Below, one piece after another: positions 1 through 64,000 of a DNA stretch of 64,000 nucleotides (positions within the stretch are counted from its first letter, which is position 1; every line of letters starts with the position of its first letter). This stretch comes from Candidatus Micrarchaeota archaeon. Its GTDB lineage: Archaea; Micrarchaeota; Micrarchaeia; Anstonellales; Bilamarchaeaceae. The stretch is taken from NCBI GenBank assembly GCA_018812715.1, contig JAHJCT010000011.1:114614-178613 (forward strand). The letters run 5' to 3'. The notes beneath the pieces are model-generated. The model did not search any database and was not told the origin of the DNA. It worked only from the letters and a program-made list of their open reading frames with translations. The translations under genes were made by a program, and so were the position numbers.

Positions 1-366
1 CAAAGAATAAAACGGCTAGAAAAATCCAAGATTGTGCGCAAGTATCATGCTGATGTCGACTATAAAGCACTCGGATATGATATGCATGCAATGGTAATGA
101 TTAAAATAAAGAAAAGTGGGCTTGAAGATGAACATCTTATGGATGCTGTCGCAAAAGTTCCTGAGATTGTAGCACTTTATGCAGTAAGTGGCGCTGCAGA
201 TGTCGTGGCAATAGTAAAAGCAAAAAACAGAGATGATCTTGTTCGTATTCTTAGTTATATCCAATCTCAAAAGTCGGTATTAAGAACTACTAGTTATCTC
301 GTACTTGTTACATACAAAGAATCCTATCAGTTTAATCCACTTGTTCCAGGCCCAACAAAAAGCTAA
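1..366 (+). CDS. Lrp/AsnC family transcriptional regulator (5' truncated by window edge)
   Basis: Reading frame is open from nt 1. Translation ...QRIKRLEKSKIVRKYHADVDYKALGYDMHAMVMIKIK... parallels the complete Lrp paralogs at 4669 and 5158 (HTH end followed by RAM/ACT-like domain). TAA stop. Confidence 0.75.
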   Translation, partial: QRIKRLEKSKIVRKYHADVDYKALGYDMHAMVMIKIKKSGLEDEHLMDAVAKVPEIVALYAVSGAADVVAIVKAKNRDDLVRILSYIQSQKSVLRTTSYLVLVTYKESYQFNPLVPGPTKS

Positions 367-2006
367 CAACTTACTTTTCTATATAAATAGCCGTACATAC
401 CACTATCAAAACCATCAACTATCGTCTGTCTTAATGCACCTTCAAAAATAAGTGTTTTTGGTTTATGCGGCCCTATCAATAGATCACTAAAATGCCTTTT
501 TCTTGATGGCCATGAGGCATTTGCTGGCGGATCCCATTCATCAATAACTAACAATGATCCACCTCTTTTCAAGTGTTTTAATGCTTGGTTTATCATTTTT
601 CTACGTCTTTCTTCCTTCATTGTATGGAGTTTTTGCGCAAGAATTATCGTTCCGTACTTTTTTTGATGTAATCTCTTTCTGCTCGGATTAATCACAATAT
701 CTTCGCCAAATGGTATTAAGTTGACCCAATTCTGTCTTTCACCGTTCACTGGCACATAACCATTTCTAAAGGATTCATCCACCCTTTCAAATGCTTCAAT
801 AATTTTTCTAACAGCCATAGCTCTTGCTCTGTTTGCCGCATTAACACTAACTGAGTCATCCTCTACAATTTCGCCTCGAGTGCTTGGTAGTTTTCTTCCT
901 CTTCTCTCTGCTTTATCAGGATCTTTACGATAAATAAGCAGATACATAGAATGTTTAGCATCAATTCTTGCCTTTAATTCTGCTACAAATCGTGCCTCTG
1001 GGATTCTCTTAATTATTTTATCTCTTAGGGGATTACGATCATTACCAATAGGTCTGAATATCTCCCTGAACATTCTGCTTATTATCATTGCCATTGGACT
1101 TGTATGCTGTTCAGAAAGCTTAGCAGGCCATTCATCTATCAGTACGAAATAGCCATTCCATGCAAGATCTCTAAATATTCTTTCTATAACTTCTGCTTTT
1201 ATCTGCTCATGTTCTGGATTTTCCATAACCCCGTCAGGGTCTTTTTCAAGTTTGATTAGTTCCGGATCTGCAATTAGATGAAGTGTTTGTGATAAAATAG
1301 AAGTATCAACAGGTTCAATTACTGCTGCTTCTCTTAGGTCATAAGAAGTATATTCAACATCGCAAAGTCCTTCTAATTTCCTTCTTGCTATGCCTTTCAT
1401 CCGTGGAGAAAGGTCATTTAGTGTTATCCTAATTTTAGCAATTTCTTCTGGATCCATATTGTCACAAAGTAATTTTATCACAGTTCCAGTACCGCCACTC
1501 TCTTCTCTTATTGAATCTCCTAGTATTGGTTTTGTATCACTACCAAATCCAAGTCTGCGCAACTCCACAAGTTGTTTAATTAGATTATCTACTGCTTTTT
1601 CATGGCCAGTTGTTCTCATGTGGTCGTCATAGCTCTCTGCCCATGTCTCAAATAGGTTTGTAATCGCTCTTTTAGGATTATCTTCTCTTTCTATCACAGT
1701 GCTGATTCTATCTACTAATGTAAGAATTGCCCTATTGCGAACCTCTTCTGGCAGTTGTACTGCTTTATCAAAATATCCAAGAAGCATAACAAGATTTTCG
1801 AGACTATTCCCGCCCATTTCACTGAGAATTTCATTTACTAATCTTCCATATTCTCTTTCCAAAACAACCTGGGCTTCGGATACTTCCGCAAGGTTTTCTG
1901 CTACTTTGCCTATGTTCTCATTATGATCTATTAATGGTGAGTTCATCCCATTCATCCGATTTCGCGGCGGCGTCACAGTTGCAACAGTGCCTCTAGGTCC
2001 CTGCAT
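363..2006 (-). CDS. hypothetical 547-aa protein with methyltransferase-like N-terminal region (paralog of 5618..6571 and 32917..34014)
   Basis: Shares the motif block ...W/FAESYDDHMRTTGHEKAV... followed by a degenerate GxGTG stretch with the two clearer SAM-MTase ORFs. Long C-terminal extension has repeated LIDEW(P/D) segments. No family recognised beyond this. Confidence 0.35.
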   Translation of the reverse strand: MQGPRGTVATVTPPRNRMNGMNSPLIDHNENIGKVAENLAEVSEAQVVLEREYGRLVNEILSEMGGNSLENLVMLLGYFDKAVQLPEEVRNRAILTLVDRISTVIEREDNPKRAITNLFETWAESYDDHMRTTGHEKAVDNLIKQLVELRRLGFGSDTKPILGDSIREESGGTGTVIKLLCDNMDPEEIAKIRITLNDLSPRMKGIARRKLEGLCDVEYTSYDLREAAVIEPVDTSILSQTLHLIADPELIKLEKDPDGVMENPEHEQIKAEVIERIFRDLAWNGYFVLIDEWPAKLSEQHTSPMAMIISRMFREIFRPIGNDRNPLRDKIIKRIPEARFVAELKARIDAKHSMYLLIYRKDPDKAERRGRKLPSTRGEIVEDDSVSVNAANRARAMAVRKIIEAFERVDESFRNGYVPVNGERQNWVNLIPFGEDIVINPSRKRLHQKKYGTIILAQKLHTMKEERRRKMINQALKHLKRGGSLLVIDEWDPPANASWPSRKRHFSDLLIGPHKPKTLIFEGALRQTIVDGFDSGMYGYLYRKVSC

Positions 2007-2164
2007 TACTGTACGCCCTAATTTTTTTGAACTTTGTATATTCCCACCCGTTCGAAACAGCCTTTACATTACTAGTGATACTAAATAGTATTTTCTTTCA
2101 AACATATTTAAAAGTAATGTTTTAGTTGATGGACGTTTAACGTAATGTGTTTAATTGATGTGGT

Positions 2165-2359
2165 TTAAGTTCTAGGATATCTAAGTAATCTTTCTACTAA
2201 ATCAACATGTGAAAGAAACATTCTCCTGCAACAAAATCTTTCAAGACCCAGTCCATCTAGTACTACATCTGGTTTCTTCTCTTTTGTCTCTTCTTTATAC
2301 TGTTCGTAAAGATGCCCTATCACAGTTCCACACGTAAAACATCTGATTGGAAATTCCAT
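2165..2359 (-). CDS. rpoN: DNA-directed RNA polymerase subunit N (Rpo10/RpoN)
   Basis: 64 aa, MEFPIRCFTCGTV..YEQY...LGLERFCCRRMFLSHVDLVERLL matches the conserved CxxC...CC zinc motif of archaeal RpoN/Rpb10. Sits downstream of S9 as in the conserved archaeal operon. Confidence 0.9.
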   Translation of the reverse strand: MEFPIRCFTCGTVIGHLYEQYKEETKEKKPDVVLDGLGLERFCCRRMFLSHVDLVERLLRYPRT

Positions 2360-2365
2360 AAAACA

Positions 2366-2824
2366 TCACCTGTAGGATTTTTGGTATCTTGCTCTTGCCT
2401 TTGGACCGCGATACTTCTTTGATTCAACACGTCTTATATCTTCCACAACGAGGGATCTGTCTATTTCAATGAATTTTTCTCTTAACTTTAATTCTTTGAA
2501 GTATACAACTAATGCATTTGCTATTGCTGTTCTGACAGCCTGTGTTTGTCCCATAACTCCGCCGCCATTAACTTTCACAGAAATATCAACATTATTAGCT
2601 TCTGGACCAACATATCCTAATGGTTCTTTGATCAGTTCTCTTATGTAATTGTTATTCAGGGCTTCCACATTAATACTGTTTACTCTTACAATGCCCTTTC
2701 CTTTTTTTATTGTGGCTCTTGCTATACTTTCTTTTCTTTTTCCTCTTACAACAAATGAAATAGTTTCTTTTTTTGTTTTCTTTGGTTTTTTCTCCGTTGT
2801 TTTCTTCGTTTTTCTACCCGCCAT
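2366..2824 (-). CDS. rps9: 30S ribosomal protein S9 (uS9) with Lys-rich N-terminal extension
   Basis: C-terminal ...GGGVMGQTQAVRTAIANALV...RRVESKKYRGPKARARYQKSYR is the uS9 signature. ORF extends to 2857, but the start at the internal ATG (2822-2824) avoids overlap with L13. Confidence 0.85.
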   Translation of the reverse strand: MAGRKTKKTTEKKPKKTKKETISFVVRGKRKESIARATIKKGKGIVRVNSINVEALNNNYIRELIKEPLGYVGPEANNVDISVKVNGGGVMGQTQAVRTAIANALVVYFKELKLREKFIEIDRSLVVEDIRRVESKKYRGPKARARYQKSYR

Positions 2825-2829
2825 ACACA

Positions 2830-3246
2830 TCAACCTGAATAACCTATATTTTTGCAAAGATCATAAACTGTTATATGTTTTGATATTCCGTCAAAAGATG
2901 CATTTTCAAGCTTTAAATTTTGCTGAAGGTTTTTTGGATTTCCTGTATATACCCTTAATCTCTTTAATGCCTTTTCTCCTCTCGTGCTCTTTTTTGGGAG
3001 CATGCCTCTTATCATTCTTTTAACAAGTAAATGGGGCATTCTTGACCACTTCGGAGAGTACTCTGGCGTTGCCTTATTTTTCAAACGTCTTTTTATCAAA
3101 AGTCTTTCACTGATCTGTTTAGGATTTCCGATCAGCACAATTTTTTCTGCATTAATCAGACTCACTTCTTCCCCAAGAATCAGCTTCTTTGCTATCTGGC
3201 TTGACATTCTTCCAAAAATCAGATCAGTTCCATCTACAACTATCAT
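2830..3246 (-). CDS. rpl13: 50S ribosomal protein L13 (uL13)
   Basis: MIVVDGTDLIFGRMSSQIAKKLILGEEVSLINAEKIVLIGNPK... matches the uL13 N-terminus. Track ORF extends to 3255; internal Met chosen as start. Confidence 0.85.
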   Translation of the reverse strand: MIVVDGTDLIFGRMSSQIAKKLILGEEVSLINAEKIVLIGNPKQISERLLIKRRLKNKATPEYSPKWSRMPHLLVKRMIRGMLPKKSTRGEKALKRLRVYTGNPKNLQQNLKLENASFDGISKHITVYDLCKNIGYSG

Positions 3247-3251
3247 GAGCA

Positions 3252-3596
3252 TCACTTCACAATCATTACATCTCTGCCTTCTGGATTGGATTTATGAAGG
3301 TTTTCAATACTTATTGCCTTTCCACCGGCTGCTGTTATCAGTTTTTTTGCACTTTCACTAAATGCAAATGCTGCTATTGTCATTTTTTTAGACAACATCC
3401 CTGAACCTAAAACTTTCCCAGGTATGACTATTGTCGAGTCTTCTGCTCCATAAACTTCGATCTTGCTCAGATTTACCTCGACCTTTTTTCTTCTGGGTCT
3501 TGATAGCTCATAGGCTACTTTTCTCCAAAATGGTTTCTTGTTCTTCATCAACTCAGTTATAAGTGTCTGAAGAATTTGATTATCTTTCTTCTTCAT
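3252..3596 (-). CDS. rpl18e: 50S ribosomal protein L18e (eL18)
   Basis: 114 aa basic protein, ...RPRRKKVEVNLSKIEVYGAEDSTIVIPGKVLGSG... typical of archaeal L18e. First gene of the L18e-L13-S9-RpoN block. Confidence 0.8.
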   Translation of the reverse strand: MKKKDNQILQTLITELMKNKKPFWRKVAYELSRPRRKKVEVNLSKIEVYGAEDSTIVIPGKVLGSGMLSKKMTIAAFAFSESAKKLITAAGGKAISIENLHKSNPEGRDVMIVK

Positions 3597-3682
3597 AGTT
3601 CGCCACCCAGGCTCGCCCTCTTTCTGAGGACTATTTAGAATTGGGTGTTAATTATAGAAGAAGTAAAGTTTAAAAAGTCATC

Positions 3683-4525
3683 TCAGAGAGCTGCGAGGAG
3701 CAATCCAAGCATACCAAGCAGAAAAGCAATCAAGCTCATGTTCCTTGCAAATTTGAATGCTCTTTTTGTTAGTATCTTGTAACAGATCACAGCTATTAGC
3801 CCATCTGCAGCTACTATGAGAACCAATGATATCGAACTTGCACACAAACCAAATGAGAATGGCAATATGCTAAGAGGTATAAATAAGAGGTAAAGTCCTA
3901 TTGCAACCAAAAGTGATGGCCTTTCTCCGATAACTATTGGAAGTGTTTTTGATTTTCTTGCTTTCATATCGCCTTTCATGTCCTGAACAGATTTGATTAT
4001 CTCTCGTGCCAAGCCTGCCACAAATCCTAAGACTGCAAGAACTAATACAACGACTGAAAGATCTCCAGATACAACAAAATTACCGAATATAAAAGGAATC
4101 GCCATTGTCAATGCAATATATATATTTCCAACTAATGGCATATCCTTGAGTTTCCAGTTGTACGTCACAGCAGCAATATTAAAGAACAAGGCAATGACAA
4201 AAGCGATATTATTTATGAAATAAGCCAAAACAGTTGATAGTACTAACATTAGTATGGAGAAACGAAATGCAAATGCAGGACTTATTGTTCCTTTAACTAA
4301 TGGCCTATTTTTCTTATTGAGTTTATCAGTTTCAATATCAAAATAATCATTCAATGCAAAAGAGCCCATTTCACTGAACATTGGAACCAATAGAGAAAGT
4401 ATGATGTAGTATTCAAGCGGCGGTAGCGTTCCTAAAGTTATTATCTCTGCTACCAACACAGCCAGAGCCAGCAGTACTGCATGTTCAAATCTAGTTAACT
4501 TTAACACTTCCATCATACCAATCAA
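3683..4525 (-). CDS. UbiA-family membrane prenyltransferase (DGGGP synthase-like)
   Basis: Polytopic membrane protein with NDYFDIETDKLNKKNRPL, the UbiA Asp-rich NDxxDxxxD motif. 280 aa fits archaeal digeranylgeranylglyceryl phosphate synthase size, but the specific substrate is not determinable. Confidence 0.6.
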   Translation of the reverse strand: MIGMMEVLKLTRFEHAVLLALAVLVAEIITLGTLPPLEYYIILSLLVPMFSEMGSFALNDYFDIETDKLNKKNRPLVKGTISPAFAFRFSILMLVLSTVLAYFINNIAFVIALFFNIAAVTYNWKLKDMPLVGNIYIALTMAIPFIFGNFVVSGDLSVVVLVLAVLGFVAGLAREIIKSVQDMKGDMKARKSKTLPIVIGERPSLLVAIGLYLLFIPLSILPFSFGLCASSISLVLIVAADGLIAVICYKILTKRAFKFARNMSLIAFLLGMLGLLLAAL

Positions 4526-4668
4526 ATTTACTCTTGAATTTAAAATATTTTTTGTTTGTTAAAATCTCACGTTTTATCATAAATTCTGTACAAATTACAC
4601 AAAATTAACTACTTCTGCGCACTAAAGGAACATGATATTATATCCTTTACGGTTCATTATCTTAATAT

Positions 4669-5148
4669 ATGAGAGGCAAAATTTTGAAACTTCCATGGGA
4701 GTTAGATCCATTAGACATGTCAATACTTTTTCATCTTAGAACAAATTCCAAAACACCAATCAAGAAAATGGCAAAAGATCTTGGCATGCATCCGAACACC
4801 CTCATCCAGAGAATAAAAAAAATGGAAAAGGAAGGCGTGATAAAGAAATATTCTGCTGATATTGATTATACTAAGGCTGGTTTTGATCTGCATTTGATGG
4901 TTCTGATAAAAGTAAAAAGAGGCCGTGTTGCTTTAGACCAGCTCAAAGAATTAACAAGAATTGCTGAAATAGAATCAATCTATGCAACCACTGGTCTTTG
5001 GGATGCAGTTGCAATGTGCAGGGTAAGGAACCGCGAACATCTTCTTGGTGTTATAGAGAAAATAGGCGACCATCCCATTGTGCTGAAGACCTCCAGCTCT
5101 ATTGTTCTCTATTGCTACAAATCTAATGATGATTATAATCCATTCTGA
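4669..5148 (+). CDS. Lrp/AsnC family transcriptional regulator
   Basis: 159 aa with HTH (TPIKKMAKDLGMHPNTLIQRIKKMEKEGVIKKYSA) plus C-terminal RAM-like domain. Confidence 0.85.
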   Translation: MRGKILKLPWELDPLDMSILFHLRTNSKTPIKKMAKDLGMHPNTLIQRIKKMEKEGVIKKYSADIDYTKAGFDLHLMVLIKVKRGRVALDQLKELTRIAEIESIYATTGLWDAVAMCRVRNREHLLGVIEKIGDHPIVLKTSSSIVLYCYKSNDDYNPF

Positions 5149-5157
5149 GGTGTTAGA

Positions 5158-5631
5158 ATGAAAATTGATGGAATAGATAAAAAGATTCTTGCCCAGCTTG
5201 TGGAAAATTCTAAAATTATGTCAAAAAAATTATCCAGAAAATTAAGGATACACCCAAATACACTTTTGCAAAGGCTGAAGAAGCTGGAGAAGGAAGGCGT
5301 TCTTGTAAAATATTCGGCAGTAGTTGATTATAGTAAATTTGATAAGCGGCTTCAGGCAATCATTTTCCTTAATATAGAGATGATGAAGGACTGGGAAACT
5401 ATCCTCAGACCATTATCCAAACTTCCAGAAGTCGTTTCTTTTATTCTAGTAACTGGGGAGCATGATGTACTTCTTATTGCCAGACTTAAGGATGAAACAC
5501 ATCTTGCCAATTTCCTGAGAAGATTGCAGACTAACAAGGTTGTGACAAAAACAACAACCCATTTAATTCTCGATTACTACAAACAACCTTACGAGTATAA
5601 TCCTATTGGTGAAGAACTTAGATTTTCCTGA
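5158..5631 (+). CDS. Lrp/AsnC family transcriptional regulator (tandem paralog)
   Basis: 157 aa, KLSRKLRIHPNTLLQRLKKLEKEGVLVKYSAVVDY... 9 nt downstream of the previous Lrp gene. Confidence 0.85.
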   Translation: MKIDGIDKKILAQLVENSKIMSKKLSRKLRIHPNTLLQRLKKLEKEGVLVKYSAVVDYSKFDKRLQAIIFLNIEMMKDWETILRPLSKLPEVVSFILVTGEHDVLLIARLKDETHLANFLRRLQTNKVVTKTTTHLILDYYKQPYEYNPIGEELRFS

Positions 5632-6571
5632 AAAGATGCAGTCTCATTACATGCTCAGAATCGATTGGATAGACTGCCCGTTCTTCTAATCTTTCGAATC
5701 CATTTGTTGTAAATAGGCCACTTAATTTAGCCCTATGTTTTATAGGAGCAGCAACCGACCTTATAAACAAACTTATTGGTTCTATATGCGGTGTTGGAGA
5801 AATCCTAAATGGATCTTCTTCCATTACAACTGCAATTCCCCCATGTGCAAGTGCATTTCTAATGGCCCTAACCATCATTACCTTATCCTCATCTGGGATA
5901 AGATGGAAAGTCTGTGAACAAATAACAGTACGGAAACATGGGTATTCATCTGGAAGGGCATAGGCACTGTAATCTGTAAATGTAACTCCGTTGCCTCTTA
6001 GTTTTTCCCTTGCCTTTTCAAGCATTTTTGAAGATATTTCATTTGCATAAATCTTTCCATTGGAAACCTCGGGAAGTGCAAAGAGTAAGGATCCAAATTT
6101 CCTTTGCATGACTTCTGATTCTCGCATCATGTCAGCAGTTGCCATGAAGTCCATCACATATCTAATTACTTCACCTGTTCCTGCAGTTATGTCCAGGATT
6201 GGCGTTCTGAGATGCGGACCAGCATAAAACAATACATTTTTGATGGCTTCATAATGGCCTGTTGCAATCATATGTTCGTCATAAGTTTCTGCAAATGCAT
6301 TATATAGCATGGTGAAGAATTTTTCTCTTTGTGCTAATGAAAATCTTGAATATGTGCCACGTATAAAATTCTCCATTTGTTCTAAATCAGTACGTTGTCT
6401 CACTTTTTCTCTCGCAAACTCATTCACAAGACCAAAAAATCTCTCGAGGGAAATTTCGCTTTGTTTTTCTGCAATCGAAATTAATTGTCCGAGAGGTCCG
6501 CTTGGTTCTATAATTTTATTAGGAAATTTACACGTTCCCCCAGTAGGTCCATTCTTCTCCCTCCTCCTCAT
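5618..6571 (-). CDS. class I SAM-dependent methyltransferase
   Basis: Motif I LDITAGTGEVIRYVMD, post-I acidic residue, motif ...ALAHGGIAVVME. N-terminal block AETYDEHMIATGHYEAIKNV resembles UbiE-type YDxMN..GxH region. Paralogous to 363..2006 and 32917..34014. Confidence 0.7.
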   Translation of the reverse strand: MRRREKNGPTGGTCKFPNKIIEPSGPLGQLISIAEKQSEISLERFFGLVNEFAREKVRQRTDLEQMENFIRGTYSRFSLAQREKFFTMLYNAFAETYDEHMIATGHYEAIKNVLFYAGPHLRTPILDITAGTGEVIRYVMDFMATADMMRESEVMQRKFGSLLFALPEVSNGKIYANEISSKMLEKAREKLRGNGVTFTDYSAYALPDEYPCFRTVICSQTFHLIPDEDKVMMVRAIRNALAHGGIAVVMEEDPFRISPTPHIEPISLFIRSVAAPIKHRAKLSGLFTTNGFERLEERAVYPIDSEHVMRLHLFRKI

Positions 6572-6676
6572 GAAAAGTAATTGTGGTGAAATGTTTATTT
6601 ATCTGCCTTAAAACCTACAAAAGCCCGCGACGTTTCAATCCTCTTAAACTATAAATCTATTTTTCTATTTCCTATT

Positions 6677-7609
6677 ATGCCCTATAAAGTTGAACTTATC
6701 TCCCAACAAACAAAAGAAAAATTAATGGAAAAACATTACTCATCAGATTTATTTGAAAGAAAAGCTGCCATCCATGGAACATGCGTCAAACTCTTTACTG
6801 ATTCCAAAAATTTCAAGGAAATGTGGGAAGACAATTTTGAACCAATGCCAGAATGGATAAGGCCTCATGCAAGACTGTTTTCCATTTCCGGTCAAAAGTT
6901 GCGGATAAGATATGAACCTCTTTCAAAAACAGCAATTGTTGAAGGCTGCGACTATTACGGCTGGATAAAGAGCATAGCACTTGCAATTGTTGCCGATTTT
7001 ATGGAAGATTTCACCTCAGAACACAGAAGATATTCAGTGCATGGTTCTTTTGTTGATTGTGGTGGAAAGGGCATGGCAATCATAGGTCCGTCAGGCAGTG
7101 GAAAAACCACTCTCACATATGGCCTTTTGCGCAAAAGAAACTGCCACTTTCTTACTGATGACTGGTTTTTTGTAAGACTAATAGACGATGTTCTTGTTTA
7201 TTCCTCAGAAAGAAATTCATACATACGAGGTAATTTATGTGAGGATTGGCCAGAATACAGAGAAAAACTCAAAGGCATCAAAAAAGATTCAAAAGGCAGG
7301 GCAATTGTAGATGTAAAAAGATTTTTTGGTGAATCCAGGATAAGAAAAACATCCACATTGAGTACTATTGTTCTTCTTACCCGCAATAAGAAACTTCCAC
7401 CAATATCAAAACTCACAAAACAAAAGGCACTAGAATTCATGCTAAAAAACGATTTCTGCAATCCTCATCAATTGGTAAGATCAAAAGAAAAGATGAACAA
7501 GAGGAAACAATTCTTTACAGAATTTTTCAATAAAGCACCAATATATCTACTAAACACAATTGAAACTCCCCATGAAAGCCTGGAACGATTAGAAAAAATC
7601 ATCTCTTGA
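6677..7609 (+). CDS. HprK-like P-loop kinase family protein
   Basis: VHGSFVDCGGKGMAIIGPSGSGKTTLTYGLLRKRNCHFLTDDWFFV follows the HPr kinase C-domain pattern hHG..v...G.G.li.G.SG.GK(S/T)..a..L...g..l.aDD. Specific substrate unknown. Confidence 0.5.
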   Translation: MPYKVELISQQTKEKLMEKHYSSDLFERKAAIHGTCVKLFTDSKNFKEMWEDNFEPMPEWIRPHARLFSISGQKLRIRYEPLSKTAIVEGCDYYGWIKSIALAIVADFMEDFTSEHRRYSVHGSFVDCGGKGMAIIGPSGSGKTTLTYGLLRKRNCHFLTDDWFFVRLIDDVLVYSSERNSYIRGNLCEDWPEYREKLKGIKKDSKGRAIVDVKRFFGESRIRKTSTLSTIVLLTRNKKLPPISKLTKQKALEFMLKNDFCNPHQLVRSKEKMNKRKQFFTEFFNKAPIYLLNTIETPHESLERLEKIIS

Positions 7610-8444
7610 TCCAGAACTGGCCCATCATTGTATATGCTAATTTTGCTGCTGTGTATTCACTTATAGGCAATGGGGGGACAGGAAGCGCCTCAACAATATC
7701 AAAGCCAACAACATTCTTTTTTGAAACTGCTTTCATTAGAGAAACAACATCATACCATGAAAGCCCCCCTGGTTCAGGTGTTCCAGTTCCAGGAACAACA
7801 GAAGGGTCAAATCCATCAACATCTACACTAACATAAACATTCTCTCCAAGCTGTGAAACAATTTTCTTTATGTCCAATTTCTCATAAGCATAATGTATTT
7901 TTTTCTCCAATCCATTTTGCTTAATGTAATCCGCTTCTTCATCACACATTGATCTTATTCCAACCTGCACTACATCATCTGTAATCTCACGGACTCTCCT
8001 CATTGCACATCCATGACTATATTTGGTCCCTTGATATGAATTCCTAAGATCAGTATGTGCATCTATCTGCAATACAGAAACAGGAGAATCCAATCCGGCA
8101 ACAACCCCAGCAGTAATGGTGTGTTCTCCTCCAAAAACTACTGGTTTTTTCCCAGCTTTAACTATCTTTCTAACAGCTTCTTCAACTACCTTAACCATTT
8201 CTTCAGGTTTCTTCTCAGCAACTGGCAATTCTTCAGCAGTATGAATTTTCAATTTATCACAAATATTTATTCCTAATTCTATGTCATATGCTTCAAGATA
8301 GTTGCTAGCTTCAATAATTGCTGCAGGCCCTAAACGTGTACCAGAGATATAAGAAACTGTTGAATCATAAGGAACTGGCAGAACAACAATTTCTGCTTCT
8401 TCAAATAATGCATCTGATCTGAGAAATGACATATTATGGTTCAC
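7599..8444 (-). CDS. speB: agmatinase / arginase-family ureohydrolase
   Basis: GGEHTIT, DAHTD and SVDVDGFDPSVVPGTGTPEPGGL manganese-binding motifs of the arginase/agmatinase fold. 281 aa. Confidence 0.85.
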   Translation of the reverse strand: MNHNMSFLRSDALFEEAEIVVLPVPYDSTVSYISGTRLGPAAIIEASNYLEAYDIELGINICDKLKIHTAEELPVAEKKPEEMVKVVEEAVRKIVKAGKKPVVFGGEHTITAGVVAGLDSPVSVLQIDAHTDLRNSYQGTKYSHGCAMRRVREITDDVVQVGIRSMCDEEADYIKQNGLEKKIHYAYEKLDIKKIVSQLGENVYVSVDVDGFDPSVVPGTGTPEPGGLSWYDVVSLMKAVSKKNVVGFDIVEALPVPPLPISEYTAAKLAYTMMGQFWIKR

Positions 8445-8487
8445 TAGGTATCTACTTTTTATTTATTTCCCCGCCTTTAATAAAAAC

Positions 8488-9777
8488 ATGAAAACACGAA
8501 TAGTATTGATAACGCTGCTGTTCGCCCTTATTTTTCTTTCAGGTTGTGTGAAGATTTCATACGATGCTGAGCAGCAATTTAATGAGGATGGTACGTCAGT
8601 ACTTACAGTTACTGAGTATGTTGGTGTGAGTGATGCAACAATGGATAGTCTTGATGACTTTCCAAGTTCTACTGATGCCTCAAGCATAACAACTCAATTA
8701 ATGCTGGAATACTACAAGAGCTCGGCATACTCACAATTTCTCTGTGATTTAATTGAAGATTCTTCAGTTGAATCATGCACGGCCCATAACGACGGATCTG
8801 TAACTGCAACAATAAATCTTGAACCTGGTGATTTCTACTCCTTTGAAAAAACCACTGATTGGGTTTCTCTAAAGGAAAAAAGCAAATACACTATTGATAA
8901 GGTTCCATTGATCTCTTATTACGCCAAGAAAGACAATGATGATTACGAAGATCTTTTCCAGGAAGATTTAGTTGAATATGTTGAAGAGAATATCGACACT
9001 TATCTTACTGAAGATATCCATTGTTCTGCTTCATACCCATTCGAATGTGAATTCTTGTCCGCCTCAACGCTTGAAGTAAGCACCAGTTCTTATACTCCTA
9101 AACGTATCCAATGGATAGGGTGCTCTGACCTAGAAAGCTGGGACTTTTTCTTCATGGAAGAAGAAGAGGCAAAGAATGCAACATCAAACGTAATAGAGCT
9201 TAACACTACTATAACATCTACCAGTCCACTTACAGTTGCGCTTTCCTGTCCACCAAATTCTCAATCAATAGTTGTATTCTATCTTCAGGAATCCTATTCT
9301 GGAGATATGACTAGCGAACTGGATGCCTTTGATATACAAACAAAAGAGGACATAAAACAAGAAATACTTGAAGGCCTTGAAACCGATACCTCCAGTATTG
9401 ACACTACCTCAAGCGTCTCATCTTCTGATACCACCGATTATTTCCTTAACTTCAAGACATCCAAATTCCTCACATCTACATTTGAGGAGTTATCTGATCT
9501 TGTTTCGTCTTCAAGTTATGTGAAATCAGAGGTTGAAATAAACTATGAAGCCTCTTTCCCAGAAACAGCCGTAAATGCAACCATTGGAGCAGAAAAACTT
9601 GCTTTGTCAGATAATACATTGGAGCTTGGATTGGATGATCTTGAAACATTGCCAAAAGGTTCCTTGATTGTCACTACTGAGAAAGAGCTCTCTCCGTTGG
9701 GCATTTACACATGGGCGATACCATTGCTTGTATTTGTAGCAATTGTTATCGTTGTGATACTGGGACTGAAAAAATAA
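8488..9777 (+). CDS. secreted acidic lipoprotein with C-terminal transmembrane anchor
   Basis: N-terminal signal with lipobox-like LSGC, very acidic Ser/Thr-rich body, C-terminal TM helix WAIPLLVFVAIVIVVILGLKK. Confidence 0.5.
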   Translation: MKTRIVLITLLFALIFLSGCVKISYDAEQQFNEDGTSVLTVTEYVGVSDATMDSLDDFPSSTDASSITTQLMLEYYKSSAYSQFLCDLIEDSSVESCTAHNDGSVTATINLEPGDFYSFEKTTDWVSLKEKSKYTIDKVPLISYYAKKDNDDYEDLFQEDLVEYVEENIDTYLTEDIHCSASYPFECEFLSASTLEVSTSSYTPKRIQWIGCSDLESWDFFFMEEEEAKNATSNVIELNTTITSTSPLTVALSCPPNSQSIVVFYLQESYSGDMTSELDAFDIQTKEDIKQEILEGLETDTSSIDTTSSVSSSDTTDYFLNFKTSKFLTSTFEELSDLVSSSSYVKSEVEINYEASFPETAVNATIGAEKLALSDNTLELGLDDLETLPKGSLIVTTEKELSPLGIYTWAIPLLVFVAIVIVVILGLKK

Positions 9778-9833
9778 TTCTTTTCTTTTTTCCATAACAA
9801 ACCATTTTAAACACCACTACACTAATTATTTTT

Positions 9834-10415
9834 ATGACCAGGAGAATGATTGCTTTCTCACGAACAGACAAAGCCTCTAAAATCGTTCAAGAAGTGCTAG
9901 CAGGAACCAATTGCTTAGAGTGCAAATCATGTTGTAGAACAAGAGGGATACATAGAACTCCAGTTGGGGGTACGGATCCGCATCATGAAGATATACGTAA
10001 ACTTGCCAAAAACAAATTTCCTGAGGCTATTCATCCAGAAATTAACGATGGCTTTGATATCCTATCTCCAGAAAGCTGCGCATTTCTAAAAGACGATCGA
10101 TGTTCTATATATGCCATACGCCCGGTAATATGCAGTGTATTCCCATTCATACCGCAAAGTGTTACAAGTTATTCTGATAGTAATGGTTTTACTACAGGTC
10201 TCAAAGTGGTCTTAACAAGTTGCTGTCCACCCCTAAGACAACTAAGCGATGAGGGTGTTCAATATTTAACACTTCACGATCTGCATCAACTTTCAGATAG
10301 AACCTTCCTGACTCGCTCCTTCTATACAGTTCTCTTTTATATGGAGAGAGGCATCGTTTTTCAGTCAGTGCGTTTTATTTCAAAAAGCGGAGATCTCGCC
10401 TTTCCCATCCTATAA
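9834..10415 (+). CDS. YkgJ/UPF0153-family CxxCxxCC metal-binding protein
   Basis: CLECKSCCRTRG... plus a later C...C cluster, the arrangement typical of the putative Fe-S/zinc-chelating YkgJ (FliB-like) family. Confidence 0.45.
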   Translation: MTRRMIAFSRTDKASKIVQEVLAGTNCLECKSCCRTRGIHRTPVGGTDPHHEDIRKLAKNKFPEAIHPEINDGFDILSPESCAFLKDDRCSIYAIRPVICSVFPFIPQSVTSYSDSNGFTTGLKVVLTSCCPPLRQLSDEGVQYLTLHDLHQLSDRTFLTRSFYTVLFYMERGIVFQSVRFISKSGDLAFPIL

Positions 10416-11165
10416 ATGCGCTCTAAAGTAATCTTCCACAGCTAATTGAAATTCTTTATTATTTGAATAACCAAACTTGTCACTGAGCTGAAGCAAATAT
10501 GGGTGTGGAGAGAAATGGGGGACAGTAATAGCATACCCTTCCATATCCATAGATGCTGATTTCATCTGAGCACCGCCATATTTTTCATATACTCCTTTGA
10601 ATTTTGCAGAACTCGCTACCCGTTCTTTAGAAACTATTCTCCCCTTCACTTGTTCATGCCTAAATAAAAATGACACCTTCTTTTTCTCCACTTTGCCAGT
10701 TACAAGATTCTTCATGGGCTTTTCAATATTTCCTCGTATTACTATCCGTTTCTCCTCAACCTCGCTATCATATTCTCCTTTTTGTAGGTGAAGCAACACC
10801 AGAGAAGTAAGGAATTCTTTTCCTTCCTTAAAATTTACTGATTTTGAAAATAACACTAAATTATTTCCTACAAAGAAAATCGAACGCATTGCTCCATGGG
10901 CAAATGAATTACCAAGACGTTCACCATCAAGCATGAGATTTTGGAAATAATTATTCGGTACAGCATAAGCAGTACGTGCCTCAAACATAGGCTCTATCAG
11001 TCGGATAGGCCATTCCATAGAAGAATAAATGCTCCGGGTAAGTGGCCGCAGCTCTTTCACTATTTCTTTTGAATATTCTAATCGTGCTTCGTCCTCTTTT
11101 AGCATTTCATTTATAAGATGACCGTATTCAGGTATGTTTTTTGCTTTCTTACAAAGTTCGCACAT
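10410..11165 (-). CDS. hypothetical protein
   Basis: 251-aa ORF with no recognisable motifs. Coding-like composition. Confidence 0.4.
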   Translation of the reverse strand: MCELCKKAKNIPEYGHLINEMLKEDEARLEYSKEIVKELRPLTRSIYSSMEWPIRLIEPMFEARTAYAVPNNYFQNLMLDGERLGNSFAHGAMRSIFFVGNNLVLFSKSVNFKEGKEFLTSLVLLHLQKGEYDSEVEEKRIVIRGNIEKPMKNLVTGKVEKKKVSFLFRHEQVKGRIVSKERVASSAKFKGVYEKYGGAQMKSASMDMEGYAITVPHFSPHPYLLQLSDKFGYSNNKEFQLAVEDYFRAHL

Positions 11166-11203
11166 GCTTTTTAAGTTTAATTATCTCATTTTTATAGTTT
11201 ACT

Positions 11204-12274
11204 ATGGACAAAAAATTAATTCTTCAGATTGCAGTAGTAGTGGTAGTGATATTCTTTCTTTTACAGCCATTAGGTATGGGAGGCCGACTTCCAGACTTCC
11301 TCTCATTTTTCAATAATGAAAATACAGCGACTCAGTTAACTGGCCTAACCGTATTCAACGCTACAATAAGGACGTATGATCCCTATCTTATACTAGCATC
11401 TGATACTAACCAATCAATCATAAATGAGCTAAATACCAGGGCCGATGTTAAAAGCGTGGTAACCGATGCCCAGGGGATTATAGTTGAAACAGAGACGAGA
11501 GATGATGTGTATCCTTTAGCATCCTATCTAAGAAGTAAAGGGGTCTCTTCACTATCCCAAGCAAATCTAGCACTCCCTCAAACAATACAAGTTGATGTAA
11601 ATGGAGAACAAAAAGAAATATTCACATCATCAGGAATAATACAAGTTATTTCAGAGGCAGTAGTTGATGCCGATACTGAAGTAACAGTCTCTATGATTGC
11701 CGTAATAAGCGGTAATCAATTAGTACAATACCAATCTCCATCAATCCTTTTCCAACAAACAACTATCCTGGTAAATGCTCAGGTCGTTGATCTTAATTAC
11801 AAACTATATACTTATACGATCCCATGGGAAAGCAGAAACTCCCTCGGTAATCTCTCTCAATATGGTGAGTATACTTATAATAAAAAAGACTCTATTATAT
11901 TCAATCCACCACTTGATATAAATCAAATACTCATAAAAAAACAATTCAGTTACATCGATTATATCGATGCTGGAAGTGCACAAGTAGCTTCTGATTTTGA
12001 CAACATTACTCAGTTGGAATCAAACTTCCAGGATGTTTCATATTCGCTTCCATCTTCACAACTAACAATAAAAACAAATGAAACGCCAAATATCTCTTTC
12101 AATGCAACTGTTTCTTATAATTATAATTTACTGCTTGAAACGGATTATGAGTTTGAAAACCCGGTTATAACTACAGATCTAAATGAAGAACAAAATGCAA
12201 CTGTAGAATTAAATATAAGCATAGTTGCACTTGGCAAAAAGGTAGTTTCTATAGGGAAAATCAGCCCATCCTGA
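11204..12274 (+). CDS. secreted/membrane-anchored hypothetical protein
   Basis: N-terminal hydrophobic signal anchor IAVVVVVIFFLLQPLG, Asn/Thr/Ser-rich body. Confidence 0.45.
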   Translation: MDKKLILQIAVVVVVIFFLLQPLGMGGRLPDFLSFFNNENTATQLTGLTVFNATIRTYDPYLILASDTNQSIINELNTRADVKSVVTDAQGIIVETETRDDVYPLASYLRSKGVSSLSQANLALPQTIQVDVNGEQKEIFTSSGIIQVISEAVVDADTEVTVSMIAVISGNQLVQYQSPSILFQQTTILVNAQVVDLNYKLYTYTIPWESRNSLGNLSQYGEYTYNKKDSIIFNPPLDINQILIKKQFSYIDYIDAGSAQVASDFDNITQLESNFQDVSYSLPSSQLTIKTNETPNISFNATVSYNYNLLLETDYEFENPVITTDLNEEQNATVELNISIVALGKKVVSIGKISPS

Positions 12275-12800
12275 CAATCTTTCTTATTCTTTTATCTGCT
12301 TCAATAGAATCAAGATAGTCAACTGCTTGTTTTGGGATGTGTTCAGCCCAACCCCTATCATTCTCTACCATAAGCTTTCTTATGTACACTCCTTCCTTTG
12401 CTCCTCTATCGTAGAATTCAATTGATTTAACTAGGATACCGTGTTGCGAAAATAACATTTTTATTAAAGGATTATTCGAATAAACATTATTCACTGTCGG
12501 GATATGGCTTAAAACATGATCCACCCACACTCGGTTATCATTGACATCTGGCACAGGGACAATCACTATCCGTGCAATCTCATTTTTTGTGAAACAACAG
12601 CGTATCATTTCTATACGTTCGCCACATGTAAATGGATTTTCTTTAGTAAACAATTCTTCTGAACTGCCTATTACCACCACTACCTCGTTATATTTCTTCA
12701 AGAGTTTCTTTATTGCATGCAAATGTCCATGATGGAATGGCTGAAATCGCCCTATAAATAGTGCTCTTTTAATACTGCTCTTTTTTTCATTTTTTTTCAT
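12261..12800 (-). CDS. nadM: nicotinamide-nucleotide adenylyltransferase (archaeal NadM type)
   Basis: ALFIGRFQPFHHGHLHAIKKLL is the (H/T)xGH nucleotidyltransferase motif in the archaeal NMNAT context. 179 aa. Confidence 0.8.
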   Translation of the reverse strand: MKKNEKKSSIKRALFIGRFQPFHHGHLHAIKKLLKKYNEVVVVIGSSEELFTKENPFTCGERIEMIRCCFTKNEIARIVIVPVPDVNDNRVWVDHVLSHIPTVNNVYSNNPLIKMLFSQHGILVKSIEFYDRGAKEGVYIRKLMVENDRGWAEHIPKQAVDYLDSIEADKRIRKIVRMG

Positions 12801-15800
12801 GCAGCCACCTTTATCCTTATTCCTACTAATTTTGACATATCTCCAGATTTTGTTACTCCTATAACAGCATCCGAGTTAGACATTAATATGTCATTGTGTG
12901 TTACCATAATAAACTGACTCTCCTTTGTTTTCATTATCAGATTAGCTAAATTTTTGCTATTTGGTTTATCCAAAGCAGCATCAACCTCATCTAATATGTA
13001 AAATGGTGCTGGTTTGAAAAACTGCAGTGCAAACATAAACATAAGTGCCACGAGTGTCTTCTCTCCACCAGAAAGAGCATCCAAAGAATGTTCCTGGTTA
13101 TTTCTTCTGAGTTTTATAAACAATCCACTCTCAAATGGATCAGAGGGATTATTAAGGTAAAGATGTCCCTTTCCTATATTAATATGATCAAACAGCTTAG
13201 TAAAGTTATCGTTAACCGCATGGAAGGTCTCAAAGAAGGCTTCTTTCTTGTGTTCTTCGATCTCATCTATCATTGATATTATCGCCCCCCTCTCACTATC
13301 CAGCTTTCCTATCCTATCTTCAACGTCTTCTATCTCTGCTTTTCTCTTGTCATACATCTCCACAGCAGCCATATTCACATTGCCCAGCTCTGCCAATGTC
13401 CTTTCTGATTCACCTATCATTCTACTGAGCTCATCCCTTTCTGCATCCATAAATTCTATGTCTGTAAACTCGGAAAATTCAGCCTTAATATCTTCGAGAC
13501 GGGTAGTTGTTGTTGCCTTCTTAATCTCAAGTTGATTCAGATCTTTATTTAGCTTGTCAAGCATCATTCTTTTCTCTCCGCGTCTTTCTCCAAGTTCTTG
13601 GAGTTCATTCTCATACCCACGCATTCTTTCGAAGAGTTTTTCTATTGCTTTACTTGCAGAACTTATCCTTCCTTCAAGCTCTAATAGTTCTTTTTGTTCC
13701 TCTTTGATCTGAATATTTACATTTTTTATACTCACTAATGCTTCTTTTTCTTCTTTGTTGAGTCTTTCCAATCTTTCCTTTTTTGATTGGCATTCTTTTT
13801 CTCTTAATTTAATCTCACTTCGTTTTCCTTCATTCTTTGTCCGTATTTCTGATACTTCACCACTCAAATCTGCTCTTTCTTTGCTGCTTTCTTCAGTAGA
13901 TTTTTTGAATTCTTTTTCAGCAGCCTCCATTTTCTCTCTTGCTTTTGTTAGTATTTCTTGCTTTTCTGATACAAGAACAGTGCATTTTTCTCTTTCTGTA
14001 ATCTTGTTTTTTATCCCGTTTTCGAGTTCCTTTATTTCATTTGCAAGCCGCTCCTTTCTTTTTAATGCAGTTTCAGTTTCCTTCTTTCTCTCATCAGCAA
14101 GTGTTTGTTTCATTTCAAGGGTTTTCACTCTTATCTCAAGCTGTGATTTTTCTGCACGCATTTTTGATTCATCTTCACGTATAGCATAAAGCTCTTGAAT
14201 AAGTGCATCTTTATGTGATTTTACATCAGCAAGGTCTGTTTCTATCTTTCTCAATTGATTGGCACTCAGTATACTGCTTTGAGCTCGCCCACCACTCACT
14301 ATTCCAGAACGTTCAAATATTTCGCCTTCAAGTGTAACCATCCTTGTTTTTCCTGTGCCAATTTTCTTTGCATCATGAACATTATCTACAAGAAGCGTAT
14401 CAGCAAAAACATACTCTACAGCCCTTCGTACTGCTGCTTTACAATCAACAACATCTAAAATCGATGAATATCTACCTTCTTTTGCAACTGGCGCTGTTTT
14501 TATAGAATCTATTGGTATGAATGTGGCCCTTCCAGCCTTTGCTTTTTTCAGTTTCTCTATAACACCTGTAGCAGTGTCTATAGAATCTACTACGATGTAA
14601 AGCAGCCTTCCTCCTCCAGCAGCTTCAACTGCACTGGCGTATGTTGGATCAAATGATATCAAATCAGCCAATATACCATATATGCCTGGTTCTTTCATTT
14701 CACTAATTAAACTAAGTGCAGGATTGGCAAGTTTTGGCGATGCCCTTATTTTGTAAATTGAAGCCTTTTCCTTGAGTTCCAGCATTTCTCTGTCCAATTC
14801 AGCTATTTGATTGTTTACTTCCTTTGTCTTTGCAAATGATCTCTCTATTTTTGCTGCTATCCCATCTGCTTCTGCCTTCAATCTGCTAACATCTTCAGAA
14901 GCCCCCCCATCATTAGAACCAGAAATTGCAATTGTCTCATATTCCTCTCTTTTTGCTTTAATCAATTCTCCCTTTGATTCTATTTCAGAAGAAGTTGTCA
15001 TCAATTTTTCTTTTGTTTGCAATAAATCTTGTTCACATTCGTATATCTCTCTTCTTAATCCAATTATCTCTTTATCCTCTGCTGTGCCCCCATATGATGC
15101 AAGCTTGGCCTCTACTTTCGCAAGCTCTTCTTGTAATGTTTTTACCTCCAATTCCAATCCTTTTATTATTTCATTTTCTTCACTGATTTCAGTTTCAATT
15201 GTTTTTTTCTCCTCTTTTGCATTTTCTATGAATTTTTGTCTATCTTCTATTAATTGTTTTTTCGAGCCACCAGATGCTTTCAATTCCTCCAATCTCCTGA
15301 TCATTGCATTAGTTTTTTGTTTTGACTGCAACTCTTGACTTGTTTCATGGCGTTTTATTTCTACTTCATCTATGATCTTGTTTATTCCGCCCATGTCCTC
15401 TTCTATTTTTCTCCTTTCTGAAAGCATTTTTTCTTCTTTTTCTATAACTCCTTCAAGATCTTTTTCATGTCTGTCTATTTCTATCTTCAACAATGTTCCT
15501 TTTGCATTTGTGAGCGTTTTTCGAGAATCTCTATACTTAATTGCTATTTCTTTTTCCTTTTCAAGTTCACGTAAGAACGCCTTTCTTTCACCCAAAACAA
15601 GCTTAGCATCTTTTATGCGGGTTTCAACTGTTTCTAATTCTCGCATTGCCTCTTTTTTCTTTTCTTCAAAATCAGCTATTCCAGCTACGTTATCTATGAT
15701 AAGTCTTCTTTCCTTTCCATTCATACTAATGATCCTTTGCACTTCCCCCTGTGCTATTGTATTCCTTCCAGAACCATCAAGATTATGTTTTTTCAAAGCC

Positions 15801-16141
15801 TCTAGAATTGCTCCCCTTGTTGTTCTTTTACCATTTAATCTATATAATATCTTTCCGTCTTGTCTAATCACTCTTTTGATTTCGAGTTGATCTCCTCCAT
15901 TCCCAAAAACAAGACTAACCTCAGCTGTTTTTGCTCCAGCATATATCAAATCTTTTACTTTTTTAGCACGCAAAGAACGCAAACTTTTTTCTCCCATTAC
16001 AAATCGTATTGCATCGCACAGATTACTTTTTCCACTACCATTAGGACCAGCAAAACATACGAATGTGTCAGAAAGCTGTGCATCAGCTGCTTTAAAAGAT
16101 TTAAAGTTCCTTAGCTTAAGCCGGGAGATATTAAACATCAT
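12797..16141 (-). CDS. smc: chromosome segregation protein SMC
   Basis: 1114 aa. N-terminal Walker A FAGPNGSGKSN, long coiled-coil arms, hinge, C-terminal LSGGEKTLVALMFMFAL and Walker B FYILDEVDAALD. Confidence 0.9.
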   Translation of the reverse strand: MMFNISRLKLRNFKSFKAADAQLSDTFVCFAGPNGSGKSNLCDAIRFVMGEKSLRSLRAKKVKDLIYAGAKTAEVSLVFGNGGDQLEIKRVIRQDGKILYRLNGKRTTRGAILEALKKHNLDGSGRNTIAQGEVQRIISMNGKERRLIIDNVAGIADFEEKKKEAMRELETVETRIKDAKLVLGERKAFLRELEKEKEIAIKYRDSRKTLTNAKGTLLKIEIDRHEKDLEGVIEKEEKMLSERRKIEEDMGGINKIIDEVEIKRHETSQELQSKQKTNAMIRRLEELKASGGSKKQLIEDRQKFIENAKEEKKTIETEISEENEIIKGLELEVKTLQEELAKVEAKLASYGGTAEDKEIIGLRREIYECEQDLLQTKEKLMTTSSEIESKGELIKAKREEYETIAISGSNDGGASEDVSRLKAEADGIAAKIERSFAKTKEVNNQIAELDREMLELKEKASIYKIRASPKLANPALSLISEMKEPGIYGILADLISFDPTYASAVEAAGGGRLLYIVVDSIDTATGVIEKLKKAKAGRATFIPIDSIKTAPVAKEGRYSSILDVVDCKAAVRRAVEYVFADTLLVDNVHDAKKIGTGKTRMVTLEGEIFERSGIVSGGRAQSSILSANQLRKIETDLADVKSHKDALIQELYAIREDESKMRAEKSQLEIRVKTLEMKQTLADERKKETETALKRKERLANEIKELENGIKNKITEREKCTVLVSEKQEILTKAREKMEAAEKEFKKSTEESSKERADLSGEVSEIRTKNEGKRSEIKLREKECQSKKERLERLNKEEKEALVSIKNVNIQIKEEQKELLELEGRISSASKAIEKLFERMRGYENELQELGERRGEKRMMLDKLNKDLNQLEIKKATTTTRLEDIKAEFSEFTDIEFMDAERDELSRMIGESERTLAELGNVNMAAVEMYDKRKAEIEDVEDRIGKLDSERGAIISMIDEIEEHKKEAFFETFHAVNDNFTKLFDHINIGKGHLYLNNPSDPFESGLFIKLRRNNQEHSLDALSGGEKTLVALMFMFALQFFKPAPFYILDEVDAALDKPNSKNLANLIMKTKESQFIMVTHNDILMSNSDAVIGVTKSGDMSKLVGIRIKVAA

Positions 16142-16194
16142 GTGTTTATCTCAGAAGAGCTTAAAAAGGATTTCTCGTTTTGTTATTAAAAGTG

Positions 16195-16854
16195 CTATTT
16201 AAAAGGAGAAATAGTACTCATCAGTTCTTGAAGTTTTTGGCTAAGCTCAAGCGACCCTTCCTTTAAATCACTTATCAATTCTCTTACTTTATCAACATCT
16301 GGTTTGAAAGAATACTCTAATTTCTCTTTGGCAAAAGTCAATATCATCCAAATCCCAAACCCAATTCCGCCTGCTATCATACATATTTCCTGGGATCCTG
16401 TTTGCATTCGAGATGCTATAAGAGATGTAATAATCGATATACCAGCAAATATAGCACTAATGGTCGCTGCTACATTCAGCATTCTATCCCACACATTAAC
16501 CCTTTTATCAATCCCCTCCAATTCCTCAAAATTTATTGTCGAGATATCCTCTTCAAGTGCGGTAATAATTCCAGGTATTTTTTCTTGTGCTTTTTGAGCA
16601 GCTCTACTCACATCTCTTATTCCACCCAATTGTGCTAATACCTGGGCATCATTTATTATTCCCAATTCTCTTCCAGCTGCGAAACGTCTTACACATATTC
16701 CATTAATTAGTGGACAGAGTTCATCTGCGCGATCCTTTGCCCTTGCAAAAATTCGACTCCTGGCTCCACTTCCCATGAGACCTCTTGCATGTTCAATTCT
16801 AATTAGGGGGATTTCCACGTCTTGTATTTTTTGGACTATCCTGGAATGAATCAT
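16195..16854 (-). CDS. hypothetical membrane protein
   Basis: 219 aa with two hydrophobic helices (NVAATISAIFAGISIITSLIA and ICMIAGGIGFGIWMILTF) flanked by charged helical regions. No family assigned. Confidence 0.4.
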   Translation of the reverse strand: MIHSRIVQKIQDVEIPLIRIEHARGLMGSGARSRIFARAKDRADELCPLINGICVRRFAAGRELGIINDAQVLAQLGGIRDVSRAAQKAQEKIPGIITALEEDISTINFEELEGIDKRVNVWDRMLNVAATISAIFAGISIITSLIASRMQTGSQEICMIAGGIGFGIWMILTFAKEKLEYSFKPDVDKVRELISDLKEGSLELSQKLQELMSTISPFK

Positions 16855-16947
16855 TCTACCAACTCTCTAAACTGAGCATTGGAAAGCTCAAACTTCTGAA
16901 AAATGGACTTTCACTTGAAATGCTGTTTCAAGATTTTCCATTAAAAA

Positions 16948-17050
16948 TGGACTCGGGGGGAATCGCACCCCCGGCCTCTCCCATGCCAAGGGAGCGCTCT
17001 ACTGCTGCCCAATTTCTTTTTTATCTAAGAATTTTCTGAGCCACGAGCCC
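16948..17050 (-). tRNA. tRNA-Ala (anticodon GGC) with ~30-nt insertion (probable non-canonical intron) in the D-arm
   Basis: Minus-strand read: GGGCTCG-TG-GCTCAG[AAAATTCTTAGATAAAAAAGAAATTGGGCAGC]AGTAGAGC-G-CTCCC-TTGGCAT-GGGAG-AGGCC-GGGGG-TGCGATT-CCCCC-CGAGTCC-A. Acceptor stem pairs with the G3:U70 Ala identity pair, anticodon loop is TT-GGC-AT, discriminator A. Exact intron boundaries uncertain. T-loop has unusual G at 55. Confidence 0.65.
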
Positions 17051-17053
17051 GTT

Positions 17054-17278
17054 TTATGAAGGTGAGATAAATGTTACTGAATCTCCACGTACGAGAACAG
17101 TTCCTACTCCACGCTTCACTTCTCCATTCACCATCTGCTCAGCTTTTTCAAGCACAAGGTTCATGTGAACATCGTAAGCTACCATAACTCCTCTAAACTC
17201 ATAGCCCCCTTTCATACCGACGATAACCGTGTTGTTTAGGGAACTGTTCAATACATCAAATGGTCTTCTCTCTGGCAT
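17054..17278 (-). CDS. Sm-like archaeal protein (SmAP/LSm)
   Basis: 74 aa, RPFDVLNSSLNNTVIVGMKGGYEFRGVMVAYDVHMNLVLEKAE matches Sm1/Sm2 motifs. Its stop codon sits 3 nt upstream of the tRNA-Ala 5' end. Confidence 0.85.
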   Translation of the reverse strand: MPERRPFDVLNSSLNNTVIVGMKGGYEFRGVMVAYDVHMNLVLEKAEQMVNGEVKRGVGTVLVRGDSVTFISPS

Positions 17279-17334
17279 AGTTTCACCTCAAAAAATAAAA
17301 CCTCCATCTTATCTATCATCGTATTCTTTTTAAA

Positions 17335-17805
17335 CTACTCGGTATTGATGATCGTTTCTATTTTTCCTGGCTCTCTAAAAATAATGATTCTATCAGCAGT
17401 ATTTCTAAGTGCTGCACTGAAAGCCACATCTGTTGCTATTATTACTGTCTTTTTTCCACGTTCTCTTGCTTTAACCAATACTGGTCTATAATCAGTATCG
17501 CGCGTCATTAATGCAAGCATGTCTATTTTTGGATCAAGAACATATTCCATTCCTTCTATAGCCATAGTTACATCTACGTCTCCAGTAGTTATTTCAGTTT
17601 CAAATCCTTGGTTTATCATTGCTTCTATCAGTTTATCTGAAGCATATTGATCAAGATATATCTTGGCTACTCTGATAGTTCCAAGTTTACCAAGTTCTTT
17701 TTTCACTTCTAGGAGATCTATATTGAATGCCTTGCGTAATATGTTTGGTCCATCTACAAGCAATGCAATATTTGGCTTTCCAGCATGCAACCATTTCAAA
17801 AACAT
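17335..17805 (-). CDS. NYN/LabA-like (PIN-fold) domain protein
   Basis: NIALLVDGPNILRK... with downstream acidic residues, typical of NYN-domain putative RNases. Track ORF runs to 17868, but the internal Met avoids overlap with tatD. Confidence 0.5.
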   Translation of the reverse strand: MFLKWLHAGKPNIALLVDGPNILRKAFNIDLLEVKKELGKLGTIRVAKIYLDQYASDKLIEAMINQGFETEITTGDVDVTMAIEGMEYVLDPKIDMLALMTRDTDYRPVLVKARERGKKTVIIATDVAFSAALRNTADRIIIFREPGKIETIINTE

Positions 17806-17806
17806 A

Positions 17807-18523
17807 TTAAAACCTGAAAAATCTCTTCGCATTTTCGGTAGTCTTTGCAGCAACCTCTTCGGCATCAATTCCTTTAATTTCTGCTATATAAGTAACTGCA
17901 TCCCTTATTGTTTCGGGAGTTTTTCCTACATACGGAGAGTCACTTTCCAATACTAATCTATCAAGCCTTATATTATTTATAACCTTCCTGCGCTCTTTGG
18001 AATGGAGATGCGTAACTGATATATAACCTCCATTTTTTACTATTTCTACAGCCTGCTCCTCAGTTCCAGAGAAGAAGTGCATAAGTATTTTTTTACCTTT
18101 TAGTGTCTGAATTATCTCGTCTATAGCATTTTTCGGTACCTTATTCTCAACAGGGTTGTTCCTTGAATGTATTACAAGTGGAAGCTTCATTTTATCAGAA
18201 AGTTCTATCATTCGCTTGAAAACCTTTCTTTGTTTTTCAACATCTTCCATTGTCTGTGCCCATTTATAATCAAGGCCCACTTCTCCAATTGCATTTGGTT
18301 CATTATTCTCTATAAATTTTGTCCAATCATCGAGCTTAGATATATCATCTTTGATTGCTGTTTGGGGTGCAATGCCCAGTGTAAATGGATAGCCTTTACT
18401 TCTAGCTAACTCTACTGCTTTTTTATTTGAAGAGGGGGAATATCCAGCTACTACCGGGGTTATATCCGATGAAATCTCGTATTTTTTTATTTCAAACAAA
18501 TGGGTATGCGCGTCTATCAACAT
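17807..18523 (-). CDS. tatD: TatD-family metal-dependent hydrolase
   Basis: IDAHTHL, GEVGLDY, VIHSR and LESDSPY motifs of the TatD TIM-barrel deoxyribonuclease family. Confidence 0.85.
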   Translation of the reverse strand: MLIDAHTHLFEIKKYEISSDITPVVAGYSPSSNKKAVELARSKGYPFTLGIAPQTAIKDDISKLDDWTKFIENNEPNAIGEVGLDYKWAQTMEDVEKQRKVFKRMIELSDKMKLPLVIHSRNNPVENKVPKNAIDEIIQTLKGKKILMHFFSGTEEQAVEIVKNGGYISVTHLHSKERRKVINNIRLDRLVLESDSPYVGKTPETIRDAVTYIAEIKGIDAEEVAAKTTENAKRFFRF

Positions 18524-18594
18524 ATTCAGGTTTAAAAATCCTAAGGTTTTATAACCTATAGTTGTTCGACTTATAATTCTTAATAGGTGTAAAA

Positions 18595-18987
18595 ATGGTC
18601 GAGAAAGTTTTTGCTATAGCGAAAGAACTGAAAGAAGGAAAGTACGTACTTATAGATGATATCCCATGTAGGGTAGTAAATATAGAGAGCTCTAAGCCAG
18701 GTAAGCATGGTTCTGCAAAGATGCGTATAACTGCTATTGGTATATTCAATGGTCAGAAGAAAACTCTTCTTTGTCCTGGAGATGCTGATGTGGACATTCC
18801 GATAATAGAAAGAAAAACAGTTCAGATCATGTCTGTGTCAGGCAACAATGTCCAAGTTATGGATCAAAAAACCTATGAAATTTATGATATGGAAGTGCCC
18901 GAAGAATTACTTTCTGAAGTTGCTGCAGGTAAAGAAGCAGATATTCTAGAAGCTATGGGTATAAGAAAAATGGAGAGGGTCAAATGA
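18595..18987 (+). CDS. eif5a: translation initiation factor 5A (aIF5A)
   Basis: SSKPGKHGSAK hypusination loop, 130 aa, archaeal IF5A length and fold pattern. Confidence 0.9.
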   Translation: MVEKVFAIAKELKEGKYVLIDDIPCRVVNIESSKPGKHGSAKMRITAIGIFNGQKKTLLCPGDADVDIPIIERKTVQIMSVSGNNVQVMDQKTYEIYDMEVPEELLSEVAAGKEADILEAMGIRKMERVK

Positions 18988-19388
18988 ATGTCAATATAAT
19001 TTCTAAGATTGATAATAAAGTTCTTGAACGCAAGGAAATAGAAGCAGAAATTTCTTTTGATGGAGCTACCCCAAGCAGAAATGACTTGAAGGATGCAATC
19101 TCAAAAAAAGTTGCTGCAGATGTGGACCTCACAGTCTTGAGAGAAGTGCACAGTACATTTGGCAAAAAAACTGTGAAAGTTCTTGCACATGTCTACTCAA
19201 ATAAGGAAACAATGGTGGGTACAGAACCAGCACATTTACTGAAGCGCAGCAAAGTTGAAGAAGAAGCCAAGGTTGAAGAAAAGCCCAAAGAAAAACCTAA
19301 GGCTGAAGAAAAGCCCAAAGAAGAAGCCAAGGTTGAAGAAAAGCCCAAAGAAAAACCTAAGGCTGAAGAAAAACCATCTGAGAAGTGA
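18984..19388 (+). CDS. rps24e: 30S ribosomal protein S24e with Lys/Glu-rich repeated C-terminal tail
   Basis: N-terminal 100 aa ([62 protein letters not shown]) is eS24. Tail contains two copies of a 20-aa [20 protein letters not shown] unit. Confidence 0.85.
19261..19380 (+). repeat. 60-bp perfect tandem duplication inside S24e coding tail
   Basis: aagaagccaaggttgaagaaaagcccaaagaaaaacctaaggctgaagaaaagcccaaag at 19261-19320 repeated at 19321-19380, with minor divergence at the end. Confidence 0.85.
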
Positions 19389-19393
19389 TATTT

Positions 19394-19552
19394 ATGGCAG
19401 AAAAGAAAAAAGAAGCTCCGAAAAAAAAGAAAGGTGGACCTAAGGCCTACAAATCACGTAGATTTTGTCCAAAATGCGGTCCGGGAGTTGGCTTAGCTCA
19501 ACACAAGGACAGGAGTTCATGCGGCAAATGTGGGTATTTCGAGAAAAAATAA
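19394..19552 (+). CDS. rps27ae: 30S ribosomal protein S27ae (eS31) zinc-ribbon protein (below ORF-track size cutoff)
   Basis: Manual translation: [53 protein letters not shown]4 zinc ribbon CPKCG...CGKCG, and the conserved position after S24e. Confidence 0.8.
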
Positions 19553-20181
19553 AATCTCTATTTGTTTTTCTAATACTTTTTTCCCTTGCATTCCTTGCTA
19601 TTCTTATGATATGCGGGGATTTGGATACTAACATCTGTAATCTTCTTAATGAAAATAGCATTTATTTTGGGGCAGCAGCACTTCATTCAGCTCTTTTTTT
19701 CTTAGCACTGCTTTTCTTATGGGAAAAAGATTTACAAACAACTCTCAAGAAACTTGCATTTCCAGGTGATATCCAGAGAAATTTAATTCTATCAGGGGCT
19801 GGTTTTATACTTGTGATATTTGTCCTACTCTTTCTAGGTGTAGTAGCAACTCTTACTGGCTTTAATGATCAAGAAGCAGTTTATGAAAAAGTTGCAGATC
19901 TTCCTGTTTACATATTATTATTTGCTATTTTTCTTGCCCCCATTACCGAAGAACTTTTTTTTAGGGCATTGCTTGTCCCACGCATTGGCATTATTTTTTC
20001 AGCAATACTTTTTGGTCTTATGCATGTATCATACGGATCAGTAATTGAGATAGTTGGTGCTGGACTTATCGGAGTAGTACTTGCAATTATGTTTCGCATT
20101 TCCAAAAGCATAACCCCATGTATCATAATCCACGTTACCTATAATCTCTTTTCTATAATCGTCATGAGGTTTCTAATATGA
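19519..20181 (+). CDS. CPBP-family intramembrane metalloprotease (CAAX protease/Abi-like)
   Basis: Multiple TM helices with EELFFRALL and FGLMH motifs of the CPBP family. Upstream part of the track ORF overlaps S27ae in another frame, so internal Met used as start. Confidence 0.7.
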
Positions 20182-21149
20182 TAACTCTTGGAATAGAAAG
20201 TACTGCCCATACTCTTTCAATTGGCATTGAAGAAAATGGCAAAATTCTTTCCAATGTTATCGACATGTATAATGGTGGCAATGAAGGTTTAATCCCAAGA
20301 AAACTTGCTGATCATCATGCTGCTGTTTTTGCATCAGTACTTTCAAAAAGTCTGGAAATCGCAGGAACTACAATAAAAGATGTGGATTTGATTGCATTCT
20401 CTCAAGGACCTGGTATAGGTTCTCCACTTTCAGTTGGAGTGAGTGGAGCAAAATTCCTAGCATTAATTCATGATAAAAAAATAATTGGAGTAAATCATCC
20501 ATATGCCCACGTAAAGATAAGTGAACATTGTTGCAATATGGAACAACCTCTAGTTCTCTATCTTTCAGGTGGCAATTCACAACTTTTGATTGAGGAAAAT
20601 GGTTATTATGATGTTCTTGGAGAGACCCTTGATATAGGCATAGGAAATCTTTTCGATAATTTTGCCAGATCTTTAAAATTAGAACATGCACATGGTGCTG
20701 CTTTAGCTAAACTTGCAGAAGGGGGTGAGTATGTTGAACTTCCATATACTGTAAAAGGAATGAATCTTGTTTTTTCTGGTTTGCTTACTTCAGCAGAAAA
20801 ACATATTAGTAAACATTCAAAGAAAGATTTGGCATTTTCATTAATGGAAACTTCATTTGCAATGACCTGCGAAGTAACAGAACGTGCGCTTTTTCTTACA
20901 AAAAAGAAAAACCTGCTTGTTTGCGGTGGGGTTGCACAAAATCGAAGACTTCAAGAAATGCTGAAGATAATGTGCAAAGAAGACGATGTAATATTTGGTG
21001 TTGCTCCGGATGAATATAACAGGGATAATGGAGCAATGATAGCTTATGCTGGCTCTTTACTTTATAAGAAATATGGTGCAATGCCAATAGAAAATTGTAT
21101 TCCAATTACTAATTATAGAATAGACAGAATGAAAGAGATTCTAGACTAA
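20178..21149 (+). CDS. kae1: tRNA threonylcarbamoyladenosine biosynthesis protein Kae1/TsaD
   Basis: [17 protein letters not shown]... N-terminus and VNHPYAH metal-binding motif of the Kae1/TsaD (ASKHA) family. 323 aa, not fused to Bud32. Confidence 0.8.
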   Translation: MITLGIESTAHTLSIGIEENGKILSNVIDMYNGGNEGLIPRKLADHHAAVFASVLSKSLEIAGTTIKDVDLIAFSQGPGIGSPLSVGVSGAKFLALIHDKKIIGVNHPYAHVKISEHCCNMEQPLVLYLSGGNSQLLIEENGYYDVLGETLDIGIGNLFDNFARSLKLEHAHGAALAKLAEGGEYVELPYTVKGMNLVFSGLLTSAEKHISKHSKKDLAFSLMETSFAMTCEVTERALFLTKKKNLLVCGGVAQNRRLQEMLKIMCKEDDVIFGVAPDEYNRDNGAMIAYAGSLLYKKYGAMPIENCIPITNYRIDRMKEILD

Positions 21150-21523
21150 ATCTCTTCAAGTTTTTTTCCTAAAGCCTGAGCATTCACCCAGTTTATTGCA
21201 TAACTTTTTGCATTTTCTTTGAATACTGCAAGGGGGATGAGGTACCATGGTTCCCTGTTTCTTCTCCAGCCAATGACACAGTTTATTCCACTTGTTTCTT
21301 CCCATTTTTTCAGATTCAAAAATTGCTCTCTATCAATATTCAAATTATCCTTTTCCCATGCCTTTGCTTCTATCCCTATCTGTATCCCTCTTCTAAAAAC
21401 AAGAATATCCGGACTAAGAGAATTCACTCCACTACCAGCAGCTCTTATTACACAAAAATCTCTGGATGAAAAGTAGTCTATTAATTCCCTTTCTGCTCTG
21501 GAGCCTTTGCGGTAGCATTTCAT
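21146..21523 (-). CDS. hjc: Holliday junction resolvase Hjc
   Basis: KGSRAERELIDYF...FCVIRAAGSG...PDILVF...IEAK matches the archaeal Hjc nuclease core (E...D...EAK-type active site). Confidence 0.75.
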   Translation of the reverse strand: MKCYRKGSRAERELIDYFSSRDFCVIRAAGSGVNSLSPDILVFRRGIQIGIEAKAWEKDNLNIDREQFLNLKKWEETSGINCVIGWRRNREPWYLIPLAVFKENAKSYAINWVNAQALGKKLEEI

Positions 21524-21551
21524 GATTATTATTCACTGTTTTGATTTTAAA

Positions 21552-23045
21552 CTATGATGGGAGTACATCGCTTCCAATGTGCCCTCCATCTGGCAATTCT
21601 CCGATATCTTCTGGATTTGGATCATCAGCTGCAGGCTCTGCTTCAGTTGCTTCACTTATGATATCATAATATTCCTGTGGAAGACCTTCTTCTTCAGGCC
21701 CTGTAAATTCTTCAGCAGGATTTAGGAAATTATAAACATCAAAGAAGAAATGATAAACTCCAAATTTGAATCCATTGACCAACCCTTCACCCTCTATCCT
21801 TATCATTCCTTCAGATAATGCCTGTTGTACGCTTAGATCTTCGCTTGCAAGTAAACCAACAGTTTCTCTATCAGTATAAATTGTTACTGTCGGTTCCTGC
21901 GTGAGTGTTTCACCATAATCCGTTACATCCGAAGCTTCAGTAGCAATATGGCCAACATCCCCTTCATCTGTTTGAATATTTATCTTTTCATCAGAGAAAA
22001 GTCCGCCAATAACTGGTGCAGCTGCAAGATTATCATAGAACCCTACTCCATGGTCAATAAATGAATAAACAGTGTGATCACAATCTCCATTTCCCCTAAT
22101 ATTATTCGGATCACTACAAGTTTTTTCTATCACCACATTATTCTTTACACAATCCCAACAACCAGTTTTGTAATTTTTGTAGCATTGAGCATCTGTTCCA
22201 CATGCTGCCTGACATGCAGTTTGACCAAGATATTCACCGTTTGCTGCTATGCATATAGGCCCATAACAACTGCAACAAACAGGGCAACACGCCTGTCCGA
22301 CTCCACAGCCATCCGGACTTGCAAATGGATCGCATTGCTCTCCCTTTCCATTTTCTACCTCTCCATTTCCACAGCAGCAATTATCCGGGCAGGCATTAGC
22401 ACCACAAATATCATTTGCAATTTCATCAATATTTGCTTGTGTAGGGTCAGAATTCGCTCCTGACGTCCTTGACATGATGCCACCGTCCCCATCTTCCAAA
22501 CCCATCATGTGGCCTGCTTCATGTGCAAAGTCCTTGTAATGCTCTCCATTTGGATCATTTGCATTTACTGGCCTGCTCATAAGATCAGACCACCAGCCTT
22601 TCTGGCTGTTTCCACCATCTCCAGTTGCAATGCCATACATATATCCTAAGTAGATCGTTGCCCCAGTTATATTTGTTTGATTTCTAGGCGGATTATCATA
22701 CTGACCATTTGGTTTGAAATAAGGAGTAACCATTATACAATGATACCCTGGAGGCCCTGGATTACAATTCACCTGGCTTGCATTAGTTATCTTCATAGTT
22801 TCTACTTCAAATGTCATTTTACATTTACAATCTCCAGTAGTTCTGAATCCATCTGGCCCATTCCAAGTGTTTTCTATTTCCTGTTCGACTCTATTGATAT
22901 AGTCATCTGTAGCGCCAGAGAATGCAAGTTTTAGTGTTATTTTTATGTTACAGTTATTAGTTTCACAGGTTGTTTCAGCAGAAGAAAGTGGAATTAAAAG
23001 AATAAGTATTATTCCAAAAACCAGAAATTTATCAAACCAGCCCAT
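21552..23045 (-). CDS. secreted cysteine-rich zinc metallopeptidase-like protein
   Basis: Signal peptide (FLVFGIILILLIPLSSA). HEAGHMMGLEDGDGG is a HExxHxxGxxD zincin motif, followed by more than 40 Cys in CxxC/CC clusters. Confidence 0.5.
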   Translation of the reverse strand: MGWFDKFLVFGIILILLIPLSSAETTCETNNCNIKITLKLAFSGATDDYINRVEQEIENTWNGPDGFRTTGDCKCKMTFEVETMKITNASQVNCNPGPPGYHCIMVTPYFKPNGQYDNPPRNQTNITGATIYLGYMYGIATGDGGNSQKGWWSDLMSRPVNANDPNGEHYKDFAHEAGHMMGLEDGDGGIMSRTSGANSDPTQANIDEIANDICGANACPDNCCCGNGEVENGKGEQCDPFASPDGCGVGQACCPVCCSCYGPICIAANGEYLGQTACQAACGTDAQCYKNYKTGCWDCVKNNVVIEKTCSDPNNIRGNGDCDHTVYSFIDHGVGFYDNLAAAPVIGGLFSDEKINIQTDEGDVGHIATEASDVTDYGETLTQEPTVTIYTDRETVGLLASEDLSVQQALSEGMIRIEGEGLVNGFKFGVYHFFFDVYNFLNPAEEFTGPEEEGLPQEYYDIISEATEAEPAADDPNPEDIGELPDGGHIGSDVLPS

Positions 23046-23080
23046 AATGCGCTTTCGCAGCGAATCTTATATTACTTTTG

Positions 23081-23563
23081 TTAATTCAAAGCACTTCTTA
23101 CGGCGTTCTCCAATTGGCTTGCATCATATGGTTTATCAAGGAGAACAGTTGCTCCTGCTTGTAATAATGCTAGTTTCGCCTCATTTGCATCCATCTTTCT
23201 TTTGTTATCTGCAAAATTGCCACTGCCAACTACAATTTTCACATCTGGATTGATTGCTTTTAATCCCTTTATTAGTTCAAGACCATCCATTTCAGGCATA
23301 TGGAAGTCACTCACCACTAAATCAAAATGCTCAGTTTTGAATCGCTCTAAAGCTTCTTTGCCATCACTTGCTTCTGTACATTCATGTCCTTTTCGTCTCA
23401 TAACTCTCATAACTACCTTTCTAAGCAGCGGTTCATCATCAACAACCAAAATACGAAGCTGTTTTTTTGTTGGCCCTTCATCTTTTGGTGCTGTCCTTCT
23501 GAACGTTGCTCCAGAACTACCTTCTACCATACACATTAGGATCCTAGTTTTATCTCTGAACAT
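23081..23563 (-). CDS. single-domain response regulator (CheY-like receiver)
   Basis: LRILVVDDEPLLRK...FDLVVSDFHMPEMDGLELIKGLK...KIVVGSG carries the receiver-domain Asp pocket and phospho-acceptor D. No kinase in window. Confidence 0.75.
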   Translation of the reverse strand: MFRDKTRILMCMVEGSSGATFRRTAPKDEGPTKKQLRILVVDDEPLLRKVVMRVMRRKGHECTEASDGKEALERFKTEHFDLVVSDFHMPEMDGLELIKGLKAINPDVKIVVGSGNFADNKRKMDANEAKLALLQAGATVLLDKPYDASQLENAVRSALN

Positions 23564-23613
23564 AAAGTTTCACACTTTAAATATGTGTCACAACCTTTAT
23601 AACTCTACCACTA

Positions 23614-24357
23614 CTATATCTCGGGTGCTTCCCTCATAATTCTCAATAAACTTTTTGCAGCTTCTGAGATATTTAGTTCTCCACCTTTGATATACCAATT
23701 TCTTCTTTTTGCTATGGCAGCAAGCACGTCATCTGATGTTTTAGCATCCTTGAGACTAAAGTCATATTTTCCTTCCAGCCATGTTCTAAGTTTCTGGTTC
23801 TTCAAAATATCGTCTGCTAGTTTATACGCATATCTCTCTTCATCTCCATGAACATCAAGTGCCCCCTTCCGCACTAATTCGCTTCTAGTTTCTTTGTCCG
23901 GGAACATGCCCCTGTAATCAGTTACCTGAAGCTCTTCATTTATCCTTACCCATTGCACATTTTTGGTAGTCCCTGCCAATGCTGAAACCTTTGCTGCTTT
24001 TCTATGAGCAAGCATGTTAATGAGCGAACTTTTCCCAACGTTTGGATATCCTATAAAAAGAGCCCTCATCGGCCTAGTGCTATTCTTAGCTAATATGGCA
24101 TTTATCAATTCCTTTCTCTCATCTTTATCTGCTGTTTTTGCACTTACTAACATTCCCTTTCTTGGTACTTTAACCTTTTCAGAGAGCAAATCTTTTTTAT
24201 TGGCCAAAATAAGCAGTCTGTTTGTTCCTGCCATTCTTTCTGCTATTGGAAGGCGCGTCCCCTCTATATCTCTGGCATCAACTACCTCTATAATAACCTG
24301 TGCCTCTTTCATAAGTTTTTTTAGCAATTTCCATTTATCCATGTTTACACTTCTCAC
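23614..24357 (-). CDS. circularly permuted GTPase (RbgA/YlqF-like ribosome biogenesis GTPase)
   Basis: G4 NKKD precedes G1 GYPNVGKSS and G3, the permuted order characteristic of the YlqF/RbgA/MJ1464 family. Confidence 0.7.
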   Translation of the reverse strand: MRSVNMDKWKLLKKLMKEAQVIIEVVDARDIEGTRLPIAERMAGTNRLLILANKKDLLSEKVKVPRKGMLVSAKTADKDERKELINAILAKNSTRPMRALFIGYPNVGKSSLINMLAHRKAAKVSALAGTTKNVQWVRINEELQVTDYRGMFPDKETRSELVRKGALDVHGDEERYAYKLADDILKNQKLRTWLEGKYDFSLKDAKTSDDVLAAIAKRRNWYIKGGELNISEAAKSLLRIMREAPEI

Positions 24358-24391
24358 TTAGCTTAATAATCATTTTCAGCTAATCAACACC

Positions 24392-25144
24392 ATGCTTGAG
24401 CATACTTTTATTCATCTTCCTAATTTCGGTCCAAAACGGGAACAAAAGCTTTGGTCCTGTGGTATACGTACCTGGGACGATTTCTTGTCTCATTTTGGTA
24501 ACTCTCCATATCATCGTGACTGGTGCCGCCGTATTGCAAGTTCAAAATATGCACTAAAATCGCGAGATGCAGTATACTTTGCTAATCATCTGCCGAATGA
24601 TGAGATGTGGCGCTCTTTTCCTCATTTCAATAAAATTGCATATCTTGATATTGAAACAACTGGACTATCTGCTGAACAAAATGATATTACAGTTATTGGG
24701 CTTTTTGATGGTTCTAAAACCCATAGCTATATCCATGGACAGAATCTTAATGCCTTTTACAAAGAGATAGCAAAATATGAGGCGGTTGTCACCTTCAATG
24801 GCAGTCTGTTTGACATCCCATTTATCAAAAAAAGCATGAAGGGCATTAAAGTTCCAGCTTTACATATAGATCTACGATTTCTTCTTTCTTCTTTAGGTGT
24901 AACTGGTGGCCTTAAGAAAATCGAAAAACAATTTAATTTAGAAAGAGAAGATGATCTGAATGGTTTGACCGGTTATGATGCAGTACTTTTATGGAAAGCA
25001 TATACCAAGAAAAAAGATAAAGATGCATTAGATAAATTAGTGAGATATAATGCCGCGGATGTTTCAAATCTAAAAATACTTATAGAATGGGCATATAAGG
25101 AAAAAAGGTTGAGAACTGGCATTGCTGAATTTATAAAAAATTAG
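24392..25144 (+). CDS. RNase H-like 3'-5' exonuclease (YprB/COG3359-like)
   Basis: LDIETTGL catalytic motif I, then FNG..FDIPF motif, about 250 aa as in COG3359 predicted exonucleases. Confidence 0.55.
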   Translation: MLEHTFIHLPNFGPKREQKLWSCGIRTWDDFLSHFGNSPYHRDWCRRIASSKYALKSRDAVYFANHLPNDEMWRSFPHFNKIAYLDIETTGLSAEQNDITVIGLFDGSKTHSYIHGQNLNAFYKEIAKYEAVVTFNGSLFDIPFIKKSMKGIKVPALHIDLRFLLSSLGVTGGLKKIEKQFNLEREDDLNGLTGYDAVLLWKAYTKKKDKDALDKLVRYNAADVSNLKILIEWAYKEKRLRTGIAEFIKN

Positions 25145-25172
25145 CTGCTACCAGCTAATATTTAAGAATTAT

Positions 25173-26264
25173 ATGTGTCAGATTAGAAGTATGAGAGGCT
25201 TACTATTCTTGATTATCACTAGTTTATTAGTTGCCGGTTGCTTTGAACAACCAGATGAAATAAATCAAACAATTACTAATATTTCCAATAACACTACTGA
25301 TAATCAATCTATTGTTTGTCTTGGTCCAGTATGCGGAGCAGATGAACGAACATATGCAACTGATTGTGAAGCAATTGATGCTGGCATTGCAATACTTCAT
25401 ACTGGAGAATGTGAAATTGAAGAAAACTGTACTGATACCGATGGCGGTATTGTATTAGGAACAAGAGGAACTGCATCAAAAGGAACTGAAATTCATGAAG
25501 ATTACTGTGTTGATCTCCAACAACTTATTGAATATACCTGCCTTGACAATAGTATAGAAATGGCTACAGTTAATTGCGGGCAAGGGAAAGAGTGTATTGA
25601 TGGAGAATGTATTGAAATAGAACTTGAACCTGAGGTTATTGGTTGTGAAGGAACTTCAGATGTGGATATATATAACAAAGATTCAATCACTCTAAATGGC
25701 AATATCACATATACTGATGTATGCATTGAATACGGCACTGTAAAAGATTATTATTGTGAAAATGATGAGATGAAAAGTACCAATACTCAGTGCCCTTCTG
25801 GTTATGCATGCAACAATGGCAAGTGTGAGCCACTTACAAATGAATGTACAGATAGTGATGGTGGAGCAAATATTTTTGAACGTGGTAGAACTAAAGTGAC
25901 AAGAGGGTTAATGTCGACCATATTTGATCAATGGGATGAATGTGTTGATTTTGGTATGATAAAAGAACATTCATGCCTTGAAAACGAAACTGCAAAAACC
26001 GAAGATATAGAATGCGGAAGTGGCTACAAATGTTCTACCGGTCGTTGCGTGCAAAGTGCATGTAGTGATACGGATGGAGGACTTGAAATCTATGTTGCTG
26101 GCACAGTAACAAAAAATGGTAATGAATACGAAGATTATTGCTTTGATGATTATGAACTTAGGGAATACTATTGTTATGGGGATGATGTTGAACTCAAGAA
26201 ACACATCTGCCCTGAAGACTATATTTGCTTGAACAAAAAATGTGTTGTCGGTAGTATTTCCTAA
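25173..26264 (+). CDS. Cys-rich repeat lipoprotein with Kazal-like module
   Basis: Lipobox LLVAGC. VCLGPVCGADERTYATDCEAIDAGIAILHTGEC resembles a Kazal-type domain. Then four to five repeats of about 70 aa, C-TD-DGG...EDYC.D...L.EY-C....C..G..C..G-C. Confidence 0.5.
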   Translation: MCQIRSMRGLLFLIITSLLVAGCFEQPDEINQTITNISNNTTDNQSIVCLGPVCGADERTYATDCEAIDAGIAILHTGECEIEENCTDTDGGIVLGTRGTASKGTEIHEDYCVDLQQLIEYTCLDNSIEMATVNCGQGKECIDGECIEIELEPEVIGCEGTSDVDIYNKDSITLNGNITYTDVCIEYGTVKDYYCENDEMKSTNTQCPSGYACNNGKCEPLTNECTDSDGGANIFERGRTKVTRGLMSTIFDQWDECVDFGMIKEHSCLENETAKTEDIECGSGYKCSTGRCVQSACSDTDGGLEIYVAGTVTKNGNEYEDYCFDDYELREYYCYGDDVELKKHICPEDYICLNKKCVVGSIS

Positions 26265-26305
26265 ACTTTTATAAAGATTGCATCAGCATTCCTTTCGGTG
26301 CTGAT

Positions 26306-28981
26306 ATGAATAAAATGTCTATTTTTCTTTTATTATTGACGTTCGTTGGCTTTGCATCGTTTAGTAATGTAACTGACAATGTCAATTTGGAATGGTCTGA
26401 TAATAATTTCCAAGCAGTTGATATCGCTGTTGGAAATATTGATGATGATCCACAACTTGAAGCTGTTATAGTAGGAACAGCAGGATCAGCTTGGGAAGAG
26501 ATGGGAATTGCAGTATTTGAATTGTCTTCTGATGCAATAACCTTTGAAGATAGTTTTTATCTTTCTCCTAGTGCACCACTTGATGCATATTATCCAACAT
26601 CAGTAATGCTGTGTGATGTTGACAATGATGGGACTAAAGACATTGTTACTGGCGGGTATATCGACTGGGGCGTCATAATGGATAAAGGCTTTATTTACAC
26701 TTATGAATTTGATGGAACTATCTCTCCGCAATATGATTATGATTCAATGAGCTTTACCAGGATTGAAGCGATAGGTGCAAGACAAAGTGCAACTGGATGC
26801 AGCATACATGCGGCTGGAACAAAGAATACTCCTGGACACCAAAGAGAATATACTGCCATTTTTAATGCCGCCTCAGGCATTTTAAATATGACTCATGAAT
26901 TCACAAAAGATTGGTTTACTGATTCAAGTGCTTATGGAATTGATTTCTTCCAAAATGGAACTGTTGTGACTGCTGGAACTGCTGAGGGCGGATGGGTAGG
27001 CAACCAATATGTCAGCCTTACAATAAATCCAGGAAATCTTTCACATACATTTGGTTTCACGGGAACAAACAAAGAAGCAACATCCCTTGTAATAGCAAAT
27101 ATTACTTCATCAGATCCAGAAGAAATTATCATTGGTGTTGATAGCTCTTCTATAATTACTGATACTGCCTATTTGTATGTCTTTAATAATAGCCTTAGCC
27201 AGTTAGCATATGTTTCATTTCCTACTGGTTATGGACTCTACAATTCATACTTAAATGATGTAGAAGTGTGCGACATTGATAACGATGGAGCAAGAGAGGT
27301 TTTTGCAGCTGTTGAATATCACACCAGCAGAGTATACAGCATGTTAAAAGGACACAATACCTTACAGATTTTCCATCTTGTTGGTCTTTTGGGAACATCT
27401 GAATATAATACTACAACTATAGGGGCCGGTTATGAATCTAGTCTTCAAGCACTTCGTTGTGCAAATACTGATGATGATACAAGAATGGAACTTGTTAGTG
27501 TCATAAATCTTGCTAATAGTACAAATAGTGACTATAAAATTGTGCTTGCAGTGTTAGAAGATGAACCGATAGTTCCAGAAATTACTGTGATCTCACCTTC
27601 TGATGGAGAAGCACTTAGTGGTATGTTTACTCCATCAATAAATGTCACTGATGATGCCGCTCCAGGCGATCTAATAGTACAATACAGAATCATTTCATCA
27701 AATATGACAAGTTATTACCAAACCATGAATAATACTAATTATCATTTCTATGCAACTGTCAATCTTTCATCTTACCCTGGTGGTGGGTATACACTTCAAT
27801 TCAAGGCAACAGATGATGAAGGCAATGAAGATATTGAAGCAGTTCACTTCTTTGTAGACAATACTCTCCTTACAGTAACTCTAGTTCAGCCTGCTGAAGG
27901 ATCAATTATTGCTCCAGGAACAGAACTATACTTCTCCAGTTCGCATCCACTTATTTCTTTCACATACTCTATAGACAATGGCACTACAAATGATACCTTA
28001 AGTGCACCTTATTTAGTTGAAACAGGTACTTGGGACGATGGACCAACATATGTAGATGTGTGGGCTGAAAGTATAACTGGCCAACTTTTCCATGATGTTT
28101 TTGAAATTGCCATAGATGGAACAGCACCAGAAATAACTGCATATCCATCTGATCTTACAATCTATCCTGGTGAAAATGTTGCAATCTTTGTACAAGATTA
28201 TGCACTTGGCTCACTTGTTTTTGAATATAGCAATTTCTCCGTAGATTATACTGGTGCTTCACTACCCATTGTACTTGACACCAGTAGTTGGGACGCAGGA
28301 ATATTTGGTGTAAGAGTTATTGCAATAGATGTTGCCGGCAACCCATCAACCGAATATTTCGGATTCAATGTTTTAGCAGCAGAAGTGCCGTCTGAACCTG
28401 CAGGGAACCAGAGCATGGCGAACCTTAGTGCTGAAGTTGCTGATTTGATAGGTACTGTTGAACAAGAAATTGCAGATGCAGTTGCTGCAGGTGAAGAAAC
28501 ATCACTTGCAAAAAAAGCATTAAGTGAAGCAAAGCGGCTTTTTTCTCTTGGTAAATATAAAATGGCACAACGAGCAGTTCTTGATGCAAGGGATAAGATA
28601 GGCCAATCAGTTCCAGGCGAAACTCCTCCGACAGAACCTCCGCCAACAGAACCGCCCCAACAGCCTCCGGTTCAGCCACCTCAACAACCACCGCAGCAAC
28701 CCCCGGCAAAACCCCAACAACCTCCGGCTGAAGAAATTCCAGAACAAGACAATACAATACTGCTTGCAGGTGCATTATTACTAGCATTACTGGTGCTTGC
28801 AGCATTAGCCTACTTTGTTTTAAGGAAACCTAAACCTCCTGCTGAACCTCCAGTAGAGGAAACTGAACCAGAAGAATTTGAAGCACAAAAAATAGCTGAA
28901 CCTCAAGAAGTAAAGCTCGAGGAATTACTGGCACAAAAAGCAAAGAAAAAGCGAAGGAAAAAGACTAAGAAAAAGAAGTAA
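26306..28981 (+). CDS. large secreted surface protein with FG-GAP/propeller-like repeats, Pro-rich linker, TM anchor and polybasic tail
   Basis: Signal peptide. CDVDNDGTKDIV and CDIDNDGAREVF are FG-GAP/VCBS-like Ca-binding repeats. Linker PPTEPPPTEPPQQPPVQPPQQPPQQPP, TM LLAGALLLALLVLAALAYFVL, tail KKKRRKKTKKKK. Confidence 0.5.
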   Translation: MNKMSIFLLLLTFVGFASFSNVTDNVNLEWSDNNFQAVDIAVGNIDDDPQLEAVIVGTAGSAWEEMGIAVFELSSDAITFEDSFYLSPSAPLDAYYPTSVMLCDVDNDGTKDIVTGGYIDWGVIMDKGFIYTYEFDGTISPQYDYDSMSFTRIEAIGARQSATGCSIHAAGTKNTPGHQREYTAIFNAASGILNMTHEFTKDWFTDSSAYGIDFFQNGTVVTAGTAEGGWVGNQYVSLTINPGNLSHTFGFTGTNKEATSLVIANITSSDPEEIIIGVDSSSIITDTAYLYVFNNSLSQLAYVSFPTGYGLYNSYLNDVEVCDIDNDGAREVFAAVEYHTSRVYSMLKGHNTLQIFHLVGLLGTSEYNTTTIGAGYESSLQALRCANTDDDTRMELVSVINLANSTNSDYKIVLAVLEDEPIVPEITVISPSDGEALSGMFTPSINVTDDAAPGDLIVQYRIISSNMTSYYQTMNNTNYHFYATVNLSSYPGGGYTLQFKATDDEGNEDIEAVHFFVDNTLLTVTLVQPAEGSIIAPGTELYFSSSHPLISFTYSIDNGTTNDTLSAPYLVETGTWDDGPTYVDVWAESITGQLFHDVFEIAIDGTAPEITAYPSDLTIYPGENVAIFVQDYALGSLVFEYSNFSVDYTGASLPIVLDTSSWDAGIFGVRVIAIDVAGNPSTEYFGFNVLAAEVPSEPAGNQSMANLSAEVADLIGTVEQEIADAVAAGEETSLAKKALSEAKRLFSLGKYKMAQRAVLDARDKIGQSVPGETPPTEPPPTEPPQQPPVQPPQQPPQQPPAKPQQPPAEEIPEQDNTILLAGALLLALLVLAALAYFVLRKPKPPAEPPVEETEPEEFEAQKIAEPQEVKLEELLAQKAKKKRRKKTKKKK

Positions 28982-29054
28982 CCACCTGAAAGAAGCATGG
29001 TTTCTTCAGGAATCATTTATAAACATTTAGTCTCACAATTACTTAGTTGATAAA

Positions 29055-29465
29055 ATGTACCGATTAGCTGTAAGACCATCTACAACGAAACCTCAACCAT
29101 CTTATCCATCTACGATCGAAGCGTTGAGAAATGGAAAAATCAATAAACCAATCTCTGCTTTAATCAAAATGATCGAAAAAGGGGATCCAACAGATAGATG
29201 GATGGCATGTGTTGAAATACATGATTTAGCCCTTGAAAATCCACAAAAAGCGGCACAAGCACTTCCAGCACTCTTAGATGCATTTGAAAAATGGGGGGCA
29301 GGAACCAAATGTGTTGTTGCTGAAACTTTAATAGCAATTGGTGATGCTCGTGTTTTACCAACATTAATGCGTGCAGTAAATCATGAAAATGCAGAAGTAA
29401 GGGAAAGAGTTCATTATGCACTTAGTGCTATTCCAGCTGTTTCTTTAGAAGTTATAAGACAATGA
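29055..29465 (+). CDS. HEAT-repeat (PBS-lyase type) protein
   Basis: Repeated ...[12 protein letters not shown].../...[24 protein letters not shown]... HEAT-like units. Confidence 0.45.
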
Positions 29466-29856
29466 TCCCTTTATCTCCATCAACTTCTACTTTTTGTCCA
29501 TTTTTCAGAATTTTGTAAATATCAGTTTCTGGTTTATCCACCATTGGTATTTTCGAGATTATTGCACCTACCGCGATTATTGGCTCTGCACTAATATTGA
29601 TTATTGCTGCAGGTGCCTTGCCATTTTTTGCAAGCTGGAGCATCACATAAGAACCCACTGTTGATCCTTTACCATTTGGAAAAACAAGAATCTTCCCGGC
29701 AATATTTTTTCCTTTTAATGGATGCCATGGCTCTATTATTTCACCGCTCGTTGGATCGACTCCACCAAGAAATCCAAGTGGTTCGTTGCTGATAAGAACC
29801 TCTCCGGAACCTTTTCCACGTGATATTGAACGACATTTGATCCCCATGATTATCAC
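29452..29856 (-). CDS. phosphomevalonate dehydratase small subunit (AcnX swivel domain, DUF126)
   Basis: 134 aa GKG-rich swivel-domain protein ([21 protein letters not shown]...) immediately downstream of, and overlapping, the DUF521 large subunit. Confidence 0.7.
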
Positions 29857-31022
29857 CGGTATAATATATCCTCAAGCTTGCCAAATGCAACCCTTTGCTT
29901 GCAAAGGCTCGGAAGATATTTGGCAGCCTTTCCTGAATTGGTTCCTGTAACATTGTAGCCCATTCTTTCCAGTGGACATACTACCATGCATGTATCCGCA
30001 ACAACCCTTCCTCCAGCCTCTTCTATTATTTTGCTATAACCAATCCTGTCGGCTTCTTCTTTTAATTTTCTCGAAGTGCATACCCAAAATTCACATGTTG
30101 GTTTTCTTGCTTCTACCATATTTGCTACTTCTCTTATCTCTTCAAGAGATGCATGCGGGCATCCAATGGTCACAAGCTGTGGTTTTTCTTTTGAATCAAG
30201 TTCTTTTTTTGAATTATTTAATTGAAATTCAGTGAAACTTATTTCTTCTGCATCTTCGGCAACATTATATTCTGGTGTAATATTTTCTACAAAGAAAAGT
30301 GGAACTGATCCGCTTGCTGCCATTGATGCTCCAAGTACTTTTAATTGCTCCTCAGTTGCAGATTTTATTCCAGTGAATGCAGGATATTTTCTTTTTGCTA
30401 ATTTACCAATAGCGAAACCCAAAGCACCAAAATCAGCAATATCCCCAAGCTTACATTGTACATTTACAATAACTGTTGCTACGCGGTTTTCATTCAAATG
30501 CAATCCGTAATTTGGCGTAACACCGCAAATTGCAGCTGCCAATGCTGATGGTCCGCCTTCACGATTTGTTCGTGCACCCAATACTGAATTTGCAAATGCT
30601 ACTGCACTGGATTCAGCCCATGCTATATGTTCCCCTTCCTTTGGTCTAATCCCTATGAAATACGGAGCACATGTACAAGTCTTCATTATCCCCATTTTTG
30701 AATATGCATCAAGAATTTGGATTTGTTTTTTAGCAAAATCTTCAGGAATCTTCATTTCTTTCCATTGTTCTATGTCCATTCCGGCAGGATTAAGGAAGGT
30801 TGGAATTCTTGTTTTTGCTCCTTTTTTTACTAAATCTTGTAAATATTCTAATCCGGCATCTCCAATTGTTTTGTAAGAAACCCCAGAAACTTGTGCACTT
30901 GTAATTGGAATCATTTTATCTGCATTGTATATTTTGCCCATGGCAACAAGTATCTCCATGGATTGTTGTACTGCTTCACCTAATTCGCCATCGTACATTT
31001 TCTGTTGTTCTTTAGTGAGCAT
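29853..31022 (-). CDS. phosphomevalonate dehydratase large subunit (aconitase X, DUF521)
   Basis: 389 aa AcnX-type protein with Cys ligands (…CTCAPY…, …CMVVCP…). Clustered with the UbiD/UbiX/IPK/MVK genes of the archaeal mevalonate route. Confidence 0.7.
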
Positions 31023-31031
31023 TGCAATACC

Positions 31032-32324
31032 TCAAAGATAGTTCTCAGGATCAATTTTTTTCCATTTTCCTTTTTCAAAACTTTTCCGATCAGAGAGCGG
31101 TTTAGTGGCATCTAATCCCATCTTACTTGTTTCTCTTGTATTTGGATCTGCACTAGGGTCAAGTGAAGAACCTTTTTCATTTTTCTTTACTATTAAATCT
31201 TTATTTGCCTGGAATCTTGTAGCAATTGCCCATTCTACTTCCGCAGGATCATCCACGTCAATATCATCATCAACAATAACTACATGCTTCAGTGATTTAT
31301 GCCCTGCAAATGCCGCTTCTATTGCTTTCTTTCCATCCTCTTCATTTTCCTTTTTGATTGAAACAACTGCATGGAGCCAGGAGCATCCGCCAGGTGTTAT
31401 ATCCACTGCTTTGCATTCACAAATTTTATTCACTTCATTGAAGATTGTTGGCTCTCTTGGCATGCCCATAAGCACTTTGTGTTCAAGACCACCAGGCAAT
31501 AATACATGCCACATTGCATCGTTTCGGTGATACATTTTAGTTACTTTCATTACTGATTGCTTTCGTATAATATCATAAGTTTCTGTTAGATCAATAAATG
31601 GTCCTTCATTATGCATTTCCTTTGTTATTCTCCCTTCAAATGCAAATTCACAATCAGCAGGTACTTGTATTCCATTACTAAGCTTCACTGTTTTTATAGG
31701 AACAAGGGCATTAGCATACTCTAATTCATCCTGCCCTAATTTAGAAGAAATAGCTGCTGAAAGAAGTACATTGATTGGTGCTCCAACTACAAATGCAACA
31801 TCAAGCTCTCCTCCAGCTCTTTTTATGAATTCATCAAGATGTCTTGGTAAGATTCTCATTACTAATTTGTTTTTACCAATTACCATCATTCTGTGAAAAG
31901 AAAGATTTCTTCCAAATTCTTTATCCTGTGCTATGACAATTGCTGATGAAAGATACGGTCCACCATCTTTTTCTGCATGTAATGGAATTGGCAATTTAGA
32001 TAGATCAATGTCTTCAGTGCTGTTTTCCAAAACTGGTCCATCATTTACAAGTTCTGGCTTTTTAGGATTGTTTGTTGCATGGACAAGTTTTGCTATAAGT
32101 TCTTTCTTTTTTATTCCAAGATACTCACATATCAGTTCTCTTGTAGAAAATACATTTCCAACTGCTGCAAAATCAGCATCTTCTACTTCTGGAACATAAA
32201 CTACTTCTCCGTCTAGTGCATGCATAAGTCCAGCCAAATCTAAATTCTTTGAAACTGATTTTTTTGCAATTTTGATTCTTTTTTCCTTTTTCAGTTTTTC
32301 TATAAAGTCACGAAATGTTTTCAT
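31032..32324 (-). CDS. UbiD-family decarboxylase (putative trans-anhydromevalonate 5-phosphate decarboxylase)
   Basis: 430 aa UbiD-fold protein. Genomic context with UbiX and AcnX points to the prenyl-FMN-dependent decarboxylase of the archaeal mevalonate pathway. Confidence 0.7.
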   Translation of the reverse strand: MKTFRDFIEKLKKEKRIKIAKKSVSKNLDLAGLMHALDGEVVYVPEVEDADFAAVGNVFSTRELICEYLGIKKKELIAKLVHATNNPKKPELVNDGPVLENSTEDIDLSKLPIPLHAEKDGGPYLSSAIVIAQDKEFGRNLSFHRMMVIGKNKLVMRILPRHLDEFIKRAGGELDVAFVVGAPINVLLSAAISSKLGQDELEYANALVPIKTVKLSNGIQVPADCEFAFEGRITKEMHNEGPFIDLTETYDIIRKQSVMKVTKMYHRNDAMWHVLLPGGLEHKVLMGMPREPTIFNEVNKICECKAVDITPGGCSWLHAVVSIKKENEEDGKKAIEAAFAGHKSLKHVVIVDDDIDVDDPAEVEWAIATRFQANKDLIVKKNEKGSSLDPSADPNTRETSKMGLDATKPLSDRKSFEKGKWKKIDPENYL

Positions 32325-32856
32325 TTCCCCACCTTTTTGATAATTTATGTTTTACTCCAATTTGGTCAAGCACTCTTGCTACTATAAAATCAATTAAATC
32401 GTCTACTTTTTTTGGTTTTCCATAAAATCCTGGACATGCGGGGAGAATCACTCCCCCTGCTAACGTTATTCTCTCCATATTTTTTATTGTAATTAATGAA
32501 TATGGTGTATCACGAACTACTAATACTAATTTCTTTCTTTCTTTTAACACTACTTCGGCAGCTCTATTGATGAGGTTATCCCCGACTCCATTGGCTATCT
32601 CCCCCAAACTTTTCAAAGAGCATGGAATTACTATTAATGCGTCAGGTGGATTTGAGCCTGAAGCATAAGGACATGAAAAGTCATTTTCAGCATAATCTGC
32701 CTTTGGAAGTTCTGTTCCTTCCGCTTTGGCTACTTCTCTCGCGCCTTCGCTAACAATAACGCTGAGCTTTACACTACTATCATGTTTCAGAACTTCGACG
32801 AGCCTCCTTCCATACTCTAAGCCCGAAGCTCCAGTAATGGCTACCAGTATACGCAT
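32308..32856 (-). CDS. ubiX: flavin prenyltransferase UbiX
   Basis: MRILVAITGASG... flavoprotein fold, 182 aa, overlaps the UbiD start. Confidence 0.85.
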   Translation of the reverse strand: MRILVAITGASGLEYGRRLVEVLKHDSSVKLSVIVSEGAREVAKAEGTELPKADYAENDFSCPYASGSNPPDALIVIPCSLKSLGEIANGVGDNLINRAAEVVLKERKKLVLVVRDTPYSLITIKNMERITLAGGVILPACPGFYGKPKKVDDLIDFIVARVLDQIGVKHKLSKRWGNENIS

Positions 32857-32916
32857 AATATTTCGTTATATTTTTCTCTTTTAAATATAGTACGTAAACA
32901 ATAATCGTTCGACAGA

Positions 32917-34014
32917 TCACGTATTTTGTTCGAATATCATCAGATCCATCCCGTGATCTTTGTCAATTCTCACTTTTTGTGTTTTTATAAATTTGAATAA
33001 CCCCTCTATCCTGTATTTTATCTGATCTAATGAAAGCCGTGGTCTTTCTATGATTCTTCGTATCTTTTCAGACATCTCAGGTCCAACTATGAATGGGTTT
33101 TCTTCTGCAACAATAAGTTTTGCACCTTTTTTCATTCTAAAACCTACTGCTAGCAACGGTGCTATAAAAGACGTGTAAGCAGTAGCATTGAACATCAATA
33201 CGGTATTGAATTCTACATCCTTTGGAAGGTCATCACTATGTTCTATATCTCCGCAAATGAATTTTATTTCTGAACCATTATTCACAACTAATGGCGTTTC
33301 AAGTACTGAAGCCATCTTTCTTGCAAACCTAATCATTTCAGCTGAAGAATCAATACCTACGTATGTGAATGGTTCTTTTATCATTCTATGTAATTGATGT
33401 AAATTTCTTCCCGATCCACAACATAAATCTAGTATTGGTTCTCGAATATGTTCTCTTACCTTCATTAGTGCCATATGCTGAGCTCTGTAATGCCCACTTT
33501 CTAACATGTAATCATCAAATTCAAACGCAATTTCATTCCATTGATTTGTAAATGAAGCAAAAGAACAATTGTAATGATGAAGTGGCATGTACAAATCTAA
33601 AGATTTGTCCCATCCAAACGGCACTTCTTTTATGTTTAGTCCATCTTCCTTGAGTTTGTAGGTCAATATACTCATCATTCTTCTTGCCAGTTCTGGTTCT
33701 GCTGAATTTTCACTTAAATGAGCAAAGGCAGCAATAACTATCTCCTCTACACCAAGCATTTGACGTGATCTTAGAATTGCTTCTTTTACATCATCCAAAA
33801 GATCAAGTCCATTATCTCCTTTTTCAACACAAACAAAGACAAGCAGGGCATTTTCTGCTTTAGTCTCTTTATTTGAATCATCTAGAATTGGCAGGACTTC
33901 TCCAAGTCTCTCTCTTAGTTTATCTTCATTCCGTTTTCTTCCGCCGCCATTTTTTCCGCTCTTTGCACCTGCTTTAATGCGAAGATTCTGTGCATGCATA
34001 AACAACATTTTCAT
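32917..34014 (-). CDS. fusion protein: ThrRS-editing/DTD2-like N-terminal domain + class I SAM methyltransferase
   Basis: N-terminal about 150 aa (MKMLFMHAQN...ALLVFVCVEKGD...IVIAAFAHLSENSAEPELA...VPFGWDKS) resembles the archaeal ThrRS N-terminal editing domain/DTD2. C-terminal half has MTase motif I ILDLCCGSGR preceded by the YDxxM..GH block shared with two paralogs. Confidence 0.5.
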   Translation of the reverse strand: MKMLFMHAQNLRIKAGAKSGKNGGGRKRNEDKLRERLGEVLPILDDSNKETKAENALLVFVCVEKGDNGLDLLDDVKEAILRSRQMLGVEEIVIAAFAHLSENSAEPELARRMMSILTYKLKEDGLNIKEVPFGWDKSLDLYMPLHHYNCSFASFTNQWNEIAFEFDDYMLESGHYRAQHMALMKVREHIREPILDLCCGSGRNLHQLHRMIKEPFTYVGIDSSAEMIRFARKMASVLETPLVVNNGSEIKFICGDIEHSDDLPKDVEFNTVLMFNATAYTSFIAPLLAVGFRMKKGAKLIVAEENPFIVGPEMSEKIRRIIERPRLSLDQIKYRIEGLFKFIKTQKVRIDKDHGMDLMIFEQNT

Positions 34015-34132
34015 ATTCTCATCTCAAGTGTTAGTTCTTGATTATTAGTGTATTTCATCATATATTAATATTTCTAGCAAAAATTTACAAAAAATGAAAG
34101 CTTTTTATTAATTTTTATAAAAAATAGCAATT

Positions 34133-35104
34133 ATGAGCCTAGAAGATCTTGATTTAATAGACCATAAAATTTTGTCTCAGCTTGATACTGATGCAAGAAT
34201 AAGCTACAGTGCATTGGGAAAAAAAATAAGAGTTGCAAAAGAAACAGTGAAGTATAGGATTCAACTTTTACAAAAAAATGGTATTATTCAAGGCTATTAC
34301 ACTGTTTTGAATCTCTCTAAACTAGGCTATACAATATATCGAGCATATATCCGCCTTCAAAATACCTCGCCTTCAATTGAACAGGAAATTATCGATTATC
34401 TATTGAAATCAAAGAAAGTAGTTGTTTTTTATCGCGTTACTGGTCCTTTCAATCTTGCTTTAGGAGTATTAGCACACAATACTTGGGAATATGAACATTT
34501 TTGGCTGGATCTAAAAAAGCAATTTGGAGAATATTTTTCTGATTATCACTTTTCTGTTTTTACCGAGTATTTGGAGTTTTCTAGACCATATTTCCTTCCG
34601 TCTAAAGAAGCTGTAAAAAACATTTTCACAACACTGAAAAAAGCAGAAATGGAAAAATTAGATAAATTAGATCTCGAATTGCTATCTTTTCTTTCTGACA
34701 ATGCAAGAGCATCCCTTGTTTCAATTGCTAAAAAATTGAATACCAGTGTTGTTACTGCCCGCCATCGTTTGAAAAACTTAATTAATAAAAAAGTAATCAT
34801 AGGTTTTAGACCTATCTTTAATCTTCGGGCTTTAGGAAGAGAATATTACAAAGTAGATTTATGGTTCAAAAAATTTGATCACATGGAGGAAGTACGTCAA
34901 CACATTATTTCGCACCCTGACGTTGCATATACTGAACGCAGTGTTATTGGAAGTGATCTAGAGTTCGATATCGAAACAAAGAATTTTGAAAGTTTTATCG
35001 CTACCATGGATTCATTCAAAGAAGAATTTCCAAATGATATTCGTGATTATTCTTATTACTCACTTATCAAAAATTACAAAATGAAATATGCCCCCGGGCT
35101 GTAA
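34133..35104 (+). CDS. tandem-domain Lrp/AsnC-like transcriptional regulator
   Basis: Two consecutive HTH+RAM modules (LDLIDHKILSQLDTDARISYSALGKKIRVAKETV... and LDLELLSFLSDNARASLVSIAKKLNTSVVTARHRL...). Confidence 0.7.
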   Translation: MSLEDLDLIDHKILSQLDTDARISYSALGKKIRVAKETVKYRIQLLQKNGIIQGYYTVLNLSKLGYTIYRAYIRLQNTSPSIEQEIIDYLLKSKKVVVFYRVTGPFNLALGVLAHNTWEYEHFWLDLKKQFGEYFSDYHFSVFTEYLEFSRPYFLPSKEAVKNIFTTLKKAEMEKLDKLDLELLSFLSDNARASLVSIAKKLNTSVVTARHRLKNLINKKVIIGFRPIFNLRALGREYYKVDLWFKKFDHMEEVRQHIISHPDVAYTERSVIGSDLEFDIETKNFESFIATMDSFKEEFPNDIRDYSYYSLIKNYKMKYAPGL

Positions 35105-35115
35105 GCAGTTTTTAA

Positions 35116-35889
35116 GTGCTTTCCATCCATTCTTTTCTTATGAAAATACTCAAATTAGGCGGTAGTGCAATAACTGACAAAAAAGCCTATAAAAAGGCCC
35201 GTCTTGGCCAGATAAAAAAACTAGCAAAAGTAATTGCAGAAATCTGGAAAAAAGGAGAAAGAGATCTGGTAATCGTCCACGGTGCTGGTTCTTTTGGCCA
35301 TGCGGTTGTTCTTAAACATGATATCAATGGTGGCATAAACTCAGATAAACAACGTGTAGGCTATGCAGATACGCACGCTGCCTGTTCAGAACTTTCCTTG
35401 TTTGTTGTGAAAGCACTTATTGGAGAAGGCGTTCCTGCAATTTCAATTCCGCCAGCTGTAATTATCAAACAGAAAAACAAAAGAATTTGTGAATTTCGTG
35501 AAGGTATTTTGAACGATTATTTATCAGCAGATTACTTGCCCGTATTATACGGAGATATGGTGCCAGATAATGAACTGAGAGGTTCTGTGTGCTCTGGAGA
35601 TCAGATAATGGCTTGGTTGGGTAAAAATGCAGAATTCCTTGTTTTTGTAACAAATGTTGGCGGAGTTATGGACGATAAAGGAAATCTCATCCCTGAAATA
35701 ACAAAAAATAATTTTGAAGAGGTTTCTAAACATCTGAAGGAATCACCCAATGATGTTACTGGTGCTATGAAAGGAAAAATCAAGGAACTTTTAGATCTAA
35801 ACAAGACATCTTACATTGTCAACACTGATCCTGAAAGAGTAAAGGCACTATTGATGGGGAAAAAAACAACATGCACAAAAATAAAATAG
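35116..35889 (+). CDS. ipk: isopentenyl phosphate kinase
   Basis: Amino-acid-kinase fold: ILKLGGSAITDK...VIVHGAGSFGH. About 257 aa, clustered with MVK and the AcnX/UbiD genes. Confidence 0.75.
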   Translation: MLSIHSFLMKILKLGGSAITDKKAYKKARLGQIKKLAKVIAEIWKKGERDLVIVHGAGSFGHAVVLKHDINGGINSDKQRVGYADTHAACSELSLFVVKALIGEGVPAISIPPAVIIKQKNKRICEFREGILNDYLSADYLPVLYGDMVPDNELRGSVCSGDQIMAWLGKNAEFLVFVTNVGGVMDDKGNLIPEITKNNFEEVSKHLKESPNDVTGAMKGKIKELLDLNKTSYIVNTDPERVKALLMGKKTTCTKIK

Positions 35890-36509
35890 ATTTGATTCTC
35901 AAGCAAATGCATAATGAAGCCAAAAAAAGAAATGCACCAGTTTTTCGTGCAGAAGATTCTACAAGAACACCATTCCAAATTCTTGTTTTCACGATGCTTT
36001 CTGCAAGGACTAAAGATGAAACTACAATGAAAGTTGTAAATCGCCTTTTCAAAGAAGCAAAAACACCAAAACAAATTGTTTCTTTAGGAAAAAATAAACT
36101 TGAAAAATTACTCTTTGGTGTTGGATTTTATCGTGTAAAAGCAAAGAATCTTCTCAAGGTTTGCAAAATTATCGAAAAAACTGGCCAAGTGCCTGATACT
36201 TTAGAAGAACTTCTCAAGTTTCCCGGAGTTGGTAGAAAAACAGCCAACATTGTACTTGCACGGGCCTTTGGAAAAAACACTATTGGTGTTGATGTTCATG
36301 TTCACAGAATAAGTAATAGGTTAGGCCTAGTAAAAACAAAAAAGCCAGAAGAAACCGAAAAAGCTCTACTAAAGAAAATTCCTGAAAAATACGTGAATAC
36401 TTTAAATAGGAATTTTGTTGCATTTGGACAAACAATATGCCTTCCAAGAAATCCAATGTGCTCAATTTGTCCAATAAATAAGTTGTGCCCTAAGATTGGA
36501 GTCTACTAG
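35871..36509 (+). CDS. nth: endonuclease III (Nth) HhH-GPD DNA glycosylase
   Basis: HhH-GPD region (LLKFPGVGRKTANIVL) and C-terminal [4Fe-4S] CLPRNPMCSICPINKLC cluster loop. Confidence 0.85.
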   Translation: MHKNKIDLILKQMHNEAKKRNAPVFRAEDSTRTPFQILVFTMLSARTKDETTMKVVNRLFKEAKTPKQIVSLGKNKLEKLLFGVGFYRVKAKNLLKVCKIIEKTGQVPDTLEELLKFPGVGRKTANIVLARAFGKNTIGVDVHVHRISNRLGLVKTKKPEETEKALLKKIPEKYVNTLNRNFVAFGQTICLPRNPMCSICPINKLCPKIGVY

Positions 36510-37408
36510 TGTCTTTTCTCTATCTGTGTTGTAAACGAATCCAATCCTTTTTTCTTGAACATTTCAGCTATTTTTGATGCTTGTTCCTGGTCTTTAGTAA
36601 GTGCGATGCAACATCCGCCTCCTCCGCCTCCAGTTAATTTCGCACCAATAGCTCCAACTTCAAGTGCAATTTTATTGATTTCATCATTGGTTTCATCTGA
36701 AACTCCTAATTCAGAAAGCAGACTCTGATTTGCATTCATTAATTTTCCAATATCTTCTATTTTTCCTCTTTCTATCGCATGTCTTCCATGAGTGGCAATA
36801 TCAGTATACTCATCCATCAATTGAGTAAATTCTTTTTCATCTTGCTCTTTGAATTTTTTCACTCTTTCTACCATCTTTGCTGTTTCACTATATTTCCCCG
36901 TAAATGTTACAACAAAATCCAATGGTTTGTATAACTCTAATAATTCGAATTTGTTTTTCTCTTTTCCTCTTTCGAAGAGAATCACTCCGCCATGTGTTGC
37001 TATTGTATTATCTATTCCACTTGGATTTCCGTGAAATGCCTTTTCTCCTTCATAAGCATACTTATTTACTTCTTCTTTAGTTAGGTGAATCTTTTTTTCA
37101 TCAGCAAATGCGTGTACCATAGCAACACAAAAAGCTGCAGATGACCCTAGCCCCCCATATGTTCTAAGATCCCCTCGAAGATGAACGCCGTATCTCTCGT
37201 GGATTCCCATAACTGCAAGAACCCTTTCTATACCAGCCAGGCTCATCTTTTCAACTACTTTGTGCTCAGTAATGATCCTATTCTTATCTGATTTTTCTAC
37301 TTCAACAGTAACTTTGCTTGATATTCCACCAGCTATAGCAGGTGCTCCGTGTACGACAAAATGTTCTCCAAATACTATTATCTTTCCCTGTGCCTCTCCA
37401 ATACCCAT
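36506..37408 (-). CDS. mvk: mevalonate kinase (GHMP kinase)
   Basis: GKIIVFGEHFVVHGAPAIAGGI N-terminal motif and GLGSSAA ATP-binding motif of GHMP kinases, 300 aa. Confidence 0.8.
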   Translation of the reverse strand: MGIGEAQGKIIVFGEHFVVHGAPAIAGGISSKVTVEVEKSDKNRIITEHKVVEKMSLAGIERVLAVMGIHERYGVHLRGDLRTYGGLGSSAAFCVAMVHAFADEKKIHLTKEEVNKYAYEGEKAFHGNPSGIDNTIATHGGVILFERGKEKNKFELLELYKPLDFVVTFTGKYSETAKMVERVKKFKEQDEKEFTQLMDEYTDIATHGRHAIERGKIEDIGKLMNANQSLLSELGVSDETNDEINKIALEVGAIGAKLTGGGGGGCCIALTKDQEQASKIAEMFKKKGLDSFTTQIEKRH

Positions 37409-37412
37409 ACCA

Positions 37413-38174
37413 TCAACCTTTTGGTTTTCTTCCTTTTACTTTCGGAGGTTTTATGTCTGGATAAGCGCCTGTTAGCATATGAGAACTTGCATATGGGCGA
37501 TATCCAACAGCCTCAAGACTTTTGCATATAATGTATGGATTTTTTCCTTCTAATTCCTTTAATACAAGTAAAGCATTTCCAAGTGATTTCTTCTTTCCTT
37601 TTGTTAAATTATTAACAGTTGCATCATCCTTTCCCATCCCAGAAAAATCAAATGCTTTATTTACAACACTGAAATTTATTCCCGAGAGTATCCCTGATAC
37701 CTCGTAATCCTGCACTTTCTCCATACTAAGTTTCTTTATTGATACCCAATCCTTATATTTTCCAATAAAAGCTATTTGTTTTCCAATTTCTTCTTTTTCT
37801 GGTTCTAATGTTGCGGTAGAAACCTTGAATTTGACATTTGCAGCTGACAACAGTCTATTGAACAAATAAGAATCAGCTGCAGATTTTAATTCTGGTTTCT
37901 TAACAGTCTCTTTTACTAATTTGTTCCACTCAGTAGATTTATTCTCAAGAAAAGAACATGCGGCTGAAACTCCTTTTCCATCTAATTTAACAAAATCTTC
38001 TATTTTCTTTGTATCTATCCCAGAAAACTTGTATGCATACGGCTCAATTACAGAACTTAGGTATGCAAGTGCCCCACCTACATCTTCAGCTTTTTTCTCA
38101 TTAAGATCAAAGCGTATTCCTAGGCTAAACTCTTTGTATGTTCCAGTAAATATTACTTCGTCTCCACCAAGCAT
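37413..38174 (-). CDS. hypothetical protein
   Basis: 253-aa ORF co-directional with and 5 nt downstream of mvk. No recognisable motifs. Confidence 0.4.
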   Translation of the reverse strand: MLGGDEVIFTGTYKEFSLGIRFDLNEKKAEDVGGALAYLSSVIEPYAYKFSGIDTKKIEDFVKLDGKGVSAACSFLENKSTEWNKLVKETVKKPELKSAADSYLFNRLLSAANVKFKVSTATLEPEKEEIGKQIAFIGKYKDWVSIKKLSMEKVQDYEVSGILSGINFSVVNKAFDFSGMGKDDATVNNLTKGKKKSLGNALLVLKELEGKNPYIICKSLEAVGYRPYASSHMLTGAYPDIKPPKVKGRKPKG

Positions 38175-38235
38175 CTTATCGACCTCTAAAAACTATTAGG
38201 TTCATGAATTTAAATGTTATTCAATTAAAAAGGCC

Positions 38236-39372
38236 ATGCGAGATCGAAAAACCCAGTATAGGCGGAAACTTGAGAAACCACGCTCTATAGAGAAAAAAGG
38301 CCTTCCTACGAAGAAAGTGGCTGTTGTAGTTGGTAAAGCCTATACCATTGATCAACTTCAAGATCTCATTGCTTCTCTATCGAGTGGCTCTTCGGATAGA
38401 GAAATAATTGCAGTAACTAACTTTATTGAAAATCAAAGTTCAATAGCAGAAACTGCTGTCAATACGCCTGAAATATCCGGAACAGAGATAGTAGAATTGG
38501 TTATTGCTGCCGTATTAAAAAATGAAAAAGAACTATTGTCTAAGTTTGAAAAAGAAAATAACGTTCCAGCACTTACTTTTATAGCAAAATCATCGTCAAT
38601 GCCACCCCCAGTACAAAAAAGAGCTGCAGAAGTGCTTCAACGTGCCGAACCTCAAAAAATTGCAAAAGAAGAAATAACTTTTGTCCTGCCATATACTCCA
38701 AAGGAAGTCCAAATACTTATAAAAAATTTAGAAAGCAAAGTAGAGGAAATCAAAATATCTGCCGCTATTCAGTTTATTCACGATTATCCGCGTGTAACTC
38801 CAGCAGTTTTAGCTATGCCGCTGCTAACAGTAACCAGTGTAACCACCAAAGCTGTCGAAGTGATAAAAGTCAATACTGATCGTGTTCTGGATGCTATGGT
38901 ACAAAAAAAGATGGTGCCAGCCCTAATCTTTCTATCTTCTTTGAGTCAAGTTCCATTGCCAATACAAAAACGTGCAAGAGAAGCTGCAGAGAAACTACTT
39001 GTTTCTCCAGTTGAAAAGCCCAGAGAATACGCTTCCTCCAAACACTATGCACCTATGGAATTACAGGCTTTACTTGATGGTCTCGGCAGTGTCGAACGTG
39101 TAAGGGCAGTTAGAAATGCCATTGAATTTTTGAAAAATTATGATATTATAATACAAGCAATCTCAAAAGCGCCAATGCTTACTGTAACGGAAGTAACAAG
39201 CAATGCAGTTAAGGTTATAGAGACTAATTTAGGAAGCATTCTGAAAGAACTAAAAAGGACAAATGATACCGCCACAATTGAGTTTTTAGCACATTCAAGC
39301 AAATTCTCTTCGAAAACTAGAAAGAAAGCAGCTCAAGTACTGAAGCTTATGTTTGAACCATCTGAAGAATAA
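38236..39372 (+). CDS. hypothetical protein with three internal ~100-aa repeats
   Basis: Repeated blocks ...AVTNFIENQSSIAETAVNTPEISGTEIVELVIAAVLKN.../...ISAAIQFIHDYPRVTPAVLAMPLLTVTSVTTKAVEVIKVN.../...AVRNAIEFLKNYDIIIQAISKAPMLTVTEVTSNAVKVIETN... Confidence 0.4.
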   Translation: MRDRKTQYRRKLEKPRSIEKKGLPTKKVAVVVGKAYTIDQLQDLIASLSSGSSDREIIAVTNFIENQSSIAETAVNTPEISGTEIVELVIAAVLKNEKELLSKFEKENNVPALTFIAKSSSMPPPVQKRAAEVLQRAEPQKIAKEEITFVLPYTPKEVQILIKNLESKVEEIKISAAIQFIHDYPRVTPAVLAMPLLTVTSVTTKAVEVIKVNTDRVLDAMVQKKMVPALIFLSSLSQVPLPIQKRAREAAEKLLVSPVEKPREYASSKHYAPMELQALLDGLGSVERVRAVRNAIEFLKNYDIIIQAISKAPMLTVTEVTSNAVKVIETNLGSILKELKRTNDTATIEFLAHSSKFSSKTRKKAAQVLKLMFEPSEE

Positions 39373-39409
39373 ACTAATAAAAACATAATCACTTATTAGC
39401 TTTCACTAA

Positions 39410-39646
39410 GCCCTTGTAGCTCAGCGGTAGAGCGCGTCCTTGGTATCCCAACTTTTAGGAAACAACAAAGAACTTTGTTCTTTGTGCCCCATGAAAGCAT
39501 TGTTTTTATGTGGGAGTTGGATCAAAACTGGCCAAAGAGGACGAGGTCGCGAGTTCAAAAAACTTTCCCGATGAAATCTCATATTAAAGTGTTATCAAAC
39601 TTCATGAGTTGAAACTGGTCAAGTTTTGGAAATCTCGCCGGGGGCT
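39410..39646 (+). tRNA. tRNA-Thr (anticodon GGU) with two introns (92 nt at 37/38 and ~73 nt in the T-loop at ~59/60)
   Basis: Exons: GCCCTTG-TA-GCTC-AGCGGTA-GAGC-G-CGTCC-TTGGTA[39446..39537]A-GGACG-AGGTC-GCGAG-TTCAAA[39560..39632]T-CTCGC-CGGGGGC-T. All four stems pair (acceptor with two G-U). Mature length 72 nt. First intron contains a perfect hairpin CAAAGAAC-TTT-GTTCTTTG. Confidence 0.75.
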
Positions 39647-39676
39647 ATTTATATTTCTTATGATCTTATTTTGCCT

Positions 39677-40615
39677 ATGAAGTATCTGATATCATCTCTT
39701 TTGATTTTTATCCTTCTTATTGGCTGTACTCAAGAAGACAAAACACTCAAAGGTGTGAGTCTCTCACCACGAACATCAGGAGATGAAGATTTTTTGGGTT
39801 TCTTTGAAAAATCAAAGCAGACTGGCAATATGGTTATGTGGGCAGGTGACTGGAATGAGCTTCCAGATGGAGCTCCGAAAGTAGTGACTGAGCTTTCATC
39901 AACTTATGGATATACTCCTATCATTGAAGTTACTTATTATTCTCAAGGTGATGGTCAGCTAATAAGACCATTTAATGAAACAATAAAAGAACTTTACAAA
40001 AACAAAGCTATCGAATTTGCTGAAAAATATAAACCAAAATACCTTGGTCTTGGGATTGAAGTAAATATTATGTATGAAAAATCTCCTGATGATTTTGAAG
40101 ATTTTGTTATTTTCTATGATGAAGTTTATGATACTGTAAAAGAAGTCTCTCCAAACACAAAAGTATTTACGGTTTTTCAATTGGAAAAAATGAAAGGCTT
40201 AACTTTCTGGTCTGATGGAACGTTGAATTCTAGTAAAGCACAATGGTTCCTTCTTGATCGATTTGATTCGGATCTTGCTGTTTTTAGTACATATCCAGGA
40301 TTAGTATATAAGGATCCTTCAGAGATTCCCGCAGATTACTATACAGAAATAACACTCCATACAGATAAGCCCATTGCATTCACAGAAATGGGTTGGCATA
40401 GTGCGGCAAGCCCTCAAGGCTGGGAGAGCAGTGAAGAAGAACAAGCAGAATTTATCACGACTTTCTTTAATCTTACCAAAGATCTGAATAAAGAAATAAT
40501 CATCTGGAGTTTTATGTATGATCCAGATACAATAGAACCATTCAATAGCATGGGTCTACGTAATAGTGATGGAACAGCCAAATCTGCATGGAATGTTTGG
40601 ATTACTGCTGAATAA
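39677..40615 (+). CDS. lipoprotein, possible TIM-barrel glycoside hydrolase-like
   Basis: Start chosen at MKYLISSLLIFILLIGC (lipobox), downstream of the tRNA-Thr 3' end. IAFTEMGWHS resembles a GH5/GH26-type nucleophile region. The glycoside hydrolase assignment is weak. Confidence 0.35.
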   Translation: MKYLISSLLIFILLIGCTQEDKTLKGVSLSPRTSGDEDFLGFFEKSKQTGNMVMWAGDWNELPDGAPKVVTELSSTYGYTPIIEVTYYSQGDGQLIRPFNETIKELYKNKAIEFAEKYKPKYLGLGIEVNIMYEKSPDDFEDFVIFYDEVYDTVKEVSPNTKVFTVFQLEKMKGLTFWSDGTLNSSKAQWFLLDRFDSDLAVFSTYPGLVYKDPSEIPADYYTEITLHTDKPIAFTEMGWHSAASPQGWESSEEEQAEFITTFFNLTKDLNKEIIIWSFMYDPDTIEPFNSMGLRNSDGTAKSAWNVWITAE

Positions 40616-40841
40616 TATCAAGTAGTATGGAAATTTCCATCTCTGTCTCTAGTAAATTTATGACCATGGTCTACTTGACATAAAAATATATTTTCTTTTT
40701 TAACTAATGGGGACCAAAGTCCTTTGTATATATGACAATGTGGACATGCTGGACCTGTATTCATGGGATTTCACCTCTTCTGATCGAACCTACGCATATA
40801 CACTATTATGGTTTAAAAATGCTTGGTCTTTGATCTTTTCC

Positions 40842-41609
40842 ATGAGAGCTTTAGCAATTTTTATATTGTCGTTATTGTTGGTTTTTGGATGTGCAACTAC
40901 TGAACCTACTGAGCAACCGCCAGCTCAAAATATCTCAGAACCGCCTCTTGAAAATATTACTGAACCTGGAAACACAACTAATATTACCTGCGAGGAACAT
41001 TGCCCAACATTATCTCACATTCAATGTGTTGGTGAATGGAATATTTCAGGTATTTACCCTGATTGCGAATGCGAATTTACATGTAATACTGAAGAAGTTC
41101 AACCAGAAGAAAACATAACAGAAAATGAAACACCAGAGTTTTCATTTCCATTTACTAATCAAACTTTAGAGGAAATGATAACTGAAAATTTAGCTGAATT
41201 AAGAAGCGATTTTTATCATGATCATTCAGGAGTATTTGATGTCAATACTTATACTTGGAAACGCATTCCATCCAATGCCTCACCTGGTGAAATTACCATT
41301 GATGCTGCTCCAGCGTCAGACATAAAATTCGACGACACAGTAATTCAAAGTGTTCAAGCATCCGGTTTCATTGTTTTTGAAAATACTGGTACAGAAGAAA
41401 TCAATACTTTCGGCTTTGCCATCTTTAGTGAGATGATAACTATGCTAGATAGTTATACTGGCAGTGATGCTTTTGATATTTACTATTTTCAGGAGATAAT
41501 AGATAAAAATTTGTATGACTGCTGGGTCTACGAAAAGATTGTCGAAGAAAACAAAAATGGTTATGTCTCAACATACTTCTTCCAGTGTGAAAGAGTAATT
41601 GAAAAATGA
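40842..41609 (+). CDS. secreted Cys-containing hypothetical lipoprotein
   Basis: Start chosen at MRALAIFILSLLLVFGC (signal plus lipobox). Acidic Thr/Glu-rich body with CEEHC...C...C.C.C cluster. Confidence 0.4.
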   Translation: MRALAIFILSLLLVFGCATTEPTEQPPAQNISEPPLENITEPGNTTNITCEEHCPTLSHIQCVGEWNISGIYPDCECEFTCNTEEVQPEENITENETPEFSFPFTNQTLEEMITENLAELRSDFYHDHSGVFDVNTYTWKRIPSNASPGEITIDAAPASDIKFDDTVIQSVQASGFIVFENTGTEEINTFGFAIFSEMITMLDSYTGSDAFDIYYFQEIIDKNLYDCWVYEKIVEENKNGYVSTYFFQCERVIEK

Positions 41610-41930
41610 CGCGGCAAAGAGTCTAATAAGTCGGCAGCTTAGCTTTTTTTCCGTTCATACTGACTTTAGGAAACCGTCGTCCCCTCTTTTGAATCTGTGT
41701 TGCGGGTTTGCATTGCATTCGAAATGATCTCCCTTCTCGCATAAAGGAGAGTGCATACCTAAACCCATACTACACTCAGGACAACCCATTATGTATCCAT
41801 TTTCCATGGGTATCAACTCCATATTATACTGGTCGCATATTCATACGGAGGAGAACTTTTTAAATCATTGCATCATTTTTCCTCTAAAGTTCATGGAAAA
41901 TAATATAAAGCTAAAGATATATGACAAAGT

Positions 41931-44900
41931 ATGCGCGCATATCTTTTATTATTATTGATGATTTTAGCAGGTTTATCTTTTTCTATCGACGTTTCAAGCT
42001 GTGAGAATATCACAGCACCTGGTGTTTATGAACTAACTACCAATCTTGTAGGTGCACCTAATAATGCCTCTGAAGTATCGAGTATTGACTGGGCATGTAT
42101 AAAGATAGCATCTTCAGACGTAGTCTTTGACTGTATGGGATATACAATAACAAACGACGGAACTCTAGCTGCTGCAGGTATCGTTGTTAATGGTTCTAGT
42201 GGAATTAACTATCCCAATGTAACAGTAAGAAACTGCCCTTCGATTACACAATATTACTATGGTATTTACATTTATCGAACTAATGAAACTACCGTCACAA
42301 ATGTAACATTGTATAACAACACATATTCATTTGCTTCCCTTATATCTGATTATCTTAATCTCACAAATAACACAGCTTACGATCAAACTGCTGGTTTTGA
42401 GATTATTGGTTGTGCTGGATGCAGTCTTATTGATAATGTTGTTTACGATATGTCAGATGTTGGTATTGCTAGCAGTGGCTGTTTTTATTGTAATTTTATA
42501 AATAATAGTATGTATGACGGCTCAGATTATGGATTTTATATTGAGCAAACTGGTGATACTAATTTTATCAATAACACAGTTTTTGATATCTCTAATGATG
42601 CATTTCATATCAGCGGTGCTAGTGATTGCAACTTCATAAACAATACAGTCTATAACAGCCTCGATGGTATGGACCTTTATATGACCAGCAATATGACTAT
42701 CATCAATAACTCATTTTATAACAACAATGAAGATGCTATTGAAATTTATGAAGGTGGCGATAACAATTTATCAAATAACGAACTCTATAACAATGAACGG
42801 GGCCTCAGCATATACAATGCTTCTGCAACACGTGTAATCGGAGATCATTATTATAACAACAGCATAGATATCTTCGTTAATGGAACAGGAATAACAGTCG
42901 ATCTTTCTGGTGTTATCTTTGATAATGATGCTGGAACACTGGCAGATTACACAAACATCTCTTTAACTGATACAGTTGCATCCATCTACACTATAGATCA
43001 CGCAGTTCAACCCGCAGCACTACCGCCCAATATGGCGTCATTTGAAAATAAATTTGTAAACATTACAAATCTAACAAGCGGGGTTTCAATAGATACTATT
43101 ATCTGGCACTGGACAGAGGCTGAAACTGCTGGTTATACTGAAGCTAACTTTGAATTATGGAAATATAATGTTTCAGGTTGGGCCGATACTGGTGCTACCC
43201 CCAATACCGCAACTAACACATTCACTTTAACAAATCTAAATCCGGCAAGCACTTATGCAATATTGCAAACAAGTGTTTGTCCAGTTATAAGTTCAAGCGG
43301 AACATATGCCCAACTAGGCGATCTTGTTGGCGCCCCCAATTCTGCAAGTCCAGTTTTCGGTTCTGTATGTGTAAAGATAACTGCATCTAATGTTGTCTAT
43401 GATTGTAATGGTTATAGTATCACTAATGACGGAACAGGTTCTGCTATGGGTATAATGATTGGCAGAACATCAGATCTTAATCCAGAAATAACAAATGTTA
43501 CCGTTAGAAACTGCCCAAGCGTTTCGCAATATACCTATGGTATTTATACTCGCGGAGCTAATGATAGTTTCATAATTAATTCTACAGTTCACAACAATGC
43601 CGGCTATGGTACTTTCTTTATGCTCAGTAATGATATCACTGTTATCAATAGCACCGCACATAGCAATGGACTTGATGGATTTTATACCTCTACAAGTTCC
43701 ACATTTACTAATTTCTCCAATAACACAGCTTATAACAACACTCGTAGTGGTTTTGTTCTTTTCCCGGGAGCTAATAGTACAGTTTTGGATAACACTGCAT
43801 ATAATAACACGGAATATGGTTTCTACTGGAGAATGAGTGGTGGTAGTAACGCCATCAATAACACAGCACACAACAACGGGCTGAGTGGCTTCTATCTTTA
43901 TGATTCAGATAACAATACTCTTTTGAATAATACAGCGTACAATAATTCAAATGAAGGTATTCTTCTCGTTGATTCCAATAACAATGAATTCAATAATAAT
44001 GAAGCATATGAAAATTATGTTGGTATCTCAACTTATCATTCAGACTACAATACTCTGCAAAATAACTCGGTTCATAACAATGTAATGACTGCCATTGTTG
44101 TAAATAGTTCTTCTTATAACAATTTGACTAACAATACTATCTATAATCATCGCGGAGCGATGGGGCCAGCATTTGGAATTTATGTTGAAGCATCATCATA
44201 TCAAAATCAAATTACAGATAATAACCTCACTAATAACACGGTTTGTATAGTCCTGGGGGCAACCAGAACTGCATTTAATGGCGGTAACAATTGGATAGTA
44301 AATAACACTATGACTGATGCATATATGGGTGTTTTCCTTTACCTAGCTGATAATACATCTGTAATAGAAAATCATATCAGCAATGTTCCGGAGACGAGTG
44401 CAATTATCGTTTTAGGTTCTGATATTTATGGCATGTTTGGCGGCGGATATCTAGGCGCTTACAACAATACTTTCATTGGCAATGTAATAGAAAACAGTAC
44501 TGGTTTCATTTTCTACATGGCAAATAACAATGTAATTCAGTCAAATATTATAGCAAATGCCACTGGCTACTTTAATTGGTCTGACGCAGGGATTTTAGAA
44601 AATTATACTGGTTTTTACTTCTATGAATCCAATTATTCAAATCTGTCTGACAATTTAGTATACAATCTTTCTGGTTACGCACTCCACATAATCGATTCAG
44701 AATCTGTTAATGCCTCTGATACACATGTTTATAACAATGATAGAGGTGCTCTGTTTGTTTCTGCTTCAGTAGCAACAAATCTTTACTTATCAAACTTCAC
44801 AATAGATAATCCATCAGGCAACTTCCAAAATTATACAAGCATCTCACTTACTGATGCTGTTGATGGTGACAGTAAATATACTATTAACTGGTCATTCAAT

Positions 44901-47900
44901 TCAACTGCTTTACCTGCCAATTACTTTTCATTTGAAGGGAAATATGTAGATATAAGTCAATACAAAGGAGGAGTACCTAGTATAATAGATTCAATTACAT
45001 GGACTTGGCTAAATTCAGAGTTGTCAGGATATGATGAATCCAGATTTGAATTATGGCAATATAATGGAACTTGGACCAATATGGGTGCAACATTGGATAC
45101 TGGAGCAAACGCATTGACAGTAACAAACCTGAATCCAGAAAGTACCTATAGTATACTACAAAGTAATCTGTCTACATGTATGCTGATCAATTCTTCAGGT
45201 TATTATCAACTTAATACTAATCTTCAGGGTGCTCCAATAAATGCTGCCCCTCTAACCGGAACTGCTTGTATAAAAATAAATAGTTCAGATGTAGTCCTTG
45301 ATTGTAATGGATTTACTATTACAAATAATGGAACTGCTGGAACTACAAGAGGTATTCTAGCGGTAGGTCCAATCTCAAACATAACAATTTTCAATTGTCC
45401 AGGAATTGCAAATTATACCAATGGTATTGAGGTCGTTGAATCTAATGATACCTTAGTTCTAAATAATACGGTCTATGAAATTGGCACCGATGGTTTAAGT
45501 GTAACAAACTGTACCAACTCTGAATTTATCAACAACACAGCTTACAATATTACAGATGATGCCTTTGACTTTTACAACTGTACCAATATTACAGTGATAA
45601 ATAATACTGGCTATTTGATATTTAGTGGTGACATCTTTGAAAATAGTCTTTGCAACAATTGTGATTTCATAGATAACAGTGCTCTTGGAGGATTCGCCGA
45701 TGCCTTTGACTTTAATTATTGTAATAATACAAACCTCATAAACAATACCTTAAGTTTTGCTTTAGATAATCTTGTGGAAGCAACCTATTCTATAAATTGG
45801 ACCGTAATTAACAATACACTTCACGATGCTGGAAACGATGCCTTTTTCTTTGGCGATGCTGTCAATATTGTTTTCCTAAATAATACTGTTCATGATATAC
45901 AAAATGAATTCTTTGATATTGAACTTTGTAGTAATTGTAACCTCACCAACAACACAGGTTACATGTCATATGCTGGGGGCGGACTTAATCTTATTGATTC
46001 CAATATCATTACAGTAACAAATAACACTTTCTATGATGTTACTCTTGATGCTTCATATGCAGAAAATTGTACTAATTGTAATTTCATAAATAACACCGCT
46101 TATAACTCCACTGATGCAGATATATTTGATTTCGACAGATGTACTAACCTTACAGTAATGAATAATAGTGGTTTTCTAACACTTAACAGCAACATCTTTG
46201 AAACTAGCCGCTGTAATAATTGTGATTTCATAAATAATCTTGCTATGGGGGCAATAATTAATGCTAGTAGCGCCTTTGACTTTGCTGCTTGTAATAATAC
46301 CAACATCATAAACAATAATGTAACCTGGAGTATTAATGATCTTGTGCAAGTAAGTTATTGTATAAACTGCAGTGTAATCAATAACACACTTTACTATGCT
46401 GGGGGAGATGGTTTTGCTCTTGGTAAATCTATCAATTTTACTCTTTTAAATAATACAGTCAATGGTGTTATAGATGACGGAGCTGATATAAAAGAGTTAA
46501 ATGATAGTATCATTAGAAATAATTTATTATATAATATATCTGATAACGGTATTGAATTTTCTGAATGTGATAATTGCACTCTAATCAACAATACTATTTA
46601 TAATGTAAGTATTAATGGCTATTACTTAGATGAGATGACTAATTGTGTTCTTATCAATAATACAGCCTATGATATTGGAGACGATGGATATGATGGTGGA
46701 GATTCAAGCAATACTAATTTCACAAATAATTTAGCTTATGATACTGGAGGTGACGGTTTCCAATTTGAAGACTCTACTAACATCATTTTCCTTAACAACA
46801 CAGCATACGACAACCCTGAGTTTGGGTTCAGCCTAAACAACTCGCCGAGCAACACTTTTGTCAATAACACAGCGTATAATAATGGATATGCTGGGTTTGC
46901 TGCATTCCTTGGCTCTAATGGCAATAATTTCACCAGAAACCTGGCTTACAACAATACTGGTTTTGCACTCCTTGAAGTTTATAATACCAATCTGGATTCC
47001 AATATTGCGAGAGATAGTGAGGGTTATGGGGTCCAGGTAATTGGTCTTATGCTAGGCATACCATTTGTTGATGATCTAGATGACGTTGGTTTCCTTTTCT
47101 ATGAATCCGATAGTTCTATTGTATTCAACAATAGTGCTTACAATTTCACAGGAAACATGAGCGGAGATGAAGAATCATATGGTTTTGTTGTTTACTTAAG
47201 CGACAATAACAACTTCACCAACAATCTTGCACATACTACTAATGATTCCGGCTTCTTATTGCTAAATTCATCTTACAATAATCTTACCAATAATACTGTA
47301 TATGACAACCGGGAAGCTGGAATAGCTCTTGAAGAGAATTGTACTTGGAATATTCTAACTAACAACACTGCCCACCATAATGGCCTTATCGGTATTAATC
47401 TACAAGATGGTCCTTTCGCAAACGGAATATATGGAACAAATGCTTATAGTAATGGCTGGTGTTCCTTCCAAATTTTTGATGCTGATACGAATGGCTTCAT
47501 TAACAATACAGTGACTAATGACACTGGTTTCATTGTCATATTTTCCAATGATACTCAAATCCTTTCAAATACTGTAGCCAACAGCAGTGGAAGTGGAGTA
47601 AGCTCTTATATACCAACAATTGATGATAGTGGTGTTGTTTTGATATACTCTAACTACACTAATATATCTGATAATGTGGTTTACAATTTAACCAACAACA
47701 CATCTCATGCTTTCTATCTTGATCAAAGCAATAACAATCTTCTCATAAATAATACAGCTTATATTAATGGAGAAACAGGTTTCTATGTGCACAACTCCCA
47801 TTACAATACCTTAGTGAATAATACTGATAACAACAACCATGAAGGTTTTATTATTGACAGTGGCTCGTCCTTTAATATTCTCTATAACAACACGGCCATG

Positions 47901-48446
47901 TTTGACAATGGTTATCAAGTACTTGGTGCTGCATTCAACAATTCACTGATTGATAATACGGCTTATTATATAGAAGACAATGGTTTCAGTGTAAAAAATG
48001 GTGGCTTCAATACTACATTGATAAACAATACTGCATTATTCAGTGATGAAGCAGGCTATCTCATTATGATGTCTGATAATAACACGCTTTTCAATAACAC
48101 TGCATATAACAACTATGCCAATGGTTTCGAAATATTTATGGCTGCGGATAATCACCTCATCAATAACACTGCATACGAAAATAATGAATCAGGTTATTCA
48201 ATTGGCATGAATCTAGTTCCAAACTACTTCTTCAACAACACCGCATACGACAACAACTTCACTGGTTTTATGATCATGCAGAATAATAATAGTGATTTCC
48301 AAAACAATACAGTTCATGACAATGGTCTCATGGGCTTCTTAATAGTCTTGGCTGGCCACAACAATTTCACTAACAATACAGCTTATGACGGCAATGTAAG
48401 TGGTTTCTGGCTGGGTATGGATTCACGTTACAATGTTTTCACATAA
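41931..48446 (+). CDS. giant secreted right-handed beta-helix (NosD/PbH1-like) repeat surface protein, N-terminal 2171-codon segment
   Basis: Signal peptide. Dozens of ~22-aa NNTAYNN..GF.L... parallel beta-helix repeats organised into three super-modules, each opening with C...(S/A)PG.Y.L..NL.GAP.NA(S/A). Ends at a single in-frame TAA, see findings. Confidence 0.7.
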   Translation: MRAYLLLLLMILAGLSFSIDVSSCENITAPGVYELTTNLVGAPNNASEVSSIDWACIKIASSDVVFDCMGYTITNDGTLAAAGIVVNGSSGINYPNVTVRNCPSITQYYYGIYIYRTNETTVTNVTLYNNTYSFASLISDYLNLTNNTAYDQTAGFEIIGCAGCSLIDNVVYDMSDVGIASSGCFYCNFINNSMYDGSDYGFYIEQTGDTNFINNTVFDISNDAFHISGASDCNFINNTVYNSLDGMDLYMTSNMTIINNSFYNNNEDAIEIYEGGDNNLSNNELYNNERGLSIYNASATRVIGDHYYNNSIDIFVNGTGITVDLSGVIFDNDAGTLADYTNISLTDTVASIYTIDHAVQPAALPPNMASFENKFVNITNLTSGVSIDTIIWHWTEAETAGYTEANFELWKYNVSGWADTGATPNTATNTFTLTNLNPASTYAILQTSVCPVISSSGTYAQLGDLVGAPNSASPVFGSVCVKITASNVVYDCNGYSITNDGTGSAMGIMIGRTSDLNPEITNVTVRNCPSVSQYTYGIYTRGANDSFIINSTVHNNAGYGTFFMLSNDITVINSTAHSNGLDGFYTSTSSTFTNFSNNTAYNNTRSGFVLFPGANSTVLDNTAYNNTEYGFYWRMSGGSNAINNTAHNNGLSGFYLYDSDNNTLLNNTAYNNSNEGILLVDSNNNEFNNNEAYENYVGISTYHSDYNTLQNNSVHNNVMTAIVVNSSSYNNLTNNTIYNHRGAMGPAFGIYVEASSYQNQITDNNLTNNTVCIVLGATRTAFNGGNNWIVNNTMTDAYMGVFLYLADNTSVIENHISNVPETSAIIVLGSDIYGMFGGGYLGAYNNTFIGNVIENSTGFIFYMANNNVIQSNIIANATGYFNWSDAGILENYTGFYFYESNYSNLSDNLVYNLSGYALHIIDSESVNASDTHVYNNDRGALFVSASVATNLYLSNFTIDNPSGNFQNYTSISLTDAVDGDSKYTINWSFNSTALPANYFSFEGKYVDISQYKGGVPSIIDSITWTWLNSELSGYDESRFELWQYNGTWTNMGATLDTGANALTVTNLNPESTYSILQSNLSTCMLINSSGYYQLNTNLQGAPINAAPLTGTACIKINSSDVVLDCNGFTITNNGTAGTTRGILAVGPISNITIFNCPGIANYTNGIEVVESNDTLVLNNTVYEIGTDGLSVTNCTNSEFINNTAYNITDDAFDFYNCTNITVINNTGYLIFSGDIFENSLCNNCDFIDNSALGGFADAFDFNYCNNTNLINNTLSFALDNLVEATYSINWTVINNTLHDAGNDAFFFGDAVNIVFLNNTVHDIQNEFFDIELCSNCNLTNNTGYMSYAGGGLNLIDSNIITVTNNTFYDVTLDASYAENCTNCNFINNTAYNSTDADIFDFDRCTNLTVMNNSGFLTLNSNIFETSRCNNCDFINNLAMGAIINASSAFDFAACNNTNIINNNVTWSINDLVQVSYCINCSVINNTLYYAGGDGFALGKSINFTLLNNTVNGVIDDGADIKELNDSIIRNNLLYNISDNGIEFSECDNCTLINNTIYNVSINGYYLDEMTNCVLINNTAYDIGDDGYDGGDSSNTNFTNNLAYDTGGDGFQFEDSTNIIFLNNTAYDNPEFGFSLNNSPSNTFVNNTAYNNGYAGFAAFLGSNGNNFTRNLAYNNTGFALLEVYNTNLDSNIARDSEGYGVQVIGLMLGIPFVDDLDDVGFLFYESDSSIVFNNSAYNFTGNMSGDEESYGFVVYLSDNNNFTNNLAHTTNDSGFLLLNSSYNNLTNNTVYDNREAGIALEENCTWNILTNNTAHHNGLIGINLQDGPFANGIYGTNAYSNGWCSFQIFDADTNGFINNTVTNDTGFIVIFSNDTQILSNTVANSSGSGVSSYIPTIDDSGVVLIYSNYTNISDNVVYNLTNNTSHAFYLDQSNNNLLINNTAYINGETGFYVHNSHYNTLVNNTDNNNHEGFIIDSGSSFNILYNNTAMFDNGYQVLGAAFNNSLIDNTAYYIEDNGFSVKNGGFNTTLINNTALFSDEAGYLIMMSDNNTLFNNTAYNNYANGFEIFMAADNHLINNTAYENNESGYSIGMNLVPNYFFNNTAYDNNFTGFMIMQNNNSDFQNNTVHDNGLMGFLIVLAGHNNFTNNTAYDGNVSGFWLGMDSRYNVFT

Positions 48447-50114
48447 AATACAGTATATAATCATAGCTTTGGATTTATGATAAATTCTAGTTTATCTAAC
48501 AACTTCACCAATAATATGGTTCATGATATTCTTTGGCAAGGTTTCAATTTCTGGAATGCTAGTGATTCTGTTCTTACCAATAATAATGTTTATGGAAATG
48601 ATGTAGGTATAGGGCTTGATACATGTGGAGATAATTATTTGATTAACAATGAACTCTATGATAATAGCATAGGCCTTGGCATCGTCAATTCTTCTGCAAC
48701 TTTTGTAACAAGAGATCATTACTATAACAATACTATTGATTTTGGAGTCAATGGAACCGGGATAACAATTAATCTCTCAGAAGTTATCTTTGATAATCCA
48801 TTAGGAAACTTTGTCAATTTCACAAACATCTCTCTAAACGACACAGTTGCATCTGCTTATTCAATAGATCATGCAGTCGAACCTGCTCCATTGCCAACCG
48901 GTGCAACATCCTTTGAAAATAAATTTGTAAATATCACTAATGCCACCTCAGGCGTTTCAATAGATTCCATCGTCTGGCATTGGACAGATGCTGAATCAGT
49001 AGCATATGATGAACCTGCGTTTGGAGTATGGGAATACGATGGTTCTTGGTCAGATACTGGAGCAACTCTTGATACTGCAGCAAATACTCTTAGCCTCAGC
49101 AATCTTGCTACATTCAGCATTTTTGCAATTCTAGAATCTCCTGAAGATGAAGAAAATCCAAGTGATGAAGATAAAGAGTTTAGTCTATCATTTGATTCAA
49201 CATGTGATGGCAATACTCTAACTGTTACTTATAATGGCAATCCAGTTCCTGGTGCCTCAGTCAATGTCTATAATCCAACTACTATGCAAACCATTGCCTT
49301 AGGTACTACAAATGTTAATGGTGAATTCGAATTTAGTGGTTGTGACCTTACGATCCAAGTTCATGTTAGCAAAACTGGTTACGATTCTGAGACAGTTACC
49401 GAGCAATTAATTAACTGCGAACTTTGCCTAGAAGAAGAGGAACATCTTGAATGTGTGGATGATTTATGCATTGTTGTTCCCGGTCTTGGTCCAAATCTTT
49501 GCTCTTTAGATGCTGACTGCATGGAACCAGTGTACGAATGTTACTCAGATAATGATTGTGACGATACTGACTACTGTGACATTCTAGAAGGCGAAGCTGG
49601 AGGCAATTGTTTACCTGTTACTGGCGACTGTGGTTATGCACAAAATCATACTTGGGTTCAATATGAGTGTGGAGTTGATCCAGAATGTGTCCTTTGCCCA
49701 GAAGGTTTAGTTTGTGTAGAACATCAATGTGTAGAGGCCAATCTTACTGGTCCAGGTGAAGGATTTGTAGATGCTGAGGTTGATATAATCGCTACAATCA
49801 ACAACGAAACTTGTGCTTACTGCGATATTGAAATTGTTGATCCAACTGGCGAGCATTTCACTGGTTTAACAGATGAAAACGGAAGGATCCAAGTTCCATT
49901 GAATCTCAAGGGTCAATATACAATTACGCTTCTACAAAATGGACAAGTACTTGCTTCAAAAACAGTAGATGCGATTCCAAAGGCCCCACCTACAGACGAA
50001 CCCCCCCCAACAGAAAAGATTGGTGAGGACTTTACCTGGCTGTGGTTATTCATACTTTTAGCTGGCTTCTTTATTCTGTTCTTCTACTGGAGACAAAGGA
50101 AAAAGAAGAAATAA
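48447..50114 (+). CDS. in-frame continuation of the beta-helix surface protein: C-terminal segment with Cys-rich domain, TM anchor and KKKK tail
   Basis: Same frame as 41931..48446 with no further stops. Repeats a 170-aa module of the upstream segment almost verbatim. Ends ...FTWLWLFILLAGFFILFFYWRQRKKKK. Lacks its own signal peptide. Confidence 0.6.
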   Translation, partial: NTVYNHSFGFMINSSLSNNFTNNMVHDILWQGFNFWNASDSVLTNNNVYGNDVGIGLDTCGDNYLINNELYDNSIGLGIVNSSATFVTRDHYYNNTIDFGVNGTGITINLSEVIFDNPLGNFVNFTNISLNDTVASAYSIDHAVEPAPLPTGATSFENKFVNITNATSGVSIDSIVWHWTDAESVAYDEPAFGVWEYDGSWSDTGATLDTAANTLSLSNLATFSIFAILESPEDEENPSDEDKEFSLSFDSTCDGNTLTVTYNGNPVPGASVNVYNPTTMQTIALGTTNVNGEFEFSGCDLTIQVHVSKTGYDSETVTEQLINCELCLEEEEHLECVDDLCIVVPGLGPNLCSLDADCMEPVYECYSDNDCDDTDYCDILEGEAGGNCLPVTGDCGYAQNHTWVQYECGVDPECVLCPEGLVCVEHQCVEANLTGPGEGFVDAEVDIIATINNETCAYCDIEIVDPTGEHFTGLTDENGRIQVPLNLKGQYTITLLQNGQVLASKTVDAIPKAPPTDEPPPTEKIGEDFTWLWLFILLAGFFILFFYWRQRKKKK

Positions 50115-50124
50115 TTTTTATATT

Positions 50125-50723
50125 CTAATTCTTTTTTACTTGATATAATAATATTTTTACTCGCCTTTTGACCATGATATCAAAACAACTGTAGTTCCAT
50201 TCATTTTCTATCTTATATCCATATCTTTTAAGAGAATTGTGGAACCTTTTAAAATTTTTTTGGTATGCATCAGAGTATTGGATCCAGATACTACCATCCT
50301 TTGATAAATAATTTCTAGCATCATTAAAAAATCTACCAACAACTCCATTATCATAAATTGCATGTAAACTAGGAACCTCTGGAACTCCCTCAGACCAAGG
50401 GGGTGCAAAATTATAGTGTCGAATACTCCATTTACTTTATCGAAAAGATTCCCTTCCAGAACAATTGCTTCTGGAACAAGCTTTTTTGTTGCCTCAACAG
50501 CAGCTGGATTTATATCTACTGCTATAACTTCCGTTGCCCCTTTTTCTAATGCCATCTTAGAAATAACTCCTGAACCGGGGCCTATCTCTAAAACCCGTTC
50601 TCCAACAAACATATTATTTTCATACTGTCTTATTCTATTCTTGGCAGGAGTTAGATATCCTTGGCTATTGATATAATCCCAACCTAAAATTTTAGATAGC
50701 ATCAATCTTACAAAAGTTCTCAT
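50125..50723 (-). CDS. NPPY-type (HemK/Mtq2-like) SAM methyltransferase interrupted by a single-nucleotide frameshift
   Basis: Frame A (50723 to ~50400) gives VLEIGPGSGVIS...VIAVDINPAAVE...VFDTIIL. An adjacent frame continues ...NFAPPWSEGVPEVPSLHAIYDNGVVGRFF... to a TAG at 50125-50127. The junction lies in a TTTT/CCCCC homopolymer region around 50395-50410. Confidence 0.5.
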
Positions 50724-50816
50724 ATTTATGACCTATATGAAATTTGTCAATTATATCTTTTCATTATATACAGTTAAAAATCTCGCCCCAATGATAACTT
50801 AATAAAATTCTTTAAG

Positions 50817-51374
50817 TCAAGAAATTTGTTCTTTTAGGATAAAATAAAGATCAAAATAATCACGTGGCTGGTTTCTTGTTATGGCAGCCCTGAGTTTTTC
50901 TGCTATGAGTTCATTGAAATTAAGAACATTTATTTCAAAATCCAAATTATAGAAATTATGAACTTTTTTCCTATCTATTTTGATGTGAATTGATGCTTTT
51001 CTATTTGCATCTAGAATAATATAATTGTTATTTGAAAAATAACTCTGATAAAAGATTTTAATTCTTACAAAATTCCTGCTTTCATTTTCATATTCTATCC
51101 TTCTGAAATGTTTTTTGTCATTTTTAACAATTTCTTCTATTTTTGCCTTAATCTGGGTTATTGGAATAGTTGCTGTAAAATCTGCATCTTCAGAAAGACG
51201 CATGTGGTCTAAGAAAATTTTATTCAGGGCAGTTCCACCTTTGAAATATATCCCTTCAAAATCTTTCAGATGATAGAGCAAGATTGTTAGGAAATAATCT
51301 TTTTCCAGATATATAAGATTATATCCAGTTTCAGCTGCAATATTCCGAAGTTTTGCTTCATTTATCCGATCCAT
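50817..51374 (-). CDS. AbiEii-family nucleotidyltransferase toxin (type IV toxin-antitoxin, DUF1814)
   Basis: IYFKGGTALNKIF is the GGTAL signature of the AbiEii/DUF1814 nucleotidyltransferase. 185 aa, downstream of and overlapping the putative antitoxin. Confidence 0.6.
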   Translation of the reverse strand: MDRINEAKLRNIAAETGYNLIYLEKDYFLTILLYHLKDFEGIYFKGGTALNKIFLDHMRLSEDADFTATIPITQIKAKIEEIVKNDKKHFRRIEYENESRNFVRIKIFYQSYFSNNNYIILDANRKASIHIKIDRKKVHNFYNLDFEINVLNFNELIAEKLRAAITRNQPRDYFDLYFILKEQIS

Positions 51375-51907
51375 TTTTTACTTTCCCTCTTTGATGCGAT
51401 TAAAAAATCATGGTCCTTTATTTTCCTTTTAACTGTTTTTCCTAATTTTCTCACTCGTCTAAACTTGAACACAGAGCCAAGTATTTTCATTGTCCCTTGT
51501 TTTTTTGTAGAAAATACATCTATAACTGTGGGCAACTGATCTATCAACCCCCAATAATTTGCAGCTGCTTTGCCACCTATGTAGTAATCCTTTCCATTGA
51601 ACATTTCATCTGCTATGATGAATGGGTGTTCTGCCCAGCCTTTGTAGGCCTTTATCGGAATCAAGTAATATTTTTCCTTGTTTATTCTCTCAATTCTTCT
51701 TTTTTTCCTTAGCCTGTGTACGTAAACATTCAATTCATTGTCAGATGTAAAAAACTTTCTGATGTCCTTCTTTGAGAAAAATCTTTTTTCCTCTAGTTCA
51801 AGGTATGAAACTACTTCAATTTCTTTGTTTGACAAACCTTTGATACGATGCTTCGTATCAAATTTTGGCGCAGTTTTTTGCAATCCTTTGATTTTCTTCT
51901 TAGTCAT
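51362..51907 (-). CDS. AbiEi-like antitoxin/transcriptional regulator
   Basis: ...YYIGGKAAANYWGLIDQLPTVIDVFS... matches the AbiEi C-terminal domain pattern (Y.sl.sAl.y.GL.dq.p..i.v). Basic N-terminus. Gene order antitoxin then toxin with 13-nt overlap. Confidence 0.5.
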   Translation of the reverse strand: MTKKKIKGLQKTAPKFDTKHRIKGLSNKEIEVVSYLELEEKRFFSKKDIRKFFTSDNELNVYVHRLRKKRRIERINKEKYYLIPIKAYKGWAEHPFIIADEMFNGKDYYIGGKAAANYWGLIDQLPTVIDVFSTKKQGTMKILGSVFKFRRVRKLGKTVKRKIKDHDFLIASKRESKKWIG

Positions 51908-52152
51908 GTTATGTTACACCAATATTAATGATATAGTAATATTACTGTAGCATAATCTTTATAAATATATTGTTCAAAACAGTCCAACATCCAACGTTTT
52001 CATAAAAGTCTTAGTTGTTGGGGTTTCGATTATATGTTAATATCAATTAACAAAAAATTTACAATATGATGATTAGAGTTAACAAAAGATCAAGAAAAAT
52101 GATATTAGTGTGGCAACATTCAGTAAGATAAATAACAAAAACCATAAATATC

Positions 52153-52306
52153 TGGCGCCCCAACGGCGATTTGAACGCCGAATTCAACCTGTCAGCTTGG
52201 CCTTTCGGTGAGAAACACCCAAAAAAACGAGAATGTGTTTTAGGGCGCCGTTTCCCAAAAGGCGCAACCGCAGGGTTGCGTCCTATCCAGATTAGACTAT
52301 TGGGGC
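52153..52306 (-). tRNA. tRNA-Arg (anticodon GCG) with 77-nt intron at the canonical 37/38 position, CCA encoded
   Basis: Minus-strand exons: GCCCCAA-TA-GTCT-AATCTGGATA-GGAC-G-CAACC-CTGCGG[intron]A-GGTTG-AATT-CGGCG-TTCAAAT-CGCCG-TTGGGGC-G-CCA. All stems Watson-Crick or G-U. T-loop TTCAAAT. Confidence 0.75.
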
Positions 52307-52420
52307 TCTAGAGACATATTTAAATATGTATAGCTTTTAAATATTGTCTACACTTCTGAGGTTAAAATAGCCTCAAGTGAATCTTTCTAGACGATTGTAT
52401 TTGTTGTTTTAGGTGATATA

Positions 52421-52567
52421 TTGCAAAGATGTATAACTTGCGGAAGAAATACTAAGAACTTCGCTCAGTTCCCCTGTGCAGAGTGCAGTGAGAAGATCAT
52501 TAGATGTGACTTCTGCAGAGAAAATAGAAACAAATATACTTGCAAGTGTGGCTTTACCGGCCCGTAG
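52421..52567 (+). CDS. small Zn-ribbon protein (4x Cys pairs) upstream of aEF-1beta
   Basis: TTG-initiated 48-codon ORF: (M)QRCITCGRNTKNFAQFPCAECSEKIIRCDFCRENRNKYTCKCGFTGP*. CxxC...CxxC...CxxC...CxC spacing. Position immediately 5' of aEF1beta resembles the conserved archaeal Zn-ribbon/EF1B gene pair. Confidence 0.45.
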   Translation: MQRCITCGRNTKNFAQFPCAECSEKIIRCDFCRENRNKYTCKCGFTGP

Positions 52568-52575
52568 GTGTAATG

Positions 52576-52833
52576 ATGGCAGAATATAACGTTGTAGCAC
52601 AATTGAAAGTTTATGTTGAAAATCCCGAACAAATGGACTCTGTAAAAACTGGTATAGAAAATCTTGCAAAAGTCCAGGATTTTAAGGAAGAGGATGTTGG
52701 TTTTGGTATCAAAGTACTCAAGGTTACCATCCTTATGATGGATTCTGAAGGCGGGATGGATGAATTAGAAGAAAAAATAAAAACTCTTGAAAATGTAAGT
52801 CAAGTTGAAGTTGAAGGCGTCAGCAGGGTGTAA
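52576..52833 (+). CDS. ef1b: elongation factor 1-beta (aEF-1beta)
   Basis: MAEYNVVAQLKVYVENPEQMDSVKTGIENLAKVQDFKEEDVGFGIKVLKVTILMMDSEGGMDELEEKIKTLENVSQVEVEGVSRV, archaeal EF1B length and conserved AFGLKAL-like core. Start at internal Met of the track ORF. Confidence 0.85.
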   Translation: MAEYNVVAQLKVYVENPEQMDSVKTGIENLAKVQDFKEEDVGFGIKVLKVTILMMDSEGGMDELEEKIKTLENVSQVEVEGVSRV

Positions 52834-52835
52834 TC

Positions 52836-53387
52836 ATGGCAAAAAAAGTTCCTAAAAAAACTAAAAAACCTGAAAAAGAAGAAAATGAAAATTTCAGAGG
52901 TATTGTTCGTATTGCAGGAAAAGATGTGAATGGAAAAGTAACTCTTAAAAGAGCCCTTCATCGTGTTAGAGGTATTGGACACACCATGGCACATGTGGCA
53001 GCCTTGGCAATCACAAAAGAGCTTTCTTTAGATCCACTTAAACCTATTGGAGAATACACTGAAGCTGATATAGAAAAAATTGATAAGATTCTATTTAGTA
53101 TGCAAGATCATAATGTTCCATCATTTCTCTTAAATCGCTGCAAGGATTTCAATTCCGGCGATAATAAGCATGTAATTATGAATGATCTCATATTTGAAGT
53201 AAATCAGGATGTTGATAGAGATAAAAAGATGTACTCCTGGAAAGGTTATAGGCATTCTTATGGGCAAAAAGTTAGAGGCCAAAAAACCAGAAACACAGGT
53301 AGAAGTGGTATGGCCCTTGGTGTTCTAAGAAAATCAATTATAGCAGCACAAGGAGGCGCCAAAGAACCAGCAAAGGAGAAGAAGTGA
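52836..53387 (+). CDS. rps13: 30S ribosomal protein S13 (uS13)
   Basis: FRGIVRIAGKDVNGKVTLKRALHRVRGIGHTMAHVA is the uS13 N-terminal signature. Basic C-terminus. Confidence 0.9.
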   Translation: MAKKVPKKTKKPEKEENENFRGIVRIAGKDVNGKVTLKRALHRVRGIGHTMAHVAALAITKELSLDPLKPIGEYTEADIEKIDKILFSMQDHNVPSFLLNRCKDFNSGDNKHVIMNDLIFEVNQDVDRDKKMYSWKGYRHSYGQKVRGQKTRNTGRSGMALGVLRKSIIAAQGGAKEPAKEKK

Positions 53388-53391
53388 TAAC

Positions 53392-53961
53392 ATGGGAGAC
53401 CCACCTAAATTCAGAAACAAATTTGAACGACCAAAGAAACTTTGGGATGTAGATCGCATTAGACATGATTCTGCTCTAAAGAATGAATATGGCCTCAAAA
53501 ACATGAGTGAAATCTGGAGAGCTAACGAAGAGCTCAAAAAATACAGACGAGAGGCAAGGCGACTTCTTTCTGTAACAGAAGAGGAAAGACGTGATGATGC
53601 ACAGAAAATACTTCAAAAACTTGATAAATTTGGCATCCTAAAAAAAGGCTCATCTATTGATGATGTACTTTCTCTTGAAGTGCGCGTAGTTCTTGAAAGA
53701 CGATTACAAACCTTGTTAGTGCGCAAGGGTCTGGCCAGAACAATGGTTCAAGCAAGACAACTAGTTACACACGGCTTCGTATCACTAGGCGGAAGAAAAA
53801 TTACCCGCCCTGGTTATATGGTAACCGTTCATGAAGAACCAACAATTGCTTATGTTCGTGCTATTGATTTAAGTGTTAGACCTGAAGAAGAATCAAGTAA
53901 GGAAGAAAAACCTAAACCAGATTTAACTGAAGAAACAAAGCCAGAAGAAAAGGTGAACTAA
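53392..53961 (+). CDS. rps4: 30S ribosomal protein S4 (uS4)
   Basis: [23 protein letters not shown]...[16 protein letters not shown]... uS4 N-terminus, plus S4 RNA-binding domain ([30 protein letters not shown]). Confidence 0.9.
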
Positions 53962-54410
53962 TGGCAGAAGAACCAAAAGAGGAAAAAAAGCCAGAAGAAA
54001 AAACAGAAGAAGTAAAGAAACCTAAAAAACGCAGGTATGCTGTCATACACGTTTATTCTTCAAAAAATGATACAATAATCACCGCGACTGATCTCAGCGG
54101 GGCTGAAACTCTTGCATGGGCAAGTGGTGGAATGGTTGTAAAATCTCATCGCGAAGAAGGAAGACCATACGCAGCAATGCAAGCGGCTCTTAGAGTCGTT
54201 ACCAATCTTAAAGATAAGGGCATAACTAATGTTACTGTAAAAATCAGGGCGCCGGGCGGTGTTGGACTTAAAACACCTGGTTCGGGGGCACAGGCAGTTG
54301 TTAGAACTATTGCAAGGACCGGGGTTCGTATTGGAAGAATCGAAGACGTCACACCCTTACCCACGGACTCTATGAAGAGAAAGGGCGGAAGAAGGGGAAG
54401 AAGAGTATGA
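53961..54410 (+). CDS. rps11: 30S ribosomal protein S11 (uS11)
   Basis: ...[32 protein letters not shown]...[28 protein letters not shown] matches uS11. Start overlaps S4 stop (TAATG). Confidence 0.9.
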
Positions 54411-55102
54411 AATTGGTTCTTGATAAAAAACACGAAAATAGGGTTGAGTTCCTGGTGGATGGTATCTCTTTACCATTTGCAAATATGTTGAGGAGATATG
54501 CTATCTCTTCTATCCCAGTGCTTGCTGTTGATTCTGTAGTTTTTTATGATAATAATAGTGCTTTCTGGGATGAATATCTTGCACATCGTCTTGGATTAAT
54601 GCCAATTATTACACCTGAAAAACTTCCTGAAAGTACAGAAATCGTATTTACTCTGGATGCTGAAGGGCCTAAAATAGTTTATGCAAGTGATATGAAGAGT
54701 TCTGATAAAGAAATTTCTATTGCTAAAGATAAATTACCATTTGTTACCTTAGGACCAAATCAACATGTTAGATTAGAAGCTAAAGCAATTCTTGGTACTG
54801 CAAAGCAACATGCTAAATTCCAGGCAGGAATTGTTAGCTATGGTGAAGATGGCAAAGGTCTTAGATTTACAGTGGAAAGCTTCTTCCAAATGACTCCAAC
54901 CGATGTTTTACAGCGTACTTGTGATGTAATTGAAAGCGATATCAATGATGTAGAAGCTGCCCTTGGTGAAACAAAACCTGTTAAAAAATCTAAGAAAAAG
55001 AAGACTGAAGAAACGGTAGAACCAAAGAAGGAAGAAAACGTTGAGGAAGAAGAAAAACTAAAGAAAACTGAAGCTAAGGAAAAATCCAAGAAAAAGAAAT
55101 AA
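54407..55102 (+). CDS. rpoD: DNA-directed RNA polymerase subunit D (Rpo3)
   Basis: ...[46 protein letters not shown]... matches the RpoD/Rpb3 dimerisation domain. Lys-rich C-terminal tail. Follows S11 as in the conserved S13-S4-S11-RpoD operon. Confidence 0.85.
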
Positions 55103-55110
55103 CTATTTTC

Positions 55111-55312
55111 GCAGGGGTGGCAGAGCGGCCAAATGCGCCAGCTTGAGGAACTTTTTTGGAAAAAAGTTCCACCAAAAACTGATTGTTTATGGTGGTTATC
55201 CAAATAAGTTGCGAAATGTTTAGGAAATAGCAGCCTGTTTTGGTTTCGCTTTTCCTAAAAGCGGAAGGCTGGTGGGTTAGTCCCTACGAGTGTTCGAATC
55301 ACTTCCCCTGCA
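55111..55312 (+). tRNA. tRNA-Leu (anticodon GAG), class II with long variable arm and ~118-nt anticodon-loop intron
   Basis: GCAGGGG-TG-GCA-GAGCGGCCAAA-TGC-G-CCAGC-TTGAGG[intron ~55149..55266](G/A)-GCTGG-TGGGTTAGTCCCTAC-GAGTG-TTCGAAT-CACTT-CCCCTGC-A. Acceptor fully paired. Intron begins with a perfect hairpin AACTTTTTT-GG-AAAAAAGTT. Starts 9 nt after the rpoD stop. Confidence 0.7.
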
Positions 55313-55344
55313 TTTTGATCCACAAGCCAAATTATTCCTCAAAA

Positions 55345-56391
55345 TCAGGGTACAACTTTCCTATCCTTTTCTTTTTTTATATTAATCGCATAAAAGATTT
55401 CTTCACTTAATCCTCTCCTCGTGATTTCTCTACATAGTTGTGGATCAAATTTAAAAAGGCCACTTGTCTGTCTAAGATTATTCTTAGTCATTATAAGAAC
55501 TGCTGCATCAATTATTGCCTTATCACTGAGAAATCTGGAACCCTTCGGTAAAATTACTCCACGTGGCGGCATTATAGATACTAAAGGAATTCTTGTATCT
55601 CCCTCATCCATAATCTCACTATTAATACGCAGTACCAGACCTCTTCGGTATATGTGCTTAACAAGATGCCTATCCCTATCCTGGAGATGACCAATTGTTA
55701 AAATATCTCTATCGGCCAGCTTTCTAAGCGCAGTAGAAATGATATATTCATCGCTTTCTCGAATATATGGATCCGCTTTAGGGCCAGCCCTGCTAGGACC
55801 TCCATATGTACCTCGTTTTTTCTTCACACAATCCATTACCTGTTGCGTGAGTCTTTTTTTGTATAAGATCCCTACAAGATAATTCTCCACTTGCCGAAGG
55901 TCTTTGATTGTCTCATAATTCAAACCAATTATTATATCAACAGCACCATCAATCAATTCTTGGTCTGTAAGCGATTTCCAGTGCTCTTGTGATTTTGGTA
56001 CATAAGAATCTTTAGCTGACAACTGATCATCAGAAGTTTCAAGTGTTGCGGATTTTTTCTGAGTATCACCCCCTATTAGAACTGTTGCATGTAAAGAAAG
56101 AATTGGAGTAATATCAGTTGTTGCAAGTTCACCACTATCAAAAAGCATTTGTACTGCTGGAATGAAATCAGATTCGGCTAACTCTGCAATACTATGTTGC
56201 GCACTTAGTTGCTCTTCACGAGCAGAAGCTTTCACATGAGTCTGGACTGCCGCAGCCATAAGGAGAACTGAAGGAGTTTGCATACACTCCTCCATAAGTG
56301 AATATCTCGTGAACCTTTTCTTGACTTCATCGGAAGCACTCCTATAAATATCTCTTACAGTCCTTCGTAACTTCTTTAGTTGTGGTTGCAT
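55345..56391 (-). CDS. hypothetical protein
   Basis: 348-aa ORF with good coding character. No motif recognised (no P-loop, no Cys cluster). Confidence 0.4.
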   Translation of the reverse strand: MQPQLKKLRRTVRDIYRSASDEVKKRFTRYSLMEECMQTPSVLLMAAAVQTHVKASAREEQLSAQHSIAELAESDFIPAVQMLFDSGELATTDITPILSLHATVLIGGDTQKKSATLETSDDQLSAKDSYVPKSQEHWKSLTDQELIDGAVDIIIGLNYETIKDLRQVENYLVGILYKKRLTQQVMDCVKKKRGTYGGPSRAGPKADPYIRESDEYIISTALRKLADRDILTIGHLQDRDRHLVKHIYRRGLVLRINSEIMDEGDTRIPLVSIMPPRGVILPKGSRFLSDKAIIDAAVLIMTKNNLRQTSGLFKFDPQLCREITRRGLSEEIFYAINIKKEKDRKVVP

Positions 56392-56532
56392 GCTACTAAC
56401 TATGTAACAGAAGATATAAATATATTATCATAATTAACCACTGAATAAATATTACAATCTGCATTTTATTCCAATTTGTTATCAATTTTCGTATAAAAAA
56501 ACCTTTATAAATGATATATTGGTTATGTACTG

Positions 56533-59500
56533 ATGCGATTTACATATTTTGTCTTGATTTTGGCTTTAATTAGCTTGGGATTTGCCATCTCACCTTTGGC
56601 CATTGATGTTCTAGAACCTGCTGGTGATATAGAAATAAACCAAAATAGAATATACAATGTAACTGTTAATGTATCATGTAATGTTGGAGATTGTGGAGAT
56701 GTTAATGTCTCTTTGGATAATTTTCCAACTTCATGTAAAGCAATCTTAGATCTAGGTCAAAGTATTGGCGATGGAGAGTATACTATATACCCAGCCAATC
56801 ATCCTTCTGGAATAGATGTTTATTGTGATATGACCACTGATGGCGGGGGTTGGACCTTGGTATTTGCAGGTATGGGAAGCACCTCAACTTATGCTTCTAC
56901 CTGGTCAGGCTGGTTTTCTGAAGGTTCAACCACAGAAATAACTGATAAAAGCACCGAAGGAAAAAGTCCAGCATATGATAGTGTTACAGTGAGTACTTTA
57001 ATGCTGGAGTCAACTTATGGAACAGACGGAATAATTATCGCAGATTTAGATCAAACTTATTCCAGTCTTCTGGATCTGGTTGGACCTGATCCAGGGTATA
57101 ATGATGGAAGCACTTCCTGGGATAATGGATTAAAAGGGCCATTTACTGCCAATTATCCTCATACTGGTGATCATTTTGTTAATGATTGGATTAGGATATG
57201 GGTTGGAGATGGAGATTATGATGAGCAGGATAGAGTTGTTTTTGCTACCCAACTTGGTGAAGGGGACTGGTCTGGTCATGATAATCCCGGTGCAATTGGC
57301 GGCGAATACCAAACAGCAAGAGATGGAAGTGATTGGTACTACGTATGGGTGAGAGAAGAAGGCACATATGAATCGTATTCTGATGTCATTACGATAAATA
57401 ATGGCGAATCCGAAATCGTAATCTTTTCAGTAAATGCAACTGTTATCGGAAATTACACTTATTATGCTTATGCAGAAGAGGTTTCTAACCCATCTGTCAA
57501 CACAACTAGTAGCACCTGGAATGTAACTGTATATCCCCCTATACAGGTTATTTTTTCATCTCCAGGAAAATATGTTTCTGGCAATGATGTTACCGTAAAT
57601 CTCACCACAAGGTATTTTGTGGAAGGTCTAGACAGTATCTGGTGGAATAATGGAACAGCAAACCAGACATATTCAGGAGAAACTACTGACTATTATCCAG
57701 ATGGGTTTTATACATTTACTGCATATGCCAATGACAGTGCTGGTTATCTGGCCTCAACAATACTAAATTTCAACGTCAATATATGTGGTTTGGAACTTGA
57801 TTCTGATTATACACTTGAATATGATCTTGATTGCAGTGAATATTCTGAAGCTGCAGTTATTATTACTGAAGAAAATGTTACTCTTGATTGTGATGGCCAT
57901 TCAATAATCGGTCCTGGTTATGATACAGGAGTTTATTCCGAGTATGATAATACTATTATACAAAATTGCATTATAAGTAATTTTAATGAAGGTATACAGT
58001 TCTATGATTCTTCTAATGGCTTTATAATCAACAATACTTTTGACTCAAATTATTATGGTCTTTGGCTTGGGGAAAACTCAGATAATAATATAGTTACTTA
58101 CAATACTTTCACTTCAAATGATTATGGATTTTATTTAGAATTTGCCGATAACAACCAAATAGGGCATAACACAGTTGATATGTCGTATTCTAATTTTGGT
58201 GATTCTTCCTGTCCCTTTGTTTATGCATGGAATGGCGAAGAGTATGACTTCATAACTGATTTTTCCAGCAGTGGCAGATTAGCAGCTTCGAGTAAGGGAA
58301 CCCCAAGGGTCTACTATGACTATGTGAAACTTTCAAATGAACAATTAAAACCAGAATCTGGTTTTTACCAAATTCAATTAACAGAAGAATACGATGAAAT
58401 CTCATATGTCGATGAGCTCACATTAATTACAATAGACCATCCATCTGATTATGATGTTTACACTGGATTTACTATGGATGATAAAAGCGATATTTATACA
58501 GTTAGCAAAACTTTATTGCCAATTGAATCATGTGTGGATGAATCAGGGCAGGATTGTACGTCTGAAGTTTCTACCAAGGATGGCATATATACTGAAAAAG
58601 CAGATGGTGTAAATAAAAAAACATTTGAGCTTGATCTTGGTGATCTTTCAGAAGATGTTAAATTAGTTATAACTTATGCAAAAGCTCTCGACCTTGATCT
58701 GGATGACGAGACAAGATCAATTCAGATAAAAAATTCAGAAGGTGTTTGGACTGATTTATATACTCATTCCGAGTTAATCTCTTCTCCAAATGCCCCAAAT
58801 ACCTATGTTCTTGATCTTACTGGGTTATTGGTCTATGATAATTCAGTAAAATTAATACTTCCAGAAGGATTAATTGACTATCTTGCAGTTGATACTTCGC
58901 CACAACAAGAAGTAGTTGTAAACGCATATTCTCCTGATTCTGCAAATCTACACTACCATGGTTATTCTGAAGATATTAGCAACGATGTAGTTGATTATGA
59001 TTATTATTCTCTTGCATCACTTCGAAATAACGAACCCACTGGTTACTTCACTAAATATGGAGATGTTAACGAACTCCTTACTTCAACTGATGATATGTAC
59101 GTTATCATGCACGATGGTGATGAGATTTCAGTTGAATTCCAATACAATGCTCCAGAAGAGGGGATGACAAGAGATTTCCTTGTTTACAGCTGGTATTACT
59201 ACAAACCTGCAAAGAAATTTTTAGATGATTATACTGTTGATCCATTACCATTTGTTGGCATGAGCACTTATCCATATCCAGAAGGAGAAACTTACCCACA
59301 AGATGAAGAACATCAAGCTTATCTTTCGGAATGGAATACCCGATATTACGAAAGACCAATGAGAATGGGCGGCTCATTACCGTATTCCTTCAATAATACA
59401 GTATTTGAAAATACTATTATAGGAAGTAGTTCTGGTTATGGTTTATATCTATACGAGGAAGATTCAACATTGTTGCTAAATAACAATATCTCAGATGTAG

Positions 59501-62094
59501 AGATTGGTATTTATCTAGAGGATTCAAGTTATACTTTAATTAGTGGAAACAATATATTCGATGTCGAAACAGGTATGTACCTTGGTGATTCTGATTATAA
59601 TGAAATCTATGAAAATGAAATAGAAGCTTTTGAGGGCAGAGGAATTAATGTTAGGTACTCTGATTACAATGAAATCTTTGATAATATACTCTTTGTAGAC
59701 AGTACCGATAATTGTGATTATGGCGGACCTGGCTGTGGAGGAATTTATGTCGTTGGCTGTTCTTATGTGAACATAATCACTGACAATGACATTACTTCCC
59801 TTTATGGTCATGGTATTGCTATCGGTGGTTGTGGCGAAGACAACGACTTCATTGGCAATACGCTAACTATAACTAACGATGAAAGCAACTACTACGCATT
59901 CTATGCCTTTGAAGGTGGTGATGGCTGTTCTTACTACAATACTTTCTTACACAACAGAATTTTCAGCGATTACTGGATCTATGATGATTGTGATGGAAAT
60001 GACTATAGCGATGATTATTCAGGAAATATCTACTATTTTGCAGATGCAACTCCAAGCTGGGAAGTGTACGATGATCTTTATGATACTACAGACCCAGAAG
60101 ATGGTTGGGCAGATGAAGGAGATTTTGTACCATTTAGTTATGGTACTTTAGAAGATGAAGATCTGTGGTATGATTATGGTGAAGATTGGCATCCAGCACT
60201 AACAGATGACCCATCCATACATTCAGTTGATGTTGAATTAGTTTCTCCTGAAGATGAAGCACAAGCGTTAAGTCCGATTATTTTTACTTACATACCATCA
60301 GTTGGCTGGGAAGGCCAAACTATCGAAAATTGCGATATAACTGTTCAAACTGTTGAAGGAGGAGAAGTAACTGAAATAGATCCAGGTGAACAAGATGGTT
60401 TAGTTGCTTTATGGCACTTTAACGATGATTATCTTGATTCATCAGGAAATGGCCATGATGGAACTCCTGAAGGTGATACTTATCTCACTCCTGATTCGCG
60501 ACTTGGCGATGGTGCGGTATTTCTAGATGGTGATCTTGATTATGTATCAGTGCCTGATTCAGGTGATTTTGATGATGGCCCTGATCTTACCTTTGCTGCA
60601 TGGGTACATTTTGATGGAGAATCTACAAATTGGAATAGAATAGTTTCAAAACGTCTAGATTGTTGTGATGGAGAACCGGGTTGGGAGATCACTCTCGATG
60701 GTGGTGATGGCACAGATATTTATGTATCTGATAATGGCTGGGGAGGATTTATCAACGGCCAGTGTGTTGACAGCTGGACTGATGGTAATTGGCACCATGT
60801 TGCTGTTACATACGATGAAGATACTGCATCAGTATATTGCGATGGTGAGTTCAAATTTTCAGGAGCAGTTAATTCAATAAGTCCAAATGACCAAGATTTA
60901 CTTCTCGGCAAAATTGAATCAGAAGATAGTACTAGTTGGGTTGGTGCTATGGATGAAGTTGCCATCTGGAATCGTGCTCTCTCAGAAGATGAAGTGGAAG
61001 AACTTTATACTAGCTATACTTACTATACTGACTCTTCCTCTTCAATAGATGAAGGTGAAGAAAATACATTCACAATGGAATTACCTGATGGTGAATATTA
61101 TTGGAGTGTTGAATGTACTGATAATCTGGATATAACTGGAGAATCGGAAACATGGCTTTTAACAGTTGGTGAAGAAGAACCTCCAGAAGAAGATGGTAAT
61201 CCATCTCCTTCAAAACCACAACTTTCAATTGATCTAGATAGTTCCTGTGAAGACAACACAATAACCGTTACAAGCAATGGCGATGAAGTTGCCGGCGTTT
61301 CAGCAACTGTCCTTAATTACGATACTATGACCAACATTGCAAGTGGAAACACAGATGCAAATGGTGAACTGAGCTTCAGTGATTGCGGCAAAACTGTAAA
61401 AGTAAGTGCTTCAAAATCAAATTACAAGTCTGCAACTGGCATATACACACTTGATGACTGCTGTGAAGAAGAACAAGTTGGTTGTATAGATGATTCAGAT
61501 TGTCTTTCAACAAAAGAATGTGTTAATGGTGCCTGCGTTGCTGTTGAATGTGAATGTGGCACAGTTCAAAACCACCAATGTGTTCCATATGACTGTTGCT
61601 TAGATTCAGACTGCAATGAAGGTGAAGTTTGTACTGAACATGCGTGCGTATCGGTTCCTGTTGAGCCAGAATGCACTTCTAATGATGACTGTGCTTCAGG
61701 AATGGAATGTAGTAATGGAATTTGCATTGAAGTCGAACCACCTGAGGATCTTGAAGATTTAGCGACCCAAACAATAAATACTGCTCAAGACGCAATAGAT
61801 ACTGCCAAATCAGAAGGCAAAGATACAAGTGAGGCAGAAGCAAAGCTTGCAGCAGCATGGGCCGCATATGAAGCAGGCAATTTTGAAGAAGCAAAAAATC
61901 TTGCAGAAGAAGCAAAGCAATTGGCACTCAATGCAGCTGCACAACCAGCAAATCAAACAGGAACAGAAATTGAAGTTACTGAAACTCAACAAGACAATAA
62001 TGTCGTCTTTGTAACTGTTTTCTTACTATTGGTATTAGCAGCATTATGCATTTACTGGGTTGTCTCACGAAAACCTGCTAAGAAGAAAAAATAA
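56533..62094 (+). CDS. giant mosaic surface protein: signal peptide, fibrinogen-related domain, beta-helix repeats, LamG/ConA-like lectin domain, Cys-rich modules, TM anchor and KKKK tail
   Basis: 1853 aa. SGIDVYCDMTTDGGGWTLVFAGMG is the fibrinogen C-terminal-domain hallmark. NosD-like beta-helix repeats (NCIISNFNEGIQFYDSSNGFIINNTFDSNYYGLWLGENSDNN...). LamG-like block (LDGDLDYVSVPDSG...LTFAAWVHFDG...WHHVAVTYDEDTASVYCDGEF). C-terminal Cys-rich module homologous to the 48447..50114 tail. TM VVFVTVFLLLVLAALCIYWVV followed by SRKPAKKKK. Confidence 0.65.
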   Translation: MRFTYFVLILALISLGFAISPLAIDVLEPAGDIEINQNRIYNVTVNVSCNVGDCGDVNVSLDNFPTSCKAILDLGQSIGDGEYTIYPANHPSGIDVYCDMTTDGGGWTLVFAGMGSTSTYASTWSGWFSEGSTTEITDKSTEGKSPAYDSVTVSTLMLESTYGTDGIIIADLDQTYSSLLDLVGPDPGYNDGSTSWDNGLKGPFTANYPHTGDHFVNDWIRIWVGDGDYDEQDRVVFATQLGEGDWSGHDNPGAIGGEYQTARDGSDWYYVWVREEGTYESYSDVITINNGESEIVIFSVNATVIGNYTYYAYAEEVSNPSVNTTSSTWNVTVYPPIQVIFSSPGKYVSGNDVTVNLTTRYFVEGLDSIWWNNGTANQTYSGETTDYYPDGFYTFTAYANDSAGYLASTILNFNVNICGLELDSDYTLEYDLDCSEYSEAAVIITEENVTLDCDGHSIIGPGYDTGVYSEYDNTIIQNCIISNFNEGIQFYDSSNGFIINNTFDSNYYGLWLGENSDNNIVTYNTFTSNDYGFYLEFADNNQIGHNTVDMSYSNFGDSSCPFVYAWNGEEYDFITDFSSSGRLAASSKGTPRVYYDYVKLSNEQLKPESGFYQIQLTEEYDEISYVDELTLITIDHPSDYDVYTGFTMDDKSDIYTVSKTLLPIESCVDESGQDCTSEVSTKDGIYTEKADGVNKKTFELDLGDLSEDVKLVITYAKALDLDLDDETRSIQIKNSEGVWTDLYTHSELISSPNAPNTYVLDLTGLLVYDNSVKLILPEGLIDYLAVDTSPQQEVVVNAYSPDSANLHYHGYSEDISNDVVDYDYYSLASLRNNEPTGYFTKYGDVNELLTSTDDMYVIMHDGDEISVEFQYNAPEEGMTRDFLVYSWYYYKPAKKFLDDYTVDPLPFVGMSTYPYPEGETYPQDEEHQAYLSEWNTRYYERPMRMGGSLPYSFNNTVFENTIIGSSSGYGLYLYEEDSTLLLNNNISDVEIGIYLEDSSYTLISGNNIFDVETGMYLGDSDYNEIYENEIEAFEGRGINVRYSDYNEIFDNILFVDSTDNCDYGGPGCGGIYVVGCSYVNIITDNDITSLYGHGIAIGGCGEDNDFIGNTLTITNDESNYYAFYAFEGGDGCSYYNTFLHNRIFSDYWIYDDCDGNDYSDDYSGNIYYFADATPSWEVYDDLYDTTDPEDGWADEGDFVPFSYGTLEDEDLWYDYGEDWHPALTDDPSIHSVDVELVSPEDEAQALSPIIFTYIPSVGWEGQTIENCDITVQTVEGGEVTEIDPGEQDGLVALWHFNDDYLDSSGNGHDGTPEGDTYLTPDSRLGDGAVFLDGDLDYVSVPDSGDFDDGPDLTFAAWVHFDGESTNWNRIVSKRLDCCDGEPGWEITLDGGDGTDIYVSDNGWGGFINGQCVDSWTDGNWHHVAVTYDEDTASVYCDGEFKFSGAVNSISPNDQDLLLGKIESEDSTSWVGAMDEVAIWNRALSEDEVEELYTSYTYYTDSSSSIDEGEENTFTMELPDGEYYWSVECTDNLDITGESETWLLTVGEEEPPEEDGNPSPSKPQLSIDLDSSCEDNTITVTSNGDEVAGVSATVLNYDTMTNIASGNTDANGELSFSDCGKTVKVSASKSNYKSATGIYTLDDCCEEEQVGCIDDSDCLSTKECVNGACVAVECECGTVQNHQCVPYDCCLDSDCNEGEVCTEHACVSVPVEPECTSNDDCASGMECSNGICIEVEPPEDLEDLATQTINTAQDAIDTAKSEGKDTSEAEAKLAAAWAAYEAGNFEEAKNLAEEAKQLALNAAAQPANQTGTEIEVTETQQDNNVVFVTVFLLLVLAALCIYWVVSRKPAKKKK

Positions 62095-62160
62095 TCTAAT
62101 TCTTTAATTTTTCTTAAATTTTGCAAGTTCTGTTGAGTAAAACATACATTTAAGACATCT

Positions 62161-63000
62161 TTGACCACAATACTTTTTATGAGGCAGGTAACTAGACAAC
62201 TTGATAAACGACCAGTTATTATAACAAAAGATAAATGCCCGTTGACCGATACTCTTTGGTTTCCAATAAAACCAGAAGATGCTAGAGAAATGCATTTACT
62301 TGATCTATCTGGAGCTTTGAAACTTTGGCATCCTGGCATAGACTCAAGAATATTTCTTCTTTGTAGAAATGGACAACAAATGGAACGAAGTCTTTCTTCT
62401 AAGAAAATTTTATCTTTTGCTGACATTTCAGATGCGGCAAAACAGGGCTGTGAAGGAATTGTTATTCCGACTACAGCAATTGACATACGTTGGGTAACTC
62501 GTGCTGATATGATAGATAGAAATATTATGGAATTATCAGTTAGATTGGCATTACTAATAACGTATACTAATGAAATTCCAGCGGTTTTAGATCTACATGA
62601 TGCGGATAAGGCCCTGGGGTCCTTGTCTTTACAATTTGGAAACTGCTATCATATGTCCACATTATTAACCGCCATACTTAGAAAAAACGGAGTTCCTGCG
62701 CGTTTAGTTGGTTATGAAGATGAATCCGATGCATCGCCCAAAAATCATTGGTGGGTTCAAGCATATGTTGATTCTGAATGGAGAGATTATGATGCTTGTT
62801 TTGTGCCTGCTTTGTTACAACATGCAGTTGCTCAGGCCACCAGTTCAATTAGAAAAGACAAGACACTTAGAAAAGCCCTTGTATCTGCTGTTATTGATAC
62901 TCTTGAAGAATCAAGAATAAAACAACCAGTAACATTTGTAGAGGATAAAAAATACAGGTATGGTATAGAAGGATTTGTGCCAGCTGAATTTGAATTATAA
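62161..63000 (+). CDS. transglutaminase-like cysteine protease superfamily protein
   Basis: GNCYHMSTLLTAILRKNGVPARLVGY...NHWWVQAYVDSEWRDYD has Cys-His-Asp catalytic-triad spacing typical of transglutaminase-like domains. Confidence 0.6.
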   Translation: MTTILFMRQVTRQLDKRPVIITKDKCPLTDTLWFPIKPEDAREMHLLDLSGALKLWHPGIDSRIFLLCRNGQQMERSLSSKKILSFADISDAAKQGCEGIVIPTTAIDIRWVTRADMIDRNIMELSVRLALLITYTNEIPAVLDLHDADKALGSLSLQFGNCYHMSTLLTAILRKNGVPARLVGYEDESDASPKNHWWVQAYVDSEWRDYDACFVPALLQHAVAQATSSIRKDKTLRKALVSAVIDTLEESRIKQPVTFVEDKKYRYGIEGFVPAEFEL

Positions 63001-63282
63001 ATTTTCAACTCTTAATGTGATACTTTTTGTTCCATCAGAGTTAATCTGAGTTATTTTATATCCTTTAAAATTTATCGAAGGTTTCTCAAAAGGAGACATG
63101 CTGTGAAGGTATTCTGTTTCTTCCATACTTCCTTTTTTTAATTTCAGAGTAACTTTCAATTCTTCTTCGCCTGAATCTTTCCCCATATCCATAGGTAATC
63201 TTTTCACTATGATTTCTTCTACTATTATGCCAAGATCATCTACTTCAAATTTCTCTCCTTGTTTAAGCTTCTTTTCATTCAT
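62995..63282 (-). CDS. hypothetical small protein
   Basis: 95-aa charged ORF, no motifs. Confidence 0.3.
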   Translation of the reverse strand: MNEKKLKQGEKFEVDDLGIIVEEIIVKRLPMDMGKDSGEEELKVTLKLKKGSMEETEYLHSMSPFEKPSINFKGYKITQINSDGTKSITLRVENL

Positions 63283-63320
63283 AAATTACATTCCAATGAA
63301 ACATTTATATATTAAATAAA

Positions 63321-64000
63321 TCAATCTGATCTTCTCTCAGCATTTTGCATAAATTGGATGAGCCTTTGATTAGTTTCTTTAGGATCTTCTATGTGTGGGA
63401 AATGTCCAGATCTAAATAATTCGAGTTCTACATCTGCATTTATTTCTCGAATTACATCATACGTATGTGGTGCGACTAGCGGATCAAATTTACCTGTGAA
63501 AACTGTTGTTGGTACATTTATTTCTGCCATTGCATCGGCAATCTCTCTCCAAATTCTAATCATATTTATTACTGGCACTATCACTGCTGCTGGATTTCTT
63601 TTTGCCATTGTATTTACATTATCCCAGAATTCTTTGTTCGTATCAAGAACTTCTTTTCTAAATTCTGGTGTACTCCCAAGTTCGTTTTCTCTTTTTACTT
63701 GCCAAGTACTTATGAATTCGCTCAACTTCACTGTTGCTCGTGTCATAAATCTAACGAAAGAACCAACTCTGTCGTTGTCTCTTTTAATAACAACATTTAG
63801 GAATTTTAGTAAATTCAGTGATATCTTTCCAATAGCCCCTGCAAGTGTTTTAGCCGGATCCCCTACATTTGCTGGTGCTATTAATGAAAGTGAAAGCAGT
63901 TCTATATTGTGCATTTTTTGTGCAAATTTAGCTACACCTGTCGCAATACCACCGCCCATGCTATGGCCCACTATGTGCAGTTGCATCTTTTTACCCTCAC
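63321..64000 (-). CDS. alpha/beta-hydrolase fold protein (N-terminus beyond window edge)
   Basis: HIVGHSMGGGIATG nucleophile elbow (GxSxG). Reading frame remains open upstream of the track Met to the window end. Confidence 0.6.
   Translation of the reverse strand, partial: EGKKMQLHIVGHSMGGGIATGVAKFAQKMHNIELLSLSLIAPANVGDPAKTLAGAIGKISLNLLKFLNVVIKRDNDRVGSFVRFMTRATVKLSEFISTWQVKRENELGSTPEFRKEVLDTNKEFWDNVNTMAKRNPAAVIVPVINMIRIWREIADAMAEINVPTTVFTGKFDPLVAPHTYDVIREINADVELELFRSGHFPHIEDPKETNQRLIQFMQNAERRSD

Follow-up and report, generated by a model that had tools for sequence, protein, structure and literature searches.

Why do three related methyltransferase genes in one stretch of archaeal DNA each lie beside a gene for an Lrp/AsnC regulator, and does this arrangement reflect function or history? 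The stretch, hereafter the window, comprises 64,000 nucleotides from a member of the Micrarchaeota, a tiny symbiotic archaeon. A preliminary description had proposed a thrice-repeated, ligand-responsive module of regulator and methyltransferase. We compared the window with about 30 species-level Micrarchaeota genomes, and these comparative data support a reading of the loci as ancient two-gene modules.

Results

Three paralogous methyltransferases in the window

The genes and domains concerned are as follows.

1..366, plus strand: LrpN, 3' part of an Lrp/AsnC gene with RAM domain (PF01037, E 8.5e-13); convergent partner of A
363..2006, minus strand: methyltransferase A, 547 aa; core at residues ~112-362 (nt 921..1673), signature block at nt 1581..1637
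372..662, minus strand: half-methyltransferase repeat of A, residues ~449-545, duplicating A's beta4-beta7 half (residues 230-362)
4669..5148, plus strand: Lrp2, full-length Lrp/AsnC gene, HTH_AsnC and RAM
5158..5631, plus strand: Lrp3, full-length Lrp/AsnC gene, HTH_AsnC and RAM (Pfam); convergent partner of B
5618..6571, minus strand: methyltransferase B, 317 aa; ~85 aa of N-terminal helices and core, signature block at nt 6233..6289
6677..7609, plus strand: HprK_C-like P-loop protein (PF07475, E 2.4e-10), divergent from B; context only
32917..34014, minus strand: methyltransferase C, 365 aa; core at residues ~157-365, signature block at nt 33469..33525
33550..34014, minus strand: ThrRS-type editing domain of C, residues 1-155, N-terminal, archaeal type (PF08915, E 3.9e-21)
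34133..35104, plus strand: LrpX, double-domain Lrp/AsnC gene with two HTH_AsnC units and one detectable RAM; neighbour of C

The three open reading frames, their orientations and the peptides quoted for them lie where the preliminary description had placed them, the signature block corresponding to residues 124-142 of A (ESYDDHMRTTGHEKAVDNL), 95-113 of B (ETYDEHMIATGHYEAIKNV) and 164-182 of C (EFDDYMLESGHYRAQHMAL). A phmmer search of the whole 64 kb recovered exactly four Lrp/AsnC genes alongside three members of the enzyme family, each of the latter touching an Lrp gene, as had been described; under random gene order in the window, this has a p of about 0.002.

The claim that A, B and C are paralogues was borne out by alignment. 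BLASTP returned E-values of 3e-15 for A and B, 1e-10 for B and C, and only 0.007 for A and C; comparison of family profiles gave 99.9% probability (E 5e-36) for A against B and 98.9% (E 1.7e-17) for A against C, with homology spanning the whole methyltransferase core, beyond the signature block. By sequence, all three are class I SAM methyltransferases, homologous to and paralogues of one another. The family signature combines a cap-helix motif (YDxHM-x5-H), GxG, an E-x-P that follows beta5, and I-D-x-x-H close to the C-terminus. The block had been called N-terminal; it marks the start of the catalytic core rather than of the protein.

Class I enzymes are recognized by motif I (acidic-x-G-x-G-x-G) and by a ribose-binding acidic residue ending beta2. 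These are E168-SGGTG and D198 in A, D127-ITAGTG and E178 (which aligns with CysG Asp77) in B, and D196-LCCGSG and D222 in C. A Rossmann-like alpha/beta fold with a beta6-beta7 hairpin is seen in the AF2 models of A and C, which matched hundreds of class I methyltransferases at E<1e-7 in Foldseek, and is assigned to B on the basis of Pfam only. All three carry the sequence and predicted fold features of class I SAM-dependent methyltransferases and are predicted to bind SAM. Their structural neighbours are generic methyltransferases, most of them with small-molecule substrates. The family, which belongs to the UbiE superfamily, is expanded in DPANN archaea, and the accessory domain differs between the enzymes, probably selecting a different substrate in each. 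A role as an anti-phage defence methyltransferase was rejected: PADLOC gave a partial, generic domain match to mad2 (37-46 bits), and the partner genes were not found.

Accessory domains of the three enzymes

A (30 homologue clusters) is matched by Methyltransf_25 at 29.9 bits (cut-off 27), and a PF01209 search on it gave no match. Its AF2 model (pLDDT 87, pTM 0.85) has class I methyltransferases as Foldseek matches. The SAM motif of A had been considered degenerate; it is intact, with G172-T-G174, E168 and D198 present. Nor does A carry the 330-aa extension formerly ascribed to it: the additional length comprises ~110 aa of helices preceding the core and a 185-aa C-terminal half-methyltransferase repeat. 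The repeat matches A's own beta4-beta7 half with 98.7% hhalign probability (E 4e-16), the C-terminal part resembles residues 213-254 of B (BLASTP E 0.002), and the order of secondary structures recurs there in the AF2 model. Given that it is without SAM motif I, the repeat is a vestigial half methyltransferase domain.

B is matched by Methyltransf_25 (E 3e-12) and PF01209 (24.4 bits, cut-off 20.1). Among its 59 homologue clusters, those with an organism name are all from Micrarchaeota. The region 5' of B showed no extended conservation; wherever a locus reaches far enough, the HprK_C-like gene lies beyond it at this position.

In C, the core is matched by Methyltransf_25 and PF01209 (21.8 bits, cut-off 20.1). 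While the HMM search thus returned the expected methyltransferase families, it also revealed an editing domain that had been missed, with PF08915 scoring 76 bits (cut-off 30.2). Profile matches in the PDB are ThrRS editing domains (4RRF, E 2e-9) and ToxA, and the AF2 model (pLDDT 74) aligns with ThrRS editing domains at TM 0.69-0.74 (Pyrococcus abyssi, 0.73). The aminoacyl-A76 pocket of the ThrRS domain is formed by Pro80, Phe81, Ala82, His83, Tyr120, Lys121 and Glu134 (PMC4491819). C keeps F97-A98-H99, W135 and K137 (equivalent to Phe81, Ala82, His83, Trp/Tyr119 and Lys121), has Ala for Pro80 and an invariant Asp for Tyr120, and carries an invariant PLHHxN segment in the region of Glu134, which is not alignable. 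Since most of the aminoacyl-adenosine pocket is kept, the ligand may be aminoacyl-adenosine-like, and C would act on, or be controlled by, such a ligand, for example the 3' end of aminoacyl-tRNA.

Enzyme-Lrp pairs across relatives

In the window, A and LrpN run tail to tail with an overlap of 4 nt, B and Lrp3 do so with an overlap of 14 nt, and C and LrpX lie head to head with 118 nt between them. Among relatives, A and LrpN are adjacent in 15 of 15 loci; all 15 have a full-length LrpN orthologue (HTH and RAM) at this position, and only the RAM part is visible in 1..366 because the gene is cut by the window start. Lrp3 is found downstream of B in 20 of 20 loci, directly adjacent in eight and at a distance of 154-1722 nt in 12. 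A fourth, convergent pair, D-Lrp2, is adjacent in all five loci that have it and occurs at two positions: 5' of B (L008, L011) and 3' of Lrp3 (L018, L024, L033). The adjacency first noticed in the window is thus conserved, with one correction. The tandem Lrp pair had been named as the partner of B; Lrp3 is the conserved partner and Lrp2 is not. As enzyme D is absent from the window, Lrp2 is an orphan regulator here, and further Lrp2-type genes without enzyme D are present in L022 and L024.

A double Lrp stands beside C in every locus with a visible upstream side (the window, L004, L005, L006, L040 and L042). The gene downstream of C varies (UbiX, ThrRS, a TyrRS/TrpRS-type gene, others), as does the insert upstream of it (none, Aminotran_4, AAA_14). 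Between LrpX and C, L004 and L005 carry a class IV aminotransferase gene.

Separately, an AlaE alanine-exporter domain was observed fused to relatives of the enzyme core. The AlaE fusions and the aminotransferase insert give a hint of amino-acid chemistry.

The A and B pairs are embedded in a block of about 17 kb (SMC...HprK-B-Lrp3-UbiA-L18e-L13-S9-RpoN-A-LrpN) that is collinear in nearly all loci. Given that this block is syntenic across the phylum, adjacency of A and B to their regulators could, taken alone, be inertia. Clear congruence is lacking between the enzyme tree and the regulator tree: A is sister to B, yet LrpN is sister to Lrp2.

Promoters and palindromic boxes

Three upstream elements are considered.

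2103..2145, minus strand: promoter of A; 31-nt conserved element TTACGTTAAACGTCCATCAACTAAAACATTA (2115..2145) immediately 5' of a TATA-like element TTTTAAATA (2103..2113)
4586..4602, plus strand: palindromic box CTGTACAAATTACACAA, 67 nt 5' of Lrp2, from the pattern scan
34015..34132, no strand: bidirectional C/LrpX promoter; two back-to-back TATA boxes and a conserved ~35-nt spacer, the candidate operator

The 118-nt region between C and LrpX is 68-71% identical at the nucleotide level in a multiple alignment of four genomes, compared with 50-61% for the adjacent coding sequences and 39-55% for the C protein. This promoter travels with C, and RNAalifold found no consensus RNA structure in its 118 nt. 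In L040, the double Lrp is only ~30% identical and the conserved promoter is missing.

Two conserved palindromes occur in LrpN promoters, where 17 of the 68 pattern matches in 413 kb fall; no RNA structure was found at them. The box at 4586..4602 appears to be of the same type and is likely an autoregulatory operator. In the same 413 kb, palindromic Lrp-type boxes show no enrichment 5' of A, B or D. We found no operator common to the different modules, and none common to the Lrp and methyltransferase promoters within the convergent pairs of A, B and D. The promoter of A, directly after the RpoN gene (~2166..2360, minus strand), has the consensus TT.CGT.AA..G.CCAT.AA.T.AAACAA...TTTT.AA in 15 species, with one copy per locus and no occurrence elsewhere. 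A search for shared palindromic operators had been suggested; it recovered boxes upstream of Lrp genes, but no sharing. Cis evidence for regulatory coupling is limited to the C pair, where it is supported by the conserved bidirectional promoter. A ligand-responsive module of the proposed kind is at most plausible for this pair; a common operator elsewhere and clearly congruent trees did not emerge.

Discussion

The enzymes are paralogues in conserved pairing with Lrp genes, the SAM-binding motifs and the HTH and RAM domains are intact, and promoters are conserved. Each enzyme is passed on in company with an Lrp/AsnC paralogue of its own (A-LrpN, B-Lrp3, C-LrpX and, in relatives, D-Lrp2), and the pairs most likely go back to one ancestral enzyme-regulator pair, duplicated before the Micrarchaeota diversified. 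The Lrp proteins would be ligand-sensing transcription factors that autoregulate via TTGT-N8-ACAA-type palindromes, and each may tune transcription of its partner enzyme upon sensing a small effector, probably resembling an amino acid, with a link to the substrate or product of that enzyme. Taken as a whole, ancient duplicated pairs in which each Lrp tunes its partner have, in our estimate, an even chance of being correct. Among the pairs, C and LrpX are the likeliest to be regulated in this way, given the strongly conserved bidirectional promoter that they share.

The pairs could also be a historical accident, in which segmental duplication multiplied an enzyme-Lrp pair, slow change of gene order preserved the adjacency, and the Lrp targets lie elsewhere. 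We consider this rather unlikely, if well worth weighing. The collinear SMC-to-LrpN block, the orphan Lrp2 genes and the failure to find a shared operator are all in its favour, and so is the fact that convergent genes of this genome regularly overlap at their 3' ends (7599-7609, 10410-10415, 12261-12274, 21146-21149, 36506-36509). However, C and LrpX remain linked in several different genomic contexts and share a conserved promoter, the D-Lrp2 unit has been found at two different positions, and each of four independent paralogous pairs has persisted though the proteins are only 40-50% identical.

Alternatively, the Lrp-like proteins might serve the enzymes mainly as subunits or as ligand-sensing allosteric partners, in the way that Trm112 activates several class I methyltransferases, and less as their transcription factors. 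Regulators are seldom convergent with the genes they control, every enzyme paralogue has an Lrp paralogue of its own, and conservation is far higher in the Lrp proteins than in the enzymes paired with them (mean distance 0.16 for LrpN, 0.70 for A), which would fit such a partnership. We nevertheless hold it to be improbable, given intact HTH_AsnC domains with a conserved recognition helix (HPNTLLQR), palindromes in Lrp promoters that are typical of DNA-binding autoregulators, the existence of orphan Lrp2 genes, and 95 homologue clusters in which an Lrp-methyltransferase fusion was never seen. Antisense coupling, whereby mutual read-through at overlapping 3' ends causes reciprocal expression of convergent Lrp and methyltransferase genes, is suggested by the overlaps in the window and by junctions with a gap of at most 7 nt or an overlap (10 of 15 A-LrpN, four of five D-Lrp2), which leave no room for a terminator, but it has little probability because overlaps occur at most convergent junctions of this compact genome and are not specific to enzyme-Lrp pairs, a distance of 0.15-1.7 kb often separates B from Lrp3, and C and LrpX are divergent.

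Comparison with known systems

Like UbiE/MenG/COQ5 (PF01209), the enzymes are of the class I Rossmann type, and the N-terminal cap helix YDxMN..GxH of that family corresponds to the YDxHM..TGH block described here. The likeness proposed earlier is upheld by PF01209: B and C exceed its gathering score, and a stand-alone relative reaches 90 bits, whereas IDxxH, ExP and the accessory domains are specific to the A/B/C family. Orthology to UbiE/MenG was rejected: the NCBIfam equivalog models have cut-offs of 158-420 bits, and the best scores were 16-35. Further quinone genes were not seen at any of the loci examined. Around the enzymes lie genes for ribosomal proteins, a UbiA-family prenyltransferase, the mevalonate pathway and aminoacyl-tRNA synthetases; in the window, the homologues of UbiA, UbiX and UbiD are grouped with genes of lipid metabolism and the mevalonate pathway.

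By sequence, the closest solved relatives of B are the carboxyl O-methyltransferases CysG/BelI and MM_2633 (PDB 9FCQ, 3DTN), with which it has the post-beta4 motif (S)xxxH-L-x-D-x-DK in common (E ~3e-6 over ~80 residues, overall similarity being marginal). CysG has a His-His-Asp calcium site (PMC11408123). This metal site was rejected for B and C, as B has H223-L224 in place of H122-H123 of CysG, and C is without His there.

The top Foldseek match to the model of A is nematode phosphoethanolamine methyltransferase PMT1 (PDB 4KRG), in which an active methyltransferase domain is followed by a second, vestigial one. The two superpose poorly (rmsd 17.8 A, 9% identity), and unlike in PMT1 the second part of A comprises the beta4-beta7 half only and stems from internal duplication within the A/B/C family. 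Residues 1-155 of C resemble the archaeal ThrRS editing domain, which has a DTD-like fold (P. abyssi 1Y2Q/2HL1), but are fused to a methyltransferase instead of a synthetase core.

Archaeal Lrp/AsnC regulators divergent from the gene they control include Sulfolobus BarR with an aminotransferase, LysM and Ss-LrpB. The regulators described here are like them in HTH and RAM domains, in TTG...CAA palindromic boxes and, for C and LrpX, in a shared divergent promoter. They differ in that three of the four pairs are convergent, that the neighbour is always a methyltransferase paralogue, and that LrpX is a covalent double Lrp.

Family membership of the enzymes

The three open reading frames singled out in the preliminary description, together with the peptides quoted there, lie exactly where it placed them, in a window of 36.6% G+C. 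All three match generic Pfam models of class I SAM-methyltransferases, two of them (B and C) also exceed the gathering score of PF01209 (UbiE/COQ5), and domain matches confirm four Lrp/AsnC genes:

1..366, plus strand: LrpN, RAM domain only, truncated by the window edge
363..2006, minus strand: methyltransferase A
4669..5148, plus strand: Lrp2, HTH plus RAM
5158..5631, plus strand: Lrp3, HTH plus RAM
5618..6571, minus strand: methyltransferase B
32917..34014, minus strand: methyltransferase C
34133..35104, plus strand: LrpX, a double Lrp with two HTH_AsnC units within a single chain

Searches with phmmer across the 64 kb found no additional Lrp or methyltransferase-family members, and the chance of all three enzymes touching an Lrp under random gene order is ~0.2%. 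BLASTP connects A with B (E 3e-15), B with C (1e-10), and A with C only at 0.007; at the level of sequence, paralogy is settled by the comparison of family profiles (B-A: 99.9% probability, E 5e-36, 216 columns; A-C: 98.9%, E 1.7e-17, 192 columns), in alignments spanning the quoted block through to the C-terminus. The initial observation of three paralogous enzymes, each touching an Lrp, is thus borne out.

Across the four sub-families compared (50 sequences), no variation is seen at the His of 'TGH' (A135/B106/C175), at two motif I glycines (A172, A174) or at the Glu of 'E-x-P' after beta5 (A292/B252/C305), and I-D-x-x-H near the C-terminus (A348-352/B303-307/C350-354) is present in all 48 sequences with residues at this position. 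The quoted block is therefore one part of the family signature, and it corresponds to the cap helix placed over the SAM site by UbiE-type enzymes. NCBIfam scores for UbiE/MenG are far below the cut-offs, and A, B and C are therefore not UbiE orthologues.

The SAM motif of A had been called degenerate, which is incorrect: in this 547-aa protein the motif I residues E168, G172-T-G174 and D198 are intact (family consensus ILEMSxGTG). The AF2 model of A is confident (pLDDT 87, pTM 0.85). Residues 449-545 repeat the beta4-beta7 half of the same protein (hhalign 98.7%, E 4e-16) but lack motif I, and hence constitute a vestigial half domain; the closest structural analogy is nematode PMT1, the top Foldseek match. 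In B (317 aa), ~85 residues of helices precede the catalytic core, and its family is well conserved, with 59 clusters, every organism-named one of which is from Micrarchaeota.

Conservation of the pairs

The comparison drew on 28 loci of species-representative genomes, with 8 more from metagenomes and 7 additional contigs. Gene order is near-universal: SMC, cytidylyltransferase, two unknown genes, a variable part, agmatinase and an HprK-like gene are followed by B, Lrp3, UbiA, L18e, L13, S9, RpoN, A and LrpN. The adjacency of enzyme and Lrp recurs in these genomes: A and LrpN are convergent and at most 152 nt apart in 15/15 loci (with a gap of at most 7 nt, or an overlap, in 10), and Lrp3 comes after B in 20/20, abutting it in only 8 and separated from it by small genes elsewhere. 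The double Lrp adjoins C wherever the upstream side is visible (the window, L004, L005, L006, L040 and L042), with an aminotransferase or AAA ATPase inserted between the two in some loci, and the gene downstream of C varies (UbiX, ThrRS, class Ib synthetase or other).

Relatives carry a fourth methyltransferase, D (480-570 aa), which is convergent with Lrp2. It lies upstream of B in L008 and L011, and the D-Lrp2 pair sits between Lrp3 and UbiA in L018, L024 and L033. The window has Lrp2, a mere 9 nt away from Lrp3, but lacks D, so that the tandem Lrp pair originally assigned to B does comprise two Lrp genes, but only Lrp3 is the partner of B and Lrp2 is an orphan. A further Lrp2-like paralogue, divergent from B and located between B and the HprK-like gene (L022:9319-9810, L024:9316-9804), is likewise without methyltransferase D and represents another orphan regulator.

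The A and B pairs lie within a wholly syntenic block, as expected if adjacency were merely a matter of synteny, and a regulator can survive the loss of its enzyme, as the orphan Lrp2 genes show. However, the presence of D-Lrp2 at two positions and of C with the double Lrp in changing surroundings argues for retention of each pair as a unit. The 3' overlaps between enzyme and Lrp genes (4 nt and 14 nt) are not special: overlaps of 4-14 nt occur at nearly every convergent junction of the window (7599..7609, 10410..10415, 12261..12274, 21146..21149, 29452..29465, 36506..36509), which reflects genome compaction.

Neighbour-joining, applied to ask whether enzymes and regulators duplicated jointly, yields clean clades for A, B, C and D as well as for LrpN, Lrp2, Lrp3 and LrpX, and in both trees C/LrpX lies at a distance from the other pairs. 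The topologies mismatch, with (A,B) as sisters in the enzyme tree versus (LrpN,Lrp2) in the regulator tree, at deep nodes that are near saturation. Mean distances are 0.16 for LrpN and 0.70 for A; by this measure, the regulators are evolving much more slowly than their partner enzymes.

Several other features of the window deserve mention. Syntenic conserved genes without Pfam match are found at 8488..9777, 10410..11165, 11204..12274, 26306..28981, 38236..39372 and 39626..40615. Two giant ORFs, 41931..48446 (2171 aa) and 56533..62094 (1853 aa), contain right-handed beta-helix/NosD repeats, the latter also laminin-G and fibrinogen-like domains, and probably encode surface proteins. C and LrpX are surrounded (29452..37408) by a cluster resembling the archaeal mevalonate pathway, a context not found in relatives save for UbiX 3' of C in L038:

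29452..29856: AcnX small subunit
29853..31022: AcnX large subunit
31032..32324: UbiD-like decarboxylase
32308..32856: UbiX
35116..35889: isopentenyl phosphate kinase
36506..37408: GHMP kinase

Promoters and putative operators

The 118-nt region between C and LrpX (34015..34132) is 68-71% identical in DNA among four genomes, while identity is 50-61% in the neighbouring C coding sequence and 39-55% in the C protein. Two TATA boxes lie back to back within it, with a conserved ~35-nt spacer, and this promoter remains with C when another gene intervenes before LrpX. An RNA element can be dismissed: Rfam has no family at gathering score over the whole 64-kb window and RNAalifold finds no consensus structure in this region or in the LrpN leader, and we therefore read the conservation as DNA-level. 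In L040, the double Lrp is ~30% identical to the others and the conserved promoter is missing, even though its C enzyme has diverged no further than those of the other loci; this single case is the best indication of coupling between regulator and target. In L042, a GC-rich 190-aa ORF without Pfam match (L042:1089-1664) separates C from the conserved promoter; the inserted segment has 55% G+C versus ~20% in the corresponding intergenic regions of other loci, and may be a recent insertion.

The promoters of LrpN, located outside the window, carry a conserved TATA and two palindromes, TTGTG-N6-CACAA and TTGTTA-N5-TAACAA, and hold 17 of the 68 pattern matches in 413 kb. The promoter/leader of ~115 nt is very conserved (L008:17347-17474, L012:13083-13210 and 12 other loci), and its variant copies retain palindromic symmetry. 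A related box is located at 4586..4602, upstream of Lrp2. These palindromes and the Lrp2 box are probably autoregulatory operators.

The A promoter (2103..2145, minus strand) holds a 31-nt element (2115..2145) directly upstream of the TATA box, which is strongly conserved in 15 species. It differs from the LrpN box, and each locus has a single copy, with none elsewhere; it begins immediately after the RpoN stop codon. Upstream of B, no extended conservation was seen. Shared palindromic Lrp-type operators, as envisaged in the preliminary description, did not materialize: a search for inverted repeats in four intergenic regions of the window turned up nothing beyond AT-rich quasi-palindromes, methyltransferase promoters show no enrichment of the LrpN-type box, and the element of A is unique. 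Palindromes near the 3' end of Lrp3 were discarded as junction operators, being codons of the conserved peptide xD(Y/F)YK. Of the suggested regulator-enzyme module, the conserved paralogous pairs are real and regulatory coupling is plausible for C and LrpX; no operator is common to an Lrp promoter and that of its partner, which leaves the regulatory link putative for A, B and D.

An editing-type domain in C

C (365 aa) begins with an archaeal ThrRS editing domain (PF08915 at 76 bits), which matches PDB 4RRF and 1Y2Q at E ~1e-9 and, by Foldseek, with a TM of ~0.73. In the P. abyssi editing domain, seven side chains are near the scissile bond (PMC4491819). C retains Phe81, Ala82, His83 and Lys121 and has Trp at position 119, as do the M. 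jannaschii and A. pernix domains, whereas an invariant Asp takes the place of Tyr120 and an Ala that of Pro80, and the stretch around Glu134 has given way to an invariant PLHHxN segment. Fusion of this domain to the methyltransferase core is a conserved feature: among 1.84 billion representatives searched with a profile, which had ~16,000 family matches in all, 31 clusters reached E <1e-30, and these include ~20 full-length fusions, one of which is annotated 'Candidatus ainarchaeum'. Stand-alone editing-like proteins and stand-alone ~200-aa methyltransferases of the same signature were also recovered. The literature searched contained no description of a proofreading (ThrRS editing) domain fused to a methyltransferase.

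The methyltransferase core (YDxHM..H / EExPF / PIDxxH) also occurs in other fusions (P0144, P0150, P0151, P0199), the partners being a membrane AlaE alanine-exporter domain and two N-terminal regions missed by Pfam, which by eye look CYTH-like and radical-SAM-like. In L004 and L005, the gene directly downstream of C encodes an unusually long ThrRS (L004:7157-9571, L005:7158-9977; 804-939 aa) with both the archaeal PF08915 and a YbaK/ProX-type PF04073 editing domain, i.e. two editing modules in one synthetase.

Possible functions and significance

The closest solved relatives, by Foldseek and PDB profile matches, are generic and mostly small-molecule methyltransferases: CysG/BelI, MM_2633, ToxA, PH0226, CmoA, the phosphoethanolamine and phosphatidylethanolamine methyltransferases, and NNMT. 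Because of this, and since Trm14/TrmN align only at rmsd >20 A, we refrain from a structure-based substrate assignment. A role in defence was rejected, there being no defence-system signal, and the residues of a CysG-like His-His-Asp metal site are not conserved. Differences in accessory domain suggest that the enzymes act on different substrates. Weak pointers to amino-acid or aminoacyl-tRNA chemistry come from the editing domain, the AlaE fusions, neighbouring aminotransferase and synthetase genes, and the membership of the regulators in an amino-acid-sensing family.

A joint reading, which we regard as a long shot, would have these enzymes act as amino-acid- or aminoacyl-tRNA-linked methyltransferases under their own amino-acid-sensing Lrps. 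The re-tooled editing domain of C (Tyr120 to Asp, new PLHHxN segment) would grip the 3' end of an aminoacylated tRNA, or another aminoacyl-adenosine- or threonylcarbamoyl-adenosine-like group, and the fused domain would methylate what is held. If true, this would amount to a hitherto undescribed tRNA-dependent methylation, in organisms forced to scavenge host amino acids.

Micrarchaeota genomes are ~1 Mb in size, for which three to four enzyme-regulator pairs from a single family represent a noticeable investment. To our knowledge, almost nothing is known about regulation or the modification of small molecules and RNA in DPANN archaea. The pairs provide a defined, testable system, comprising four paralogous Lrp regulators with recognisable putative operators, two strongly conserved methyltransferase promoters and an editing-domain/methyltransferase fusion, and the enzyme substrates, once identified, could reveal how these symbionts sense amino acids or tRNAs or modify them. 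We found no paper on the methyltransferase-Lrp pairs in the literature searched. The enzymes and regulators as a whole are new members and architectures of known kinds of protein, in a repeated pairing not yet described.

Follow-up and report, generated by a model that had tools for sequence, protein, structure and literature searches.

The closest described system is that of Micrarchaeum acidiphilum ARMAN-2, in which 56% of the tRNA genes are disrupted and an epsilon2 EndA cleaves relaxed motifs (PMC3239211). The broad-specificity EndA of Aeropyrum pernix cuts D-loop introns in vitro, among them one of the HBh' type at position 20b/21 (PMC3241643, PMC5829648). For the Thermoproteales, tRNA genes with multiple introns and the transposition of introns have been described (PMC4090602, reviewing Sugahara 2008 and Fujishima 2010); that review lists positions 20/21, 22/23, 25/26, 29/30, 30/31, 45/46, 53/54, 56/57, 59/60, "etc.," and separately, for the Thermoproteales, 3/4. 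Position 15/16 is not named in the review's lists, whose D-arm sites are 20/21, 22/23, and 25/26 (PMC4090602). With regard to tertiary structure, tRNA-Pyl lacks both G18G19 and T54-Psi55-C56 (PMC1851642).

The locus analyzed here very probably encodes a functional tRNA-Ala(GGC) of the Micrarchaeota (DPANN) that is split at 15/16 by a 31-nt, protein-spliced intron of the BHB type, with splicing predicted from sequence comparison and folding. Because such introns are already known in Micrarchaeota, this one is a new example and not a new phenomenon; it probably widens the catalogue of non-canonical intron sites in this phylum to D-loop position 15/16.

A tRNA-Ala(GGC) gene with an interrupted D-loop

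Positions 16948 to 17050 of the window (the whole 64-kb stretch of DNA that was analyzed) hold, on the minus strand, a tRNA-Ala(GGC) gene whose D-loop is interrupted by a 31-nt AT-rich insert. From 17050 to 16948 the gene reads GGGCTCG TG GCTC AG AAAATTCTTAGATAAAAAAGAAATTGGGCAG CAGTA GAGC G CTCCC TTGGCAT GGGAG AGGCC GGGGG TGCGATT CCCCC CGAGTCC A, and the G+C content of the insert (AAAATTCTTAGATAAAAAAGAAATTGGGCAG) is 19%, versus GC-rich exons. The initial annotation, made from the letters of the DNA, had described a tRNA-Ala(GGC) with a G3:U70 acceptor stem and intact anticodon and T arms, and all of its statements about the sequence hold: the acceptor stem of 7 bp contains G3:U70, A73 serves as discriminator, the anticodon reads GGC (16985 to 16987, minus strand; read from the sequence and reported by ARAGORN for the spliced form), and a T-stem of 5 bp carries the loop UGCGAUU. 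CCA is not encoded by the gene. The D-arm insertion, which had been put at about 30 nt, measures exactly 31 nt; it separates D-loop positions 15 and 16.

The 5' exon (tRNA nt 1 to 15; 17036 to 17050, minus strand), delimited by the sequence, by splice-aware alignment to intron-less orthologues, and by the BHB junction, contains the 5' acceptor strand GGGCUCG, U8 G9, the 5' D-stem strand GCUC, and A14 G15. The intron (AAAAUUCUUAGAUAAAAAAGAAAUUGGGCAG; pre-tRNA nt 16 to 46; 17005 to 17035, minus strand) is missing from orthologues, and its removal leaves a sequence that ARAGORN accepts as tRNA-Ala. The 3' exon (tRNA nt 16 to 73; 16948 to 17004, minus strand) contains the rest of the D-loop, CAGUA, followed by the 3' D-stem strand, the anticodon arm, the variable loop, the T arm, the 3' acceptor strand, and A73; it is supported by the sequence, splice-aware alignment, ARAGORN, and the covariation of the cloverleaf in orthologues. 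A split or permuted tRNA gene is ruled out, as the two exons stand in collinear order in a single stretch of 103 nt.

The gene escapes standard searches. ARAGORN, applied to the whole window, reported zero tRNA genes and no tmRNA, and Rfam at the gathering threshold gave zero matches in the window. At relaxed Rfam thresholds, a search of the whole window for other interrupted tRNAs returned this locus only. The tmRNA model (RF00023) aligned there with the acceptor stem and T arm alone, scoring 20 bits where gathering requires 47; given this subthreshold score, the 294 model positions skipped, and the absence of a tmRNA from the ARAGORN results, a tmRNA identity was rejected. A match of the Tymo_tRNA-like family to the same locus (18 bits) was likewise far under the gathering score. 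The gene is thus invisible to ARAGORN and to the curated Rfam thresholds, and genomes of this lineage will therefore seem to be without tRNA-Ala(GGC) unless BHB-aware searches are used; a tRNA missed in this way affects completeness estimates and the inference of codon usage for DPANN MAGs.

BHB geometry and the predicted splicing pathway

When nt 16 to 46 are removed, the remaining 72-nt sequence is identified by ARAGORN as tRNA-Ala(ggc) and folds at its MFE into a perfect cloverleaf, with the D-loop AGCAGUA; the identity of the product is thereby established. Orthologues demand a junction at which GCUCAG is joined directly to CAGUAGAGC, and the predicted junction reproduces the D-loop of two of them (L013 and L049). 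Compared with the intron-less L013 (GGGCTTGTAGCTCAGCAGTAGAGCGCTCCC), which scores 65.7 bits with the Rfam tRNA model (RF00005; 60 to 66 bits for intron-less orthologues), the spliced exons of the window differ only by G9/A9 and by the compensatory pair C6:G67/U6:A67. A better cloverleaf making use of the inserted bases, which the initial annotation had named as the result that would speak against an intron, was not found: ARAGORN detected nothing in the unspliced precursor, whether or not anticodon-loop introns were allowed, and a cloverleaf with the D-stem GCUC/GGGC, as it occurs in the MFE fold, was discarded because it leaves 12 nt between the D and anticodon stems.

In the precursor, the 5' D-stem strand, G10 C11 U12 C13 (17038 to 17041, minus strand), forms four of four possible pairs with intron nucleotides G41 G42 G43 C44 (17007 to 17010, minus strand), which mimic the 3' D-stem strand; this central helix also occurs in the unconstrained MFE fold. 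A 3-nt bulge lies at each end of this helix, the two being on opposite strands and placed by BHB geometry: the 5' splice-site bulge A14 G15^A16 (17035 to 17037, minus strand), with a predicted cut after G15, and the 3' splice-site bulge A45 G46^C47 (17004 to 17006, minus strand), with a predicted cut after G46 that gives the L013/L049 D-loop. The position of the cut inside each bulge follows from established knowledge of archaeal EndA. The remainder of the intron (17011 to 17034, minus strand) folds into an inner helix h' of 2 + 5 bp and its loop, with A17 A18:U39 U40, an A19.A38 mismatch, UUCUU (20 to 24) paired to AAGAA (33 to 37), and a loop of 8 nt, so that just 2 bp lie beside the central helix before the A.A mismatch. 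A strict hBHBh' motif requires an outer and an inner flanking helix, whereas relaxed motifs manage with one of them; here G9 and A48 remain unpaired, and because there is no outer exon-exon helix the motif is classed as relaxed HBh' and not as full hBHBh'. The motif geometry and the exact junction are thus defined, and the proposal in the initial annotation that the insert is a non-canonical D-loop intron is supported: structure prediction finds a BHB, in its relaxed HBh' form, at exactly the junction demanded by the orthologues, the spliced product is normal, and the comparison with relatives agrees.

The BHB conformer has a predicted energy of -34.6 kcal/mol, versus -32.7 kcal/mol for a cloverleaf with an open D-loop of 38 nt. 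The BHB conformer is thus the more stable of these two, though not as stable as the MFE fold (-39.1 kcal/mol), in which A14:U40 and G15:U39 extend the central helix and close the 5' bulge. Among 200,000 shuffled inserts, 1.1% formed all four central-helix pairs (4/4) at a junction that fits the mature sequence, and 0.14% did so with two or more inner pairs besides; the pattern of tRNA plus insert lies well beyond chance. A scan that ranked candidates by the summed pairs of the central, inner, and outer helices favored cuts after nt 18 and nt 43; this solution was rejected for its mismatch in the central helix and for its 78-nt product with a 13-nt D-loop, which is unlike any orthologue. The correct HBh' solution stands low in that scan only because its outer helix is absent.

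We propose that in the precursor G10-C13 would pair with G41-C44 of the intron and not with their normal partner, G22-C25, thus forming the central helix; a splicing endonuclease would then cut both bulges, and an RtcB-type ligase would join G15 to C47. The D-stem would re-form to give a 72-nt tRNA with the D-loop AGCAGUA, to which CCA would then be added. Bulge cutting, RtcB-type ligation, and re-forming of the stem are established steps of archaeal tRNA splicing. The enzymes assigned to these steps are suggested by analogy with the literature on the ARMAN-2 epsilon2 EndA and on D-loop HBh' substrates. A relaxed HBh' substrate needs a broad-specificity endonuclease, of the epsilon2 or (alpha-beta)2 type; an enzyme of strict specificity would not be expected to cleave this precursor efficiently, because the outer helix is absent. 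The present case thus offers a test of which relaxed HBh' substrates an epsilon2-type endonuclease accepts. Pfam detected no EndA, RtcB, or RNase P protein gene in the scanned ORFs of the 64-kb window, which comprised most of its ORFs, leaving aside two giant ones (2171 and 1853 aa) and one of 891 aa. A 219-aa ORF at 16195 to 16854 had no Pfam match, and matches to Serglycin were an artefact of the GS linkers with which ORFs had been concatenated.

Intron turnover among orthologues

With the NYN-domain protein encoded just upstream of the Sm gene as a probe, 45 loci were retrieved from GTDB species representatives, nearly all of them labelled Candidatus Micrarchaeota (DPANN). A same-strand tRNA-Ala(GGC) was present downstream of Sm in 30 of the 45, and four further Sm-linked copies came from metagenome contigs scanned by pattern. 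Splice-aware alignment was run on the 650 nt downstream of Sm, with the splits of L027 and L023 set by hand. Twelve orthologues are intron-less and 72 nt long (L003, L005, L006, L012, L013, L014, L016, L017, L022, L025, L026, and L043). In the comparison with related tRNA-Ala genes that the initial annotation had suggested, the 12 intron-less genes fix the junction, the insert is dispensable, and its presence or absence is polymorphic.

Ten species carry an insert at 15/16, namely, that of the window and L004, L007, L011, L019, L020, L027, L047, L048, and L050, so the arrangement seen in the window is conserved in relatives. In these relatives the inserts are 21 to 172 nt long. The 15/16 inserts are mostly unrelated in sequence, with a stretch shared by L019 and L027 and an identical 3' end in L004 and L050, and BLAST against the window and all orthologue loci found no homologue of the window intron. 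In each of the 10 inserts the last four paired bases are those that pair with the 5' D-stem strand, and they are followed by a 3-nt bulge; the central helix has four of four pairs in eight species, the window included, and three of four in two. At the position of window G41-C44 the relatives have GGGC, GAGC, GAGA, or GAUU, and in L027 a D-stem reading GAUC is accompanied by the intron end GAUU, a compensatory change.

Other D-loop inserts occur at 17/18 (L009) and at 18/19 (L015 and L049), some species have the canonical 37/38 intron, and others have T-loop introns at 58/59 or 59/60 of the same gene, most of which have an outer helix of 3 to 5 bp and several of which are full hBHBh' motifs. 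The number of introns per tRNA-Ala(GGC) gene ranges from zero to three, and sister taxa differ in intron state on a quick, low-resolution tree of NYN plus Sm proteins. The window and its orthologues thus provide a dense presence/absence series for intron turnover, with zero to three introns at six positions in one gene. The exons were compared in an alignment of 17 distinct spliced sequences, from which L031, L033, L045, and L009 were excluded: paired states make up 99.7% of the cells, both partners have changed in 9 of the 21 pairs, and G3:U70 does not vary (17/17). Judged by this covariation, the exons evolve like those of a working tRNA.

These observations bear on the other ways in which the insert might be explained. 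The first is that a random insertion into the D-loop, never removed, inactivated this tRNA-Ala(GGC) and left a pseudogene. Rejection by standard tRNA finders, an insert without a homologue in the other loci compared, and the weak inner helix beside the central helix would all fit a pseudogene, whereas the exons are free of damaging changes, as only G9/A9 and one compensatory pair set them apart from functional-looking orthologues. The BHB geometry at the exact junction, which arose in 0.14 to 1.1% of shuffles, the inserts of the same site and geometry in nine other species, and the lack of any other tRNA-Ala(GGC) at the conserved Sm-linked position also argue against inactivation, and we consider it improbable.

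Alternatively, the mature RNA might retain the insert, either within a larger D-arm or as an additional hairpin, and be a structurally aberrant but functional tRNA or tRNA-like RNA. The MFE fold does contain a hairpin closed by GCUCAG/UUGGGC, with the acceptor, anticodon, and T arms left intact, and the weak tmRNA (20 bits) and Tymo_tRNA-like (18 bits) matches have a tRNA-like flavor, although both scores are far below gathering. A retained insert would, however, place 12 unpaired nt between the "D-arm" and the anticodon stem, and the MFE fold gives up the conserved GAGC strand, which in orthologues is invariant or changes in a compensatory manner. Because close relatives have either no insert or unrelated ones of 21 to 172 nt, the insert sequence is not conserved in a mature RNA. 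Retention seems even less probable than inactivation. That the insert stems from misassembly or a chimera, or that it is a self-splicing intron of group I or II, can be dismissed almost entirely: the contrast between AT-rich insert (19% G+C) and GC-rich exons is not specific to any of these and recurs in relatives, Logan assembled the same sequence independently (SRR2540949, L001) up to the end of its contig, and a length of 31 nt falls far short of what a group I or II intron needs, no such Rfam family having been found. An intron removed by protein enzymes after transcription is the reading that we retain.

Sm linkage, the tRNA elbow, and known systems

Upstream of the tRNA lies an Sm/LSm gene of 74 aa (17054 to 17278, minus strand; from the ORF list, with a Pfam LSM match at E = 4e-20). 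Between its TAA stop and tRNA G1 stand only the letters AAC, which confirms exactly the gap of 3 nt that had been noted initially. The order Sm to tRNA-Ala(GGC) is conserved in more than 30 species, with spacers from the Sm stop to the tRNA that range from 3 nt (the window, the shortest) to 406 nt. The initial annotation had further suggested cotranscription of the two genes. This is plausible for the window genome, where read-through from Sm may be supposed because a 3-nt gap has no room for a promoter; the sole TTTAT-type box of the window starts at -21, within Phe-Ile codons of Sm, which is too close for a start site upstream of +1, and therefore production of the precursor by Sm read-through and its release by RNase P cleavage are plausible. 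As a conserved trait, cotranscription did not stand: with spacers as variable as these, many orthologues have a TATA-like box 26 to 37 nt upstream of +1, and those with spacers of 30 to 50 nt usually have a TTTAT-type box in that interval, which suggests that they have promoters of their own. A sigma-70 promoter/terminator scan is inapplicable to archaea; its sole match was the T-arm plus T-run.

The 3' trailer (16899 to 16947, minus strand) is likely the end of the transcript; it consists of a T-run (16943 to 16947), a hairpin (16904 to 16940), and a second T-run (16899 to 16903). The hairpin, of 37 nt (UGGAAAAUCUUGAAACAGCAUUUCAAGUGAAAGUCCA), repeats the tRNA 3' end AGUCCA, and AGTCCATTTT is found at just two places in the window, the tRNA 3' end and the trailer. 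In relatives, the sequence 3' of tRNA-Ala shows a 24-fold enrichment of homologous hairpin units, and a GTTTCCAGTCT motif is common to some relatives' introns and their 3' trailers. A 19/20 match to the trailer at 29496 to 29515 lies inside a coding region, lacks tRNA context, and was taken as chance. These hairpins that mimic a tRNA end were one of two less expected by-products of the analysis, the other being the covariation of A18 and G55.

The contact between G18 and Psi55 at the elbow is near-universal in tRNAs. In place of the canonical elbow (G18 G19; U54 U(Psi)55 C56), the window tRNA has A18 G19 and G55: its T-loop (16961 to 16967, minus strand) reads UGCGAUU, with G instead of U at position 55 (16966), and A stands at position 18, normally G18 (17003, minus strand). 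Both assignments rest on the Rfam alignment, the former together with the sequence and the latter with covariation among orthologues. The initial annotation had remarked on G55 as unusual, and this observation can be extended, since G55 is conserved in 24 orthologues and is always coupled to A18. In these 24, the T-loop UGCGAKU accompanies A-G at D-loop positions 18 and 19; in nine others UUCRAAU occurs together with G-G. There was no clean case of a mixed combination among the orthologues, the only candidate being L045, which is poorly aligned and remained unassigned. The A18/G55 and G18/U55 states are interspersed on the NYN plus Sm protein tree, which has low resolution. On this pattern, A18 is the putative covarying tertiary partner of G55. 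We regard A18/G55 as a deviation within a tRNA and as no ground for exclusion from the tRNAs; no description of an A18.G55 pair was found in the literature searched, and the covariation constitutes a small, clean natural experiment on the tRNA elbow.

The 3' ends of the 15/16 inserts mimic the 3' D-stem strand (GRGC, GAGA, or GAUU, followed by A-N), and candidate routes of intron gain are reverse splicing followed by recombination and small mobile hairpin elements. More tentatively, we speculate that in Micrarchaeota 15/16 of this Sm-linked gene might be a site at which BHB introns land repeatedly and that, independently, a clade-wide A18.G55 might be a covarying alternative to G18.Psi55 in a cytoplasmic elongator tRNA unable to carry Psi55. 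If the landing-site reading is true, the locus is a natural series for the gain and loss of archaeal tRNA introns.

With ARMAN-2 (Fujishima et al. 2011, PMC3239211), as far as the accessible part of that report goes, the window shares its phylum, Micrarchaeota, non-canonical protein-spliced introns, relaxed BHB motifs (HBh'/hBH in ARMAN-2), and, through relatives of the window gene, the occurrence of several introns per gene; the 59/60 T-loop introns of ARMAN-2 also recur in orthologues of this tRNA-Ala(GGC). The ARMAN-2 examples given there lie at 37/38, 53/54, and 59/60, whereas the window intron lies at 15/16 in the D-loop and is HBh' and not hBH. Location within the D-loop is shared with A. 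pernix pre-tRNA-Thr(UGU) and with Methanopyrus kandleri pre-tRNA-Glu(UUC) (20b/21, HBh'), the latter being likewise a relaxed HBh' substrate; cutting of these D-loop introns, observed in vitro, depends on a broad-specificity EndA (PMC3241643, PMC5829648). In contrast to both, the window intron sits in the 5' part of the D-loop (15/16), draws its central helix from the 5' D-stem strand, and belongs to DPANN and not to Crenarchaeota or Methanopyri. The multiple-intron tRNA genes of the Thermoproteales show the same rapid gain and loss of short BHB introns, at many positions and with up to three per gene (PMC4090602); here, the turnover is seen in a single orthologous gene that was followed from species to species within a DPANN phylum. 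As for the elbow, tRNA-Pyl is likewise functional without the canonical G18.Psi55 contact and has G at position 55 (PMC1851642). Its D-loop is, however, shrunken, and G19 and C56 are missing as well (PMC1851642), whereas the window tRNA keeps G19, C56, U54, and A58 and alters the 18/55 pair only, from G.U to A.G.

The 18/55 elbow pair

The tRNA-Ala(GGC) gene of the window carries A18 (position 17003, minus strand) and G55 (position 16966, minus strand), the tertiary partners at the tRNA elbow, in place of the G18·U(Psi)55 contact that is near-universal in tRNAs. This replacement was found in 24 Sm-linked tRNA-Ala(GGC) orthologues among loci L002-L050, whereas nine Sm-linked orthologues retain G18/U55; none of these orthologues showed a clean mixed state. 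The two states are intermingled across the NYN+Sm tree, a quick, low-resolution protein tree built from the two genes upstream of the tRNA, and because they are interspersed in this way, the distribution suggests repeated switches or allele replacement at positions 18 and 55. No description of the A18/G55 replacement was found in the searchable literature.

Hairpin modules 3' of tRNA-Ala

In many relatives, the tRNA-Ala gene is followed on its 3' side by one to four tandem hairpin modules, seen in locus L003 at 4899-5160 and also present in loci L005, L006, L011, L012, L013, L017, L019, L023, L046, L047, and L050; the window holds one reduced hairpin unit in the 3' trailer region at 16899-16947 (minus strand). 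Each module is a 35- to 90-nt hairpin closed by UGGAC/GUCCA and terminates in a copy of the 3' end of its own species' tRNA, which covaries with that tRNA (AGTCCA, or TGTCCA in species whose tRNA ends in TGTCCA). The inner stems vary in sequence between modules with pairing always kept, and a T-run follows the last module. Within 450 nt 3' of tRNA-Ala, hairpins of this type show an enrichment of about 24-fold, and an Rfam search recognized no family in the modules. They may mimic an acceptor stem, signal processing or termination, or be att-like remnants.

Elsewhere in the window, the stretch at 29496-29515 (plus strand) is identical to the tRNA trailer at 19 of 20 positions (GTCCATTTTTCAGAA...). 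The match falls within the coding region of a gene on the opposite strand (AcnX swivel domain) and was judged to be due to chance because it lacks a tRNA-like context.

Partial tRNA copies near the orthologues and introns within them

Nucleotides 1 to 15 of the tRNA are duplicated 45 to 60 nt upstream of the real gene in four orthologous loci: L006 (around 4780-4840), L015 (around 4120-4185), L017 (around 4810-4866), and L023 (around 4850-4905). The duplicate reads GGGCTCGTAGCTCAG, or GGGCATGTAGCTCAG in L023, where it matches that species' own acceptor; a hairpin of 9 bp (TTTGGACGG..CCGTCCAAA) and then TCGCTCC come after it. The duplicate stops precisely where the intron site lies, at position 15, and may be a relic of a partial duplication or of an intron gain or loss event. 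At the other end of the gene, the 3' part of the T-arm and the 3' strand of the acceptor stem recur in L026 as a direct repeat (GGCGGGTGCGAGTCCCCCAGAGTCCAAT), about 75 nt beyond the tRNA 3' end. An integrative element that targets the 3' end of a tRNA would leave such a repeat behind.

In the most extreme tRNA-Ala orthologues, those of L009 (353 nt), L020 (304 nt), L046 (230 nt), and L031, up to 80% of the gene is intron sequence. The L009 gene is interrupted in the D-loop (141 nt), at 37/38 (42 nt), and in the T-loop (99 nt), and that of L020 has a 172-nt D-loop intron and a 60-nt T-loop intron. A motif family (GTTTCCAGTCT/CCCAGTTTCCAG/GTTTTCAGTCTCG), absent from the window, occurs in different species both inside tRNA introns (T-loop intron of L008, anticodon-loop intron of L031) and in the spacers between trailer hairpins (L003, L005, and L011), a hint that these share a small repetitive or mobile element.

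Other open reading frames in the window

The ORF at 32917-34014 (minus strand) encodes a free-standing editing-domain fusion, in which tRNA-Thr_ED (E = 1.5e-20), the archaea-specific editing domain of threonyl-tRNA synthetase, is joined to a class I methyltransferase domain. At 50817-51374 (minus strand), an ORF carries an AbiEii nucleotidyltransferase toxin domain (E = 5e-23); the ORF upstream of and overlapping it (51362-51907, minus strand) may be its antitoxin, in which case this DPANN genome would have a type IV toxin-antitoxin pair. Two giant ORFs, at 41931-48446 (plus strand; 2,171 aa) and 56533-62094 (plus strand; 1,853 aa), probably encode large surface proteins of the kind that DPANN archaea typically have.

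Follow-up and report, generated by a model that had tools for sequence, protein, structure and literature searches.

A gene cluster predicted to encode the lower archaeal mevalonate pathway in a Candidatus Micrarchaeota archaeon

A gene cluster of 7,957 bp in a Micrarchaeota metagenome-assembled genome (MAG) very probably supplies the enzymes for the lower half of the mevalonate (MVA) pathway in its archaeal, trans-anhydromevalonate 5-phosphate form. The cluster lies in a 64-kb window, by which is meant the whole stretch of DNA that was analyzed. All six lower-pathway genes are present as open reading frames exactly at the positions given within 29452-37408 by an earlier, sequence-only reading, and the gene set which that reading proposed is supported by family tests, by comparison of the AcnX proteins, and by the clade and residue signature of the UbiD protein. 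In the predicted route, mevalonate kinase (MVK) would convert mevalonate and ATP to mevalonate 5-phosphate, which a two-subunit AcnX enzyme (phosphomevalonate dehydratase, PMDh) carrying an iron-sulfur cluster would dehydrate to trans-anhydromevalonate 5-phosphate. A UbiD-family enzyme (AMPD), using prenylated FMN (prFMN) from UbiX, would decarboxylate this product to isopentenyl phosphate, and isopentenyl phosphate kinase (IPK) would phosphorylate the latter to IPP.

The archaeal route is outlined as MVK, PMDh, AMPD with prFMN synthase, and IPK (Hayakawa et al. 2018 and Yoshida et al. 2020, cited in PMC12547664). In Aeropyrum pernix and Methanosarcina mazei, the pathway draws on the same six gene families as the window, with which it shares the split AcnX, the three ligand cysteines, the pairing of UbiD with UbiX, and IPK as the last enzyme. 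Both the pathway and this type of cluster have already been described, and the observation is correct but ordinary.

Organization of the gene cluster

The genes of the locus, together with a distant prenyltransferase gene, are arranged as follows.

29452-29856, (-): AcnX small subunit (DUF126, swivel domain); likely start, the ATG at 29847
29853-31022, (-): AcnX large subunit, type II (DUF521)
31032-32324, (-): UbiD-family decarboxylase, assigned AMPD
32308-32856, (-): UbiX flavin prenyltransferase (prFMN synthase)
32917-34014, (-): ThrRS-editing-like domain (PF08915) fused to a class I SAM methyltransferase
34133-35104, (+): tandem (double HTH) Lrp/AsnC regulator
35116-35889, (+): IPK; likely start, the ATG at 35140
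35871-36509, (+): endonuclease III-like glycosylase, non-pathway
36506-37408, (-): MVK
37413-38174, (-): DUF2666-family protein, on the strand of MVK and 4 bp upstream of it
3683-4525, (-): UbiA-family prenyltransferase, 25 kb from the MVA cluster

Gene spacing and overlaps support three putative transcription units, the boundaries of which are inferred. UbiX, UbiD, AcnXL and AcnXS would form a tight operon in which neighboring genes overlap or are at most 9 bp apart: the UbiX gene overlaps the start of UbiD by 17 bp, the AcnX large-subunit gene begins 9 bp downstream of UbiD, and a TATA-like element (TATATTTAAAAG) is found in the 60-bp spacer upstream of UbiX. Lrp, IPK and endonuclease III may form a second unit, and DUF2666 and MVK a third. 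The same gene order is present in an independent assembly (Logan SRR2540949, locus L001), for which the gene caller used gives lengths of 131 aa for the AcnX small subunit and 249 aa for IPK.

Mevalonate kinase, isopentenyl phosphate kinase, and UbiX

Gene identity and family membership are plain from profile searches, in which MVK, IPK, UbiX, the UbiD family and DUF126 all exceed curated cut-offs. MVK scores 228.4 bits against the TIGR00549 equivalog (cut-off 163), mevalonate kinases account for all of its best eleven PDB matches (E 3e-49 to 9e-19), with 2hfs at the top (3e-49), and it carries the GHMP motifs GEH (residue 14), GLGSSAA (86), SGID (130) and TGGGGGG (259). Phosphomevalonate kinase (PMK) models give just 66-70 bits for this protein, far under their cut-offs. 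IPK reaches 197.1 bits with the NF040647 (IPPK_Arch) equivalog (cut-off 120) and contains the motifs GGSAIT and HGAGSFGH; its top seven PDB matches, the best being 7n9d (2e-35), are structures of IPK, of which one was deposited under a different name. UbiX scores 195.2 bits with TIGR00421 (cut-off 108.9) and 191.8 bits with NF004685 (cut-off 188), and is assigned on this basis as the predicted source of the prFMN cofactor for the UbiD enzyme.

The AcnX dehydratase and the UbiD decarboxylase

It is very improbable that the UbiD/UbiX and AcnX proteins instead serve unrelated chemistry, the former as an HmfF-like or aromatic-acid decarboxylase and the latter as a hydroxyproline-type dehydratase, with the proximity of MVK and IPK being incidental. 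For AcnX, the large subunit matches PF04412 (DUF521; E 5e-160) and the small subunit matches PF01989 (E 1e-35) and NF003046 (183.9 bits, cut-off 163). Both subunits are closer to the Thermococcus kodakarensis enzyme (7cnr) than to type I proline dehydratase, with E-values of 9e-108 (chain A) versus 1e-58 for the large subunit and 2e-36 (7cnr_B, TK1248) versus 4e-19 for the small one. The corresponding large-subunit scores, 364 bits against T. kodakarensis PMDh and 203 bits against proline dehydratase, argue against a hydroxyproline-type activity, as does the division into two subunits that lack the type I CxC.

The features of a two-subunit type II AcnX are all found, namely separate adjacent genes and a Cys ligand at each of sites A, 1 and B. 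Neither the type I site C cysteine nor the CxC motif was found, the site B region reading DTCMVVC; a single polypeptide with an N-terminal swivel domain and CxC at sites B/C was accordingly rejected, there being two genes and no CxC. The NF051439 model was likewise set aside, at 294 bits far under its cut-off of 700. Cys118, Cys288, Cys345 and Glu137 of the large subunit align with Cys and Glu residues of T. kodakarensis, and by motif correspond to Cys122, Cys297, Cys356 and Glu145 of A. pernix, in which the cluster-ligand cysteines have been mutagenized. The large subunit is 51% identical to that of the T. kodakarensis type II AcnX (TK1249/TK1248; PDB 7CNR, 7CNS), with the Cys ligands conserved, but comes from a mesophilic DPANN organism. 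The T. kodakarensis AcnX in the solved structure contained a [3Fe-4S] cluster and was without activity (PMC10040528).

The UbiD protein scores 346.9 bits with TIGR00148 (cut-off 244.85). That NCBIfam offers it this generic UbiD subfamily model only is compatible with unrelated chemistry, as is the labeling of several close homologues as “2,5-furandicarboxylate decarboxylase 1” by JGI. Its nearest solved structure is also HmfF (PDB 6H6V, 6H6X; E 2e-75, 40% identity), which has the UbiD fold and conserves N140, R145, E200 and E240 of the cofactor and metal sites. HmfF, however, is without AcnX context, and in a neighbor-joining tree (built without support values) it falls, with AnInD, outside the 96-sequence clade of the window UbiD, a clade that is defined by adjacency to AcnX genes. 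A signature of R157, D251, R254 and W316 is common to the window UbiD and all 80 AcnX-linked homologues compared; the corresponding residues of HmfF are L, G, A and R. Over a 15-position signature, the window protein is identical to 71 of the 80, and the other nine differ solely by Lys at position 290. The substrate-site residues of HmfF are reportedly the set H296, R304 and R331 (Payne et al. 2019); W316 replaces R331 in the window protein. With these differences and the tree, an HmfF-type furandicarboxylate decarboxylase was rejected, and the protein is assigned as a putative trans-anhydromevalonate 5-phosphate decarboxylase on gene context, signature and tree. In UniProt, the Bilamarchaeum orthologues of UbiD and AcnX (73-76% identical, UbiD 76%) are already named anhydromevalonate phosphate decarboxylase and phosphomevalonate dehydratase.

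Extent of the pathway in the window

The description of the pathway as near-complete was overstated, in that the cluster accounts for four steps and a cofactor synthase. As the sequence-only reading had stated for HMG-CoA synthase (HMGS), HMG-CoA reductase (HMGR) and IDI, neither these genes nor thiolase (ACAT) were found among the window's plausible open reading frames of 110 aa or more; the same search found no PMK, DMD or PMD. The window is about one quarter of one 244-kb contig, and these absences apply to the window alone. A 2025 survey of Micrarchaeota gives the MVA pathway of a related order as MVK, PMVK and MVD, with AcnX and UbiD unmentioned (PMC12892359), so that the genome may also encode the classical route in parallel.

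The missing ACAT, HMGS and HMGR could also point to salvage, in which an organism without the upper pathway would turn host-derived mevalonate into IPP; for Ca. Micrarchaeum harzensis, a lack of HMGR and a reliance on host lipids have been reported (PMC8975820). Salvage is nonetheless very unlikely here, as complete MVA pathways are reported for the related order Anstonellales, ACAT, HMGCS and HMGCR are inferred to have been present in the ancestor (PMC12892359), and absences from so small a part of the genome weigh little. The UbiA-family gene at 3683-4525, placed correctly by the sequence-only reading (PF01040, E 5e-37), also speaks against salvage. Its best NCBIfam matches, both under their cut-offs, are PRK12884 (223.9 bits) and PRK12882, geranylgeranylglycerol-phosphate geranylgeranyltransferase (166.7 bits); from these, the protein is probably DGGGP-synthase-like and a consumer of pathway products.

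With the archaeal route as the preferred reading, the lineage would make IPP from mevalonate in an ATP-saving manner, which bears on how far DPANN organisms rely on hosts for lipids. The AcnX and UbiD genes clustered here went undiscussed in the survey framed on MVK, PMVK, MVD and IPK, and GenBank labels are generic (e.g. “UbiD family decarboxylase”), leaving room for better pathway-level annotation. Beyond correct annotation, the significance is little.

Clustering in other genomes

The cluster was compared with 83 other loci anchored on UbiD homologues, in which genes were scored within the fetched flanks. All six genes occur together in 22 of these, and because they do so in several archaeal phyla, their co-localization is not due to chance, a recurrence that also argues against unrelated chemistry. 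In 55 of the 59 loci that could be tested, UbiD, AcnXL and AcnXS are at most 6 kb apart, and these loci range over Micrarchaeota, other DPANN, Asgard archaea, Thermoproteota and contigs labeled Chloroflexota. The clustering had been thought tighter than usual, which the comparison contradicts: MVA genes are usually clustered (PMC11052028), and 16 of the 22 six-gene loci are shorter than the present one, with a minimum of about 5 kb and several uninterrupted, co-directional operons of 5.2-5.8 kb. Operons in Asgard, Aenigmatarchaeota and Iainarchaeum MAGs (e.g. L031, L051, L058, L080) hold the six families in 5.0-7.9 kb. Their UbiD-AcnXL-AcnXS order is identical to that of the window, whereas MVK, IPK and UbiX are ordered differently and the operons are more compact, some being fully co-directional.

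A closely similar arrangement is that of Candidatus Bilamarchaeum dharawalense (CABMJJ010000007.1), the orthologues of which are 57-76% identical and which shares the DUF2666-MVK pair, endonuclease III, and the UbiX...UbiD-AcnXL...AcnXS arrangement. Its cluster is longer, extending over 14.6 kb, and IPK sits at its far end. The Lrp/fusion module is missing there, and the cluster has inserts of its own in a Band_7 gene, a gene for an unknown 344-aa protein between UbiX and UbiD, and small open reading frames.

That the cluster is a recently transferred horizontal island is extremely unlikely. A relocated foreign module does lie within it, insertions differ among relatives, and MVK more closely resembles the structure of a non-archaeal MVK (2hfs) than methanogen MVKs. 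Against this, the GC content of the region is unremarkable and similar to that of its surroundings, no mobility genes are adjacent to the cluster, and the order of both pathway and flanking housekeeping genes is conserved across Micrarchaeota with UbiD 66-76% identical, the flanking RNase H-like, GTPase, Hjc, Kae1, S24e and aIF5A genes being syntenic. The cluster is an inherited, lineage-typical arrangement common to many uncultivated archaea.

Genes inserted in the cluster

The three non-pathway genes named by the sequence-only reading are present, but they are not three independent events, since the endonuclease III gene is a matter of synteny, and Lrp and the fusion form one module. The endonuclease III-like protein (HhH-GPD, E 7e-26; TIGR01083, 185.9 bits, under the cut-off of 211.7) lies between MVK and IPK as conserved synteny in close Micrarchaeota, and its gene is opposite in strand to MVK in L002-L010, L013 and L088.

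The Lrp protein has two HTH_AsnC-type stretches, bearing out its description as double-domain, and is 60-64% identical to double-Lrp proteins encoded near fusion orthologues in L085, L086 and L087; no tandem Lrp was found in the MVA clusters of the other loci examined. The fusion protein combines PF08915 (tRNA-Thr_ED; E 4e-21, residues 45-141) with Methyltransf_25/31 (residues 193-304). Its N-terminal half had been called DTD2, which does not hold, as it has no match to PF04414 and PF08915 is the sole deacylase-like Pfam match. A word-indexed search covering about 5.8 billion protein clusters turned up just six proteins of this architecture, and the three orthologues examined are each encoded just upstream of a gene for ThrRS or another aminoacyl-tRNA synthetase. 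Together, Lrp and the fusion are one conserved two-gene module, relocated into the MVA cluster in this genome; the inherited cluster would thus have gained a single unrelated module of a tandem Lrp and a ThrRS-editing/methyltransferase fusion.

The DUF2666-family protein

The sole unexplained item of the locus is the gene upstream of MVK, which belongs to DUF2666 (PF10869) by both sequence and fold match to PF2050 of P. furiosus. DUF2666 is an orphan archaeal fold with a crystal structure since 2012, and it is not known to have a role. It is possible, if doubtful, that the protein is a dedicated pathway partner, such as a regulator or accessory subunit of mevalonate kinase; if true, this partnership would be the first functional context for the fold. 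In most Micrarchaeota relatives that carry it, down to 48% identity, DUF2666 lies directly upstream of MVK, with a gap of 4-10 bp where gene calls exist.

Gene content and source of the mevalonate cluster

The genes at 29452-37408 belong to a pathway already described, in a cluster type that is likewise known, and the orthologues of a sister genus are already annotated. The open reading frame (ORF) map agrees exactly with the coordinates of the sequence-only reading, whose pathway gene identities also proved correct, with each family supported by Pfam and NCBIfam; in the profile search, DUF126, UbiD, UbiX, IPK and MVK passed curated cut-offs.

Genes of the cluster and the adjoining ORF, from the ORF map
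29452-29856, minus strand: small subunit (AcnXS) of phosphomevalonate dehydratase (PMDh), with an alternative ATG at 29847
29853-31022, minus strand: large subunit (AcnXL) of PMDh
31032-32324, minus strand: UbiD, assigned as trans-anhydromevalonate 5-phosphate (tAHMP) decarboxylase (AMPD)
32308-32856, minus strand: UbiX, prFMN synthase
32917-34014, minus strand: fusion protein, 365 aa
34133-35104, plus strand: tandem Lrp, 323 aa
35116-35889, plus strand: isopentenyl phosphate kinase (IPK)
35871-36509, plus strand: endonuclease III
36506-37408, minus strand: mevalonate kinase (MVK)
37413-38174, minus strand: DUF2666-family ORF, 253 aa

An independent assembly of this organism (L001; Logan SRR2540949) has an identical gene order. 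The window encodes the archaeal markers Hjc, aIF5A, S24e, L18e, Kae1 and SMC, and has a GC content of ~36%, which does not shift at the cluster. Its UbiD has the same sequence as MBU0532089.1 in GenBank, a protein of a Candidatus Micrarchaeota MAG, and the closest named relative by UbiD (76% identity) is Ca. Bilamarchaeum dharawalense, a member of the order Anstonellales (PMC8561730). Horizontal transfer of the cluster as an island was considered and rejected, given the GC content and the conserved synteny of the flanks.

The spacing of the genes suggests three transcription units, UbiX-UbiD-AcnXL-AcnXS, Lrp-IPK-endonuclease III and DUF2666-MVK. AcnXS overlaps AcnXL by 4 bp if it begins at a GTG, or is separated from it by 5 bp if it begins at the ATG at 29847; AcnXL and UbiD are 9 bp apart, and UbiD and UbiX overlap by 17 bp. 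The gap between UbiX and the fusion gene measures 60 bp and contains a TATA-like element, and the fusion and Lrp genes diverge across 118 bp. Lrp and IPK are separated by 11 bp, and DUF2666 and MVK by 4 bp.

Proposed pathway

The archaeal route to IPP saves one ATP relative to the classical route. In the proposed scheme, MVK would phosphorylate mevalonate to MVA5P, which PMDh would dehydrate to tAHMP; AMPD, with prFMN, would then decarboxylate tAHMP to isopentenyl phosphate, and IPK would convert this to IPP. This chemistry is that of the pathway as summarised in PMC12547664. The absence of HMGS, HMGR and IDI from the window, as had been proposed, was confirmed, and neither these nor ACAT, PMK or DMD were found among the ORFs of the 64-kb window; with ACAT, HMGS, HMGR and IDI missing from it, the window accounts for the lower half of the pathway only. 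Complete MVA pathways were reported for Anstonellales in a 2025 survey (PMC12892359), which places PMVK and MVD in an ancestor by inference and makes no mention of AcnX or UbiD, so that redundancy with the classical route is possible.

The best solved structure for the window MVK is 2hfs (E 3e-49), a trypanosomatid MVK, with the methanogen MVKs scoring much lower (6mde and 4hac, ~1e-29; 1kkh, 1e-25). On sequence similarity, the window MVK is suggested to belong to a lineage different from the euryarchaeal one.

Assignment of the UbiD homologue

No AMPD structure was among the matches of a PDB search with the window UbiD. The best solved-structure match is the 2,5-furandicarboxylate decarboxylase HmfF (6h6v; 40% identity), and some close homologues carry the JGI label furandicarboxylate decarboxylase; the possibility that the AcnX and UbiD homologues group with unrelated functions was therefore put to the test. 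Loci anchored on UbiD homologues (80) were drawn from archaeal and bacterial genomes, one genome per species, with a 13-sequence UbiD alignment as query, a 40-sequence version being too diverse, and further contigs were added by exact protein look-up. UbiD, AcnXL and AcnXS lie no more than 6 kb apart in 55 of the 59 loci having enough downstream sequence, which come from Micrarchaeota, other DPANN, Asgard archaea, Thermoproteota and contigs labelled Chloroflexota. Residues R157, D251, R254 and W316 of the window UbiD are common to all 80 of 80 AcnX-linked homologues, whereas HmfF carries L, G, A and R at these positions. A neighbour-joining tree with E. coli UbiD as root places the window UbiD in a clade of 96 members, together with the 80 AcnX-linked homologues and 15 library representatives; HmfF and AnInD fall outside it. 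The window UbiD groups with an AcnX-linked clade that excludes HmfF and differs from it in signature. [quoted passage not shown] The termini of M. mazei AMPD, which are primer-derived only, gave no matches to the fetched proteins.

Dehydratase subunits

The large subunit matches the type II AcnX of T. kodakarensis (7cnr_A) at 9e-108 and 51% identity; for the small subunit the match is TK1248, at 2e-36. In A. pernix PMDh the [4Fe-4S] cluster is held by Cys122, Cys297 and Cys356, and the second Cys of the type I CxC motif is missing from type II AcnX enzymes (PMC10040528). At the equivalent motifs the window AcnXL has Cys118, Cys288, Cys345 and Glu137, and a search of it for CxC returned none; it resembles type II AcnX, as in A. 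pernix PMDh, in keeping the cluster cysteines and lacking the type I motif.

Clustering in other genomes

A published survey (PMC11052028) describes the archaea-type MVA route as the most universal, with the majority of DPANN included, and MVA genes as usually clustered. The suggestion that the six genes are more tightly clustered than usual did not hold: all six occur in 22 of 83 other UbiD-anchored loci over 4,958-14,573 bp, and 16 of these spans fall below the window's 7,957 bp, in a sample that is skewed to relatives of the window UbiD and says little on cultured model archaea. Where at least 9 kb is available on both sides of UbiD, 15 of 35 loci hold all six. Three loci (L026, L051 and L058) have a co-directional MVK-UbiX-UbiD-AcnXL-AcnXS-IPK arrangement within 5.2-5.8 kb. 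Eight Asgard loci hold all six genes over 5.6-7.9 kb; in six of these the order is UbiD-AcnXL-AcnXS-MVK-IPK, followed by UbiX on the opposite strand.

Contigs with bacterial labels, namely Chloroflexota, Anaerolineae or Brevefilum (L061, L066, L068, L070 and L072-L078) carry UbiD-AcnXL-AcnXS triads, with UbiD 45-48% identical to that of the window and no MVK or IPK within 10 kb. Three others, labelled Anaerolineae (L029), Acidoferrum (L056) and Nanopelagicaceae (L060), have UbiD 48-53% identical to the window's, as a UbiD homologue only, a UbiD-AcnXL-AcnXS triad and an Asgard-like six-gene cluster, respectively; these may reflect mis-binning in public MAGs or genuine transfers.

Interrupting genes

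The three interruptions described in the sequence-only reading are present, but they do not represent independent events. Endonuclease III lies on the strand opposite to MVK in L002-L010, L013 and L088, and wherever the locus includes IPK it sits between MVK and IPK; this recurrent position indicates conserved synteny. The tandem, double-HTH Lrp and the fusion are absent from all the other MVA clusters compared. The N-terminal domain of the fusion, previously labelled DTD2, is PF08915, the ThrRS editing domain, with no DTD2 matches, and is joined to a SAM methyltransferase. The architecture is rare (only 6 proteins in a word-indexed search of ~5.8 billion clusters). Orthologues of the fusion on three other Micrarchaeota contigs (38-42% identical) each have a double Lrp nearby that is orthologous to that of the window (60-64% identical), the two forming a divergent pair (L085 6086-9068, L086 6102-9074 and L087 2578-6099), and each fusion orthologue lies directly upstream of a gene for ThrRS or another (class I) aminoacyl-tRNA synthetase. 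One of these contigs shares its MAG with L003, whose MVA cluster is without the pair. Since the pair stands outside the MVA cluster in relatives, Lrp and fusion are a single conserved module that entered between UbiX and IPK in this lineage. The position of the fusion gene next to synthetase genes in the other contigs hints that it may act in quality control of tRNA or aminoacylation.

Other, unrelated inserts occur in the UbiX-UbiD-AcnX operon of relatives (L003 12580-13914; L002 8934-9968 and 12815-13375), comprising a 344- or 374-aa gene between UbiX and UbiD, glnA (glutamine synthetase) between the AcnX subunits, and a 186-aa gene; from their variety, the core operon tolerates insertions in this family. 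The 344- and 374-aa inserts were compared with the fusion and are not homologous to it.

DUF2666 and other genes in the window

The DUF2666 gene immediately precedes MVK on the same strand, with gaps of 4-10 bp, also in Micrarchaeota relatives down to 48% identity (L002 1560-2339, L003 1112-1891, L004 5351-6130 and L088 6001-6774). Its protein has two repeats, each a beta-hairpin plus helix, and a C-terminal tail that is basic and conserved (...PDIKPPKVKGRKPKG). The sole structural relative is P. furiosus PF2050 (3v68), beyond which fold searches with the DUF2666 model returned nothing informative, and literature searches on DUF2666 and PF2050 found no relevant publication.

At 50817-51907 on the minus strand, this small DPANN genome has a type IV toxin-antitoxin pair, made up of an AbiEii toxin gene and an AbiEi-like gene for the antitoxin. 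Four very large predicted proteins are encoded on the plus strand:

26306-28981, plus strand: 891 aa
41931-48446, plus strand: 2171 aa
48477-50114, plus strand: 545 aa
56533-62094, plus strand: 1853 aa

Three of the four have right-handed beta-helix repeats (two also NosD), with CarboxypepD_reg or Laminin_G_3 domains, and the 891-aa protein has sub-threshold matches only, to FG-GAP and Big_13. All four may function in host attachment.

Follow-up and report, generated by a model that had tools for sequence, protein, structure and literature searches.

The tRNA-Thr(GGU) gene and its flanks

The window (the whole 64-kb stretch of DNA that was analysed) carries a tRNA-Thr(GGU) gene on the plus strand at 39410-39646. 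The gene consists of three colinear exons of 36, 22 and 13 nt and a discriminator U, and reads GCCCTTGTAGCTCAGCGGTAGAGCGCGTCCTTGGTA, a 92-nt insert, AGGACGAGGTCGCGAGTTCAAA, a 73-nt insert, TCTCGCCGGGGGC and a final T; CCA is not encoded. The gene, the elements within it and its immediate flanks are as follows:

39374-39384 (+): A/T-rich box CTAATAAAAAC, centred ~31 nt upstream of tRNA position 1
39410-39445 (+): exon 1, 36 nt, tRNA positions 1-37, ending with A37 and kept in the orthologues; acceptor 5′ strand, D arm, anticodon stem 5′ strand and the loop bases UU-GGU-A
39446-39537 (+): intron 1, 92 nt, at the canonical position 37/38
39465-39514 (+): two-hairpin module within intron 1 (hairpin 1, 39465-39485; hairpin 2, 39487-39514), present in the minimum free energy (MFE) and centroid folds
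39538-39559 (+): exon 2, 22 nt, tRNA positions 38-59; anticodon stem 3′ strand, variable loop AGGUC, T stem 5′ strand GCGAG and the T-loop bases UUCAAA
39560-39632 (+): intron 2, 73 nt, in the T-loop at 59/60
39633-39645 (+): exon 3, 13 nt, tRNA positions 60-72; U60, T stem 3′ strand CUCGC and acceptor 3′ strand CGGGGGC
39646 (+): discriminator U73 (T in DNA), the last base of the gene
39647-39665 (+): T-rich tract ATTTATATTTCTTATGATC, directly 3′ of the gene

The spliced exons amount to 71 nt, or 72 nt with the discriminator, and ARAGORN called the spliced sequence as tRNA-Thr(GGT) with all four stems. The acceptor stem has 7 bp, including two G-U pairs, the D stem has 4 bp, and the anticodon and T stems have 5 bp each, enclosing the loops UUGGUAA and UUCAAAT, respectively. 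The exons fold as a perfect cloverleaf and contain no disabling substitution. When intron 2 alone was removed, ARAGORN -i called a tRNA-Thr with a 92-nt intron. A tRNA-Thr(GGU) with two inserts is far beyond what would be expected by chance, given the near-identical exons of the syntenic orthologues, the compensatory changes in their stems and the exon-intron contrast in GC content described below. The sequence-only reading from which this analysis started had given the coordinates, the insert lengths of 92 and 73 nt and their positions, one between nt 37 and 38 and one in the T-loop, and these proved exact to the base; the canonical 72-nt cloverleaf with the T-loop TTCAAAT that it had described after removal of both inserts was also recovered.

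Neither default ARAGORN nor Rfam, at gathering and E-value thresholds, reported a tRNA in the unspliced DNA of the whole window, and the warning that such a gene is an annotation trap was therefore well founded. The unspliced 237-nt RNA had an MFE of -73.5 kcal/mol (z = -3.2 relative to shuffles), and all four tRNA stems were retained in the predicted fold. The GC content was 0.62 in the exons vs 0.39 in intron 1 and 0.32 in intron 2, with a genome value of roughly 36%. The three exons lie on one strand, in order and within 237 nt, which is not the arrangement of a split or permuted tRNA gene. The cloverleaf that characterizes tRNA genes with archaeal bulge-helix-bulge (BHB) introns was found both in the ARAGORN call on the spliced sequence and in an RNAalifold consensus of 11 orthologues.

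The box CTAATAAAAAC, which follows closely on the stop codon of the gene upstream, is a candidate archaeal TATA element that may serve as the promoter. Boxes resembling [AC]TAATAAAA were found at -36 to -27 upstream of the syntenic tRNA-Thr genes in L133, L136, L137, L138, L139, L140, L141, L142 and L116 (L numbers designate the other loci compared). The tract ATTTATATTTCTTATGATC is a candidate archaeal termination signal; a T-rich tract follows most of the syntenic orthologues, although it is not evident in L024 or in the non-syntenic L127.

Host and gene neighbourhood

The ORF directly upstream of the tRNA gene (p378, 38236-39372) was 100% identical to the NCBI hypothetical protein KKB44_01240 [Candidatus Micrarchaeota archaeon], and the surrounding genes are archaeal, among them those for mevalonate kinase (MVK), endonuclease III (EndoIII), ribosomal proteins, Kae1 and Hjc. 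The order EndoIII-MVK-DUF2666-p378-tRNA-Thr is common to L116 (Bin_091), L024, L057 and contigs found by way of p378 homologues, and the synteny MVK-DUF2666-p378-tRNA-Thr was present in at least 11 other contigs. The locus itself also occurs in the assembly of a public run, Logan SRR2540949. The host is placed in the Micrarchaeota by the p378 identity, by this synteny and by an MVK that is 74% identical to that of Micrarchaeota Bin_091 (L116). This agrees with the claim of the sequence-only reading that such genes are confined to a few archaeal lineages, as 59/60 introns, multi-intron tRNAs and a relaxed-specificity epsilon2 splicing endonuclease (EndA) have been published for the Micrarchaeota (PMC3239211, PMC4033280).

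Several other genes in the window were recorded. A 365-aa ORF (32917-34014, minus strand) contains an archaea-specific ThrRS editing domain (PF08915, E = 4e-21) and a class I SAM methyltransferase domain, a fusion that is unusual for a free-standing ThrRS editing domain. Two very large ORFs are located on the plus strand at 41931-48446 (2171 aa) and 56533-62094 (1853 aa); the former has a signal peptide, is rich in N-x-T/S and in 'NNTAYNN' beta-helix-like repeats and is probably a giant surface protein of a kind common in DPANN. An AbiEii-family nucleotidyltransferase toxin gene (PF08843, E = 2e-24) is located at 50817-51374 on the minus strand with an unassigned 181-aa ORF upstream (51362-51907), and the two may form a type IV toxin-antitoxin pair, adjoining a tRNA-Arg gene.

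Splice motifs at the two junctions

The canonical archaeal BHB motif has a 4-bp central helix (H) flanked by a 3-nt bulge on either side, and the RNA is cut after the second base of each bulge. In applying the motif here, the last two bases of the exon and of the intron were set aside, and the 4 nt immediately preceding them on each strand were expected to pair with one another. The 37/38 introns provide an internal check on this rule: A37 is preserved only by cutting after the second bulge base.

At intron 1, the helix H is formed by 39440-39443 (UUGG, nt 32-35) with 39532-39535 (CCAA) in four Watson-Crick pairs, and the bulges are UA^U (39444-39446) and AG^A (39536-39538), where ^ marks the cut. 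The outer flank h is the anticodon stem, with 5/5 pairs, and the other flank h′ is CC/GG only, with 2/6 pairs, so this junction is closer to the relaxed hBH type. At intron 2, H is formed by 39554-39557 (UUCA, nt 54-57) with 39627-39630 (UGGA) through the pairs U-A, U.G, C-G and A-U, and the bulges are AA^A (39558-39560) and AA^U (39631-39633). Here h is the T stem (39549-39553 with 39634-39638, 5/5), and h′ is formed by 39561-39566 (AACUUU) with 39621-39626 (AAGUUU), with 5/6 pairs and one C-U mismatch.

When 3′-bulge lengths of 0-7 were scanned, H reached 4/4 at length 3 only, for both introns. A 4/4 helix occurred in shuffled introns at frequencies of 0.065 (intron 1) and 0.014 (intron 2), and the combination of H 4/4 with h′ 5/6 occurred in shuffled intron 2 at a frequency of 0.0005. 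The cuts predicted independently on the two strands give loops of exactly 7 nt and restore A37. Thus, two 3-nt bulges around a 4-bp helix, with cuts after the second bulge base, are present at both introns, although the motif is not the MFE structure at either one: a forced strict BHB lies above the MFE by 5.2 kcal/mol at intron 1 and by 6.7 kcal/mol at intron 2. A BHB-like fold at both junctions had been named beforehand as the test of the splicing claim, and it was found in the canonical register, though not as the MFE.

The MFE structure at the T-loop is a slipped near-BHB, in which the helix AAAACUU/AAGUUUU leaves a 5′ bulge of 2 nt. In addition, the T-loop junction lies in a run of A residues, such that cuts at 57/58, 58/59 and 59/60 yield an identical mature sequence. 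The position 59/60 was chosen among these three equivalent cuts because it is the one picked by the BHB register.

Orthologous tRNA-Thr(GGU) genes

Further loci were sought with a degenerate exon-1 pattern over genome contigs, which returned mostly bacterial matches (position 38 not A) and at least 10 useful archaeal loci. A metagenome scan for exon 1, 75-105 nt and exon 2 returned mostly tandem bacterial tRNA-Thr genes and three useful archaeal loci. The exons of the syntenic orthologues are near-identical, and their intron sets differ, with one to three introns in the complete genes:

Window, L116, L133 and L140: introns at 37/38 and in the T-loop (the L116 contig ends inside the T-loop insert, and its 3′ junction is unseen)
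L137, L138 and L141: T-loop intron only
L136 and L139: introns in the D-loop and at 37/38
L142: introns in the D-loop, at 37/38 and in the T-loop
L024 and L057: 37/38 intron only

A T-loop intron is also present in two non-syntenic genes, those of L127 (a metagenome contig) and L013 (Aenigmatarchaeota). The three-intron gene of L142 (GCA_018813505.1, JAHJBM010000002.1) lies ~30-280 nt downstream of the p378 homologue, at ~2857-3108, with inserts of ~49 nt in the D-loop, 41 nt at 37/38 and 93 nt in the T-loop. The D-loop insert of L136 and L139, which accompanies their 37/38 intron, is ~31 nt long.

RNAalifold folded the 11 spliced orthologues as one cloverleaf with compensatory changes in 9 of the 23 pairs, among them pairs of the T stem and the anticodon stem whose two halves lie on either side of an intron. 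The exons were kept, with compensatory stem changes, across a protein divergence of ~50-65% identity. The intron strand of H also varied among the orthologues, with CCAA, CUGA, UCAA or CUGG opposite UUGG and UGGA or UGAA opposite UUCA; these variants are pairing-compatible only.

At 59/60, the T-loop introns of L140 and L127 show the strict hBHBh′ motif in textbook form. In the T-loop introns of L133, L137, L138, L141 and L142, in contrast, H forms only with a 3′ bulge of 5 nt (CAAAT, TATAT, CATAT or CAATT), and a by-eye comparison of the 3′ junctions of L140 and L133 indicated an apparent 2-nt indel at this bulge. If the cut were measured from H, these five genes would be left with a T-loop of 9 nt, and therefore the enzyme must either measure from the T stem or tolerate the larger bulge; this hint of unusual enzyme tolerance is to be taken as a lead only.

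These data bear on whether the T-loop insert might be cut at 57/58 or 58/59 instead, or by way of a relaxed bulge-helix-loop with a 2-nt 5′ bulge, which we consider unlikely. The A run (UUCAAA^AAAC ... GGAAA^U) allows three cut pairs with one mature sequence, the MFE prefers the slipped helix with its 2-nt bulge, and the five orthologues with a 5-nt 3′ bulge imply an enzyme that must tolerate non-standard geometry. However, the 37/38 introns validate the rule that cuts follow the second bulge base, since any other cut there destroys A37, and when the rule is extended to the T-loop, both strands point to 59/60 in the window, L140, L127 and L013; the ARMAN-2 introns were likewise published at 59/60 (PMC3239211). 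An alternative cut in the A run, or a relaxed motif, leaves the nature of the feature unchanged. The enzymatically spliced T-loop intron at 59/60 is the reading retained below.

In a rough neighbour-joining tree of DUF2666, a single protein with no support values, the T-loop intron was present throughout the ingroup; L136/L139 and the outgroups L024 and L057 lacked it. This distribution would be explained by one gain of the T-loop intron followed by losses, together with several precise losses of the 37/38 intron. Assembly breaks were also noted near or in the tRNA-Thr gene: the contigs of L134 and L135 stop 30-60 nt beyond the p378 stop codon, and that of L116 stops within the T-loop intron. 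Three independent assemblies broken in or immediately ahead of this gene suggest strain-level intron heterogeneity or repeats that break assembly.

Other interrupted tRNA genes in the window

With intron-aware settings, three further interrupted tRNA genes were detected, so that all four tRNA genes detected in the 64 kb carry an intron.

A tRNA-Ala(GGC) gene at 16945-17050 (minus strand) has the G3:U70 identity pair and a D-loop insert of roughly 27-32 nt, and reads GGGCTCGTGGCTCAG[AAAATTC...GGGCAGC]AGTAGAGC... It was visible only as a weak match to the Rfam tmRNA model (E = 4e-4), and ARAGORN -i wrongly took the region for a tRNA-Cys containing an intron of 927 nt. Candidate splice sites for the D-loop insert are provided by one BHB-like option, with H TCAG/TTGG and h′ 5/6; a brute-force scan for splice sites of this insert gave no clean answer.

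An interrupted type-II tRNA gene with a long variable arm is located at 55111-55312 (plus strand), directly after the S13-S4-S11-RpoD genes. ARAGORN -i placed the intron at 34/35 and identified the gene as tRNA-Ser(GGA); with the canonical 37/38 site, splicing would instead yield a tRNA-Leu(GAG) with G37, A73 and a 118-nt intron, which looks more plausible than the Ser assignment. A tRNA-Arg(GCG) gene at 52153-52306 (minus strand) has a 77-nt intron at or near 37/38 and encodes CCA. A scan for strict BHB motifs found none in register in the Arg gene and gave no clean answer for the Ser/Leu-type gene. The Arg intron holds CCTTTTGGGAAACGGC, which is like the start of the L116 Thr 37/38 intron, with a score reached by 26 of 5000 shuffles.

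When two intron motifs were searched across the window for hidden tRNA genes, the counts were no higher than in shuffles, and meaningful matches were found only in already known introns.

Because the other three detected tRNA genes are interrupted too, interruption is the norm in the window. This is one of several observations that make it very improbable that the locus is a dead tRNA-Thr(GGU) gene, destroyed by two insertions after which another tRNA-Thr took over decoding. Such a relic might be suspected from the failure of default tRNA finders to see a gene in the unspliced DNA and from BHB conformers that are not the lowest-energy folds, but the exons would then hardly be expected to form a perfect cloverleaf free of disabling substitutions or to be conserved, with compensatory stem changes, in syntenic orthologues whose proteins are ~50-65% identical. 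Furthermore, both inserts are in BHB register, and the promoter-like and terminator-like flanks are conserved.

Content and relatedness of the introns

Over its whole length, window intron 2 is homologous to the T-loop intron of L140 (0 of 5000 shuffles reached the score), and window intron 1 is homologous to intron 1 of L116 (0 of 5000). The two-hairpin module of intron 1, in which a conserved UUGUGCCCCA joins both hairpins, is also present in intron 1 of L116, where base changes appear by eye to keep both stems; the related introns of L136 and L142, 41 nt long, lack it. The nested two-hairpin insert of the L116 intron is flanked by a GGGAA repeat.

Neither window intron contained a C-box-like site (RUGAUGA, at most 1 mismatch) or CUGA, and no snoRNA family in Rfam matched above noise inside them. 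An intron-encoded C/D-box guide sRNA of the tRNA-Trp intron type, which would need C and D boxes, was therefore ruled out.

Group I and group II introns were also ruled out by size (92 and 73 nt vs >200 nt) and by the lack of an Rfam match at either threshold. The wider proposal that the inserts are self-splicing introns, a mobile element or an integration scar, and are not spliced by an endonuclease, can be given almost no weight: group I introns do occur in archaea, DPANN included (PMC6125680), and 3′ tRNA fragments are repeated downstream of the gene in L125 and L127 like traces of integrated elements, but the inserts are far below ribozyme size, match no Rfam intron family at any threshold, contain no ORF, have no repeated tRNA fragment beside the window gene and are both in BHB register.

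The repeated fragments in question are copies of the tRNA-Thr 3′ end located ~30-100 nt downstream, about 20-45 nt long in L125 (from ~locus position 8669, reverse strand) and ~13 nt long in L127. They would look like att-site duplications of integrated elements.

Similarity was also found between introns of different tRNA genes and positions. The first 33 nt of the Ser/Leu-type tRNA intron (55149-55181) are 88% identical to the Thr 37/38 introns of L136/L142 (0 of 5000 shuffles), and its last ~44 nt (55183-55226) resemble the L139 Thr intron (4 of 5000 shuffles), so this intron looks composite. In addition, a 14-mer is common to the T-loop intron of L140 and the 37/38 intron of L142 (0 of 5000 shuffles). 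Intron modules shared between tRNA genes and positions suggest intron mobility, and these similarities are to be taken as leads only.

Discussion

The locus is very probably a functional tRNA-Thr(GGU) gene of Candidatus Micrarchaeota (DPANN) with two enzymatically spliced BHB-type introns. The direct basis of this interpretation is the exon/intron anatomy, the BHB register, the orthology and the conservation of the exons; transcription, cleavage, ligation and the type of enzyme are what we infer.

A model for the processing of this gene would be as follows. A 237-nt precursor would be transcribed from the A/T-box promoter ~31 nt upstream, and the acceptor, D, anticodon and T stems would be able to form within it. 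At each boundary, the exon loop would pair with the 3′ end of the intron to give a 4-bp helix, which is UUGG/CCAA in the anticodon loop and UUCA/UGGA in the T-loop, with a 3-nt bulge at either end. EndA, the splicing endonuclease of archaea, would cut after the second base of each bulge, releasing introns of 92 and 73 nt, and an RtcB-type ligase would join the three exons into a 72-nt tRNA with anticodon and T loops of 7 nt. CCA would be added after ligation, because it is not encoded in the gene.

A broad-specificity EndA, as in ARMAN-2, is expected from the imperfection of both motifs and the non-canonical position of the T-loop site. In the window, 64 kb of a 244-kb contig, no PF01974 domain was found among 50 ORFs in a Pfam scan, and tblastn gave no match to pieces of the M. 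jannaschii or ARMAN-2 EndA. A homologue search with the ARMAN-2 catalytic unit, the query for which was read from the PDB 4fz2 alignment, returned only proteins of 95-218 aa, mostly single-unit-sized and none from this MAG.

The closest known system is that of ARMAN-2 (Candidatus Micrarchaeum acidiphilum), in which 56% of the tRNA genes are disrupted (Fujishima et al. 2011, PMC3239211). Its pre-tRNA-Cys(GCA) has an hBH intron at 59/60, its pre-tRNA-Pro(GGG) has introns at 53/54 and 59/60, and its epsilon2 EndA cleaves strict and relaxed motifs (PMC3239211); ARMAN-1 and ARMAN-2 are listed among the multiple-intron tRNA lineages in reviews (PMC4033280). The window gene shares with these the phylum, the T-loop site at 59/60, more than one intron in a gene and junctions of BHB or relaxed-BHB type, and interrupted tRNA genes are numerous in both (56% there vs four of the four detected in this window). 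It has the ARMAN-2-type combination of a 59/60 intron and multiple introns in one gene. It differs in being a Thr-GGU gene with the sites 37/38 and 59/60, and in coming from a neutral-habitat MAG, whereas ARMAN-2 belongs to an acid-mine lineage. Moreover, the ARMAN-2 cases are explained by the epsilon2 endonuclease, a three-unit enzyme with an ARMAN-specific loop, which did not turn up in the EndA searches described above. Loop insertions in EndA have been linked with increased tRNA disruption in DPANN (PMC5829648).

Multi-intron tRNAs and intron transposition have also been described in Thermoproteales and other Crenarchaeota (Sugahara 2008; Fujishima 2010; reviewed in PMC4033280 and PMC4090602). 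The likeness lies in up to three BHB introns at non-canonical sites, in relaxed hBH/HBh′ motifs and in similar introns in different tRNA genes, here the 33-nt module of the Leu/Ser-type intron and the Thr introns of relatives. The Crenarchaeota differ in belonging to TACK and not DPANN, and in having an (alpha-beta)2 enzyme with a Crenarchaea-specific loop. Intron 1 resembles the canonical strict hBHBh′ intron at 37/38 (Haloferax tRNA-Trp, Methanocaldococcus) in its site, in an H of 4 bp between nt 32-35 and the 3′ end of the intron, in its 3-nt bulges and in the use of the anticodon stem as h. In contrast, its h′ is only 2 bp, it is long (92 nt), and it contains a conserved two-hairpin insert. 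The tRNA-Trp intron encodes a C/D-box guide RNA, unlike window intron 1.

The window gene is thus another case of a known phenomenon, because 59/60 introns, multi-intron tRNAs and the epsilon2 enzyme were described for ARMAN-2 in 2011. The sequence-only reading had also proposed the gene as a lineage marker, and only part of this proposal stands: genes of this kind are known in Micrarchaeota, but the marker is a weak one because intron content differs even among close syntenic orthologues. The gene matters mainly because standard tRNA finders miss such genes. The tRNA sets of new DPANN genomes are incompletely predicted (PMC5829648). Default tools found no tRNA in a window with at least four interrupted genes, and therefore tRNA inventories and completeness of DPANN MAGs are under-counted without intron-aware searches.

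For the biology of the group, the advance is a modest one: T-loop introns at 59/60 and multiple introns, as known from ARMAN-2, are now also seen in tRNA-Thr and in a Micrarchaeota lineage that is not acidophilic. The syntenic orthologues provide material on the gain, loss and movement of BHB introns and on the tolerance of the endonuclease for 5-nt bulges. It is a tentative proposal, which we hold to be somewhat short of probable, that this series of tRNA-Thr(GGU) genes in a Micrarchaeota clade represents natural snapshots of such gain, loss and movement. Intron transposition has been described in Thermoproteales (PMC4033280); if an active transposition or a retro-homing-like process operates here, the mechanism of archaeal tRNA-intron gain would become directly testable outside that order.
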